Below, piece by piece: positions 1 through 47,210 of a stretch of 47,210 nt of DNA. A program made the translations under genes and the position numbers. Source of the stretch: a virus (Duplodnaviria; Caudoviricetes); the IMG/VR virus record IMGVR_UViG_3300032259_000007, positions 1-47,210 of that record. One strand, written 5' to 3'. The notes under the pieces were generated by a model. The model was given only the letters and a program-made list of their open reading frames with translations, ran no database searches and was not told where the DNA came from. Within the stretch, counting starts at the first letter, position 1, and each line of letters starts with the position of its first letter.

Positions 1-136
1 AAAGTTATTCAGCCATCTTTATTTACTGAAGAAGTAAAACCCAAAAATACCGGCGCGGACTTAACTTTAGCGAACACATTAAAAAAAGCGAACAAACCGC
101 CAAATGTAACGGGGGATTTAAACAAAGATTTACGGC
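1..136. repeat. Terminal direct repeat, left copy (circular-assembly overlap)
   Basis: 1-136 equals 47075-47210 except G127 vs T47201; the helicase reading frame is continuous across the join. Confidence 0.97.
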
Positions 137-255
137 GCGACCGGAAGCGGAAAATGTATACAAAGCTAATTGATAAATTCAACGCTGACGACTTGACGCT
201 GATCTATGAACTAATAGGCGAACGGATGGAAAAAGCAAAACCGGAAGCCTCATAA
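1..255 (+). CDS. C-terminal part of the UvrD/Rep-like helicase (wraps from 45041)
   Basis: Frame +1 is open (KVIQPSLFTEE...AKPEAS*) to TAA at 253-255, in frame with ATG 45041 through the terminal overlap. Confidence 0.9.
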   Translation, partial: KVIQPSLFTEEVKPKNTGADLTLANTLKKANKPPNVTGDLNKDLRRDRKRKMYTKLIDKFNADDLTLIYELIGERMEKAKPEAS

Positions 256-274
256 ATACCGCCCCCCTCTAATT

Positions 275-299
275 AAAGCCGACAATGGGTCGGCTTTTT
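275..299 (+). terminator. Intrinsic terminator after the helicase
   Basis: AAAGCCGAC-aatgg-GTCGGCTTT followed by further T. Confidence 0.85.
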
Positions 300-389
300 C
301 ATTTAACTAAATATCGTTTTGTGTTATCATTGTTACTACAATTCAGCCATTTAATATAATATACCCGGCCCGAATAAGGTATACAATCA

Positions 390-1172
390 ATGATCGCTAA
401 TAAAAGACCGCAACCCAAACGGCAGAACACCCCCCACTGGCTAGTACGAAATGAAGAAATAAGGCGGTCGGAATTAACCCGCCTTATTATTCACCATAAC
501 AAAAAAGCCCAACCGAAGACCATAATATACAACCCCGCGCCCGAAGTAGAAATTGCCACTAAGTATTTGCTTCAATGGCATTTAGACGGTGCTATATCAC
601 CCTATAAAAGTCGATTGCTTGCGGTCGCTGGCGGGGTCGGACTGGGGGACACTGTAAGAGACTTAATTGAAATGGGCAATAAAAACCCCGATCAGCGCGT
701 TACAATGTCCGCTTTGCTTGCCAATGTTGAAATTAAAAGCAATAAACCCGCGACCGCTTCAGCCATCCCTTCTGTTGATCAGGTAACTAAGAACACTTTA
801 GCCCTGATCAATGCTATAATCCCCCCGCCCCCCTTCACAACAATTGACTACCAACCGGAGCCAATATTAGACGGCACTTATAACATACCCGCGCCGGAAC
901 CAGTGGCAATATGCAATAATTATATAATCCTAACTAAATTATCAACTGATCAGCAAATTACCGAAGATGATATAAAACTTATGTTTTTTTATATGAGTTT
1001 GGATACTTGGGATAAATTTGGGTTAAAGGGGGTAATAATCTATTTCATGGACTTAGGATACTTTATGAAGGTTTCAGGGCTTCAGTTATTCGGAAGCCCT
1101 GAAAATCTAATTATCGCACGATGGCGTTTACAGGCTGAATACAAAAAAACAGTGTGGGAAGCCTTCGGTTAA
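390..1172 (+). CDS. Hypothetical protein
   Basis: 260-aa ORF with AAGGT upstream; Pro-rich middle; no recognised motif. Confidence 0.7.
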   Translation: MIANKRPQPKRQNTPHWLVRNEEIRRSELTRLIIHHNKKAQPKTIIYNPAPEVEIATKYLLQWHLDGAISPYKSRLLAVAGGVGLGDTVRDLIEMGNKNPDQRVTMSALLANVEIKSNKPATASAIPSVDQVTKNTLALINAIIPPPPFTTIDYQPEPILDGTYNIPAPEPVAICNNYIILTKLSTDQQITEDDIKLMFFYMSLDTWDKFGLKGVIIYFMDLGYFMKVSGLQLFGSPENLIIARWRLQAEYKKTVWEAFG

Positions 1173-2314
1173 TCAGCTTGTAAAAAGATCAGCCCGCCAG
1201 CGACATTTAGGTCTTCAAATTTAACCTTTGATTTGCCGACTTTGGCGGTTACTTTTGAAGGCGAAACAAAATACTTAACGCCAGTCCGCGCCTCATATTG
1301 TCGCTGTAGCTCATCGTAAACCCCGTACATCCCGCCCCCAGTTACAATGGCGGATTTGTAACCCGCCAGTCCGTCAAGTTCACTATCAATAACGACGTTG
1401 GCTATCCAGTCAGCATACGTGTTTCGGGATTCAACAACTAACGTTTTAATTGATACCATCCCGTCGCTAGACCGCGTCCCCTGACGACCGACAAATATAC
1501 GCCAGTCATCAGTTACCGAGCCGTGACGTATTACCTTGTCAATATGATTCATTGTTAAAAACCGTTTTGAGTCGGGGTATTTTGCATGTAAGACCTTTAA
1601 GATCGGCATTAAAATATGATTTTTAACCCCGCCATTTTCAACGGTCGCGTTCCCTAAATCTTCAGGATTAATAATGCCGTCAACAAAGTGCCCTTTATCC
1701 AAGGTATGAAAACCAGCATCAATAAAAGCGACGCGCCCGTCTAAGACATCATTGAAGGCGGGAGTCCCGTCAAGCAAAAAAATGAAACATAACGCTGAAG
1801 CGTAACCTTCAGGCAATACAACACAATTGTTATAAACAAAGTACACAGGGTCGCCATCGCCGATTTGGATTTCACGAGTGCCCGCGTAGGCTTCAGTCAT
1901 TTGATCATAGACCTCGTTAAACATACCCGGGGGGGCAAAAACAGACACATCGACCACGTCGCCATTTTGAACCGCGCCGGACTTTACAAGTAAATAAGCC
2001 GTGAAAAATTCTTCTAAGTCATCACCATATCGTGCGACCCCGATTTGACGTTCCCCCGCCTTCAGCCCGAAGTCGATCACATCGTCCCCCACGCCATATA
2101 CTTGATTATTCCAGTAAACTGTTTCCAGTTTCATTTGGTCAATACCGCCGACAAGCTGATCGCCCGTAGCAGTTGCGCGTAATGAGGGGCAACTATAAAC
2201 ATATACCCGAGGGTCACCTTCTCTAATAGCATAAATAACCGCCATGCCATTTCCAACTTCAACACTTGCAAAGACTCGCGTTGCTTGTGCTTTTTTTGAT
2301 TTACGTTTAGCCAT
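1169..2314 (-). CDS. parM: ParM/StbA-family actin-like plasmid segregation ATPase
   Basis: Actin-fold motifs: phosphate-1 VEVGNG, VLPEG, phosphate-2 IDAGFHTLD, adenosine VTGGG; adjacent to a small adaptor-like gene. Confidence 0.85.
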   Translation of the reverse strand: MAKRKSKKAQATRVFASVEVGNGMAVIYAIREGDPRVYVYSCPSLRATATGDQLVGGIDQMKLETVYWNNQVYGVGDDVIDFGLKAGERQIGVARYGDDLEEFFTAYLLVKSGAVQNGDVVDVSVFAPPGMFNEVYDQMTEAYAGTREIQIGDGDPVYFVYNNCVVLPEGYASALCFIFLLDGTPAFNDVLDGRVAFIDAGFHTLDKGHFVDGIINPEDLGNATVENGGVKNHILMPILKVLHAKYPDSKRFLTMNHIDKVIRHGSVTDDWRIFVGRQGTRSSDGMVSIKTLVVESRNTYADWIANVVIDSELDGLAGYKSAIVTGGGMYGVYDELQRQYEARTGVKYFVSPSKVTAKVGKSKVKFEDLNVAGGLIFLQAD

Positions 2315-2340
2315 GATACTTTTGTCCCCTTTGGACTAAT

Positions 2341-2859
2341 TTATTTTTTCATCTGTTTTAAAGAAGCCATCAGATTTTTACCGGACTTTCCGGTCGGCTT
2401 CGGTGTTGGCTCGGTGTCATCTTCAATCGCGTCCATGTGAACTAAAGTTAAACCTGCCTCGACTTCCTCTTTAGTTTTCACGACTGGCTGGTGATACCTT
2501 GCCCCGCTTGCCAGTTGATCAGCAAGTTTATGTAATTGTGCTAATTTTAATTGGTATTCAGCCTCTAGACTATCCTTCCGTTTCTTATACATTTCTTCAG
2601 CGACTTCTTCAGCGTATGACGAAAAAAAAGAGAATAATTTATCATACGCTTCTGGGTAATTACTTTTAAAAAACTCTAGGCTATTACTCTCAATTGACCT
2701 CAAAAGATGTAAAGCGACTCGCAAGGTTGGCAAAAAACCCCGCCCCGTATTCTTCAATCCCTTTATCCAGTTATGAAGATCGGAGTCCCCTATCATATTC
2801 AAATTTAACTGGAATTGATGCGACCGACGCGGTCTTACATCTTTTGTTTTAATAGCCAT
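2341..2859 (-). CDS. Putative ParR-like centromere-binding adaptor
   Basis: Lies directly upstream of parM; N-terminal strand-helix-helix-like segment (HQFQLNL...DLHNWIK...LRVALHLL), coiled coil and flexible tail. Inferred from position. Confidence 0.6.
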   Translation of the reverse strand: MAIKTKDVRPRRSHQFQLNLNMIGDSDLHNWIKGLKNTGRGFLPTLRVALHLLRSIESNSLEFFKSNYPEAYDKLFSFFSSYAEEVAEEMYKKRKDSLEAEYQLKLAQLHKLADQLASGARYHQPVVKTKEEVEAGLTLVHMDAIEDDTEPTPKPTGKSGKNLMASLKQMKK

Positions 2860-2875
2860 GAATCACCCATTCTGG

Positions 2876-2906
2876 CTTGGCATAGTGCCACTGGCACTAT
2901 GCCAAG
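2876..2906. promoter_or_regulatory. Perfect 15-bp-arm palindrome; candidate parC centromere/operator
   Basis: CTTGGCATAGTGCCA-C-TGGCACTATGCCAAG, i.e. two adjacent TGGCA-N3-TGCCA boxes just upstream of the parR-like start. Confidence 0.6.
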
Positions 2907-3769
2907 GTATCAGTCCCCTTTAATTTTTCAGATATAAGGAAAATTACCTGCTCTAAATCCTCATGGGGGAGGGCGATAAATAGATTTTTTGCGGTTTTAT
3001 CAGGGTCGTTAATAAACACATTTAACGGGATAATTGTCACCCCTTGTTTAAATCGCGCTTCTTCTTTTGAGTTCTTGATATGTTCGATGCGCTTCAGGCT
3101 TAAAGCGCCATGCAATTTTTCACTTGTCAAATCCGACGCTTTGATAGGTTGATCAACGCCGGATTGTAAGTACCCCGTATTTAATATTTCGGCTCCAGTG
3201 GCTGAATTGTTTTTATGTAATTCAGAAATTTTATATATTAAACTTTGAGAATAAACACGTAACTCCTGAAGGCGCGAGCGCAAATAAGGGTCAAGCCCGC
3301 CATAGGCTATCTCAGCATAATAAGCGGTTCCCAGATCGACTTCTGATCTAATAACCCGACCTAACAGGGTTTTGTTTTTCCGGTATAGCATTGATAGACG
3401 AGAAACGTTAGCCCCTGAAGTTAATTTTAATCCACTAGCGATCGACCAAACTTCAGTTATTGTTTCTTCAGGTAAGCCCGCCAGCGACCGCGTTTGGTTT
3501 TCATTTTCGGGCGCGGGTAAATTTGCGCTCGTGATTACTTCACTAACAGAAGCCCCGTTCACAAGATATAGCGCGTGGCGCGTTGTTAGCCCCCACTTTT
3601 CTTTGCAATACGACTCCCAAGTATCATGGGTTACTTTGTATAATCCATATAAACGAATTTGACGCAATGCCAGCCCCACTCGAACGTATTGTTCGAGTCC
3701 GGCTTCAATGATCGCTTCGCATTCTTCAAGCTGATCAGTGATTGTAATTAATTCAATGTGTCGCGTCAT
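2897..3769 (-). CDS. Hypothetical phage/plasmid DNA-associated protein (DUF3102-like N-terminus)
   Basis: N-terminal pattern IEAGLEQYVRVGLALRQIR..LYK.THDTWESYCKEKWG resembles a helical domain common in phage proteins; overlaps the polX stop. Confidence 0.6.
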   Translation of the reverse strand: MTRHIELITITDQLEECEAIIEAGLEQYVRVGLALRQIRLYGLYKVTHDTWESYCKEKWGLTTRHALYLVNGASVSEVITSANLPAPENENQTRSLAGLPEETITEVWSIASGLKLTSGANVSRLSMLYRKNKTLLGRVIRSEVDLGTAYYAEIAYGGLDPYLRSRLQELRVYSQSLIYKISELHKNNSATGAEILNTGYLQSGVDQPIKASDLTSEKLHGALSLKRIEHIKNSKEEARFKQGVTIIPLNVFINDPDKTAKNLFIALPHEDLEQVIFLISEKLKGTDTLA

Positions 3770-4721
3770 CTTTCGCCTCGTTTAATAAATCCATTAAAAG
3801 GGAATAGCCATCGTCGGCTTCTTCAGCCTTGAATAAAGCCCGCGCACTTCTCAAAGTTAACCAAGAAACGAGGCGTTTTTCTTCTTCTATTCTGAAGCCT
3901 TCCTTCTGAAGAAGCTTAATATATTGAATGGCGCGGGGCGCGGGTAAATCATACAAAACCCAGTCGCCGTAACCCTCATAAACATAAATCTGATTACTTT
4001 TTAGGAAGGGCGACGCAGGCTCCCAAGCACCGTTTGAAACGTGTTTCTTTTCCCGTTCCGGTTTCGGTTTGTGTTCCGGTGTATATGGTTTTTCTTCAAC
4101 CTGAACGGGCAGTCTAATTTGTTTGGGAGGCGTGGGCAACAACTTATCAACATCGCCCCAGCCCGCCCATAAGTTACTTTCTAGTGCGTCCTGATATGTT
4201 TCAGGAATTCTCATTTCAGGAATGATAACGGGGCACCCGATCAGGCTGAAAAAATCTTCTTCAGTCTTTACGTTTAAAATATCTTTGGTGCCTTGTTTCC
4301 AAACGAAACCGTCCTTCAAAAGAAACGGGCAGTCCGGTGCGGACTTAATAAACGCCATGACATACTTATTAGAATCACCGTCGCCCGTTCGGAGCCATGA
4401 AATATAACCGTGATTTTTAGGATTAGAGAAGTAAATATCAAAAATCACGCCTTTATAGATCAGCCCCCGCGCCTTTTGCCCCCAGCGTTTACGCTTTGTT
4501 TTCCCGTAGGTTTTGTATTCCGCTTGCCCTGAAGCGATCAACTCGTCTAATAGACTGTGCGCTTTTTCACCTTCAGGTAAAATAATCAACTCAACATCTT
4601 TAACAAAGGAAGCCTTACGGCGAACGGAACCGCCGACCAAAATATCAACGCATGACGGCGTAATAATAGACAGAAACTCCTCTATTATGTGCCTTATTTC
4701 ATGTATTGATCTTTTCTTCAT
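3753..4721 (-). CDS. Minimal family X DNA polymerase / Pol-beta nucleotidyltransferase
   Basis: GGSVRR...KDVELII (GSxRR...DxD/E), VIFDIY (third acid), LRTG, and thumb motif TEEDFFSLIG..IIPEMR; no 8-kDa/fingers or PHP domain. Confidence 0.85.
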   Translation of the reverse strand: MKKRSIHEIRHIIEEFLSIITPSCVDILVGGSVRRKASFVKDVELIILPEGEKAHSLLDELIASGQAEYKTYGKTKRKRWGQKARGLIYKGVIFDIYFSNPKNHGYISWLRTGDGDSNKYVMAFIKSAPDCPFLLKDGFVWKQGTKDILNVKTEEDFFSLIGCPVIIPEMRIPETYQDALESNLWAGWGDVDKLLPTPPKQIRLPVQVEEKPYTPEHKPKPEREKKHVSNGAWEPASPFLKSNQIYVYEGYGDWVLYDLPAPRAIQYIKLLQKEGFRIEEEKRLVSWLTLRSARALFKAEEADDGYSLLMDLLNEAKDDATH

Positions 4722-5032
4722 TCTAAATCTACCTCGCTGGGGAATTCAAATAAATCATTCAACGAGCAATCGAAAAATTGCGAAATTTTCGTTAAAGCGT
4801 CCCGGCTGTAATGCTCTGATTGCCCCTTGCGGTACCGCGATAAAGTGCTATCAGAAACCCCTATCAACTCTGAAAATTCAGTTTGCGTTACCTTGCGCCC
4901 AACAGAGTCGCGGTAATCATTCATCAATTCTTCAAGGCGGAGTCGAATCCAAACTAAAGGGCTTAAATCCGTTTCAGGATTTCGAGTTACTTGCGGTTTT
5001 TTACTTTTATCAATGATGCGTCGTCTTCGCAT
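4718..5032 (-). CDS. XRE/Cro-CI helix-turn-helix regulator, probable repressor
   Basis: VTQTEFSELIGVSDSTLSRYRKG...LTKISQFFDCSLNDLF; first gene of the leftward operon; no S24 autocleavage domain. Confidence 0.9.
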   Translation of the reverse strand: MRRRRIIDKSKKPQVTRNPETDLSPLVWIRLRLEELMNDYRDSVGRKVTQTEFSELIGVSDSTLSRYRKGQSEHYSRDALTKISQFFDCSLNDLFEFPSEVDLE

Positions 5033-5065
5033 AATACAACCTCATATATATAAACTCATAAATGT

Positions 5066-5137
5066 ATTATACTTTATTATTTTTCATCTTGCAAATAAGG
5101 GTTGGTACTTGCTGGCATTGAAAAAGCGAGTTACAAT
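5066..5137. promoter_or_regulatory. Back-to-back divergent sigma70-type promoters (genetic-switch region)
   Basis: Minus: TTGCAA(5094-5089)-17-TATAAT(5071-5066). Plus: TTGCTG(5109-5114)-17-TACAAT(5132-5137). Confidence 0.75.
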
Positions 5138-5171
5138 GTATTTATCAATTAATTACCGAAGGGGTAAACAG

Positions 5172-5900
5172 ATGGCAACGCCTGAAGAAAGAAGCGATTT
5201 AAACGTCCGTCCCGTTTTTAAGACTGACGACATTGAAGAATATCTGGTTGAAATGGGAAAAACCGTAAATGGTTTAAACGGCGACCCCTTAGACCCATTT
5301 ACCGCGCAGTTAGGGCTAGACATAGTCCACGCCTGCCTCATGTTAAAAAGCGACTTTATGAAACGGTCATTCGATCTTATGATCAAAATGCTGGGTTTAA
5401 CAAAGGGATTCAACAACTTCGCTTACATTGACGGGCAGGGGATGCGTATCAAAGGAAATCAAACGGTTAGAAAAGCGCGGACGCATATTCCGCCGACCGA
5501 CATCGGTACCGTTTATGTTGAACTTTGGGGCGCAACAATCAGCACAAGTGCGATGGCGATCAATCTTCAATCTGTAAAACGCTTACTCGACGTTGTTGAT
5601 TACACGGGTAATGATCGATTCGTCAAGGCAGTTGCCTATTTAGAATTGGCTAAATACTACGCCAAAATTGAAAAATATGGACACGCGCTGGACTTCGGGC
5701 TTCAAAGCTATCATTTACTTCTTCCGCTTCCACGATACCACGTTGTTAGCTTCGCCATTTACCGCGTTATGAACCGCATGGCGCAATTACACATAGTCAC
5801 GGGGCAAGCTGAAGAAGGGCTTCAATGGGAGGCGTTGTCATCTGAATACAAAGCGGGGTATGAAAAACATTTGGAGAAGTTAGCGAAAAACAAAAGTTAA
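5172..5900 (+). CDS. TPR-like helical-repeat protein
   Basis: Start reassigned to ATG 5172 (GAAGGGG upstream, downstream of the promoter); AVAYLELAKYY...YGHALDF and RMAQLHIVTGQAEEG fit TPR patterns. Confidence 0.65.
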   Translation: MATPEERSDLNVRPVFKTDDIEEYLVEMGKTVNGLNGDPLDPFTAQLGLDIVHACLMLKSDFMKRSFDLMIKMLGLTKGFNNFAYIDGQGMRIKGNQTVRKARTHIPPTDIGTVYVELWGATISTSAMAINLQSVKRLLDVVDYTGNDRFVKAVAYLELAKYYAKIEKYGHALDFGLQSYHLLLPLPRYHVVSFAIYRVMNRMAQLHIVTGQAEEGLQWEALSSEYKAGYEKHLEKLAKNKS

Positions 5901-5950
5901 TCGCGCCTTCTATCTGTTATGATTGTATTTACCGGAACGGGCACCAGTTA

Positions 5951-5980
5951 TTGAGATTTTTATAACTTAGGGTGTATAAT
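5951..5980 (+). promoter_or_regulatory. Promoter of the recombination/replication operon
   Basis: TTGAGA-18-TATAAT. Confidence 0.6.
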
Positions 5981-6011
5981 TGTTTTAAAATTGTTTCACT
6001 ATCTTAAATTA

Positions 6012-6091
6012 ACAAAAAAATGCGGAATAGATTATTGTATGTAATCTATTCCGCAACCCAAACAGGCAAAAACTTGCTATAGCGGTGCCCT
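6012..6091 (-). ncRNA. Candidate countertranscript in the replication-operon leader
   Basis: Minus promoter TTGTAT(6126-6121)-17-TACGAT(6103-6098); 14-bp-arm hairpin 6021-6055 followed by T7 on the minus strand only. Confidence 0.55.
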
Positions 6092-6139
6092 ACAATCATC
6101 GTAATAGCAAAAGAAAAAAAATACAATAAGGAGCCTGAT

Positions 6140-7570
6140 ATGGCACTTAACGCTAACTTTCAAAACTTTCAAGACGTGACAATGATCGCCGGAATGCCCC
6201 AAGGTGAAAACCTTTACACGCGCAAGGTTAAAGTAATGTCGCTTTTGCGCGATGTGATTATTGGCAAAGATGAAAAACACCAGATGGGCTTCAAGTATGT
6301 AAGTGTCAACATGATAGCCCAAACTATAGGCACCGTCATGGCAGAAGCCGGACTTGCTTTCAGCCCCCAAATGATAGACATTGATCAAACCGACCCCGAA
6401 CGTTGGCTCCTCACATTTGATATGCGATTCATTTGTTCAACAACCGGAATGATTGAACATAATTTATGGTTTCAGGATGTGTTTCCCAAAACACCAAAAC
6501 ATAAGGCTGTTGACGATAAGGCTATGGGGAAGGCGAAAAGCTACGCCATGAAATACTTCCTAATGGCGACGTTTGTAGCATCAGCAGGCGACGACCCTGA
6601 CTTAGACGCGGACGACCGTAGTCAAACAAAAAGCGGTAATAATAATCCTGCTAATCAGGATAACGCTGATCAGGTTAATAATAACCCTAAACTGGTAAGC
6701 ATTGCCCACTCCTTCAAAGCATTCAAAAAAGGCAAATATGATTTAATTGAGTTCTACTTCAACGGACAACAAAAGCCGATCAACATGACGCGCAAGCAGT
6801 TGAAAAGTGCGTTTGATGACAGAGGGCTAGCAAAAGCCCACATCGAGTTAATCGGGGGGGCAAAACTTGACACTGTTATTAAATTTGCTGAAAACGAACT
6901 TGACAATTTAAAAGTTCAACACCAAGTCAATGACGCGGGCTATGCGAAGATTTTAAAAGTAAAGACATACACCCCAGAAGCTGATCAGGAAACACCGGAA
7001 CCGGAAGCCCCGAAGGTCGAGTGGGGGAGTCCTGAATCCCTGAAGCTATTCTTTCAATATATGAAACAAAGAAGTCCGACGCTGAATGCGGGCGATTTGG
7101 CGGTATTGGCGGGGTTGCCTGAAGATAAAGCGGGCGACGCTTCAATTTGGGCTGAAGCCTACGCAAGCGGTAAAGAAGCCTCGGTCGCAATATCCGAAGC
7201 ATTACACAAAAAAGCAACCCCAAAGGGGCAAGGTGAAGGAGTAAGTAATGAAAATCCCCTGAAGGGACAACTTAATCAAAAGAAAGAAGCCTTAATCAAA
7301 GTAACAGTAACCGATTTTGAATATAGAGTTTCGGGTAAGCGGACTCCTATTATAGCCAAGTCAGAATCGGGTAATTTTACTTTTTACGGGCGGAAACTAC
7401 TGCGCGACCTCGGCGACGAGTGGGCGGAATTTGTAGACGCTTGGGAAACCGGAAACACGTACAACCTAATCGACGAGGGTATGCCTTGCCTGATCTTTAC
7501 TTTCAAAGGCGAAAAACTGTTAATGAAGAATTTGGAAAATGTTGGAACGACTGGGGTTTTTGAGTTTTAA
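6140..7570 (+). CDS. ERF-family single-strand annealing protein with long C-terminal extension
   Basis: GFKYVS...VMAEAGL and DKAMGKAKSYAMKYFLMATF...DDPD are ERF signatures; AAGGAG RBS. Confidence 0.85.
   Translation: MALNANFQNFQDVTMIAGMPQGENLYTRKVKVMSLLRDVIIGKDEKHQMGFKYVSVNMIAQTIGTVMAEAGLAFSPQMIDIDQTDPERWLLTFDMRFICSTTGMIEHNLWFQDVFPKTPKHKAVDDKAMGKAKSYAMKYFLMATFVASAGDDPDLDADDRSQTKSGNNNPANQDNADQVNNNPKLVSIAHSFKAFKKGKYDLIEFYFNGQQKPINMTRKQLKSAFDDRGLAKAHIELIGGAKLDTVIKFAENELDNLKVQHQVNDAGYAKILKVKTYTPEADQETPEPEAPKVEWGSPESLKLFFQYMKQRSPTLNAGDLAVLAGLPEDKAGDASIWAEAYASGKEASVAISEALHKKATPKGQGEGVSNENPLKGQLNQKKEALIKVTVTDFEYRVSGKRTPIIAKSESGNFTFYGRKLLRDLGDEWAEFVDAWETGNTYNLIDEGMPCLIFTFKGEKLLMKNLENVGTTGVFEF
6979..7011 (+). 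repeat. 33-bp intragenic repeat, copy 1 (encodes ADQETPEPEAP)
   Basis: AGCTGATCAGGAAACACCGGAACCGGAAGCCCC is identical at 8883-8915 and matches 27/30 at 47011-47040. Confidence 0.95.
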
Positions 7571-7629
7571 AACAAAACCGAACGGGCGAGGCAGACAACC
7601 CGCCCGACTTTGCTCTGCCCAAAGGGGCA
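7568..7629 (-). ncRNA. Candidate countertranscript immediately upstream of the initiator
   Basis: Minus promoter GTGCCA(7663-7658)-17-TAGAAT(7640-7635) with extended TG; hairpin TGCCC-CTTT-GGGCA, then a CGGGCG/CGCCCG hairpin and T-rich tail. Confidence 0.55.
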
Positions 7630-7656
7630 CAAACATTCTAACACAGGAAACAGGAA

Positions 7657-9039
7657 ATGGCACTTAATATTTTAGACACATGGGCTAAAGCACCAGCCCC
7701 CCTCATTCACTCTAATAAGATCAGCGACGGCGCGTTCCGGCTTTTTACCCATATACATTGGCGGGCAGGGGAGTCGGGCGGGTTAACGGGTTGGTTTACT
7801 GAAGCCCTTAAAACAACGGCTGAAACATTAGGCGTGGCGTTAAACACAGTCCGCAACCGCATAAACGAATTAGAGAATAACAACTGGGTCGTAGTAGTTA
7901 CACGCGCCAATAAAACGGGTCGCGGTAACTTGTCACATAAAATCAGACCATTCACAAAACAATCTAATTGTGAAGCATTCCGCATAAATTACACCCCATT
8001 AGAAGGGGAAGCCGTCCGCGCTAAAACCCGCATTGTTACAAAGATTTGCACCCCCTCAAATAAATTACCCCCTTCAACCAATTGCACCCCCCCCCTTCAA
8101 TCAGTTGAGGCCCCCCCCCTTCAACCCATTGCACCCAAACTAGACTCCCTTAAACCAGACTCCTTAAACCAGACTCCTTTTAGCGTTACTCGCTACCCTG
8201 ATCAGGTTGTTAATTTTTCGGACGTTAAATCTCATTATGACAAATCAACTAAATCATGGGACTCTGATCAATATATTTACATCGGGCGGTATAACAGGGG
8301 CGCGGGCTTACAATCTTCAGACTGGCGTAACAAGAAAAAAATAACCGCCACCGTTGATCGGGCAGGGGTAATAGCAGATTACAAAACCAAGATTTTAAAC
8401 GACCCCGAACTAATTAGTCGCTTACCGGAATTAAAAGACAAAATATTAGTTTGTTGGTGCGCCCCTGAAGCATGTCATGGCGACGTACTTATTGAATTGT
8501 TACAAGACATGGACGAGCATGTTTCCAAGGCTAAAGCCCAAATTGAAGCGAAGGCAAAAGCAAAGATAGAAGCCGACGATTTGTTTGATGCGATATCATG
8601 GGCATGGCAAAACAACAGCGCGGGCTATATAGCCAAAATGCGCGACTTCCTAACGGGTAAATCAAAAGCAGGGGCGTGGGCGGAATTTACACTATCTGAC
8701 GAGCCTATGTCAGCGATTGAAATTATAGCCTTTGGTTTTTGGCGACGGGCTTCAGCCGATTCCAATATGCCGACCGTTCCTGAAACCGTTGAACGGGTTG
8801 TTTTGCAATTTCGGGGGATCAAGGGGTATGATCGCTATTTAGAACGCGCTGAAGAATACAAAGCGAGAATATTGAAACGTTTAGCTGATCAGGAAACACC
8901 GGAACCGGAAGCCCCAAAACTGGGCGACCAAATCGCGCCGACCGATGATACAATAGTTAAAGACACTAATACTAACGCAAGCATTGAGGAGGCTATTAAC
9001 GCACTAAATAGCCTTGACGACTTAATGAAAACAGTCTAA
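7657..9039 (+). CDS. HTH replication initiator with an embedded DUF4326-like domain
   Basis: N-terminal wHTH (ISDGAFRLF...TAETLGVALNTVRNRINELENNNW); internal iterons; precedes dnaB; YIGR...LVCWCAPEACHGDVL in the middle. Confidence 0.8.
   Translation: MALNILDTWAKAPAPLIHSNKISDGAFRLFTHIHWRAGESGGLTGWFTEALKTTAETLGVALNTVRNRINELENNNWVVVVTRANKTGRGNLSHKIRPFTKQSNCEAFRINYTPLEGEAVRAKTRIVTKICTPSNKLPPSTNCTPPLQSVEAPPLQPIAPKLDSLKPDSLNQTPFSVTRYPDQVVNFSDVKSHYDKSTKSWDSDQYIYIGRYNRGAGLQSSDWRNKKKITATVDRAGVIADYKTKILNDPELISRLPELKDKILVCWCAPEACHGDVLIELLQDMDEHVSKAKAQIEAKAKAKIEADDLFDAISWAWQNNSAGYIAKMRDFLTGKSKAGAWAEFTLSDEPMSAIEIIAFGFWRRASADSNMPTVPETVERVVLQFRGIKGYDRYLERAEEYKARILKRLADQETPEPEAPKLGDQIAPTDDTIVKDTNTNASIEEAINALNSLDDLMKTV
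8045..8180. repeat. Iteron cluster, probable replication origin inside the initiator gene
   Basis: Repeated TTGCACCC and CCCCCTTCAA units, then tandem AGACTCC(C)TTAAACC; same layout as the origin inside lambda O. Confidence 0.7.
8883..8915 (+). repeat. 33-bp intragenic repeat, copy 2
   Basis: Identical to 6979-7011, same reading phase. Confidence 0.95.
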
Positions 9040-9056
9040 CAGCCGGAGCTAAAAAA

Positions 9057-10520
9057 ATGAACAATAACATTCAACAGCAAAAATCGAAACCTGAAGCCAG
9101 TAATTTAATTACATTTCCTGACATTGAACAAAACTTCTTATTTTCACAGGAAACCGAGCAGGCGTTATTAGGCGCGGTTATTGTAAACCCATCAAAGTTT
9201 CCTTTAATTCAAGCTATTGTCCGCGATTCAAGCGTGTTTTACATGAAAAAACACACATACATCTGGGACGCGATTGTTTACGTTTACGAGAAAAGTAAAA
9301 CAATAGATATACACGCCTTAAGCCTTCGGTTGAACTCAATGCGAACATCGACCGGGGATAACGTCTTAGAATTAATTTTACCCTCATATTTGACAGATTT
9401 AATTAATGTCGCGCCTTCAGCTAAAAACGCTGAAATTTACGCCCGCCTCGTTAATATCTTATTTGTACGGCGCGGGATTGACACAATGATCTTAGACACC
9501 CACTTGTTAAATCATAAGCCTGAATTAGAACTCGATCAGGTTATAGCTTTTATGACAAGGCGTTTAGAGTGGATTAAATCAAAAATCAACGATGGCGATA
9601 TGCGGTATTCTTCAGCCGAATTTGCCGAAAGAATAGGGGAAGAATTAGTAAACGGGGAAGAAGGGGAAGCTGACCGAGGGCAAACCGGAGCCACCACAGG
9701 CTTCAGGGACTTAACTAAATTGATCGGTCGCTATTTCCCTGAAGAAGTGACTTATATTTGTGCCCCGCCAAAGTTCGGGAAAACCACATTTGTTCTAGCC
9801 TCTATATTTCATCAATTGATGGAGGGGGAGCAGGTTTTGTATGTGCCCCTTGAAATGACTAAAAAACAAATTACGACCCACTATGTTTCGATGTTAACAG
9901 GTATTTCATTGGTTGATATTAAAACAAGAAATATAAACCCTGATCAGGTTAAAGAAATACTTGAAGCAACTGCCAAGATTGCAAAATGGAAACTCATTAT
10001 AAATGATGACAATACCGAATTAACCCCGACTCAAGCTGAAGCCGTGGTTATTCAGGCTAAGGCTAAATATGGAAAATTAGATTCGGTGTGGGTCGACGGA
10101 CTTTGGTTAATGGAACCTGATAAACACTTCAATGATAGACGGGACGCTATTCGGTCTATGGTTGCGAAATTGGCAAAAATCGCAAAAGATCAAAAAATAC
10201 CGCTTCAGGTTGTCCACCAATTTAACCGGAATGCAGAAATGAGGGCTGAAAAGCGCGGGGGGTTGGCAAAAGCCCGCCCGATGTTAACTGATATTTCCGA
10301 GTCTTCAGCCGTTGAAAAATACGCCAATGTAATTATTGGGTTATTCAGGGAGTCCCGCTTCAGCAAGGACGAGTGGGCTTCTGACGACGTTGAAGTTCAT
10401 ATCATAGCCAACCGCCAAGGCGAGTCACGTGTCCGTTGTACTCTGAAGTATGACAAAAAACATAATAACTATGTTGATATGCCGAATGTATCTATAGAAA
10501 GAGGAGGTAATTATGACTGA
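9057..10520 (+). CDS. dnaB: DnaB-like replicative helicase
   Basis: EQALLGAV N-domain, TGFRDL, Walker A APPKFGKT, LEM, VDGL, HQFNR, RPMLTDISESSAVEKYAN, ANRQG. Confidence 0.95.
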   Translation: MNNNIQQQKSKPEASNLITFPDIEQNFLFSQETEQALLGAVIVNPSKFPLIQAIVRDSSVFYMKKHTYIWDAIVYVYEKSKTIDIHALSLRLNSMRTSTGDNVLELILPSYLTDLINVAPSAKNAEIYARLVNILFVRRGIDTMILDTHLLNHKPELELDQVIAFMTRRLEWIKSKINDGDMRYSSAEFAERIGEELVNGEEGEADRGQTGATTGFRDLTKLIGRYFPEEVTYICAPPKFGKTTFVLASIFHQLMEGEQVLYVPLEMTKKQITTHYVSMLTGISLVDIKTRNINPDQVKEILEATAKIAKWKLIINDDNTELTPTQAEAVVIQAKAKYGKLDSVWVDGLWLMEPDKHFNDRRDAIRSMVAKLAKIAKDQKIPLQVVHQFNRNAEMRAEKRGGLAKARPMLTDISESSAVEKYANVIIGLFRESRFSKDEWASDDVEVHIIANRQGESRVRCTLKYDKKHNNYVDMPNVSIERGGNYD

Positions 10521-10813
10521 TAATTTTATTTTAGTAACTGTTCAGATGCGAAGCGGGGTCGATCAGCCCCTTCTTCAAGCGGGCGATTTATATACAACTG
10601 GGGGGCTTGTTAATCTGGTTAGCTATGAAAAAGGATGAACCTGTAGCGGTTAATATTGTTATGAAAATCACTACAGTCGGATGGAAGGCATGGTGGGGAA
10701 CCTATAAGCAAACTTTACCGGAAATTTTAGCGCATGGGACAAAAATTAAAAGCGAAGAAATAGCCCGCTTCTATTTCCCATTTATACCGACTGATTTAGA
10801 GTACAACAGATAA
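10513..10813 (+). pseudogene. Small gene apparently split by a frameshift at a G6 run (or two short ORFs)
   Basis: ATG 10513 with GAGGAGG overlaps the dnaB stop and ends at 10638; removing one G at 10600-10605 joins it to the 10607-10813 frame. Confidence 0.5.
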
Positions 10814-10830
10814 GACCGAAAGAGGCAGAA

Positions 10831-11451
10831 ATGAAAAGACGAAAAACAGCAAAAGCGAAATCGCCACTAATGCGAAAGAAAGAGATCGCCGACGTAGTTA
10901 CTTGGGCGCGATCAATGCTAACTTTACCCCCCGAAGATGTTATTATCTGGGATTGTGAGACAACCGACTTTACTGGTTTCATGGTGCAATTGGCGGGCGT
11001 TAATGGCGCGGGGGATGTGCTAGGCTCTATGCTGATCAACCCTGAAGTGCCTATTGAAGCCAAGGCGATGGCGGTTCATGGCATAACCGAAGACAAGGTT
11101 AAAAACGCCGTCCGCTTCAAGGACGCTTATGAAGGTATTTATGAGAAATTTAACGGTAAGCACTGGATTATATATAATAGCGAATTTGACACTGGTCGCT
11201 TACACGCTGAATGCAAGCGGTTAGGGCTTCCGGCTCCTAAACCTAAAAGCAATAATTGTGCAATGATACAATATGCAATTTTTAACGGCGACTGGAACGC
11301 TTACCACGGTAATTACAAATGGCAAAAATTAGCGGTCGCTTGCTCTAAATTGAAAATTAAGATTGAACACCTGAAGGCACACGACGCATTAAGTGACGTA
11401 TACATGACGTTGGAGGTCGTTAAGGCGTTAGCTAAACAGAAAATAACATGA
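10831..11451 (+). CDS. DEDDh 3'-5' exonuclease (DnaQ-like)
   Basis: IWDCETT, VHGIT, YNSEFD, AHDALSD. Confidence 0.93.
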   Translation: MKRRKTAKAKSPLMRKKEIADVVTWARSMLTLPPEDVIIWDCETTDFTGFMVQLAGVNGAGDVLGSMLINPEVPIEAKAMAVHGITEDKVKNAVRFKDAYEGIYEKFNGKHWIIYNSEFDTGRLHAECKRLGLPAPKPKSNNCAMIQYAIFNGDWNAYHGNYKWQKLAVACSKLKIKIEHLKAHDALSDVYMTLEVVKALAKQKIT

Positions 11452-11468
11452 TAGCCACTAATCTGATT

Positions 11469-11500
11469 AAAAAAGCCCGTCCCCATCGGGCTTTTTTGTT
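11469..11500 (+). terminator. Intrinsic, probably bidirectional, terminator
   Basis: AAAAAAGCCCG-tccccat-CGGGCTTTTTT. Confidence 0.9.
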
Positions 11501-11523
11501 GCCTACCCCCTAGAAAGCGGGGG

Positions 11524-11569
11524 TTGATAAGTGGGGTCACTTGCTGTATACTAGGTATATAGTCAGATA
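11524..11569 (+). promoter_or_regulatory. Shared-family promoter A with operator and conserved leader
   Basis: TTGATA-17-TATACT; AAGTGGGGTCACTT at 11529-11542; TAGTCAGATA at 11560-11569. Confidence 0.85.
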
Positions 11570-11588
11570 GAAACAAGGGATTAACAAA

Positions 11589-11816
11589 ATGTCTAAAAAT
11601 TACGCAAAACACCTAATTAATAACGTCGTTAAATCTATGGACGCGGGCGCGGATGCACACTCAAAAATACGACGTGAACGTGAATGCTACGCTTCAGAAG
11701 ATAGCCTTCTTGAAGAATTAGATTTTGAAAACGACGCTCGGATGTATTCAATTAAAACCCGTTTAGAATTTGCGGACGTAATTGAAGCCCTGATCAAAGG
11801 TTCAGGCAATGACTAG
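11589..11816 (+). CDS. Hypothetical protein (putative early gene)
   Basis: AAGGGA RBS; first gene after promoter A. Confidence 0.8.
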   Translation: MSKNYAKHLINNVVKSMDAGADAHSKIRRERECYASEDSLLEELDFENDARMYSIKTRLEFADVIEALIKGSGND

Positions 11817-12060
11817 TTATAATTTCGTTGAATGCCTGAATAACGCGAGGGCAATTGAAAGATTAGCTTATAATCGTCAATTAGCATCAATGATGGCGGT
11901 TACATTGAATGAGGCTTCAATTGTTGCGGACGCTTGGTATCAATGCGCCTCCAAGGTCAAAAACGGCGGTTACGTTAGTTATAGGGATTTTAGAGATATT
12001 AAAGCCGATTTAATATTTCAGGAACCGCGCCGGACTCGGATTGATCAACTTTTAGGGTAA
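11809..12060 (+). CDS. Hypothetical protein
   Basis: Start overlaps the upstream stop. Confidence 0.75.
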   Translation: MTSYNFVECLNNARAIERLAYNRQLASMMAVTLNEASIVADAWYQCASKVKNGGYVSYRDFRDIKADLIFQEPRRTRIDQLLG

Positions 12061-12114
12061 AGCGGTATTTCTGCCGATTAACTTCTATAATCAAACTAAA
12101 AAGGAAAATCAAAA

Positions 12115-12348
12115 ATGTCAACAAAATACGAAAACGCGATAGAAGAATTCAACAAAATAGAATCGGCGACTGAAGGATTGAGCGGTTCAAGTTACAAATC
12201 GTCTAACGGATATGAATTCATCATCTGGATTGACAACGGGGATGAATATCCAGCTGTAGAATCTGATCTAATAGAGTGGTCTATTGACAAAGACGATGAC
12301 ACCTACGCGGACATGTACATATTTCGCATGACACTTAAGTACGAGTAA
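12115..12348 (+). CDS. Small acidic hypothetical protein
   Basis: AAGGA RBS; D/E-rich. Confidence 0.8.
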   Translation: MSTKYENAIEEFNKIESATEGLSGSSYKSSNGYEFIIWIDNGDEYPAVESDLIEWSIDKDDDTYADMYIFRMTLKYE

Positions 12349-12349
12349 A

Positions 12350-12438
12350 GGGGAAGGGGGCTAATTTGGATTAAGATTAGCCCCCTTGTAAGGATAACGC
12401 CTTCAAGCCAATAAGGAAAGTTATAGCAAAAAAAGGCT
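12350..12438 (-). ncRNA. Candidate small RNA with anti-SD segments
   Basis: Minus TGgTATAAT (-10 at 12450-12445) lies in a 19-bp inverted copy of the promoter B core; the unit ends in a GGGGGCTAAT/ATTAGCCCCC hairpin; no ORF. Confidence 0.45.
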
Positions 12439-12485
12439 ATAAATATTATACCACAACACCCCCGCTATTTAGGGGGTGTTTTATA

Positions 12486-12531
12486 TATACAAGTGGGGTC
12501 ACTTGTGGTATAATATTTATATAGTCAGATA
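12486..12531 (+). promoter_or_regulatory. Shared-family promoter B
   Basis: AAGTGGGGTCACTT at 12491-12504; TGgTATAAT at 12506-12514; TAGTCAGATA at 12522-12531. Confidence 0.85.
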
Positions 12532-12547
12532 CAAGGAGTTACACATT

Positions 12548-13018
12548 ATGAATAACTTATCAGTTGAAAATATTATCGCCCGAAGCCACGACGGGATTTG
12601 TGTAGTAAATCTTCATGACGCGATTGTTTTATACCGTGAAGAAACACGCGGGTTGATCAGCGTTTATCGCCCAATTCACCAAGAATACCAAGCGCGGGAC
12701 GGACAATGGTTTGAACTCAATAGCCACTGGCAATACTCATTTAATAACGCCAGTGTCATTGAAAATCAGATTTCAGAAGCGTATTATGATTTAGTACGCT
12801 TCGGGGAAGAAATCGTTTTATACACTTCAGGGCTTCCGGTTGATGTTAAATACCCTAACAGTGTTGAATTTCAAAGGGGCTTAGAAGTATATGTAACTGA
12901 TCTATTTTATGAAAATGGCGAACTATTTGTTCGGGGCGACGTGATTATGCAAACTGAAGATGGTTTAAAATCAACAGACTGGACATTCAATTTAACCGGA
13001 CTGAGTTTAACCGCCTAA
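12548..13018 (+). CDS. Hypothetical protein (likely paralog of the next gene)
   Basis: Start reassigned to ATG 12548 (AAGGAG RBS, MNNLSV...). Confidence 0.8.
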   Translation: MNNLSVENIIARSHDGICVVNLHDAIVLYREETRGLISVYRPIHQEYQARDGQWFELNSHWQYSFNNASVIENQISEAYYDLVRFGEEIVLYTSGLPVDVKYPNSVEFQRGLEVYVTDLFYENGELFVRGDVIMQTEDGLKSTDWTFNLTGLSLTA

Positions 13019-13028
13019 CAATAGGGGG

Positions 13029-13076
13029 TTGCGGAAGTGACCCCACTTAAAGTATAATTTATTACATAGTCAGATA
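13029..13076 (+). promoter_or_regulatory. Shared-family promoter C
   Basis: TTGCGG-18-TATAAT; operator in inverted orientation AAGTGACCCCACTT at 13035-13048; TAGTCAGATA at 13067-13076. Confidence 0.85.
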
Positions 13077-13091
13077 AGAGGAATAAACAAA

Positions 13092-13631
13092 ATGAACAAT
13101 TTAACAGTTAACCAAGTGTTAATCGAACGCCTGCGACCAAACGAAGAAGACGTTGTTGTTTTTGGAAGTATTGATTTTTTCGATACCGCCCGCCAGCAAA
13201 CCCTAATCGTCAACGTAGCAAATAAACCTCGGCTTTACACCGCTTGTAATGAGGGTTTGATCAGAGTAGCGCGGGCTGAAAACCAAGAAATGGTTAGTCC
13301 TGAAAATGATTTACTTTCAACTTATTACAGTTGTTTTGGTTTAAGCGATCTTAGCTTTGATAATTATCATGAGGTTGCCGAATTTGTCAAAAAGCAATAT
13401 GTTGAATCGACTATTGAAGACCCGTTATTCTTGTATTCCAACCCCAAATCGGAACTTTCAATTTCAAAAAATTCCATATCTGTTTTAGTTACCGGAATAA
13501 AAGAAGTTGACGGCGCGATTTATATTGAGGGTAAATACACAATCGGAAGACGAACCGAAACGGGGACAATAACTGCCCTGAAGGGGACGGGTTTATTTTC
13601 TCTTTATGATTTACTAAGAAACCCCGCCTAA
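13092..13631 (+). CDS. Hypothetical protein
   Basis: GAGGA RBS; begins MNNLTV. Confidence 0.8.
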   Translation: MNNLTVNQVLIERLRPNEEDVVVFGSIDFFDTARQQTLIVNVANKPRLYTACNEGLIRVARAENQEMVSPENDLLSTYYSCFGLSDLSFDNYHEVAEFVKKQYVESTIEDPLFLYSNPKSELSISKNSISVLVTGIKEVDGAIYIEGKYTIGRRTETGTITALKGTGLFSLYDLLRNPA

Positions 13632-13698
13632 ATCTTCAATAACACCGAGCCGGAATTCAGGCTCGTTAAATTATTCAATTAACGAAAGAGATTATGTA

Positions 13699-13998
13699 AT
13701 GCCTGTGCATATGTTAAAAAAGACTGACGAAAACGGGAACACTGTTTTAGAAGAAATGGAAGCTCCCGAAGGGGGCAAATCGCGCCCTAAAGTTACAATG
13801 ACGCTTGCCCAGCAAGAAGCGGTAACTGAGTGGGGCACAAGCCAAGACCCGCCCACGTCCGGTTTTGCTGATGCGATTCGGCGTTTATGTTCACTTCACA
13901 TTGAAGACTTTGAAAACGAAATTAAGTGGGGGGGGGCGCGTAAACCTGATCGGCGCCGTCGCCCTAAAAAAGAAGAACCTATCGAAGAATCTAAATAA
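13699..13998 (+). CDS. Small putative DNA-binding protein (possible ribbon-helix-helix)
   Basis: PKVTMT-helix-...FADAIRRL pattern and basic tail; family call is weak. Confidence 0.5.
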   Translation: MPVHMLKKTDENGNTVLEEMEAPEGGKSRPKVTMTLAQQEAVTEWGTSQDPPTSGFADAIRRLCSLHIEDFENEIKWGGARKPDRRRRPKKEEPIEESK

Positions 13999-14016
13999 GC
14001 CCTGATCAGGGGCTTA
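13996..14016. terminator. Hairpin joining two convergent stop codons
   Basis: TAAGCCC-tgatcag-GGGCTTA. Confidence 0.6.
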
Positions 14017-14973
14017 ATAATTGATTTTAAAATCCCTTAATGACGCTGACAAATCACCTATGTAACTTTTAAGCGTTGTTTGGGGATTTTTGTGCCCCAT
14101 GTTTTGCATAATTGACTCCACTGAAACCCCACTTTCATAAGCCGTCCGTGCATAAGTCGCCCGTATATCATGAGGCTTTACGACATACTTAACCCCATGA
14201 TGGACTACAGGGTACCGACTTAGAATATATTCAATGCTACGCTTGTTTAAGCCCGTCTTCTTCACTTTCGAGTCCTTAGTAACCCCCCTGAAGACCGCGC
14301 CCCCTTCTATTCCTGACAAATCAAGCCAGTTTAATAGTTCCGGCATAAAGTAGTCGCGCATTGCCCCCACTGGTATCTTGCGCGACTTATTTCCTTTACC
14401 CTTCACAATATGAATAGCGGGTAAATCACCATAGCGACTTCTTAAGTCCCGTTCTTTTAAATTGGCGCATTCCGCCTCCCGAATTCCGGTACTTAACAGC
14501 AACTTGATTAAGGCTAAATCTCTAATCCCCTTTAGCGTTGTTTCGTCAGGTTGGCTTAATAATTCGGCAATTTGATCGCTGTTTAAGTGGACGCGGGTTT
14601 CTTTATCCTGATCAAATGTAACGGGGAAATTTACCGCCTTATTATGCAAAACATTATCAAGCTGAATTAGCCATTCATTAACCGCTTCAATTCCGTAATC
14701 TACTGTTAATTGACGGCGTAGCGCGTTGTTACGCATAAGTCGCCTGTACTCGACCCTGATTGTACTCAAGTGAGCATTTAGGCTAACATTTGCCATGCGC
14801 TTCTGTAAATGCTCCCCGTATTCCTGAAGATTAGGCACGAGCCAATATTCAGAGGGTTTGTTTTCCAACCAGTCTATATAGGGCTTTATCCTGTATAGCG
14901 TGTTTTCATTCGCCTGATCAGGCAAAAGCAAGCTGGGGGAGGGCGGTTCAACAATCATTAATTTATTTGACAT
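14014..14973 (-). CDS. Tyrosine recombinase (XerC/D-like resolvase or integrase)
   Basis: RDLALI..LLSTGIREAE, KGKGNK, HDIR, MGH and C-terminal Y: full R-K-H-R-H-Y set; no arm-binding domain evident. Confidence 0.93.
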   Translation of the reverse strand: MSNKLMIVEPPSPSLLLPDQANENTLYRIKPYIDWLENKPSEYWLVPNLQEYGEHLQKRMANVSLNAHLSTIRVEYRRLMRNNALRRQLTVDYGIEAVNEWLIQLDNVLHNKAVNFPVTFDQDKETRVHLNSDQIAELLSQPDETTLKGIRDLALIKLLLSTGIREAECANLKERDLRSRYGDLPAIHIVKGKGNKSRKIPVGAMRDYFMPELLNWLDLSGIEGGAVFRGVTKDSKVKKTGLNKRSIEYILSRYPVVHHGVKYVVKPHDIRATYARTAYESGVSVESIMQNMGHKNPQTTLKSYIGDLSASLRDFKINY

Positions 14974-15048
14974 TTAAAGTTTCCCTCATTTCAGGGGTAC
15001 AAATACGGCTCCCCGCGATTACCAGCGTCTTCTTTTTCATTTCAGCCC

Positions 15049-15336
15049 TTAAAATAGTTTTAGTTGTGTGTATTCAGGCTCCAAAGGAATACCAACCAGT
15101 GAAACGAGAGGCTGATCATCCCCTGAAAAATAACTATGAAAATAATATTTACCATTGGCGATTTCTTCTTCAAAACCCGTCAACGCGACCGCGATTTTAT
15201 CTTCAGACGAAATCGCACAATACCACTCGCGGTTAAATAGCGACGGAGGTATAAGCGGGAACGTTGTATCTAAAAGGAAATCAAAAGCAATTTCTTCTGG
15301 GATAGCCTCGTAAGGTTCGTTTACCTGTTTACGCAT
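15049..15336 (-). CDS. Hypothetical protein
   Basis: GAGG RBS; part of the leftward small-gene string. Confidence 0.7.
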   Translation of the reverse strand: MRKQVNEPYEAIPEEIAFDFLLDTTFPLIPPSLFNREWYCAISSEDKIAVALTGFEEEIANGKYYFHSYFSGDDQPLVSLVGIPLEPEYTQLKLF

Positions 15337-15536
15337 GGTTTACCTCGTTCATTAATTCGATTTCCCTTGTCCCCTTGCCAACGCACCGTGGGGCATACCC
15401 ACCCATGCTTTACGGTATTTGACCAGCCGAAATCCCGTAATATAAAAGCCATGTGTTTTCGGGTTGTAGGTTCGTGGTGGACTTGGTTGCATTTACCGCA
15501 AACCGCCTCCTGAAACGTTGTTATTTTTCCGGGCAT
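15321..15536 (-). CDS. Small Cys/His (possible Zn-binding) protein
   Basis: CxxC...GW...GWVCP; AAGG RBS. Confidence 0.7.
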   Translation of the reverse strand: MPGKITTFQEAVCGKCNQVHHEPTTRKHMAFILRDFGWSNTVKHGWVCPTVRWQGDKGNRINERGKPCVNR

Positions 15537-15605
15537 GTTATTTAACCTTTTTGATAATATTTATTTCTCGTTTCGTATAATGTACCGTATACGAGGTATT
15601 AGGAT

Positions 15606-15812
15606 TTATTGGTCGATTCTCATAGCTAATAATGCTTGATATATTTTACGGTTGCCGTCACTATCGGCTAGTCCAGCAACTTTTACACTTGCGCCAAAAT
15701 TACCGCCGTCTGGTAAAAAACCATGTGGGGATTCGCCATCTTTTATTGGCACAATAACCAACGGGGACTGTGCTACGATTTTAATCCTAGCCTCTGCCTT
15801 AACATCCATCAC
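15606..15812 (-). CDS. Hypothetical protein
   Basis: Overlaps the upstream stop; GAGGG RBS. Confidence 0.65.
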   Translation of the reverse strand: MMDVKAEARIKIVAQSPLVIVPIKDGESPHGFLPDGGNFGASVKVAGLADSDGNRKIYQALLAMRIDQ

Positions 15813-15997
15813 TCACCCTCGCTTTCGCTTGACAACTTTTCAGTTAGTGCTTTCAACTTCTTATAATTGTCCTGTTCATCACTAGTCATCATGTCACCTG
15901 CGCTAAATAGCAATTCATCAACAATGTTGCACACGTCTAGGCATTCGGTTATTAGACGATGAAATTCAATGAAGTCATTTACATCATTATCCATCAC
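15809..15997 (-). CDS. Small acidic hypothetical protein
   Basis: GAGGG RBS; operon context. Confidence 0.65.
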   Translation of the reverse strand: MMDNDVNDFIEFHRLITECLDVCNIVDELLFSAGDMMTSDEQDNYKKLKALTEKLSSESEGE

Positions 15998-16024
15998 GCG
16001 CCCTCGCTTTCTTTTATGTTTGAA

Positions 16025-16285
16025 CTAACCGGAATTACCGGATAGCTGATCGCCTTGTTTTTCGTAGTCTTTCATTCGTGTATAGGGGCAATCAAATGCG
16101 TAACAGGCTTCACAACCGGAATCTGGGATGTCAATATCAAATTCAACCCGTAAATCGTGAATGCTATCATCATGGTAAGCGCAGGCATACGCGCCTTTGA
16201 TATACATATCGCTTTGAATTGAGCGAAGACGATAACCATAAAAAAGCCTATAGCGTATATAGTGGATAATTTGCGCTAACATCAC
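16025..16285 (-). CDS. Hypothetical Cys-containing protein
   Basis: GGGGG RBS; first gene of the leftward string. Confidence 0.65.
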   Translation of the reverse strand: MMLAQIIHYIRYRLFYGYRLRSIQSDMYIKGAYACAYHDDSIHDLRVEFDIDIPDSGCEACYAFDCPYTRMKDYEKQGDQLSGNSG

Positions 16286-16328
16286 TTGCCCCCCGACCTT
16301 CCCTTAGTATGAATTTTTACTTACCATA

Positions 16329-16357
16329 TTGTGTAAAATAGTAAGTTACTGTATACT
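16329..16357 (+). promoter_or_regulatory. Promoter of the rightward accessory operon
   Basis: TTGTGT-17-TATACT in a divergent intergenic gap. Confidence 0.55.
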
Positions 16358-16398
16358 GAGTATATCAAACGTTGTTTTTAATGTCAATTGAGGGTTAA

Positions 16399-16605
16399 AT
16401 GATTTGCACATATTGTCAGTCGATTAAAAATCAAATCATAAGAATAAGAACAATTACGCCAGCAATAGTAAATATAACTTTCGTGTGTCTTCATTGCGGA
16501 GCCACTCATGTTATGAGTCATTCGGTTGATGAAGCCGGAAATGTAACATATATCGAGCAAGTTGACAGCGAACAAAAAAACAGAAAAGGGTTAAGATATG
16601 CCTGA
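16399..16605 (+). CDS. Zn-ribbon small protein
   Basis: CTYC...CLHC; GAGGG RBS. Confidence 0.75.
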   Translation: MICTYCQSIKNQIIRIRTITPAIVNITFVCLHCGATHVMSHSVDEAGNVTYIEQVDSEQKNRKGLRYA

Positions 16606-16930
16606 AGATAAAATTAACTATTGCGACCACGAGGATGGTTGCAACTTAAGGGCGACGTATTATCACGAAAAATCAGATAAGCATTATTGTAATGATCATA
16701 CAGTAATGAAAATAGTTGAATTGATGCGAAGCGTTATCCCGAAACCCGACTTAGTCGTCAAGCCAAAAATTAAGCCCCTTGAAGATAATAGCGTCATGAT
16801 AAGGGGGAACTATAAGTTTCAGCGCGAAATAAGTATTACTGCCACCCCCGTCGACATTGGTTACAATTTTACAGTTGATCAAATCACACTCGAAAACGGG
16901 GAAATTACCCCGCCTGAAGAAGAAAAATAG
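16598..16930 (+). CDS. Hypothetical protein with N-terminal Cys/His cluster
   Basis: C...C...YCNDH; overlapping start/stop. Confidence 0.75.
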   Translation: MPEDKINYCDHEDGCNLRATYYHEKSDKHYCNDHTVMKIVELMRSVIPKPDLVVKPKIKPLEDNSVMIRGNYKFQREISITATPVDIGYNFTVDQITLENGEITPPEEEK

Positions 16931-16942
16931 AAAAGGTTAATA

Positions 16943-17791
16943 ATGCCTAAACAACTAGAACGTAACGAAAAGCGGGTTTTTAGTTTTGGTGGGGGTTGGC
17001 AGTCTTCAGCCGTCTTAGCTTTACAAATTCAGGGGAAATTAAAAATCCCCTTCGACTATTTCGTGTTTGCAAATGTCGGCGACGACTCTGAAGCTCCCGA
17101 AGTTTTTGATTATATAAATAAGTGGGTTCTGCCCGCTTGCAAAGAACATGATATTAATTTCGTTGAAGTGCAAAAAACTCGGTATAAAACCCCTGATACT
17201 ATCATGAATGCAATTGAACGGGAAAACAGAAATATTCCCATCCCCGTTTACATGGCTTCCGGCGCACCGGGAAACCGTAGCTGTACTTTCGATTTTAAAG
17301 TTTCAGTCGTTGATAAATGGATTAGGGTTAACAAAATAACCCACGCGCATGTTGGGATAGGTTTTTCAGCCGATGAGGGTAGACGGGCGGAAAAGAAGCC
17401 AGTCGGATGGCATAACAAACAAGGTAGTAAAAAAATATCATTTCAGAAGAATTACACATTCCCCTTGATTGAATTAGGGATTCGACGACAAGACTGCCCC
17501 GAAATTGTTAAAAAGCTGGGCTGGGATATGCCCGTCAGTTCTGAATGTTGGTTTTGTCCGTTTCATACCAGAAATTATTGGATTGAATTGCGTAAAAACA
17601 ATGTAACTCTTTTTGAAAAAGCAATAAGAATACAAGATAGGTTAAACGAAAAGCGCGGGTATTTAGGAAAAGAGCGCGTAAGTTTACACCGCGACGGGCT
17701 TGATTTGAGGGATGTCCCTAATCAGTTGTCTTTATGGGATAAATGGAGTGACGACGACGAGTCTTGTCAAGTGGGTTATTGCGGACTTTAA
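16943..17791 (+). CDS. PAPS-reductase-like PP-loop protein
   Basis: SFGGGWQS PP-loop, FANVG, RSCT..FK, IGFSADE, FPL, SECWFCPF, C-terminal CxxxxC. Confidence 0.85.
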   Translation: MPKQLERNEKRVFSFGGGWQSSAVLALQIQGKLKIPFDYFVFANVGDDSEAPEVFDYINKWVLPACKEHDINFVEVQKTRYKTPDTIMNAIERENRNIPIPVYMASGAPGNRSCTFDFKVSVVDKWIRVNKITHAHVGIGFSADEGRRAEKKPVGWHNKQGSKKISFQKNYTFPLIELGIRRQDCPEIVKKLGWDMPVSSECWFCPFHTRNYWIELRKNNVTLFEKAIRIQDRLNEKRGYLGKERVSLHRDGLDLRDVPNQLSLWDKWSDDDESCQVGYCGL

Positions 17792-17896
17792 ATTTGAAGA
17801 TGTTTTATTATGGGGGGTCGCACTTGCTCGGCGTGTTTGGTGTATATAATGAAAGTTTTGAAGATTTCATAACACGCTGGGCTTATATTAGCTCTA

Positions 17897-18028
17897 ATGA
17901 AATCAGTAACGGATGGCAATTACACCCCTGAAGAAGTAAGTACCAAGTTGAAGTCCGCAAAACCTTACATTAATGATCAGGCTATTTTAGATTTCATTGA
18001 TTTTGAATTAGAGAAACGAGGCAGGTAA
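17897..18028 (+). CDS. Small hypothetical protein (not in ORF track)
   Basis: MKSVTDGNYTPEE...EKRGR*; its stop overlaps the next ATG; RBS weak. Confidence 0.45.
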   Translation: MKSVTDGNYTPEEVSTKLKSAKPYINDQAILDFIDFELEKRGR

Positions 18029-18177
18029 TGAGTTTTGATTTTAAAACTGAAGGCGCGACTACTGAAGAAATTCAGGTTCCGTTAGACGGCGTTCACACGT
18101 TATCAGAGTATATGCGCTCGACCGGAAAATTGCCCGCCCTTCCATCACCTTATCAGATAACGGTAACTAAGGACTAA
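18028..18177 (+). CDS. Small hypothetical protein (not in ORF track)
   Basis: MSFDFKTEG...VTKD*; GAGG RBS; TAATG overlap. Confidence 0.6.
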   Translation: MSFDFKTEGATTEEIQVPLDGVHTLSEYMRSTGKLPALPSPYQITVTKD

Positions 18178-18179
18178 TT

Positions 18180-18617
18180 ATGAATGATCTTGAAAAGCTA
18201 ATAATCAATTGGTTAAACACCGACCCCGCCGATCGGTTTAGATCGGAGCCAACAATTGCGTTGTTTATGGTTAGGAATTATGCGTTAGGGCATATCAATG
18301 AAGCCGTTGAAATCGTGGCAGGCGGGGCTTCCGAAGTAGAAACACTATCATTGTATAGGGATTATTTAATTCAGTTAAATAAGGTTGTATCTGTTGCCCC
18401 CGAGTGGATATGGATAATAGAGGGACAATTGAAGTTTTTCATTGTAAGGTTTTTCATTCACTCCGTAAGGGGTTTTGAATTTTTCTATTTACCCTTTTTC
18501 AAAGAATTAGCCAAGGAAAAGCGCATTCAAGACGACCCCGCCCTTATGGGCTTTTTGGCTTCAATTCAAGGACTCGATTTTTTAAATATAATGAAAGAGG
18601 CAGAACATGAGCAATAA
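18180..18617 (+). CDS. Hypothetical protein
   Basis: AAGGA RBS. Confidence 0.75.
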   Translation: MNDLEKLIINWLNTDPADRFRSEPTIALFMVRNYALGHINEAVEIVAGGASEVETLSLYRDYLIQLNKVVSVAPEWIWIIEGQLKFFIVRFFIHSVRGFEFFYLPFFKELAKEKRIQDDPALMGFLASIQGLDFLNIMKEAEHEQ

Positions 18618-19161
18618 ACAAAAGATCAGCAAAAACAAACGTTACGACGACCCGACCGCCTTCAGCAAGCGATTCCCAAAAATCCGCAAGCAAGATACAA
18701 GCGCGGACGTAAGTTCTTATTCTGAGTCGATCTTGGGTGTTGATCAGGAAACATATAAAATGGGTAAACTTAAATGTATTGTTTACCGACCCAGTTCCGA
18801 CCGCCCTTTTTACTTCATGTCAGTCGTCGGTAAAGACACTTACCCAACCTGGGACGAAATTGTGTGGTTACGTTATAATCTCATTCCCGACTCGGCGGTT
18901 ATGGCTCTATTGCTTCCGAACTTGAACGTTTATATCAATGATGACAAGACGGGCTATAAGTTCGTATTTACAATGGAACAAACGGGCTGGGCTTTAGACC
19001 CCCGCCCCACTTGCATGAAGTGTAACAGCACTAAAGAAATGAGTCTGACGGGGTATGCAATCACTGAAGCTGAATTTTTATGTCTAAATTGCGACCACAC
19101 GCGATCAATAGATATGCGCGACTGGAATGAGATAAACGGGAACGGGAAACTGGCGAAATGA
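18607..19161 (+). CDS. Conserved-type phage protein (YPTWDE motif) with C-terminal Zn ribbon
   Basis: MSV...YPTWDEI...LLP...YIN resembles a small phage family of unknown function; CMKC...CLNC. Confidence 0.65.
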   Translation: MSNKQKISKNKRYDDPTAFSKRFPKIRKQDTSADVSSYSESILGVDQETYKMGKLKCIVYRPSSDRPFYFMSVVGKDTYPTWDEIVWLRYNLIPDSAVMALLLPNLNVYINDDKTGYKFVFTMEQTGWALDPRPTCMKCNSTKEMSLTGYAITEAEFLCLNCDHTRSIDMRDWNEINGNGKLAK

Positions 19162-19364
19162 AAAAAAGATGTGTTTTGTGCAAAAAAATGATGAATATTG
19201 ATGCTGAACCGGAGGCGACCCACCAGCGTAACCCTGAAACTTTTAGACTCGCGTGGCTTCATTGGCAATGTTTCCGATTCGCCTATGAAGAAATGGAAGA
19301 TAGTAAAAATTTTAACCCCGTTTATTCAAGCCGAACCGAAGAATACGAGTGGCGATTCGATTAA
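19158..19364 (+). CDS. Small Zn-finger-like protein
   Basis: CVLC...HWQC; ATGA overlap. Confidence 0.65.
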   Translation: MKKRCVLCKKMMNIDAEPEATHQRNPETFRLAWLHWQCFRFAYEEMEDSKNFNPVYSSRTEEYEWRFD

Positions 19365-19408
19365 GTGTAAAATCCATGATAAAATAATCAAAAAAAGAGG
19401 CGATTCAA

Positions 19409-19765
19409 ATGACTGAAGACAAGAAAAAAATACTACCCTATACAGCAGAAGAAGAAGCCCCCGCGCCCAAAACTTCAAAAATTACAGCAAGTGAACACGT
19501 CACACAGAAAAAAGAAAACTTTGATTCTGTTGAAGAAGCAAAAGCGTGGGTTATTCGCACTATTGAACAATTAGGCACTTACGGGTTTTTAACTAAATCT
19601 TGGAAGGTAATAACGCCTGAAAAATGGACGGGCTTACATGAATACTGGGTTTATTGTGTTCATGCTGTTGAAGGTCAAGCCATCGTCGTCGGCTCCTATT
19701 ATGACCCTGATCAGCCCGCCGTCCCCCCTACCCCCGAAGATGTATATAACCCATTCTTGAAATAA
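19409..19765 (+). CDS. Hypothetical protein
   Basis: GAGG RBS. Confidence 0.75.
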   Translation: MTEDKKKILPYTAEEEAPAPKTSKITASEHVTQKKENFDSVEEAKAWVIRTIEQLGTYGFLTKSWKVITPEKWTGLHEYWVYCVHAVEGQAIVVGSYYDPDQPAVPPTPEDVYNPFLK

Positions 19766-19794
19766 AAAAACAGGGCTATCTGATCAGATAGCCC
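19764..19794 (-). terminator. Palindromic terminator between convergent genes
   Basis: Perfect 22-bp palindrome GGGCTATCTGATCAGATAGCCC (19773-19794) with a T7 tract on the minus strand. Confidence 0.7.
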
Positions 19795-19802
19795 CGCCCT
19801 CT

Positions 19803-20129
19803 TTATGCTTCCTTCAGCGCGATTACACTGTAAACAGCGTAACAACCGTTAATTAACGGAACCTTCGCAACATAGTAAGGCACTCGTCGCGTGTAACATA
19901 CGTGCTTACACGCGCTGGCAAACCAGTCGGCGGGCTTCCGGTTGTAAATAACCGTCGCCTCTTTGCAAAGATTAAAACTCAAGCGGTTTTTTACATCGCT
20001 CCAAGTTTCGCAATACAAAACGAAGTCCGGTTCAATCGGAAGCCCGACCAGTGTGCTTTCTTGCTGTACTCGAACTCGTACCGCATAACGCGCTGGGCTT
20101 AAGTCAAGGGTTGAAAGTGAATAAGACAT
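19803..20129 (-). CDS. Hypothetical protein behind a structured leader
   Basis: GGAGG RBS; sole gene under promoter D. Confidence 0.75.
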   Translation of the reverse strand: MSYSLSTLDLSPARYAVRVRVQQESTLVGLPIEPDFVLYCETWSDVKNRLSFNLCKEATVIYNRKPADWFASACKHVCYTRRVPYYVAKVPLINGCYAVYSVIALKEA

Positions 20130-20283
20130 TGCTTATCCTCCCGCCCGTTAGGGCATTTTGAAATCCGTCAAATTGCGAATTTCCGATATTTTAGCCCCTT
20201 GGCTTAAAAGCGTTGGAAACGTTTGTTCTCGCGGTATCCCGTCCGCGCTTCTGGTATATGCCCCAGTGGGCTATCAACTAACT
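20130..20283 (-). ncRNA. Candidate structured cis-regulatory leader RNA
   Basis: Four internal hairpins enclosed by GGGGCAU/AUGCCCU, with competing hairpins at both ends. Confidence 0.5.
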
Positions 20284-20338
20284 ATATACATATTGTAATC
20301 CCAAGTGGGGAAACTTGCAACCCCCACTTTCTAGGGGG
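20281..20338 (-). promoter_or_regulatory. Shared-family promoter D (58-bp perfect inverted copy of 42292-42349)
   Basis: TTGCAA-17-TACAAT with operator AAGTTTCCCCACTT; its upstream flank also matches 11490-11526 at 36/37. Confidence 0.88.
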
Positions 20339-20344
20339 TAGGCA

Positions 20345-20432
20345 ACAAAAAAGCGGACACGCCGTCAATAAGTCTCGCGCCCGCTTTTCAGATGATATAT
20401 AGTTACTTGGGTGAAAAGCACTATATACAGTA
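20345..20432 (-). ncRNA. Candidate small RNA ending in an intrinsic terminator
   Basis: TGgTAATAT at 20447-20439; hairpin TATATAGT/ACTATATA; terminator GCGGGCGC...GTGTCCGC-T6; 14 nt complementary to the helicase leader. Confidence 0.4.
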
Positions 20433-20465
20433 AAAACAATATTACCATAGTTTGTATATAAAAAC

Positions 20466-20500
20466 AAAAAAGCGACCCCCGGAATGGGTCGCCTTTTTTG
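20466..20500. terminator. Bidirectional intrinsic terminator
   Basis: A-run, GCGACCC-loop-GGGTCGC, T-run. Confidence 0.85.
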
Positions 20501-20589
20501 CTTACAATAAGCCTTCGCACTAACACTCTAACAGCTATAACTTTACCACTTCTTGCTTAATAATGCAAACAAAACGAGGGCGATTCTAT

Positions 20590-21426
20590 CTAATTACAAC
20601 TGTGAGAACTAAACGCCGACCAGTTCTCATTCGGCGTGGGGTCTAAATCAATTTCAAAATAATAAAACGCTTGCGCGGGGGCGACCCACTCAATATTGTC
20701 GCCAAATGAAACCGAACTGAAAACAAGTTCAAAATATTGACCGTTGATCGCCTGCCGTACTCGGTAATTGTAAGTCCCCTGAATTAAGAAGACGAAATCA
20801 AAACAAAGATTTGAATAATCAGGCGTGGGCAATGGCTCAATAATGTTATATGGGATTTCGGGATTTTGCGGGTACGAATTCAGGATAGTAACCAAATTAA
20901 GCCCCGCCAGTGTATTGTAATTCGGAGTCTGTACACCATACACCGCGTCCCATGTTCGAGCAGAGTACCGCCCCTGAAATGAAATTAACACCCAAGGAGT
21001 ATCCATTTCAAGATAACTTACGCCCAACGGAATAACAATATCATACGGGCGCAATCGTCCCCAGCGTGATGTAACCCATCGGGTATCAGGCTGGATTAGT
21101 ACAGGGTCGTAAGGTGCGCCGTTTTCATCAAAGTAAATGCGCCGTTGTTGCGGGTAATTCCCCCAAACATCCACATTTTCATCCAATGTGTCGCCGTATA
21201 CTTGCCCCGTATCGTTTGTGATTTTTACGAGTGAACAACCAACAGCGCACCCGTCCCTAAAGCCTACAATTTCCACTTCAATAGCGAAGTTTGATAATAT
21301 CCAAGAATAGTCGCCTTCGGGGAATGCGGGGTAGTCAGCTTCTGGGGGTTGTTGGGCTGAAACGGGCGCGACCAATAATAGCAACAATAGAACAAATGTA
21401 ACAATACCTGCAAATTTAGCCTTCAT
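20590..21426 (-). CDS. Secreted protein (moron-like)
   Basis: Sec signal MKAK-hydrophobic-VSA/QQ; GAGG RBS; separated from the late operon by its own promoter/leader. Confidence 0.8.
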   Translation of the reverse strand: MKAKFAGIVTFVLLLLLLVAPVSAQQPPEADYPAFPEGDYSWILSNFAIEVEIVGFRDGCAVGCSLVKITNDTGQVYGDTLDENVDVWGNYPQQRRIYFDENGAPYDPVLIQPDTRWVTSRWGRLRPYDIVIPLGVSYLEMDTPWVLISFQGRYSARTWDAVYGVQTPNYNTLAGLNLVTILNSYPQNPEIPYNIIEPLPTPDYSNLCFDFVFLIQGTYNYRVRQAINGQYFELVFSSVSFGDNIEWVAPAQAFYYFEIDLDPTPNENWSAFSSHSCN

Positions 21427-21447
21427 AACTGCCTCTTTCTATATATA

Positions 21448-21584
21448 AACACAAAACTGGCGAAGGTCTAACCCCCCCCGCCAGCCTGCTCACTTCCCCG
21501 TCTAGTCAGATATAAGGAATATGTGAAGCCTTCTATCAACGGAGAAATTAGATTAAATTTAATAAACCTGATTAAAGTTTACAC
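21448..21584 (-). ncRNA. Putative trans-acting antisense sRNA against the shared TAGTCAGATA leader
   Basis: Own promoter; contains CAUAUUCCUUAUAUCUGACUAGA (21523-21501); terminator CTGGCG...CGCCAG-TTTTGTGTTT (21484-21448). Confidence 0.7.
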
Positions 21585-21589
21585 TTACA

Positions 21590-21618
21590 AGTATAAGCGA
21601 AATTGATTAATTAATCAA
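21590..21618 (-). promoter_or_regulatory. Promoter of the sRNA/secreted-protein unit with an overlapping palindrome
   Basis: TTGATT-17-TATACT; perfect palindrome TTGATTAATTAATCAA at 21603-21618. Confidence 0.75.
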
Positions 21619-21624
21619 CCACTT

Positions 21625-22395
21625 TTATTGCAAAATTATCAGGTTAGGGTCGGTTTCGTCTTCACAAAAACCGGACGGCGCGATCATTACTTCAATGGCA
21701 TGAATACGAACAACAGAACCGCTTAAAAAGCCCGCCTCATTCACCCGCGTCCATAATCTTATAGCGGTGTCAACTTGAAACCCCGCTCTATTCAGGACTC
21801 GCCAGTTAATTTCATAAGTCCCCCGAACACTGGGGAACGATTGAGGCGGAAAAACGAACTCGCCCTCGGTGGTAAAATCAGAAACCGAAATCGCGCCTTC
21901 TAACCAAATGCTAGTCCCCGAAGTGTTCCCCGGAATAACGCCGATCCAGCCAGTTTGCTTAACTATATGGCAAGTTGAATTATCAAAGACCTGATCAAAA
22001 CTTACGCCGAAGTCGCCATCAATCTGTGTAACTGTGATTTCCATCGCGGGGTATTCGTTGCCCCTGAAGGAGTAAAGACCCGTATTCATATAAGCTAAGG
22101 TGTTTTTTTCACCCGCGACCTGCCAGTAATAATAGCCCTCATAATATGAAGCATACCGCCCGTCCTCGGTACCTAAGTCGGTTGTAAACGCTTCCCCGCC
22201 TAAGCAGGGGTTAACGTTTGTGTTGATCAGCGTAAAACCCGACTGGTACGCCCCGAAGCAGTCAGTAAACCCCCGTATTTCTTGCGTCGGCGTTGCTTCG
22301 GGGGCTGGTGTTGGCGTGGCGGACGGGACTTCGATTGTTGTACAGCCCGAAAAAAGAAGAAGGGCTAAAAGAAAGCTAATCAGCTTTGACTTCAT
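21625..22395 (-). CDS. Lipoprotein
   Basis: Start reassigned to MKSKLISF (GGGGAG RBS); lipobox FSGC; Pro/Thr linker; beta-rich domain. Confidence 0.8.
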   Translation of the reverse strand: MKSKLISFLLALLLFSGCTTIEVPSATPTPAPEATPTQEIRGFTDCFGAYQSGFTLINTNVNPCLGGEAFTTDLGTEDGRYASYYEGYYYWQVAGEKNTLAYMNTGLYSFRGNEYPAMEITVTQIDGDFGVSFDQVFDNSTCHIVKQTGWIGVIPGNTSGTSIWLEGAISVSDFTTEGEFVFPPQSFPSVRGTYEINWRVLNRAGFQVDTAIRLWTRVNEAGFLSGSVVRIHAIEVMIAPSGFCEDETDPNLIILQ

Positions 22396-22897
22396 CACCC
22401 AACTCCCCTGCCTGATCAAGACGAGCCGGAACAATTTCTCTGGTTTCATCAGTTGTAATTTTTTCTACAAGTTCAAAGAACTCGTCGTCCGCGTCAATAG
22501 TTGAAATCTTCGCTAAAGGTTTACCAACCTGAACGCCGACTTTAACAACCGCTTGCATTGTTTCATTTAGACCCATGAAAATTTCCCGCCATGTATCAAT
22601 GTATTTTTCATCGGTCTGGGCTTTTTGAAGTGAAGCGGTTAACAGCGCATCGCCGTCCCGCATGAAAACAATAACGCCAATAACAACGACTAACAAAATA
22701 TTGATAGTCCCCGAAACAATAACCATTGTTTTGTCAAAATCTAACGCGGTTACGGTTGCGACCGTTTCAGCCGTTGCTTCAGGGGTTGTTTCTTGCGCCA
22801 ATGCTGGGTTATTTACCAAGAAAATCACAAGAAACATCGCAATAATGGCTAATGCAAATTGCCCAATTATAGAATTATTCTTCAGTAACTTTAACAT
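22376..22897 (-). CDS. Membrane protein (signal peptide plus TM), lysis-block candidate
   Basis: Start probably MLKLLK; ALA/QETTPEATAE followed by a second hydrophobic helix. Confidence 0.7.
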   Translation of the reverse strand: MLKLLKNNSIIGQFALAIIAMFLVIFLVNNPALAQETTPEATAETVATVTALDFDKTMVIVSGTINILLVVVIGVIVFMRDGDALLTASLQKAQTDEKYIDTWREIFMGLNETMQAVVKVGVQVGKPLAKISTIDADDEFFELVEKITTDETREIVPARLDQAGELGDEVKAD

Positions 22898-23276
22898 CTT
22901 CAGCTTCCTTTTCCTTGTCTTCTTCATTTAAGGTTATGCTTTTCTTAATTATACTATGAACCTGTTCAACTAACGAACTTTTTCCGGCTAACTCGTCGTA
23001 TTTGATACCATGCAATGCTTCAATTGCAACAATTTGCAATTCCATCACCCGAATCGCCCTAGAAGTTGACAACGCCGACTTTAATTTAACGACTTCCATT
23101 TCGGCTTGCTGTTTTTCTAATAGTATTTTTTCCCGTTCTTTAACTTCTTCAGGGGTTAATCCCGCTTTGGAGTCCCCCCCGATCAGTGTCCGGTATAGCC
23201 AAATCGCAACAACCGAAGAAATCGCGCCCAGCCCTATCTGAGAACTTAAAACGCCGTTGATTAATTTATCTATCAT
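22875..23276 (-). CDS. Single-TM coiled-coil protein, holin-like candidate
   Basis: N-terminal TM then coiled coil; position after the tail genes. Confidence 0.55.
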   Translation of the reverse strand: MIDKLINGVLSSQIGLGAISSVVAIWLYRTLIGGDSKAGLTPEEVKEREKILLEKQQAEMEVVKLKSALSTSRAIRVMELQIVAIEALHGIKYDELAGKSSLVEQVHSIIKKSITLNEEDKEKEAEDVKVTEE

Positions 23277-23889
23277 CAGATTTCAAACTTCGAGCTGCTA
23301 AAATTCGAGCCAGTCTTTCTTCAAGCGCGACCACTCTATAACCGAATTTAATGGCAATGAGAAAACCCATCGACCCCGAAACAATATAAATTACGGCGGT
23401 TAACCCTACCACGCCAATCCCGCCTGTAAAAATGGCAATGAGCAAGATGGTCGCATAGAGCAACACAACCCCAGTAACTAAAGCTAAGGCGTGTGGATGT
23501 TCAGTGTTAATCAGAACAACCGCCGACAAGCCTAAAAGAATATAGTAATATTCCCACTCTAAATCCAACCCAAACAAGACTTGCTTGTCTAACCATGACA
23601 GGGTGAAAAATGCGTCCGTGTAAATCAGAATAGGAATAAGCATAAGCATGGGAACAACGAAAACAGATAAGGCGAGTCGCGGGGTTAAGTAATCAAGCCC
23701 ATCCCAAAGGGAAGTCCCTATTTTGGCGAATACCCCCTTAACCTGATCGGCGACCCTGTGTACACTAGAATTAACCGCCGTTTTTGCTAAGGCGTTGATA
23801 ACAATCACCCAGCCTGCAAAGATTTCCCAGTAATGTTTCAGGACTTCAAGTCTTTCGTTAATGATTTGTTGCGGTGTTTTATTATTCAT
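23266..23889 (-). CDS. Multi-pass membrane protein, holin-like candidate
   Basis: About four hydrophobic helices; first gene after the tail tip. Confidence 0.6.
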   Translation of the reverse strand: MNNKTPQQIINERLEVLKHYWEIFAGWVIVINALAKTAVNSSVHRVADQVKGVFAKIGTSLWDGLDYLTPRLALSVFVVPMLMLIPILIYTDAFFTLSWLDKQVLFGLDLEWEYYYILLGLSAVVLINTEHPHALALVTGVVLLYATILLIAIFTGGIGVVGLTAVIYIVSGSMGFLIAIKFGYRVVALEERLARILAARSLKSDDR

Positions 23890-23902
23890 TTCTGCCTCTT
23901 TT

Positions 23903-25168
23903 CTAATATTGTATAGATCGGGGAGTCCCCCCGAAGTTAACGCCCATCCGTTTAACTAATTTGTCCGTGCCCAATGCTGATGACAAATTAGTCGATCGGT
24001 TGTCTAGTGTTTGCCACACGACCTGATCTTGATTAGCATCATAAGAAACCTCATTAATGTAAGCGTAGCGAGGGTCGGCTCCCGTCCCCGCCCATCCGGG
24101 TAACAAGTCCCGAATTCTAAGCCACTTATCAGGTCGCACATCCCAAGCCCTTACGAGATTTCCTTGCGGGGTGTAAATATTCGGGTCGTAATAAGCGTTA
24201 GTTACGTAAGCGTACTGGGTACTTGCGGGACGGTAATACGCGACCCTGTAACCTTTATTTGGGTCGTAGGGGTCAATCCCAACCAGCCAGCGTTCACCAT
24301 TAGAACCTGTTTCTGCTAATTTCTGAATTTGATCCCATGCGGATTGCCCCCCGCGCCGAAGCCCGCTACTGAGAACAGTTGTGTTTACGTTCCACTCCGA
24401 AGTGTCAATATCGTTAAAAAACAACCCCCACGACCATGGAGTCCATATATTTGTTCCATTTGCTGATGCTACATTTCCAAAAGATGGGAATAATGAAAGA
24501 CCTATAACAGTGCTAACGGGATAAATCGTTGCCCCCGCCAATTCATAGCTGTCATATTTAAGTGTATGGTAAAAACCCAAGCAATTAACCTTAATTGAGA
24601 AATTAGCCCCGCCCCCCGATTGTGCGCTAATCAAAGGATGCGCGTAATTTTCAGAGAGTACCCTTATAATCCCCGTCGCTGTACTAATTCCTGAATTGTA
24701 ATTAATCCCAAAATCGTAAGAACCAATAATCCAGCCGTATTTATAGCGCGACTCCAAATTGTCATAAGTGCTATTACTTATACCTTGCTGATTAGGGGAT
24801 ATTGTTGTGTCATGTATCAGGCATCTAAAATCATTCATCGTTTCATCTAGTGATATTGCAATGGTTAAATTACCCGTTGTAATTTCAATTCGGTTTATTA
24901 GCCCTTCCCATATCATTTCAGATGGGTTATCCGCCGTAAATTTAACCACCGAGCCGACGCGATTCAATAAGAATTGTTCGGCTTCGGATTTACTTAGTTT
25001 CAATTCTAGTGAGGCAACATCGAAGCCCCCCATCGCTTTGATCTTGTGTTTGTAATTGTATGCTAAATACCTGCCATGATTTCTACCCCATGAATGAGGT
25101 GCGCCCCCCGACCGTTCAACTTCAGCAGGGCGATCATACACATTCATGTAAATTAAAGGCGTTGCCAT
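23903..25168 (-). CDS. Tail-tip/hub protein
   Basis: GGFDVAS...IWEGLINRI pattern; second gene after the tape measure. Confidence 0.65.
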   Translation of the reverse strand: MATPLIYMNVYDRPAEVERSGGAPHSWGRNHGRYLAYNYKHKIKAMGGFDVASLELKLSKSEAEQFLLNRVGSVVKFTADNPSEMIWEGLINRIEITTGNLTIAISLDETMNDFRCLIHDTTISPNQQGISNSTYDNLESRYKYGWIIGSYDFGINYNSGISTATGIIRVLSENYAHPLISAQSGGGANFSIKVNCLGFYHTLKYDSYELAGATIYPVSTVIGLSLFPSFGNVASANGTNIWTPWSWGLFFNDIDTSEWNVNTTVLSSGLRRGGQSAWDQIQKLAETGSNGERWLVGIDPYDPNKGYRVAYYRPASTQYAYVTNAYYDPNIYTPQGNLVRAWDVRPDKWLRIRDLLPGWAGTGADPRYAYINEVSYDANQDQVVWQTLDNRSTNLSSALGTDKLVKRMGVNFGGTPRSIQY

Positions 25169-25170
25169 TA

Positions 25171-27081
25171 TTACACCTCAATGTCGGCTATATATGTACA
25201 CCTCGGGATGTAATTTACAGCAACAACCATTTTACCGCTAAAACCAGTCGAGCCGGATAGCCCTGAAGTGGTGGGGTCGTCGGGGGTTGATACTTCCTCG
25301 TAATCACTACCTAACGCTATTTTGTTTGTGTTCAGGAAGTGCAATACATTATCCTGATCAGGCAACAGCATAATATTCCCCCCGTTTAATTCGCATGTCA
25401 TCACCCGCCCGCTTTGCCCTGCTATATTGGGAGCCTCGGTTCCGATTGTGGCAATATCACCCGCCCGTCCGCGACCGGAATACCCTGTATTATCAAGGAC
25501 TATATTTTTATTGTCCCCCCCCGTAAGCGAATTATCAACAAAGTCGCCGGGTGACACTATAACGGCACTGGGTTCGTCAAACGGCACTAAGATCAAATCA
25601 ACGACCCTCACAACCAACCCCGCGCCCGAAGCCCGCGACCTGTGTCTTAATTCAATAGACAATGCCCCCGTAAAATCGTCGTCGATTAACAGTCCCGACA
25701 AATCTACTTCAGGGTTATTTCCGATCGGCAATTCAACCGTCCCCAATGACAACAAGCTAAAATTGTTAGCTGTTGTAACCGTGACTGGATTCGCATTGCG
25801 GGTGCTATCTTGGTAATTTTCTAAATACCCCGTTGCGTTCCCCGTCCGCGACTTAACCCTGACATACAAATCAAGATCAGTTGCCGTCCCGCTTACTAAT
25901 CTATGGCGCAAATAGACGTTATAACGCCCGCGCATAGCATTCGCTCTCAAGTAATACCCCCCGACCGGATTCGCAGGCGCGGGGAGTGGCGCATATCCCT
26001 GCCCCCAACCTAAAACCCCGTCGTCGTTTAACGCCCCCGCAGGGATTGTGACATCAGCCACATATTGCCCCGCGCCGTCGCTATGCGAAGCGACCCCCCC
26101 CATTCCTGTGTTGTAAGCAACCGTAATCGTGCCCGTTGTAATCAAGCCAGCGTCACCACCGTTATGTATTAATCTATCACGAACAAAACGCGACAGCCCC
26201 TCGGCAATAGAACTAACGGGGACGGGTTTTTTTGTTTGGCGTGAAATGAAAACCTGCCCCCATTTTGGCGACGAGTCAGGGAAATAAATCCCTATTGACG
26301 TAAGGGCGGGCGCGTCGCCGGGAATGTCTTCAGCAGGAATTGTAATAAAATTAGTTGTATATTCAGTATTTGACCCCGCTGGGTCGTGTTCCATTTTGTT
26401 GTAAATTTCCTGCTCGACATCACCTTTCAACCATACGGGGGCGGACGGGTTAACATTCGGAAGAAGCGTTAAGTCCCCCCGCGCCCAATCTTTCCACTCA
26501 CCCCGCCTGATAAATGCCGATTTCTTGGGGTTATCGCCCGGTGCAACCCCAACCCGCCAGTAAGGCTCCCGTGTTACAAGGATTGTTATATTTCGGGAGG
26601 TATTCGATTCGTCTTTGCTGGGATTCGCTATTGAGATTTCAATATTCTTGATTTTTGCGTATTGATGAATTTCAACACCTAAAGGCTTCCACTCTATATA
26701 CACAGGATCAATGGCATGGTAAGTGGTAGCTAACTCCCGCGCACGAGCGACCCACTTCTGTAATTTTGAAATATACCGCGCCATCTCAATAACGCTATTA
26801 CCTTTTACAAGACCGTTGAAGGTTTCTAAGACATCGGCGGGGGCGGTTGAGTTAAGCGCCCCCCCTTCTAGGGATGGATGGTCTACATATTGCCCCCCGC
26901 CCTTTAATGAGGCAATCTGAGGAGTCCAACCATTGTTATTTAAAATAACACCCACGTCGATAGGTTTGTCATGTTTCAAAAGAAGCATGTCTTTGCCTAA
27001 TTCGGCTGAATGTTGCTCCTCGCGGGGGACGGGAAGCCCCATTACAAACGCGACTAATTCATAATTTTTATCACTGATCAT
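25171..27081 (-). CDS. Distal tail protein with large beta-rich insertion
   Basis: Follows the tape measure; REPYW and LLPDQDN...YIPR Dit-like termini. Confidence 0.65.
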   Translation of the reverse strand: MISDKNYELVAFVMGLPVPREEQHSAELGKDMLLLKHDKPIDVGVILNNNGWTPQIASLKGGGQYVDHPSLEGGALNSTAPADVLETFNGLVKGNSVIEMARYISKLQKWVARARELATTYHAIDPVYIEWKPLGVEIHQYAKIKNIEISIANPSKDESNTSRNITILVTREPYWRVGVAPGDNPKKSAFIRRGEWKDWARGDLTLLPNVNPSAPVWLKGDVEQEIYNKMEHDPAGSNTEYTTNFITIPAEDIPGDAPALTSIGIYFPDSSPKWGQVFISRQTKKPVPVSSIAEGLSRFVRDRLIHNGGDAGLITTGTITVAYNTGMGGVASHSDGAGQYVADVTIPAGALNDDGVLGWGQGYAPLPAPANPVGGYYLRANAMRGRYNVYLRHRLVSGTATDLDLYVRVKSRTGNATGYLENYQDSTRNANPVTVTTANNFSLLSLGTVELPIGNNPEVDLSGLLIDDDFTGALSIELRHRSRASGAGLVVRVVDLILVPFDEPSAVIVSPGDFVDNSLTGGDNKNIVLDNTGYSGRGRAGDIATIGTEAPNIAGQSGRVMTCELNGGNIMLLPDQDNVLHFLNTNKIALGSDYEEVSTPDDPTTSGLSGSTGFSGKMVVAVNYIPRCTYIADIEV

Positions 27082-29867
27082 TATGGAAATCCTGACGTTA
27101 TTTGAAGTGCGGTATTTGTTGCTTGATTAGCTGAAGCAGGATTGCTTGGGTTAATCGTAGTGTTATTGTTATATGTCTGACTGTTATAGTATTCGCCACC
27201 GTATGGAATGCCGGGTAATGAGAGCGACCCCGGTAAGGCATTAGCGGTTGTGACCAAATTGCCAAATAATAAAGAGAGTGCGGTTAAGTCTGTAGTCAAT
27301 GCCCCCATGCTTGTCTGAACAGTCCCGACAAATTGATCAACTCGACCTTCGGTAACGCCTAATTCGGTGTCAGCGCGGGTGCTAAAATCACCAAAACTAC
27401 CCCCTGCCTCGTCTAATGCGAGCGCTAAATCGCTCCCTGATTGCTCGACGTTTTCATTCATATCGCCTATAAATTGGGTAACATTATCAGTGGCGGTTTC
27501 TGTTATAGTTTCTAATTCATCTAACGGAATACCCGCGTCGATCGCCATCTGTTCAATCGACGCGACTAGACCTTCCTCCCCTGTCACTTCTTCTAAGTCC
27601 CCCGCAAAACTTAATGCTTCAGTCAAAGCGTCCGTGTCTACCGCCTCGCCCCTAAATGCGGTAGACAACGATTCATTCAGGCTATCTTGTAAGACCGCAA
27701 CTGCGTCGTCGGCTATAGTATTGACGCTTTCCAAGTCTATAAAATCGGACATATCAGTAACATCGAGCAAAGCGGGGTTTTCAGACAACGCTAATAATTG
27801 AGCTTGAAACGCTTCAGCAAATTCCTCCGGCACATTTAATAATTCGGTTTCAGCGTCTAACATATTTTGTACAAATTCGGGACTTTCGGCATTTACCATT
27901 TCTTGCAATGCTTCAGCCGTTGATCGTACAGTGTCCTCGTCCGGGTAAAATTCTGTTAACAATTCACTACTGGATAAGTTTGCAATTGTTTCCATCGCAT
28001 CGCGTAAAGCGACTATTTGTTCTACGTCGCCAATTTCAACCGCCGAGTCAAATTGATCAGACAACTGGGTTAATAAGTCGCTAGACTCGACCCCCCGTGT
28101 TAAGGCATCAGAAACCGCGTCTTCAATGTCGGCGGTATTGTCAGCCGTTGCCAAGTCAATCTGTAATTCCCCTCCCGCCAAAGTTCCTAATGCTTCCCTA
28201 ATGCCATCACCTGAAGTGGTTGGTACAACATCCAGTACATCGGCAAGGGCTAAACCCAAACTAAAGAAGCCGTCGCTTATTGCCTCACGGACATCAAGCA
28301 AAACTTCTATTATTCGGTTGTCATCAAATGACATACGGAAAGAAGCACCAATGCTTGCGCCTGATTGCACATTATCAAAAAATGACTGTAAATCGCCTGC
28401 CATTTCATCAAGGAGTCCAGTAATGTCAAGCTGATCATCTAGGAACTCGCCCAACCCGACTGAAACGACACGCTTTGCGCGTTCAAGCGCGTCGGGTAAA
28501 TTACTGCTAAGTTCCACGCCTGCATCTTCAAGCGCACTATCAGTAACAATCAATTGTTCGTCAATATCGGTTAAGGCATCAAGAAATACCTGCGGGTTAA
28601 AATCCTCAAATTGAGTCCCGAATACTTCAACCGCCTGACGACTCCGCTCGGCGGGGTCTTCAATCCCCGACAATGCAAGCATTACTGAATTGATAAATTC
28701 GCCACCGGAAATCCTACCCTGCCGGAAATCTTCAGCAAGTTCGTCGACCCCTAAGTTTTCAAAAATCCCTTGTAATTCTTCGGGGTTTTCAGTTACCCGA
28801 ATTCTGAATTCACGAAACGAGTCGGCGATGCGGTCGGTGTTATCAATACCCGCGTCGAGTCCGGCGTTTAATAAATTCATTGCCCCTTCAGCGTCAAGCC
28901 CCAGCCCCTTGAACGTCGTGCCGTATTCGTTAAAGGTGTCTAGAAAATCGCCACCAATATTCAGCCCGTTCTGGAAACCCGTTTGCAGCACATCGCCCGC
29001 TTCGTCAAATGATGTTACTAAATCATTACGGACTAAGTTGACCATTGTTCTAAGGATTTCTTGTGGGTCTTCCCCGTTTATATCAGACAACATCAAAGCG
29101 TTTTCAGTCGCTTCTTCTAAGTTGCCCATTTCAATGCCGTATTGCTGTGAAAGACTTAATACCTCGGCAATTTCGGAGCGCGAACCGCCCCACCCATTGG
29201 TGAAAATGTCATTAATTAATTTATCAGCATCAGGTATCATTTCGCTTGTGGTGGCGTTCAAGCGACCTAAAATGCTATCCATTTCAAGCAACCCACTAAG
29301 TCCCGAAATATCGGCGAGTCCGGTAATAAAATCAACCGCCCCGCCCGTAATTGTGGTCGCTATCGAAATTACATTACTTGTATTTGACAGAAAATTAGTA
29401 AGGGCTTGATAGTCCGAACTTTCGTTAACATTAACATCGACATCAACGTCATCGCCATCAGCACTATCTATCTGCCGAATCAATTCAACCAATTCGGAAA
29501 GATTGACATTAACCCCTACGTCAATATTTTCCCCGTCAATGCCATCGACGGTTGTTTGTGTGTCGTCTAATTCAGTCGAGTCGACATCAACATCGACGTT
29601 AATTTCTTGCCCATCTAAATTGTCAATATCAGATTGAACATTAAGCAATTCACCCAGCGAAACACCCACGCCAATATTGACACCCTCAGAGTCGAGGCGA
29701 TCAATGTAACTAAAAACACCGCTTATCGCGGTGTCGTCAATGTTTACGCCTATATTAATGTCTTGCTCTAATTGGTTTAGAGTTCTGACTAAATCAGCTT
29801 TTTCCCTCTCAAGTTGTTTTGTATCTAACTTAACAAGGATTTCTAATTCAGGTGTATCGCCCGGCAT
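27081..29867 (-). CDS. Tape measure protein
   Basis: 928 aa, helical; DFLDTFNEY..F..LG, DRIADSFREF, VFGTQFED; follows the chaperone genes. Confidence 0.9.
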   Translation of the reverse strand: MPGDTPELEILVKLDTKQLEREKADLVRTLNQLEQDINIGVNIDDTAISGVFSYIDRLDSEGVNIGVGVSLGELLNVQSDIDNLDGQEINVDVDVDSTELDDTQTTVDGIDGENIDVGVNVNLSELVELIRQIDSADGDDVDVDVNVNESSDYQALTNFLSNTSNVISIATTITGGAVDFITGLADISGLSGLLEMDSILGRLNATTSEMIPDADKLINDIFTNGWGGSRSEIAEVLSLSQQYGIEMGNLEEATENALMLSDINGEDPQEILRTMVNLVRNDLVTSFDEAGDVLQTGFQNGLNIGGDFLDTFNEYGTTFKGLGLDAEGAMNLLNAGLDAGIDNTDRIADSFREFRIRVTENPEELQGIFENLGVDELAEDFRQGRISGGEFINSVMLALSGIEDPAERSRQAVEVFGTQFEDFNPQVFLDALTDIDEQLIVTDSALEDAGVELSSNLPDALERAKRVVSVGLGEFLDDQLDITGLLDEMAGDLQSFFDNVQSGASIGASFRMSFDDNRIIEVLLDVREAISDGFFSLGLALADVLDVVPTTSGDGIREALGTLAGGELQIDLATADNTADIEDAVSDALTRGVESSDLLTQLSDQFDSAVEIGDVEQIVALRDAMETIANLSSSELLTEFYPDEDTVRSTAEALQEMVNAESPEFVQNMLDAETELLNVPEEFAEAFQAQLLALSENPALLDVTDMSDFIDLESVNTIADDAVAVLQDSLNESLSTAFRGEAVDTDALTEALSFAGDLEEVTGEEGLVASIEQMAIDAGIPLDELETITETATDNVTQFIGDMNENVEQSGSDLALALDEAGGSFGDFSTRADTELGVTEGRVDQFVGTVQTSMGALTTDLTALSLLFGNLVTTANALPGSLSLPGIPYGGEYYNSQTYNNNTTINPSNPASANQATNTALQITSGFP

Positions 29868-29878
29868 AGGGTTTTGCC

Positions 29879-30103
29879 TTAATTGTTATTTTTTTTAGCT
29901 TCGGTTTCTTCATACATTTTTATGGCGGGGGAAGCCTTAGACAAAATAAGCCAGACAATTCGTCTGGCTCGGTTTTGGCGAGGCATTCCATACCATTGCT
30001 CATCAGTTAACCCGCTTTTCATAATTGCCTCGCTTTCAATCATGGCGTAACCGTTGCTAGTTATTTCAAGCAAGGACTCGAAGGCGGGGTGCGTTTTAAT
30101 CAA
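29879..30103 (-). CDS. Tail assembly chaperone, downstream frame (gpT-like)
   Basis: Between chaperone and tape measure; TTG start without RBS; frame stays open upstream into the chaperone. Confidence 0.6.
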   Translation of the reverse strand: MIKTHPAFESLLEITSNGYAMIESEAIMKSGLTDEQWYGMPRQNRARRIVWLILSKASPAIKMYEETEAKKNNN

Positions 30104-30641
30104 TTCGCTTACTGGAACGCCGTTTATCTTTTGGTTGAAAGTAAATGAACTGGTCGTCCACCTCCTTTTGTGTGACTAGCATTTTCCACCGTAAAGCGTC
30201 GTTAATTGATTGTATATCATCGGTGTTGACCAGTGCGAAAGTAAACAGAACGGTTTGCCAGTCTTCAGCCCCCTCGTATTTGCCGGGGTTTTTCGCCTTA
30301 AGTTTTTCAAGGTCGTCACTGAAAAACGCTACCAACTCGTCGCGCTGATCAACCGGAATCGAAACCCGTTCTGCGAATAAGGTTTCGTTAATATATCGCT
30401 TCCGTTTAACCAGTGTGCTAGTTAACATCCGTTGTAACAATACGTCTTGATAATCGATATACGTCGCTTCGGGGTCAAGCGCACCTTCTAGTTTCTTTTC
30501 AAACGGTTTTGTATCCGGTTCAGGGAACTTTTCCGTCGCGTCGTCGCCAATTGACAACAAATACGCCTGTGTAACTGGCTCGGCATGAACAGTTAAACCG
30601 TTTGTTAGTTCAATTTGTATAATCTGCCTCTTTAGATTCAT
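30096..30641 (-). CDS. Tail assembly chaperone (gpG-like)
   Basis: Synteny between tail tube and tape measure. Confidence 0.65.
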   Translation of the reverse strand: MNLKRQIIQIELTNGLTVHAEPVTQAYLLSIGDDATEKFPEPDTKPFEKKLEGALDPEATYIDYQDVLLQRMLTSTLVKRKRYINETLFAERVSIPVDQRDELVAFFSDDLEKLKAKNPGKYEGAEDWQTVLFTFALVNTDDIQSINDALRWKMLVTQKEVDDQFIYFQPKDKRRSSKRID

Positions 30642-30651
30642 AACTATTGAC

Positions 30652-32142
30652 CTATTCCGTAAATCTAATAATCATCCCCTTTGAGGAAACGACCTCGCCC
30701 ACGGCGAGCACCTTACGCTCATTATAAACCACAATTGAATTCAGTCCAACATTCGTGGGCATATCAATTTTTTCAATATCGCCCGCCCCCGCGCCACCGG
30801 AAATATCGCGGTATAAAGTGCTTGCACCTGATTTCGTGTGAAGTATAAACATATAAGCCCCGCGATACCCCGCAAAACCGAAGTCCGCAATTGACCCCGC
30901 AGAGAAAACATTCACGCTGACAAGTTCAAAAACAGGAGTCGCCTTGGTTGTATCTTTACAGACATAAACCGCGCCGTTATCAAGCCCGACATAAAGCCAA
31001 TTCGTGCGCTGGGGCGGAACACCTAACGCGGTAATTGTTTCGGTTGTTAAACCTGTAATGGTGATGACTCCATAAACACCATTCATATAACGAACCAGTG
31101 CGCCGTTTGTACCTCCTAGGAAAAACAAATCTTCAGTGGCAACTTTCGACTTGGTTAAGTCTTCAGTTGTGACAACTTTGGAAGAATTCGAGTCAGTCCA
31201 CAACACGCCATCAGTCGACTCGGAGATAAAGCCCCCCGCCCCCGCGCAAACAGCAAGATTAGAAGAAACTTTAATAACAGTTTCAGGAAAGTCCGTCCAC
31301 ACCCCTGCTAGGGTATACGCTGAGGCAGTCCCCATCACCACATCATCGATATCAGCATAGGAAATACCCACTAAATTAGAGGCGACTAATAATAGCCCTT
31401 GAAAAACGGCTAAATCGTCGATATTTTCCCCCGCCCCCGTTAAGGTATTAACCGCAGTCCATGCCCACGTTGTTCCTTTATCAGCAGAATAACCAACTTT
31501 AGCATTGGCGGGGACTGCGGTTTGATCGCCCCCCGCGAATGTGTGGTGGGCATAAGAAATTGCAATATTTACAGCTTCGGCTTCAGCTTCAGATTTATTA
31601 TCCGCAGAAATTAACTTATAACTTCCCAGCAACCTCCCGCCGTCGATACTTAACATGCGGTTTAATTTATCAACACCCGCCTCGCCAGTGCCCGCCCCCT
31701 TCTTCAGTGACCCACTAAAATCTTTTCCCGTTACAGTTGTATTAACAATCATAACGTGATTTTCGTAGTTTGTCGGTTTTGATAAGTCCCTGCAACCATT
31801 ACGAATTAAGAGATTAGTCAAATCAGGCAAGCACAAATCGCCCCCCGCGCCCGCAAGGTCGTCCATTAATTGGCGCGTTTTTCGAGTCATTGATAACGAT
31901 AATTGCGCGGTGTAAGCCTTCGGGTCGCTTGTATATTCTTTCTGAAGGTAAACGTCTTCCCCATTAGCCCCCGCGCCCCATCGATGTTGCACATCCCGAC
32001 CGCCCCCCGAAGGGTTGTTAATTCCATGTTGAATGCCTATCGTCTTCCAAGGATAACCTGCGCCCCCACTCTGAACTGAAACGATATTTTGTGAACGACT
32101 ATTTCCCCAATCGCTATCGCTTGGAACGGTTGAATTACTCAT
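30652..32142 (-). CDS. Probable major tail protein with C-terminal beta-propeller
   Basis: Tail-tube position; AGAGGG RBS; Asp-box-like YSADKGTTW and ESTDGVLW with ~45-aa blade periodicity. Confidence 0.6.
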   Translation of the reverse strand: MSNSTVPSDSDWGNSRSQNIVSVQSGGAGYPWKTIGIQHGINNPSGGGRDVQHRWGAGANGEDVYLQKEYTSDPKAYTAQLSLSMTRKTRQLMDDLAGAGGDLCLPDLTNLLIRNGCRDLSKPTNYENHVMIVNTTVTGKDFSGSLKKGAGTGEAGVDKLNRMLSIDGGRLLGSYKLISADNKSEAEAEAVNIAISYAHHTFAGGDQTAVPANAKVGYSADKGTTWAWTAVNTLTGAGENIDDLAVFQGLLLVASNLVGISYADIDDVVMGTASAYTLAGVWTDFPETVIKVSSNLAVCAGAGGFISESTDGVLWTDSNSSKVVTTEDLTKSKVATEDLFFLGGTNGALVRYMNGVYGVITITGLTTETITALGVPPQRTNWLYVGLDNGAVYVCKDTTKATPVFELVSVNVFSAGSIADFGFAGYRGAYMFILHTKSGASTLYRDISGGAGAGDIEKIDMPTNVGLNSIVVYNERKVLAVGEVVSSKGMIIRFTE

Positions 32143-32156
32143 TATGCCCTCTTTCG

Positions 32157-32660
32157 TTATATCTTGCGCTTGATTTTTTTATAGATAGTCCGCGTGATTT
32201 CGTCTTTCATTGTTTCAGCGTAATGTTTCGTAAAATCGCGGTTTTTAATACCGGGGTGCATAACCCGTTTTCTGATTATAGTCGCCCCTGATCTTTTCCC
32301 ATCACCCACATTAGCTTGTGCAATCGGTCGAGTTTTGGCGTTGTAATTTTGCCTGAAGGCGAGTGCCCCATTCGGGTCTTTAGGTTCAATGGGGTACTTT
32401 TTCTTATCTTTTCCATATAACCCCGTCCCTAAATTGACATACACCCACAGCATTTTATGGCGACCTACAGCCCGCGCCCGAAGTTCAATTCCCTTGGTTA
32501 CGTGTTCAACTGTAAAAACCCACTTGGGCTTATTTTTCCAGTTCGCTATAGTCAGGCGATTATATACATGCCAATCGCGCCCGACTTCTTCTAGCCCATC
32601 AACCAGCCCCGCTTCAAGATCGTTAAACCAGCGCGTAATTTGACGGGCGATATTAGCCAT
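32157..32660 (-). CDS. Neck/tail-completion protein (HK97 gp10-like)
   Basis: YVNLGTG...VMHPGIK..DF; basic; synteny. Confidence 0.7.
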   Translation of the reverse strand: MANIARQITRWFNDLEAGLVDGLEEVGRDWHVYNRLTIANWKNKPKWVFTVEHVTKGIELRARAVGRHKMLWVYVNLGTGLYGKDKKKYPIEPKDPNGALAFRQNYNAKTRPIAQANVGDGKRSGATIIRKRVMHPGIKNRDFTKHYAETMKDEITRTIYKKIKRKI

Positions 32661-32666
32661 TGCGCC

Positions 32667-32909
32667 CTACCCTTTAACCCAAAGTTCGGAAGTAATGAAT
32701 GAATGCACGTCTTCAGGCTTGGAATTTACAAACCACTCGCCGTCATTTTCAAACGGTTTATATTGCTTGCATGTCCGCGCCCCGACTTGGGTTTTAGGGT
32801 CAACTGGTTTTACAAATTTCAGTAAAACATGGCTCGTGCCGGTCTTTTTGGTTGTTTTACTTTTTGGCGGTTCCGGCGTTGTTTCTTCCTTGCTTGTTTC
32901 ATCATTCAT
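32667..32909 (-). CDS. Hypothetical protein
   Basis: Overlaps the upstream stop. Confidence 0.65.
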   Translation of the reverse strand: MNDETSKEETTPEPPKSKTTKKTGTSHVLLKFVKPVDPKTQVGARTCKQYKPFENDGEWFVNSKPEDVHSFITSELWVKG

Positions 32910-33994
32910 GTTGAAAAACCACCTTTATATAACTTGTGTGTTTCGATTAATCGCCACGCCTCTTTTTGTCCGTGTTTCCGCCCGAACTCAAAGTCCACGT
33001 CGCGCTCGTCCTCATAAGCTGTATTGTCAGTGTTCCAGATAGTGTTATTGTCAAGACAATTACCATGATCAGCCGTCAGTACATTCGTGTTAGCCAAATG
33101 ACAAACCGCCTTAATTAGATCGTTTTCATAAAACCCGCTTGCTTCAGGCTTGCCAGCGCGGTACGAAACCTCGACGTGGCTTACTTGCGCCGTCAGATTT
33201 ACAGCGTTATCTAATTCAACCGTGAATTCGCCTTCTTCAGCGTTGATCAGGTAAGGGGTTAATGTGCCCCTGTTGCCTTTATAATCAATCGCTTCAACGG
33301 CGGTCGTTGAATTAGAGTAAACCCTGAATACATCAACCGCCGTTACGAAATGATCAGCATTAGAAGAAATGGCATAGTTAACCGATAATTCCTCATTACC
33401 CGGCAATTTATAACTTTGGCTCCATATTGAAGGCTTTACAAACAATGATCTATGCCCCGCGATTGTTGCGACCGTACCGGAAACCACAACTGTTAAGGGC
33501 ATAATCTCATATAGCGGACTGGCTTCTATACCGCCGTCCGAAACTTGGAAATAAACCTTTATTTCTTCAGGGGCGGTGCCAACCGGAACCGTCGCTGTAA
33601 TTGTTGCCTGATCATTATCAGGGAAATCGGCGACCGATTTTGAATAAGCAACTGAAGCCCCCGCTTCTAATGAGGTAATAGCCCGAACGCCAAAACTTTG
33701 AATAAAGCCGTATTTAGTACACATAACTTGATTAAGCCCCCGCCCCTTCAGGTCGATTCTCTCTTTAACTTCATAGACCGGAAGCGGTGCGAAGTTCAAA
33801 GCGGTCTTAACACGGTTGAAGGCATACCGCAACTCCCGCGCATAGTAATCCCGCGCATATTGGGTAAAACCTAGGCACCCGTATTCGGGAACCGAGTCGC
33901 CGTCAATCTGATTAAACCACCACTGATTGATCAGGTTATGTTTTCTGAATTCGTCTAACAATCCGTAAGTTTTAAAGTTCGGGCTAATAGCCAT
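32906..33994 (-). CDS. Head-tail adaptor-like protein
   Basis: VEVSYRAG...LIKAVCHLA adaptor-like ending; synteny. Confidence 0.6.
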   Translation of the reverse strand: MAISPNFKTYGLLDEFRKHNLINQWWFNQIDGDSVPEYGCLGFTQYARDYYARELRYAFNRVKTALNFAPLPVYEVKERIDLKGRGLNQVMCTKYGFIQSFGVRAITSLEAGASVAYSKSVADFPDNDQATITATVPVGTAPEEIKVYFQVSDGGIEASPLYEIMPLTVVVSGTVATIAGHRSLFVKPSIWSQSYKLPGNEELSVNYAISSNADHFVTAVDVFRVYSNSTTAVEAIDYKGNRGTLTPYLINAEEGEFTVELDNAVNLTAQVSHVEVSYRAGKPEASGFYENDLIKAVCHLANTNVLTADHGNCLDNNTIWNTDNTAYEDERDVDFEFGRKHGQKEAWRLIETHKLYKGGFST

Positions 33995-33998
33995 TCAA

Positions 33999-34259
33999 TC
34001 ATTCCTTTGGAATTTCAATCAAGTCGGCGGGGTTTATAATCTTGTTTGTTTTACGCCCCCGCGTTTTCCGTTTCGGGGTTACTTCGGGCTGATCAGCGTA
34101 AAACCATTTACCTGTGCTGGTTAGTAATTCCCCGTCGCTTGTGTAAACGCTTAAGGGTTTACCCGGCACGTATTGATAAACAGCAACCGCCCCGAAGACC
34201 GCGCCCAAAGGTAACTCGTCGTCATTGGCTTTGACAATGTTTACTTTTTTATCAGCCAT
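33999..34259 (-). CDS. Hypothetical protein
   Basis: Operon context after the capsid. Confidence 0.65.
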   Translation of the reverse strand: MADKKVNIVKANDDELPLGAVFGAVAVYQYVPGKPLSVYTSDGELLTSTGKWFYADQPEVTPKRKTRGRKTNKIINPADLIEIPKE

Positions 34260-34261
34260 TG

Positions 34262-34684
34262 TTACCCAGTCCTGAAGAACGGGAAATATATCAGAGCTTT
34301 ACCCGCGCTTGCATCACTGTTGGAGCCGTCATATTGCATATTAATTTCGGTTTCCGCCGTAAGCGGTACCCCGTCAAAAGCGGTCGCAATCATTCCGGTT
34401 ACGATTTGCCCCGCGCTTGAAACGTCGAGATTGAGCGCGTAAGCGTCCCCGTCGCCTGCCTTACCAATGTCCAGCAAGTCGGTGCCAGTGTCATCAAAGG
34501 CAACAATAACGTTAACCTGCGGGGGCAAAAGAATAGCCCCGCGAGGTATTACCCCAATAACCACTGGAGTCCCGTCGTCGGTGTATTCAATAACACCCAT
34601 GATCGCATCAAGCCCGAAACCCGCGTCGCGGGCTAAAAAGCCGTATTGATCAACACTATAATTACCCGTTGGGGTAATAGTCAT
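34262..34684 (-). CDS. Putative capsid decoration/minor virion protein
   Basis: Beta-rich (IGVIPRGA..V.VAFD...LDIG...SAGKA); strong GGAGG RBS. Confidence 0.6.
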   Translation of the reverse strand: MTITPTGNYSVDQYGFLARDAGFGLDAIMGVIEYTDDGTPVVIGVIPRGAILLPPQVNVIVAFDDTGTDLLDIGKAGDGDAYALNLDVSSAGQIVTGMIATAFDGVPLTAETEINMQYDGSNSDASAGKALIYFPFFRTG

Positions 34685-34695
34685 AACACCCTCCC

Positions 34696-35109
34696 TTAAT
34701 AGCTGGCTTTTTGACCAATGATATACGCGCCGACTGTAACATCAACGCCGGAACCTGCAGTCGTAGCAACCACACGGACGTATTTCTTCAGCAAACCGCG
34801 CCGTAATGTTAGGCGTTCAAAAACCGCAACCGCGTCGGTTACTTGGGTGAATGTAGCGGGGTCGCCGTTGTCATCAACCAAGATCGACGCATCAACGGCG
34901 GTAAATGTTGAATTGTCTTCTGCATGTTCAACCGTAAATGTGATTGTATCACCTGAAGAAGCCAAGGGCGCATCGACTAAAACCTGAACTGGAAGTTCAT
35001 AATTTGCAATACTAACGCCAGTCCCATTTACCGCGCCGACCGCGACCGACCTCTGAACGCGAAGCGACGCTTGCACATCTAATTGATTACTTGTATAAAA
35101 TGCACTCAT
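34696..35109 (-). CDS. Putative capsid decoration protein
   Basis: NGTGVS...TVEHAED...KKYVRV jelly-roll-like pattern directly after the capsid gene. Confidence 0.6.
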   Translation of the reverse strand: MSAFYTSNQLDVQASLRVQRSVAVGAVNGTGVSIANYELPVQVLVDAPLASSGDTITFTVEHAEDNSTFTAVDASILVDDNGDPATFTQVTDAVAVFERLTLRRGLLKKYVRVVATTAGSGVDVTVGAYIIGQKASY

Positions 35110-35181
35110 GATTTTACCTTATCATTTTTTGATTTAGTTTCTTTAATCAGGTTTAGCTTTTCAATTTGATCAGGCTAGCGG

Positions 35182-37269
35182 TTAACGCACACCGGAAATA
35201 ACAGTAAACGCCTCGTCGTATTTAGATCGAACATCGGCATAAATATGGGCGATTATTTGAGTTTGCAATGAAGACGCTAAACTGTAAGGGTCAATCATAA
35301 ACTCGACCTGATTGCTCAAACCAACCGCAAGCGAAGACCAGCGACCGAAGTAAATATTTGAACAATCGCTATTTGTTCCAACCGTCCGATTACGTAAAAC
35401 AACGTTACTCGTTTTGTAAGGAATGCCATATAAGAACTCCCCTGCCCGGTCGCCCCAACCATGTCCCATGATAGGTAAGCCGTCGCCGTCTTTCATTGCA
35501 GTAAAACGCCGTTTTGTGCGCGGTGCCATCAACCAGCCCCAGCTATCATCTTCTTCTACATTTGCATCTTCAACAAGACCGATGGCATCGTTCAAATCTT
35601 CAAGGGTTGGTTTCCGCCCGTTGGTGTCTAATTGAGTGTTTACAATGTTAGGCAAATTCAAAACGCCGACCGGACTCGCGCCCGTGTTGGTGCCAGTCAC
35701 ACCGCCGTCGCCCCGTAAACAGGCGATCATAATGGCGCGGTTAATCGCATATGTGATTTTTTCACGAATGCGCGATTCGTAATTAATCCGACTGTTTGTT
35801 AAATATTTATTCGGGATTGGAATGCGAACAGCTAAGGGTTTCGGCACTAACATAATACCGCCGACCGTTTCGCTTGATTGCGGAATGGTTGTCCCTTCCC
35901 CTACCCAGTAAGCGTCCGGCTCGGTGCCGTCTTTCATCAGCGTCATTGTTTCAATCCCGTCCATCGGGACTTCATCAATACCCATTTCAAGCAAGGGTAA
36001 CTTATCACGCAACGCCGGAATGAATTCGTCAGCGATTTCGTGGTTAAGAATGTAACCACCAGTCGCACCCTGCTCATAGGAAACGGATTTACCCTCGCGC
36101 AAGTCCTGAAGCATTGATTTAATATCTGGTTTTGGCGTATTACTACCCCTCCGCATTAATTGAGTCATGCTTCGGGATTTCTTTCCGCCACGCGCAACCG
36201 GAATAATTACCCCGCCCTCTTGTTTATTACGGGCTTTTGAACGCTCCCGCGCTAAAGCCAGTTTATTATGATCAAAGAGAATAACAGATTTACCCTCACC
36301 CTCTAAAGCGTCGCCTTCCATATCCATATCTTCTTCTTCAGCAAAGAGGCTATCAACCATCGCCATGACATCTTCGCGTGTTGCGTCGGACGGTAAACCA
36401 AGTGCTTCCAAAACGCTAGGGACTTCCATCTTAACTTCAGCGTCGTCGAGTTCAACCTCGTCGCCTTCCATTTTTGCGGAAATGACGGTTTTGAAATCTT
36501 CCTTTGCTTTAATATAGGCTTTGTCATCAAGCCCTTCTTCAAACAATCCAAGTTCGATTAAAAGCGACTTCATAACGCCTACGGGGGCACCCGCGTCTAA
36601 TTTTGCTAATGGCATCTTTTTGACTCCTGAATTAATGATAATAGGGGTTTGATCATTCACGCTTGTTTCAGCCGTTTCTTCCTCAAAAAACATGACTGGT
36701 TTTGAAATGACCGTCAACGAATTACCGTTGAATATTTTTTCAGTGTCAAGCCCTATTGATTTATAAGCTGATTCTAAAATTGACACGTCCGTCATTCTTG
36801 GCTCGGCGGGGGTCGGGGTTAATGAACCTTCAACAATTCCCCAGTCGATAATCTTCCCTGACTTATCAACTTTAACCAAATGAGGGAGGGCACCTGAAGA
36901 CCAGTTCAATACTTTCTTTGAAACCAAACGCCGGACTGATTCGACATAGCGTTTATGAGTTTCTATCTGGTCTTTTTCCCAAAGATCAACATTTTTAATA
37001 CCCAGTTGACCTTCAGCCCAAATCCCTGTTTTGTCAATTTTCAACTTATCAATGAAGCCAACGGCGACCGATTTCCATACGCCGTCCGCGCCGTGATGAT
37101 ACAAAATAGGGCGACGGTCGTAGTAATCTAAATAGTAGTTTGTTTCGGGGGTGAAAAATTCACCTTCAAGGTCGCGCTGGCGTTCACTACCGAACACAAC
37201 TAGATAGCCACCAATGCGTTCCCCGTTGGTATTTTCTAGCATCTTAACAGCAAATTCTTTATTTGTCAT
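35182..37269 (-). CDS. Prohead protease - scaffold - HK97-fold major capsid fusion
   Basis: GYLVVFG..RDLEGE, YHH, WSSG, EGSLTPTPAEPR (protease); TGGYIL, AYWVGEG, LYGIP, YFGRW (capsid). Confidence 0.92.
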   Translation of the reverse strand: MTNKEFAVKMLENTNGERIGGYLVVFGSERQRDLEGEFFTPETNYYLDYYDRRPILYHHGADGVWKSVAVGFIDKLKIDKTGIWAEGQLGIKNVDLWEKDQIETHKRYVESVRRLVSKKVLNWSSGALPHLVKVDKSGKIIDWGIVEGSLTPTPAEPRMTDVSILESAYKSIGLDTEKIFNGNSLTVISKPVMFFEEETAETSVNDQTPIIINSGVKKMPLAKLDAGAPVGVMKSLLIELGLFEEGLDDKAYIKAKEDFKTVISAKMEGDEVELDDAEVKMEVPSVLEALGLPSDATREDVMAMVDSLFAEEEDMDMEGDALEGEGKSVILFDHNKLALARERSKARNKQEGGVIIPVARGGKKSRSMTQLMRRGSNTPKPDIKSMLQDLREGKSVSYEQGATGGYILNHEIADEFIPALRDKLPLLEMGIDEVPMDGIETMTLMKDGTEPDAYWVGEGTTIPQSSETVGGIMLVPKPLAVRIPIPNKYLTNSRINYESRIREKITYAINRAIMIACLRGDGGVTGTNTGASPVGVLNLPNIVNTQLDTNGRKPTLEDLNDAIGLVEDANVEEDDSWGWLMAPRTKRRFTAMKDGDGLPIMGHGWGDRAGEFLYGIPYKTSNVVLRNRTVGTNSDCSNIYFGRWSSLAVGLSNQVEFMIDPYSLASSLQTQIIAHIYADVRSKYDEAFTVISGVR

Positions 37270-37321
37270 CTTTTTACCTTACAGATTTCAGACTTGCAAG
37301 TTCTAATTAGATTATGCAAAT

Positions 37322-40297
37322 TTACGCGACGGCGGTTTCTTCAGTATAAATCGCCTTAATTCTTCCCTTTGCCCGCCCTTTAACCGTTCGGAGGTTGCAA
37401 CCACATCTATACCCCTTACATTTGGTTGCTTGCCCTACCCTCGGCGGGTTATGAAGGTTATGTTTTCTGTATATATTCCGGCGATGGCGTTGTCCTGACA
37501 ACTTTTTGCAAGTCGTGCAGTTGTCTTTTGTTCGATTAACAGCCCATTCTTGCATAGGGTTGTAACCCGCCGAATCGAGTCCGGCTGAATAGGCGGGGTT
37601 AATGGTTCCGGCAAACCAAAGGGCTGGCTTATTGTCAATATCCCCGTCCGTTATGCCGTCATTAGCCAGTAAATTTTTGACCAATTTGTTAATTAAAGGC
37701 GTGGCTGAAACGGTTAAGGCTCTAATTGTTGCCAAGTCATCTTCTGACATTGAACCGTCAAGCACTCCCCCGTCGATCAACCCGTCTTCATAAGCGATTC
37801 TGATGTAATGAGAAACAATAGACCGGAAGCGGTCGCGCAAAACCCGTTCGGGCATATTACGCGCTTTTGCACGTTGAAGTAGGTTTTCAATGTCGCCTTC
37901 AAAGTCGAGCCGTGTTGATTGAATCGATTTAAGGGCTAACAGCTTCTTAGCTTCTGAATACCAGAAATCATAATCTTCTGATAAATCAATCAAAGCACTT
38001 TTAACGCCGTCCGCTTCTGGGTCTAAATTAATGAAGCGTGATTTCCCCAGCCGTTGATCAGGGTTTTGAATACGTCTTACAAACCGGACGACGTTTTCAG
38101 GCAAATATTCAAACTCGAACTCGACCGACTTCCCTTCCTTCTTCATTTTACGTCGCCAGTTCTTTAATTCTTGTTTAGCCTCGCGCTTCAAAATTGCGAC
38201 GCGGGGGTCTACTTGCTCGTGGATTGTTTCATAGTCATTACGTTGAATAACCAAGGCTTGTCCGTCAAGACCGAAAACAACCTCGGCGGGGGTGAAATCC
38301 TTCGCTAATTCAGCCGGAATATAAGCCAAGGTCACATGGGGAGTCCAGTCGCTTGGCTTACTGTGTTCTGACATTTCAACGCGGGTGCGCCGGAAGGCAC
38401 TATAAATATATTCCTGAAAAACTTGAAGCCCTGATTGATTATGAATAAGCAAAACTAACGGGACTAAATCATCGTCGGCTTCAAAGACATCCAACGAATG
38501 AGTAACCAAAACGGGAAAATCTAATTCAGCCGGAACGTCGGCGATTATTTCATTCGCCTGATCAGGTGAAACATTAGGCGAATAAGCCAGCGTTACATGG
38601 TATTCTTCAGGCTTAACCCATTCAATATCATCATTTCTGAATTGTTCCTTCAGCCGTTCGCAATACTCAGTTATAGCGGGGTCGTCAGTCAATGTGATTG
38701 ACGAGTACAAATGATCAGTGACGGCTTTACCTGTAAACGCCCGCCGAATCGAGTCAGGCAATGCTTTGAGTTTGTCCAGATGTGATTGATCAATATAACC
38801 GTAAGGCATTTTAACTTGCTTGTTACCAGCGTCTTCTTTTTCGATTTCGACTTTATCTTCTTCAATTTCAACGTCGGCGCGGTTGCGCTCACGGTCTACA
38901 TTGACCTGCTGAATTTGGGCGGTCGCCTGAAGGCTATCGGCTTCAGCTTGCTGGGCTAACAACGCTTGATCAGTTTGCCCACTCGCGTGGGGGATTTCAT
39001 CTCCCGGAATAATACCCGCGTTGATTGTTGACGGGGCAATAACAAGGTTATACCGCCATACGTTTCTAAAGTCCGCAATCGGTACCCAGCCCACGCCTTC
39101 ATACCAATGCAAATTTTTAAATTCAGGGGCGGGCTTTTCACCCAGCGCAACCTGAACAACGTCCAACGAAATCGCGCCCGTTTTTGATTTAAGTTCGATT
39201 GTTTCAATCTTCTTTAGTTCGTCTTCAGTCAAAAACGGGACGGAGTCTTTATCTAATTCAACTCTATATGTTGATTTGTAATCGCGGGCTAATTGTTCTG
39301 TGAAGTGCGAAGCATACCACTCGCCACGCGGTAACAGCCAGCTTTGCGCCCAATCCGAGCTATCTTCTGATCGACTTAAGCCTGAAGAAACAAGATAGGA
39401 AGCAACCATTGAAAGTGGAACGCCATAAACCGCGCTTGTTGTTTGCCACACTTTTTCATCTAAGTGCCCCAGTTGCAAATCTTTAAACGCTGATCTTAAC
39501 TCTTTAACGTCCCAGCGTTGAACTGTTCCGAAATTAGTGCCCGCATTCCGACTCCCCTTCAGGGCGCGGGACATGCTTGCCATTAACTTACGCAATGACG
39601 AGTCGTTAACCTTAACATTTTTAGCCTGATCAACGGCTGGTTGAAATAGCAAAGGCGGAACCGCGCCATTTTCAAATGTAGCCTTTTCGGTTGTATCAAC
39701 TTCATAACCGATCATGGCGGTAATATAGGCGACTTCAGCCGGAGCCAGCCCGTCGTAATCATCGAGTAAATCAATTTCAGTTAGCCATACCGCGTCATGA
39801 GGATATATAGTTCTTTCTAAATAATCCTCCCACTTGCGGTTGTCAGTGTCACCCCGAATAAGCCAACGCAATATTTGGGAACGCGGGTCGGTGTCGTAAA
39901 TCGTAGGGTTAACCCATTTTAAACTGGTTGGAATATCATTATCCCGGCGCAACTTGTAAAGTAAGTTGTAACCGAAGTAACAAAGGGATAATTCAGATCG
40001 ACGCATTAAGTCCGCGAATTGATGCTTACCAGCAAAGAATAATGTAAGCGGGTGTTGTTCCGGTAAAGCCTGATCGCCGTCAAATACTTTGAATTTAAAT
40101 TTACCGACATTATCCGACCGAATTTGTGAATTCACATAATTTGGGGGTGAAACTCGGCGCAAGTGTGCAAGCTGAATCGCGCTGGGAATTTCTACGTCTT
40201 TACTTGATAAGTAAGCATTCAACTGGTGCATATATGTTTTTATGCCTTCAGCGTTGCTCGGTCTATACAGCTTTTCCAAAAAGTTAAAACCTACCAT
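37322..40297 (-). CDS. Portal protein fused to 2H phosphoesterase and MuF-like domains
   Basis: Portal N-terminus (HPL, GLAPAE, FENGAVP, VYGVP); two HxT motifs (YHVTLAY, PHVTLAY); C-terminal W...CTTC..LSG...CKGYRCGC. Confidence 0.85.
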   Translation of the reverse strand: MVGFNFLEKLYRPSNAEGIKTYMHQLNAYLSSKDVEIPSAIQLAHLRRVSPPNYVNSQIRSDNVGKFKFKVFDGDQALPEQHPLTLFFAGKHQFADLMRRSELSLCYFGYNLLYKLRRDNDIPTSLKWVNPTIYDTDPRSQILRWLIRGDTDNRKWEDYLERTIYPHDAVWLTEIDLLDDYDGLAPAEVAYITAMIGYEVDTTEKATFENGAVPPLLFQPAVDQAKNVKVNDSSLRKLMASMSRALKGSRNAGTNFGTVQRWDVKELRSAFKDLQLGHLDEKVWQTTSAVYGVPLSMVASYLVSSGLSRSEDSSDWAQSWLLPRGEWYASHFTEQLARDYKSTYRVELDKDSVPFLTEDELKKIETIELKSKTGAISLDVVQVALGEKPAPEFKNLHWYEGVGWVPIADFRNVWRYNLVIAPSTINAGIIPGDEIPHASGQTDQALLAQQAEADSLQATAQIQQVNVDRERNRADVEIEEDKVEIEKEDAGNKQVKMPYGYIDQSHLDKLKALPDSIRRAFTGKAVTDHLYSSITLTDDPAITEYCERLKEQFRNDDIEWVKPEEYHVTLAYSPNVSPDQANEIIADVPAELDFPVLVTHSLDVFEADDDLVPLVLLIHNQSGLQVFQEYIYSAFRRTRVEMSEHSKPSDWTPHVTLAYIPAELAKDFTPAEVVFGLDGQALVIQRNDYETIHEQVDPRVAILKREAKQELKNWRRKMKKEGKSVEFEFEYLPENVVRFVRRIQNPDQRLGKSRFINLDPEADGVKSALIDLSEDYDFWYSEAKKLLALKSIQSTRLDFEGDIENLLQRAKARNMPERVLRDRFRSIVSHYIRIAYEDGLIDGGVLDGSMSEDDLATIRALTVSATPLINKLVKNLLANDGITDGDIDNKPALWFAGTINPAYSAGLDSAGYNPMQEWAVNRTKDNCTTCKKLSGQRHRRNIYRKHNLHNPPRVGQATKCKGYRCGCNLRTVKGRAKGRIKAIYTEETAVA

Positions 40298-41829
40298 ACG
40301 TGTACCTCGTCATTGTTTACATCGGCATATAGGGCTGTATACCATGCCTGAATTATTGCGTCCGCTTTATCAGTTGATCGCCCTATACGCTTTTTAATGT
40401 CAGGTTTCGACTCGATTTGATATTGACCATTTACAACTTTGAAACGAGGGGCGCACAATTCGACTCTGATTTCACGGTCGTCCGGCAGTGCGACAAGCTG
40501 ATCAGCGTCAAGCAATGCTTCCCTGAACTGCCACCACATCTGTGAACGGACGTTTTTAAAACCGTACCGGCCCGTTTGATCAGTGTCATCGGAACCTTCC
40601 GACGCTACTATTTCAATAATGTCAGCGTTGGCAAGTTCTAGCGCATCAATTACCCCCGCGCCGTTGCCTATAGCATCAACACCGATCAGCGCGTTTGTTT
40701 CCATTAGGTCTAAAGCCCAGTAAGAAACATCCCAACCTCGGGGGGTTTCCACTCCGGGCTTAACTTCTAAGGGGTCAAACCACGAACCGTACAATTTAGC
40801 CAGTACATTGTTGTCAGCCCCGCCCCGCGCAACATCTAAACCGCAAGCCTTCAAAGCTAATTCGGGCCGTTCGCCTTCCCTAAATCGCTTTTGCGCGTCT
40901 AATACCGCTTGCGTCGGTATAACTTGCCAGTCATCGTCGGCGGGCTTCAGTCCAAAATCACCAAACAGTAACTGGGAGCGTAACGGTTCCGGCGTTGCGT
41001 TTAGCGTTGCCATGTAATTGGTTTTCATCAACACTGGATTATCTGATAATTTCGCCGGAATAAACGTCCGGCTTTTAGCCTTAACAAAAACGCCTTTTTC
41101 AATTTCGACTTTATAATCTTTTTCGACTTCGGTATCTATGCCATCAATAGTCATAAACCAGCGTAATTCCCCCGGCTCGGCGGGGTTTATATAGTCAGGG
41201 TCTAACCAAGGGGCCCAGTATTTAATAACCCACTCCCCTTCTATATCTGAAGGCGGGTTTCCGGTACAGACAACCCGACATCGCTGGTCGGGGTCTTCCG
41301 AACGATTCCAAGCGATTAAAAACCTGTACATGCTTTCGGTAAATTCGGTTATTTCATCAAAAGCGTAAAAATCAAAGGGACGACCTCTATACTTTTGTAA
41401 TACCTTGGAATGAACCAGCGACCCGAATTCAACCATACGCCCAACGGAGCCAAGTCGCCAAACATGAAGCGACTCATTGTAGGAGTCGTGATGGCGATCT
41501 TTATCAAAGGTGTTGTAAATCACCCGCGACCGTTCAATCATTGATCGCATCGACGGGAATACGCGACGCATAATAAGCGAGTTCTTATGCGCGGTTCCGG
41601 CTAGCCCTAAAGCTAAATCGGTTTTACCCCCGCCCGCCTGCCCGCCATAAAACAATTCGTCAGCTTCGCTTAAGTAAGCATCAGACTGGGGGGAATCTGG
41701 GAAGGGTGCCCAGTCGATTCCTGTTAAGCGGTCGTCGCTCACATACTCGAAACCGAATTCTTCTTCAAGAACAAAATCAACTATTTTCTGATCGGTTAAC
41801 ATAACGCGCCCGTTGAATAAGCCTTTCAA
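40291..41829 (-). CDS. terL: Terminase large subunit
   Basis: YGGQAGGGKT, FDEITEF, TGNP, DNP, nuclease GLDVARGGAD...DKADA. Confidence 0.95.
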   Translation of the reverse strand: MKGLFNGRVMLTDQKIVDFVLEEEFGFEYVSDDRLTGIDWAPFPDSPQSDAYLSEADELFYGGQAGGGKTDLALGLAGTAHKNSLIMRRVFPSMRSMIERSRVIYNTFDKDRHHDSYNESLHVWRLGSVGRMVEFGSLVHSKVLQKYRGRPFDFYAFDEITEFTESMYRFLIAWNRSEDPDQRCRVVCTGNPPSDIEGEWVIKYWAPWLDPDYINPAEPGELRWFMTIDGIDTEVEKDYKVEIEKGVFVKAKSRTFIPAKLSDNPVLMKTNYMATLNATPEPLRSQLLFGDFGLKPADDDWQVIPTQAVLDAQKRFREGERPELALKACGLDVARGGADNNVLAKLYGSWFDPLEVKPGVETPRGWDVSYWALDLMETNALIGVDAIGNGAGVIDALELANADIIEIVASEGSDDTDQTGRYGFKNVRSQMWWQFREALLDADQLVALPDDREIRVELCAPRFKVVNGQYQIESKPDIKKRIGRSTDKADAIIQAWYTALYADVNNDEVHVW

Positions 41830-42277
41830 ACACGACCGCAGGGTCTAGCCCCGCGTCTTCCATTTCTTTCATCACCTTAGCAACATATTCTATTGTTATA
41901 TTTCCTGACAATTCAATCTTAGTCGGTGCCAAGGTACCCAGTAACTTTGTTTCAAGTTCAAGGGCGCGTAATGCTAAGTTTCCATTTTGTCTAGCCCATG
42001 CGTCCCGCTTAATCTGATTGATTTCCTCTAATTGGCGGGCTTGATGATCGTCGGTTGTTTCATCAGCACGAGTGCGCCAGCGACCCTTCAACACCTTCAA
42101 GTCCTTGCGGATTGTCTCGGCTGAAAAGGGTTTACCCGTCTTTAGGTTATATATAGGCGGGCTGTGGCTCCATAAGGCTTCTTTGATTTCATATAGGGTT
42201 AAACCCTTTATTCGCAATTCCGAAACAAGCGACCGACGTATTTCAACCCTATGTGCATTAGCGTTATCAACCTTCAT
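41777..42277 (-). CDS. terS: Probable terminase small subunit
   Basis: N-terminal HTH (ETIRKDL), LELETKLLG..PTKIELSG; directly upstream of terL; GGAGG RBS. Confidence 0.75.
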   Translation of the reverse strand: MKVDNANAHRVEIRRSLVSELRIKGLTLYEIKEALWSHSPPIYNLKTGKPFSAETIRKDLKVLKGRWRTRADETTDDHQARQLEEINQIKRDAWARQNGNLALRALELETKLLGTLAPTKIELSGNITIEYVAKVMKEMEDAGLDPAVVFERLIQRARYVNRSENS

Positions 42278-42291
42278 GCAACAACCTCCCC

Positions 42292-42355
42292 CCCCCTAGA
42301 AAGTGGGGGTTGCAAGTTTCCCCACTTGGGATTACAATATGTATATAGTCAGATA
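42292..42355 (+). promoter_or_regulatory. Shared-family promoter E
   Basis: TTGCAA-17-TACAAT; AAGTTTCCCCACTT at 42314-42327; TAGTCAGATA at 42346-42355. Confidence 0.88.
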
Positions 42356-42375
42356 GTAATTAAGGAATTAACCGA

Positions 42376-42591
42376 ATGACACATAACGAAATGATCGCAC
42401 CAAACGTAACCCGTAACCAAATTATGAAATTTGCGGAATTAGCGGATGCGATTGAATGTTCAAACAGTTCAACCCGCACTTACCGCGTTAACGTTGTTTT
42501 AGGAAACCAAGACGACCCCCGCCCTTACTGGGTAGCAGATAGCCCCCGAACAGCAGGTCGCCTGATCAAAGCGGGATTTCAATACGCTTAA
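42376..42591 (+). CDS. Small hypothetical protein; stand-alone unit antisense within the late operon
   Basis: Own promoter, AAGGA RBS and terminator. Confidence 0.8.
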   Translation: MTHNEMIAPNVTRNQIMKFAELADAIECSNSSTRTYRVNVVLGNQDDPRPYWVADSPRTAGRLIKAGFQYA

Positions 42592-42595
42592 TAAA

Positions 42596-42632
42596 TAAAA
42601 GCCCTTGTCAATTGATAAGGGCTTTTATTTTT
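42596..42632. terminator. Bidirectional intrinsic terminator
   Basis: TAAAAGCCCTTGTC-aatt-GATAAGGGCTTTTA. Confidence 0.85.
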
Positions 42633-43953
42633 CGAGTTCAGGCTGAAGCCCCATATTTTCTAATCTCTCAAGAATAACCGCGACATAATGGGATTCGAGT
42701 TCCATTCCGAAACCTTGTCGGCGTGTTTGCTCACAAGCGACTAAGGTTGTGCCGGAACCGCAAAACGGATCGTAAACACCCTGCCCTATTTCGGTATTAT
42801 TCAAGATAGGGCGACGCATACAATCAAGGGGTTTTTGTGTAGAATGCCCAGTCGACTCGTCCCCTTCCCCGTCAAGTTTACCCGCATTTGCCGATTTTAT
42901 ATCCCAGACCGTGTTTTGAGTTCGGTCGCCCTGCCAATTTGACGACATCCCTTTCCTAACAGCGTACCAGCATGGCTCATGCTTCCAGTGATAATTAGCC
43001 CGCCCAATGCTATGATTTGATTTATTCCAGATAATCTGCGATTTAATCTCATAACCCGCATTGATTAAGCTATCTTGAACCGCCCCTGCAAATAAGCCCG
43101 CGTGCCACACATAGGCGACTTGACAATCAGCTAAAATATAGGCTTCAGTCCAGTCCGCATTGTCATCATTGGCAACAACCCCTGAAGCGTGGCTGGCTTT
43201 TGCATCAATTTTACGTCGCCATGACGGGTCGTAATTAACCCCGTATGGGGGGTCGGTATCCATTAATACAGGTTTAACGCCATTGAATAAACGTTTCACC
43301 TGATCAGCGTCCGTCGAACTGCCAATAAGTAAGCGGTGTTTAAATTTACCTTGGAGGCTTGGAATAACCCAAAGTTGCCCCACTTCGGTTTCCCACTTCC
43401 CTTGTAGCTTATTCATTTCTTCTTCGCGGGGACTTTCTTGAATGCCCCCGTTTTCAGATTCTTGTTTTACCAGCGCGGGTGAAATCAACGCGCTTAACTC
43501 TTTTGAAGTGAAGAATTTACTTAAATCCAGTCCGGCGTTTTGATCAGCAATAATTTGCTCGGCGTTCCACTTAAGTGAGACTTCCCCTGCGCGATTGTCA
43601 TAATATGCCAATTGGCGGGCGGGGTTATCTTCTTCTTCAGATAATAAATCTAAATCAGTGCGCTTAACAACGACTAACTTAGTCCCGTCCGTTTCGACGA
43701 TAATAGTATCTTCAAGCCCCGCGTCAGAAGCGGTCGACGTTGCTTTGTTGCCCGCGATCAAATAATCGTTTTTATCAGTAACAACCGACCGCCCCAGCCC
43801 CGTTTTAGCGACCGAATTACTAAGCATCATCCCGCCTCTTTTGGTTCCGGCGTTGGCATTAGCGGGGTCTTGTTTCAGGTCGGCGACTTTACCCTTTGCA
43901 ACTTTGGGATTCTGATCAGTCAAAACATTAGCCCCCGAATAATGTAATGGCAA
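42625..43953 (-). CDS. DNA N6-adenine/N4-cytosine methyltransferase (beta class) with ParB-like N-terminus
   Basis: DPANAN..., LIAGN, YYDNR (ParB-like); TDPPY, IIWNK, HSTQKP, DPFCGSGTT. Confidence 0.92.
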   Translation of the reverse strand: MPLHYSGANVLTDQNPKVAKGKVADLKQDPANANAGTKRGGMMLSNSVAKTGLGRSVVTDKNDYLIAGNKATSTASDAGLEDTIIVETDGTKLVVVKRTDLDLLSEEEDNPARQLAYYDNRAGEVSLKWNAEQIIADQNAGLDLSKFFTSKELSALISPALVKQESENGGIQESPREEEMNKLQGKWETEVGQLWVIPSLQGKFKHRLLIGSSTDADQVKRLFNGVKPVLMDTDPPYGVNYDPSWRRKIDAKASHASGVVANDDNADWTEAYILADCQVAYVWHAGLFAGAVQDSLINAGYEIKSQIIWNKSNHSIGRANYHWKHEPCWYAVRKGMSSNWQGDRTQNTVWDIKSANAGKLDGEGDESTGHSTQKPLDCMRRPILNNTEIGQGVYDPFCGSGTTLVACEQTRRQGFGMELESHYVAVILERLENMGLQPELEK

Positions 43954-44251
43954 CCGTAGCGGTGCCAGTTACCGCGATCATTGATAAATTATTTACGTTT
44001 TCGTCACTGTCAAGCGTTAACGATGTGCCCGCCGTGATTAAGTGCCCGCGATTCCCTGATACTACAGGGGTCGTGCCGTCGCAATACCACAAAACATTTT
44101 CATCATAAACATGGACTAAAACAGAACTGGCTCGTTCAATGTCAGCTTTTGAAAATCCTAAATCTGAAAGAGTTTTGGCTGTAGCAGTGATTGTTCTAAC
44201 AGTGCCATTGTCGTCATTTGTAGCGATTGCGCGATTGTCAACATATACCAT
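43928..44251 (-). CDS. Small beta-rich protein, first late gene
   Basis: Start reassigned to MVYVDN (GAGGA RBS); DGTTP...GH.I.AG motif. Confidence 0.65.
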   Translation of the reverse strand: MVYVDNRAIATNDDNGTVRTITATAKTLSDLGFSKADIERASSVLVHVYDENVLWYCDGTTPVVSGNRGHLITAGTSLTLDSDENVNNLSMIAVTGTATVAITLFGG

Positions 44252-44288
44252 TTTAATATTCCTCATAACCAGAACGGATTGTTCGTGC

Positions 44289-44332
44289 AAAAAAAACACA
44301 AAAGGGGCTGAACAAAAAAAACGTTCAACCCC
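44289..44332 (-). terminator. Terminator in the late-operon leader
   Basis: GGGGTTGAAC-loop-GTTCAGCCCC followed by TTTTGTGT8. Confidence 0.8.
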
Positions 44333-44386
44333 CCGCCCGAATAACTACTACTGCCAGTGCCGTTTGACACCTTAAGCATTAAATCA

Positions 44387-44414
44387 ATTCTACCATTAAT
44401 TTAAGACTTTGCAA
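44387..44414 (-). promoter_or_regulatory. Putative late promoter
   Basis: TTGCAA-16-TAGAAT with extended TG. Confidence 0.65.
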
Positions 44415-44435
44415 TAATTCCGTCACAACTTTAAA

Positions 44436-44885
44436 TCAACACTTCTTAACGCGACTGTAATAAGCCCGCCGTCCTTCATTGCGACACGACTTGCAAAGTG
44501 ACTGCCAACCGCCCCGCCCTTTAGGGTCGCGGTGCCAATAAGATCCCGTTAGGGGGAACTGAGTGCAACAATTAGAACATACGCGCCCGACCGCCCCATC
44601 GAAAGAGGGGTAAACCGTAACTTGAAAACCAAGTGGGACTCGGTTCCGGTTTCGGGGGGGACTGAAATAAGCTGGGTCGCAATACGCGAGGTCGGGTATC
44701 CAACCATTACGCATGAGGAAGCAAGCCAACCATTCAGTCGGACGACCATCAACCGCCCCCGCCCAGAATGCCCGTAAAGGTAAGCGTAATAAGTTCTCCT
44801 TATTTAGCCCATTCTGCTCAAGGTTGATTTTAATCGCTTCGGTTGCGTCGTTATTGTTGCCATGTTGCACGTTTATCATTTTCAT
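44436..44885 (-). CDS. Zn-finger protein, candidate late regulator
   Basis: CSNC...CKSC with basic tail; directly upstream of the late promoter. Confidence 0.55.
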   Translation of the reverse strand: MKMINVQHGNNNDATEAIKINLEQNGLNKENLLRLPLRAFWAGAVDGRPTEWLACFLMRNGWIPDLAYCDPAYFSPPRNRNRVPLGFQVTVYPSFDGAVGRVCSNCCTQFPLTGSYWHRDPKGRGGWQSLCKSCRNEGRRAYYSRVKKC

Positions 44886-44953
44886 GTCCGCATGGTATTA
44901 TCAGTTATTCAGTAAATCAATTCTATATTAATTCTTTCCATATTGCAAACGGC

Positions 44954-45016
44954 TTGCAAGTGACCCCCGAAGCGAGGTATAATATTCTTAATGAATAACC
45001 AGTCTTCTAGTCAGAT
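44954..45016 (+). promoter_or_regulatory. Shared-family promoter F (helicase)
   Basis: TTGCAA-18-TATAAT; partial operator AAGTGACCCC; TCTAGTCAGAT at 45006-45016. Confidence 0.75.
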
Positions 45017-45040
45017 GATATATATAAAGGAAGTTTTACT

Positions 45041-47210
45041 ATGTCAGGATTAAAAGCCCTTAATTTTCCACCAACGGACGAGCAAAGAGAAATAGAGCGA
45101 ATAGCCCGCCGTATGATCGACATGCAATTTAACCCCGAAACAAAGAAGCCATTCAGTGTAAATTCAATGGCGGTAAACGCAGGCGCGGGGGTCGGCAAAA
45201 CAGCAACAGGACTGCACATAATTGAAAACGTCGTTCCTAAAAATCATTCTTGTGTTTTCGTCAGCTTCAATTCAAAGATTAAACATGAAATTGAAAACAA
45301 GCTGAAGAAATTGAAAATTCACCCCAAGGCAAAATCTAAAACATTCAACGGTTTAGCCTATAATTTATTCTTTCAATATTACAAAATCGACTATGATAAA
45401 TCTGATCAGATTGTCGCCATTGACGATTTCAAAGCCCGCACTATTGCTGAATACTTGCTGACAACAAAACTCGCTTACAAACAACTTGCACAATATAAGC
45501 CTGAAGACCTTGATAAAGCCTATGCACAAGCAAAGTCCTATTTGGTGGATTTAATTAATTTTTGGCAATGCAACACCACAATCGACCACGACCGGAAAAG
45601 CGACTGGGTTTTAAAAATATTTCAAGGAGGGCGACTCGCTGACGGCGACGCGCTTGACGAATTCAACCCCAGCGATTTGGATATTGTTGCTCGATTATCA
45701 ACCCGTTATCAATTAACGGTTTCAGAATGCCCTTTGATCCACGGCTGGCTGAATACCCTACTCGCCCCCGCCCTTGAACTTAACCATCTAATGATGGAAA
45801 AGCCCCACGACGCTTGGGATAAAATACAAGCACCCTTGGCAAAAGCGGGTATAAAAATTAAAAGCCCCCTGAAGCCGTCAGTTAAGCACTGGGTAACATT
45901 CACTGACATGGTTTATTATTCCGTTGTTTTAAACTGGAAAGTCCGCTTCAGGTATATGTGGGTGTTTGCTGACGAGGCGCAAGATATGAGTCCATTAGAC
46001 CGCGCAATAGTTGAAAAACATTTATATATCAGGGGCGGTAAACGGCTGGGAAATATTTGCTTAACGGGTGATGATAAACAGGCGATCAACGGATGGCGCG
46101 GGGCTGACAATAACGGTTTCTTCAATAGCCAGTGGTTTTGGGGAGTTCGTAAAGAGCAGGTCGGGAAGTTATCAGTTTCCTTTAGAGTTACCAAAAACAC
46201 CGCAAAACTAGCGAGAACTGTTAAGCGCGTGTTCTTTGCTCATGAGGATAACAAGGACGGGGTTATTGCCCACATCAACACTGAAGACCTAATTGAAATG
46301 GCGAAACCCGGCGACGCGATGTTATCGCGGACGGGGGCTGAATTAATTAAGTGTTGGCACATGCTCACATTAAAAGGTAAGCCTGCCCGTATTAAAGCCC
46401 GCGACCTAATCACGCCAATTATCAAAGTAATTGAAGACATTGAAAAATTAGAGGGCTTCCGCTATTCCGCCCTGCCCGACTTCGCTAATCAGCTTTATGA
46501 AACCCAAGAATTAAAAACCAAAGACATCCTTAAAACCGATGCGTCCGCCCTTGCGCGTTTAATGCGTTTAAAAGACAATATTGAAATCATTGTTTATTTA
46601 CATGAAACATTCAGCGCGATAAATTCTTCAGGGTTGATCAGCCAAATCGAAACAAAATTAGACCCAGCCAACCAACCAAAGGGCGAGGCGATCGACGTAG
46701 CGACCGCCCATTCGGTAAAGGGGGCTGAATTCAACACGGTCTTTATTTTAACCCCTGAAAAGTTCCCATTGATATTTGATACTTCAACGCCTGAAGACAT
46801 CATTCAGGAATATAATTTATTTTATGTTGCAATCACGCGGAGCCGGGGCGATGTGTATTTCCTTGACAAAAACAAACTCGCCCTCTCATTCTTGAATGCA
46901 AAGAAAAACGGCACTGAAGCCAATTTGTATTATGACATACCCAAGCCCCGCGAGTTTGTTCCGGCTGAAACCGTTGAAGTAATTGAAGATGACTCCCCCG
47001 CCCTGCCCGAAGTTGATCAGGAAACTCCGGAACCTGAAGCGACCCCTGAAGCGGTCGCTGATCAGCCCGCGCCTAAAGTTATTCAGCCATCTTTATTTAC
47101 TGAAGAAGTAAAACCCAAAAATACCGGCGCGGACTTAACTTTAGCGAACACATTAAAAAAAGCGAACAAACCGCCAAATGTAACGGGGGATTTAAACAAA
47201 TATTTACGGC
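45041..47210 (+). CDS. UvrD/Rep-like SF1 helicase (~762 aa including the wrapped part; missing from the ORF track)
   Basis: TDEQ, AGAGVGKT, FADEAQD, GDDKQAINGWRGAD, SFR, TAHSVKGAEF, NLFYVAITRS. Confidence 0.93.
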   Translation, partial: MSGLKALNFPPTDEQREIERIARRMIDMQFNPETKKPFSVNSMAVNAGAGVGKTATGLHIIENVVPKNHSCVFVSFNSKIKHEIENKLKKLKIHPKAKSKTFNGLAYNLFFQYYKIDYDKSDQIVAIDDFKARTIAEYLLTTKLAYKQLAQYKPEDLDKAYAQAKSYLVDLINFWQCNTTIDHDRKSDWVLKIFQGGRLADGDALDEFNPSDLDIVARLSTRYQLTVSECPLIHGWLNTLLAPALELNHLMMEKPHDAWDKIQAPLAKAGIKIKSPLKPSVKHWVTFTDMVYYSVVLNWKVRFRYMWVFADEAQDMSPLDRAIVEKHLYIRGGKRLGNICLTGDDKQAINGWRGADNNGFFNSQWFWGVRKEQVGKLSVSFRVTKNTAKLARTVKRVFFAHEDNKDGVIAHINTEDLIEMAKPGDAMLSRTGAELIKCWHMLTLKGKPARIKARDLITPIIKVIEDIEKLEGFRYSALPDFANQLYETQELKTKDILKTDASALARLMRLKDNIEIIVYLHETFSAINSSGLISQIETKLDPANQPKGEAIDVATAHSVKGAEFNTVFILTPEKFPLIFDTSTPEDIIQEYNLFYVAITRSRGDVYFLDKNKLALSFLNAKKNGTEANLYYDIPKPREFVPAETVEVIEDDSPALPEVDQETPEPEATPEAVADQPAPKVIQPSLFTEEVKPKNTGADLTLANTLKKANKPPNVTGDLNKYLR
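47011..47040 (+). repeat. Intragenic repeat, diverged copy 3 (VDQETPEPEA)
   Basis: 27/30 identical to copies 1 and 2; two of the three changes are synonymous. Confidence 0.85.
47075..47210. repeat. Terminal direct repeat, right copy
   Basis: Matches 1-136 with one mismatch. Confidence 0.97.

Follow-up and report, generated by a model that had tools for sequence, protein, structure and literature searches.

Several described systems are close to the locus examined in this paper. According to the available text of two papers (PMC5320573, PMC8201110), the C4 RNA of phages P1 and P7 is a phage-encoded structured RNA that targets the ant operon by two-part recognition, with one loop on the ribosome-binding site (RBS) and one upstream (PMC5320573). 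It contains three stem-loops (P1-P3), and its 5' end is matured by RNase P to a form of ~77 nt. The portion of PMC4825925 consulted describes the CI RNA of P4 as a small immunity-type RNA from an untranslated leader region, pairing with the flanking sites seqA and seqC in its own transcript and causing termination. The SAS/ESAS elements of Cluster K phages, as given in the sections consulted of PMC3203893, are asymmetric repeats beside start sites, with an upstream inverted repeat and a rare copy on the complementary strand. The 13-bp SAS consensus, GGGATAGGAGCCC, overlaps the Shine-Dalgarno sequence (SD), and those sections leave open both the function and whether the partner is RNA or protein. 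The phage sRNAs VpdS and PreS are cases in which one RNA reaches several mRNAs through a short imperfect seed; in the excerpts of PMC12197685 such sRNAs depend on Hfq, and their targets are host RNAs, or both host and phage RNAs. Finally, the PeSL cassettes of the T4-like phages RB49 and phi1 repeat a sigma70 promoter, a polyC/polyG stem-loop and an SD before small orphan genes, and genes are shuffled by recombination among the cassettes; the word 'antisense' is absent from the main text of PMC2839356.

The window analysed here is a whole viral record of 47,210 nt from a sediment phage (IMG/VR IMGVR_UViG_3300032259_000007) with a terminal overlap of ~135 nt. A temperate phage is indicated by the integrase (14014-14973), the XRE-type regulator (4718-5032) and the rest of the encoded gene set, including Erf, DnaB, a UvrD-like helicase (45041 onward, plus strand), terminase, portal, HK97-type capsid and tape measure. 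The relatives reached via a tail protein are distant (mostly ~30% identity), and one of them lies on a contig of an Anaerolineaceae MAG, from which we infer a Chloroflexota host. Two protein homologs are closer, P0002 (56% identical) and P0012 (48%). In the one DNA sequencing run examined, possibly the source, no variants were present, and a search for RNA data found none. The portal protein (37322-40297, 991 aa) contains a 2H-phosphoesterase (LigT-like) domain at about residues 540-690.

An earlier note on this DNA had described a minus-strand promoter, a non-coding stretch and a terminator, the whole containing the reverse complement of a leader sequence. All of these elements were found, with the copy of the leader motif TAGTCAGATA at 21503 lying inside the unit, and the features are as follows.

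21590..21618, minus strand: sigma70-type promoter of the RNA, TTGATT-17-TATACT (9/12 match)
21603..21618: perfect palindrome of 16 bp overlying the -35 box; only one other perfect palindrome in the genome reaches 16 bp
21448..21583, minus strand: candidate non-coding RNA of ~136 nt, with the 5' end placed from the -10 box (MFE -42.8, z -3.3)
21562..21582, minus strand: predicted 5' hairpin
21492..21548, minus strand: predicted central hairpin, in which an 11-bp stem and a 6-nt bulge are followed by two helices of 4 bp separated by a 1x1 loop, and by an 11-nt loop
21501..21523, minus strand: antisense seed, composed of anti-SD UUCCUU and anti-leader UAUCUGACUAGA
21503..21508, minus strand: exposed bulge UGACUA (mean unpaired probability of UGAC 0.95), candidate toehold for the 5' UAGUCA of the targets
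21454..21487, minus strand: intrinsic terminator with 13 pairs (z -4.4 for the stretch)
20590..21426, minus strand: 278-aa ORF, start ~24 nt past the terminator, no separate promoter visible; one homolog in the protein collection

The terminator is strong, surpassing every other minus-strand terminator downstream of the virion/lysis genes. The promoter match is weak; it is not significant alone, as such matches occur in this region at chance density (27 vs 26.3 expected). The 16-bp palindrome is a possible operator for the RNA's own promoter. Another perfect palindrome, of 22 bp, is located between convergent genes at 19773-19794 and includes TCAGATAG.

Exact copies of TAGTCAGATA, all on the plus strand, occur at 11560, 12522, 13067, 21503 and 42346, and copies with one mismatch occur at 45008 in the helicase leader and at 8693 (intragenic, minus strand). 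The expectation for these 7 matches is 1.46, and a count of 7 was not reached in any of 100 shuffles. The feature is real and non-random. Nearly the same sequence is carried in the leaders of five other promoters, as had been reported, with four copies exact and the helicase copy one mismatch away. All leader copies are in sense orientation. In four leaders the motif lies 7-8 nt past the -10 box, which is the inferred transcript start; in the helicase leader the distance is 24 nt. The plus-strand copy at 21503 has no -10 box at the cassette distance and runs into an SD followed only by ATG-TGA, both verified from the earlier description. The inverted copy retains exactly the motif and the SD; no part of the target promoters' operator or -10 box is kept. 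The A-to-G differences among the leaders, taken before as preserving G-U pairing, do exist, but they fall inside the purine-rich SD and would be expected there regardless.

The target promoters themselves are repeated cassettes made up of a CCCC/GGGG hairpin, -35 box, palindrome, -10 box, motif and SD. The cassettes and one neighbouring gene are as follows.

11506..11591, plus strand: cassette 1, with C/G hairpin, promoter 11524-11552, operator 11529-11542, motif 11560, SD and the start of a 75-aa ORF
12455..12550, plus strand: cassette 2, with hairpin, promoter 12486-12514, operator 12491-12504, motif 12522 and start 12548
13026..13094, plus strand: cassette 3, with operator 13035-13048, -10 box TATAAT 13053, motif 13067 and start 13092; best predicted target
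42292..42378, plus strand: cassette 4, with hairpin, promoter 42310-42338, operator 42314-42327, motif 42346 and start 42376
44954..45043, plus strand: helicase promoter, with degenerate operator 44958-44971, motif 45006-45016 and UvrD-like helicase start 45041
20281..20338, minus strand: sixth cassette, matching cassette 4 exactly over 58 bp; at -3.5 kcal/mol it is not predicted to be a target
13699..13998, plus strand: 99-aa orphan ORF, ribbon-helix-helix-like by an Atlas lead only (low-confidence model, pTM 0.19)

The CCCC/GGGG hairpin is clear in three of the five target cassettes and in the sixth. The palindrome AAGT(G/T)-N4-CACTT is found between -35 and -10 in four target promoters, is degenerate in the helicase promoter, and recurs in the sixth, minus-strand promoter at 20320. 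Its orientation varies among the promoters, as expected of a protein operator. This shared operator, AAGTG-N4-CACTT, had been overlooked, together with the sixth operator promoter and its variant leader, which begins TAGTTAGTTGATA (TAGTTAG). The ORF at 13699-13998 is the last gene of the cassette cluster, and it is possibly the repressor that binds the operator. The genes driven by the cassettes are small and belong to no Pfam or PHROG family, except for one sub-threshold Pfam match; ORFs 12548 and 13092 were considered as paralogs and are not clearly so. This target side is similar to the PeSL cassettes in its repeated sigma70 promoter, polyC/polyG stem-loop, SD and small orphan genes. Unlike the T4-like lytic phages that carry PeSL cassettes, the present phage is temperate, with an integrase, XRE regulator, HK97-type capsid and tape measure, and it adds a shared palindromic operator and an antisense copy.

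Several other observations were made around the cassettes. A good operator copy is located at 43372-43385 within the DNA methyltransferase gene, outside the cassettes. The leader of the sixth cassette (20285-20215, minus strand) contains two hairpins conserved in the distant relative L029 (18992-18925, minus strand), with a compensatory pair in the second stem and no Rfam match; they are a possible antitermination-type or other cis element. The 58-bp perfect inverted repeat (20281-20338 and 42292-42349) brackets a 22-kb virion block. Logan contigs break at this repeat and no joints were listed, so the orientation of the block is unproven, or the block could invert.

The pattern of a -10 box, ~7 nt and TAGTCA is not confined to this phage. 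It recurs in the relatives G001, G005, G009, G011, G790, G793, G797, G798, L016, L024 and L029, and also in phages that share no or almost no genes, and what the phage group conserves at +1 is the hexamer exposed in the candidate RNA. Many of these phages carry +1 TAGTCA with no antisense unit found, so the sequence comparison suggests that the leader motif is probably older than the RNA. A double-stranded DNA role would account for such spread: TAGTCAGATA could be half of an operator placed at the transcription start, or a promoter element that RNA polymerase recognises, with 21503 as one more site. The distance to the -10 box is fixed in four of the five promoters, the +1 motif of G791 belongs to TAGTCAA-N1/3-TTGACTA palindromes, and a -35 box in G797 and G798 has TAGTCAA as its reverse complement. 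Against this stand the asymmetry of the motif, which is always in sense, and the palindromic operator already present at these promoters. Moreover, the match at 21503 continues through the SD across bulges of 0 to ~9 nt, an arrangement that suits RNA pairing and not a protein footprint. Origin as a host promoter feature was rejected, since the cassette pattern occurred in only 1/401 sampled genomes of the phylum Chloroflexota and 0/401 of the class. We regard a DNA site as quite unlikely. The palindromic cassette leaders of G791 at 3118, 3578, 4593 and 6277 could be either an operator or a self-pairing 5' hairpin.

The predicted fold of the unit is specific to one strand, reaching -42.8 kcal/mol on the minus strand (z -3.3) vs -26.0 kcal/mol on the plus strand (z -2.0), and the central part without the terminator gives z -1.8 (p 0.044). 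In the favoured fold the 11-bp stem is followed by the 6-nt bulge UGACUA, and then by GAUA/UAUC and AAGG/CCUU around the 11-nt loop. Most of the antisense is predicted to be self-paired, with only UGACUA open, the complement of the first hexamer of the targets. The 5' arm of the central hairpin mimics the target sequence GAUA-n-AAGG, and the anti-SD would be hidden beneath this copying arm. The single unpaired base between the short helices faces the variable position of the targets (C, A, GAAAC, GTAAT), and on the minus strand each of the three non-Watson-Crick pairs in the lower stem is a G-U pair. The stem proposed earlier, with GACU in an apical loop, is +5.4 kcal/mol above this fold (-37.4 vs -42.8) and is not favoured in the full RNA; it wins only after removal of ~40 nt from the 5' end.

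The complementarity to the leaders clearly exceeds chance. The best duplexes with the five leaders sum to -105, compared with -52.4 +/- 7.5 for dinucleotide shuffles (best -82.7; 0/200 reach the observed value). With a 28-nt seed, the five leaders occupy ranks 1-5 among 53 gene starts (-24.0 to -17.6; next -14.5), a ranking that is partly circular because this seed was picked for its leader match; with an unselected 61-nt core they rank 1, 5, 8, 11 and 12 among the 53. Several non-leader windows are predicted to bind the seed as well as leader 11560 does. With four leaders, two paired stretches of 10 bp and 7-8 bp are predicted; the predicted duplex with the helicase leader is longer and interrupted.

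When structure is allowed for, the full-length RNA is predicted to bind the leaders at 13067 (-10.3), 45008 (-10.4) and 12522 (-5.9) above the controls, but those at 11560 (-4.0) and 42346 (-3.0 kcal/mol) fall within the range of six control leaders (-1.7 to -5.4). An RNA starting at 21540 would bind all five at -7.9 to -16.1 vs -2.5 to -4.9 for controls. The pairing with leaders proposed in the earlier note is predicted above controls for three leaders at full length and for five after trimming. A 53-nt core would bind its own leaders at -7.2 to -15.6, and only 4/30 leaders of other phages reach -7.2. In addition, 15 nt of the 5' hairpin (21563-21577) form an exact complement of the late transcript's stretch 35141-35155 (minus strand), a possible second target site between the major capsid gene and the next gene.

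The position of the unit directly before the 278-aa ORF (21426-20590), which has no visible promoter, raises a further reading, that the unit is the leader of this ORF and acts as an attenuator, with the 5' ends of early mRNAs binding to switch read-through; the RNA would be a sensor and not a repressor. The G011 unit at 28311 likewise precedes a same-strand gene, but for 300 nt downstream of the G790 unit there is no ORF on its strand. In addition, the terminator remains formed in co-folded complexes with the leaders at 12522, 13067 and 45008, which makes such a role less likely. We consider an attenuator very unlikely.

Apart from the unit under study, other candidate antisense RNAs are present in the phage. 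The second unit is as follows.

20346..20444, minus strand: second candidate antisense unit, with an extended -10, hairpin and terminator (z -4.5)

Its 14 nt at 20388-20401 are complementary to the helicase leader at 45011-45024, with predicted binding of -10.9 to that leader and -1.6 to -4.5 to the others. A third unit of promoter, non-coding stretch and terminator (44414-44298, minus strand) lies directly before ORF 44299-43928, and no target for it was found. In the Erf/replication operon, the plus-strand leader contains at 6055-6021 (minus strand) a terminator of 14 pairs whose U-tract is present only on the minus strand; it suggests a cis-antisense RNA.

Homologs of the RNA itself were not detected. 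There were none by blastn against annotated phages and none in five related viral records. A viral scan for operator plus motif gave 5 matches, all chance, and a scan for hairpin plus seed gave 62, with no recognisable homolog among the matches listed. Rfam gave no match at gathering score in the window and none over the unit at E<=10, so the family search proposed earlier returned nothing; on the five loci holding the units of relatives it gave tRNA only.

Comparable units were found in two distant relatives. G790 has 11 TAGTCA leaders and a unit with the promoter TTGACA-17-TATGAT, in which the 5' end is an anti-SD and the terminator loop is UCUGACUAG. In G011, one unit is antisense to a promoterless gene start and carries TCTGACTA in its terminator, and in the second ATCTGAC is predicted to be single-stranded ahead of the terminator; for both, the cassette leader of G011 itself is the best predicted partner (-11.8, -17.6). 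The predicted folds leave UGAC largely unpaired in the G790 unit (0.91) and in a further unit, G011 at 28311 (0.85). An anti-SD followed by TCTGACTA occurs in 2/24 promoter-terminator units (G011 and G790) vs 0.026 expected, and TCTGAC in 4/24 vs 0.47 expected, under strict criteria set post hoc after the cases were known, with G011 and G790 reached via the sense motif. This test covered 26 other records and left out G010, G012, G014, G015, G791, G795 and smaller loci. The TCTGAC unit of G009, one of the four, is self-sequestered by its own 5' end and was not counted. The units of G004 are predicted to bind their own leaders well (-18.3, -16.6), but one is an unstructured pyrimidine tract and was not counted. 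GACTAG matches in L018 and L022 were read as gene ends.

Other comparisons were negative. TGACTA was not enriched near non-coding terminators (8/399; 24/180 permutations as high), nor was CTGAC in hairpin loops (9/2003, mean 10). Neither G793 (complete, 2 cassettes) nor G001 (96%) yielded a unit with the 8-mer. In G790, TAGTCAA in the leaders faces CTGACTA in the unit, leaving the seventh base unmatched with no compensatory change, and the unit is predicted not to be specific for its own leaders; the covariation of seed and leader suggested earlier did not appear in clean form.

These negative enrichment tests, together with the widespread +1 TAGTCA in phages where the unit was not found, agree with a relic: PeSL-like cassettes would have recombined and left part of a leader, inverted, in the 3' UTR/terminator region of the late operon, transcribed and with no meaningful regulation of the leaders. 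The cassettes are recombinogenic-looking repeats with a 58-bp perfect copy, the late genes need the terminator regardless, and the antisense is mostly self-paired. A chance fragment does not readily explain why the copy retains exactly the motif and SD, forms part of a minus-strand hairpin that carries a matching mimic arm, and has comparable units in G011 and G790. We judge a relic to be rather unlikely.

Short promoter-terminator units are frequent in the phage group, and most are antisense to an SD and start codon on the opposite strand. Examples are as follows.

L018, 5208-5138
L026, 19260-19332
G004, 36195-36120
G005, 11213-11300
L034, 7639-7722

In G009 (62848-62705, minus strand), the first 15 nt of a leader pair perfectly with a stretch ~100 nt downstream, a pairing predicted to close a multi-stem structure ahead of the gene. 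A conserved structured promoter-terminator RNA of ~110 nt, unrelated to the seed, is present in G008 (3195-3081, minus strand) and L029 (13892-14005).

As a whole, the evidence makes it reasonably probable that the unit is a C4/CI-like, multi-target, trans-acting antisense RNA layered on PeSL-like operator cassettes. The earlier proposal of an RNA repressor of a whole early regulon is partly upheld, by the complementarity, the strand-specific structure, the preference for the phage's own leaders and the comparable units in two distant relatives, and it requires the addition of the shared DNA operator. Its description as reminiscent of C4 and CI but multi-target, and of no recognised family, agrees with the comparisons made here. 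As in C4, recognition would be in two parts, the RBS and an upstream element, although here only the predicted duplexes have this form. The active form of C4, in the text consulted, is possibly 5'-trimmed, as may apply here, where trimming improves predicted binding. In contrast to the three stem-loops of C4, the candidate RNA is modelled as a 5' hairpin, a bulged hairpin and a terminator; its predicted targets are five dispersed transcripts, and the C4 covariance model in Rfam does not match it. With P4 CI it shares the character of a small immunity-type RNA with short complementary phage sites, but its matching sites are all on other transcripts and cover the SD, and no minus-strand copy of the motif lies near the unit. 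Judged by sequence and model, it is not a member of the C4 or CI family. The asymmetric repeat, inverted repeat and rare complementary copy resemble SAS/ESAS, but the leaders here carry TAGTCAGATA-n-AAGG with the motif at the start of the transcript, and a promoter-terminator unit contains the odd copy. Unlike VpdS and PreS, with which it shares a short imperfect seed for several mRNAs, the address is carried by the phage's own leaders. No description of this system was found in the literature searched, which was thin on subscription journals.

In the proposed mechanism, the candidate RNA would be a post-transcriptional second lock on operator-controlled early cassettes. Its own promoter would produce it, probably in the lysogen too, and read-through of the late operon would yield it as a 3' end. 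A cassette mRNA, with its unstructured UAGUCA at the 5' end, would pair through this hexamer with the bulge UGACUA; the mRNA would then displace the look-alike arm (GAUA-G-AAGG) of the RNA and zip over the SD. Trimming of the 5' end or a chaperone may make pairing favourable for all five leaders, and the outcome would be blocked 30S loading or degradation of the mRNA. A protein bound to AAGTG-N4-CACTT, for which the RHH-like ORF 13699-13998 is a possible candidate, would exert separate control over cassette transcription. A promoter of its own with a 16-bp palindrome would suit the lysogen, and a terminator after the virion/lysis genes would raise the RNA late in lytic growth, shutting early genes.

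A more speculative extension, possible but doubtful, is a natural toehold switch, with the antisense stored under a target mimic and opened only by the free 5' hexamer of this mRNA class. One RNA could thereby silence every gene that recombines in behind the cassette promoter, the 5' hairpin may also read the site in the late capsid operon, and related Chloroflexota-type phages may use diverged versions of the address and its reader.

C4 and CI act on one operon. If the proposal is true, the RNA described here instead addresses the 5' ends of dispersed, shuffled early cassettes. Repeated leader motifs of phages would then gain a function, and the accessory genes behind them would be under double control by protein and RNA.
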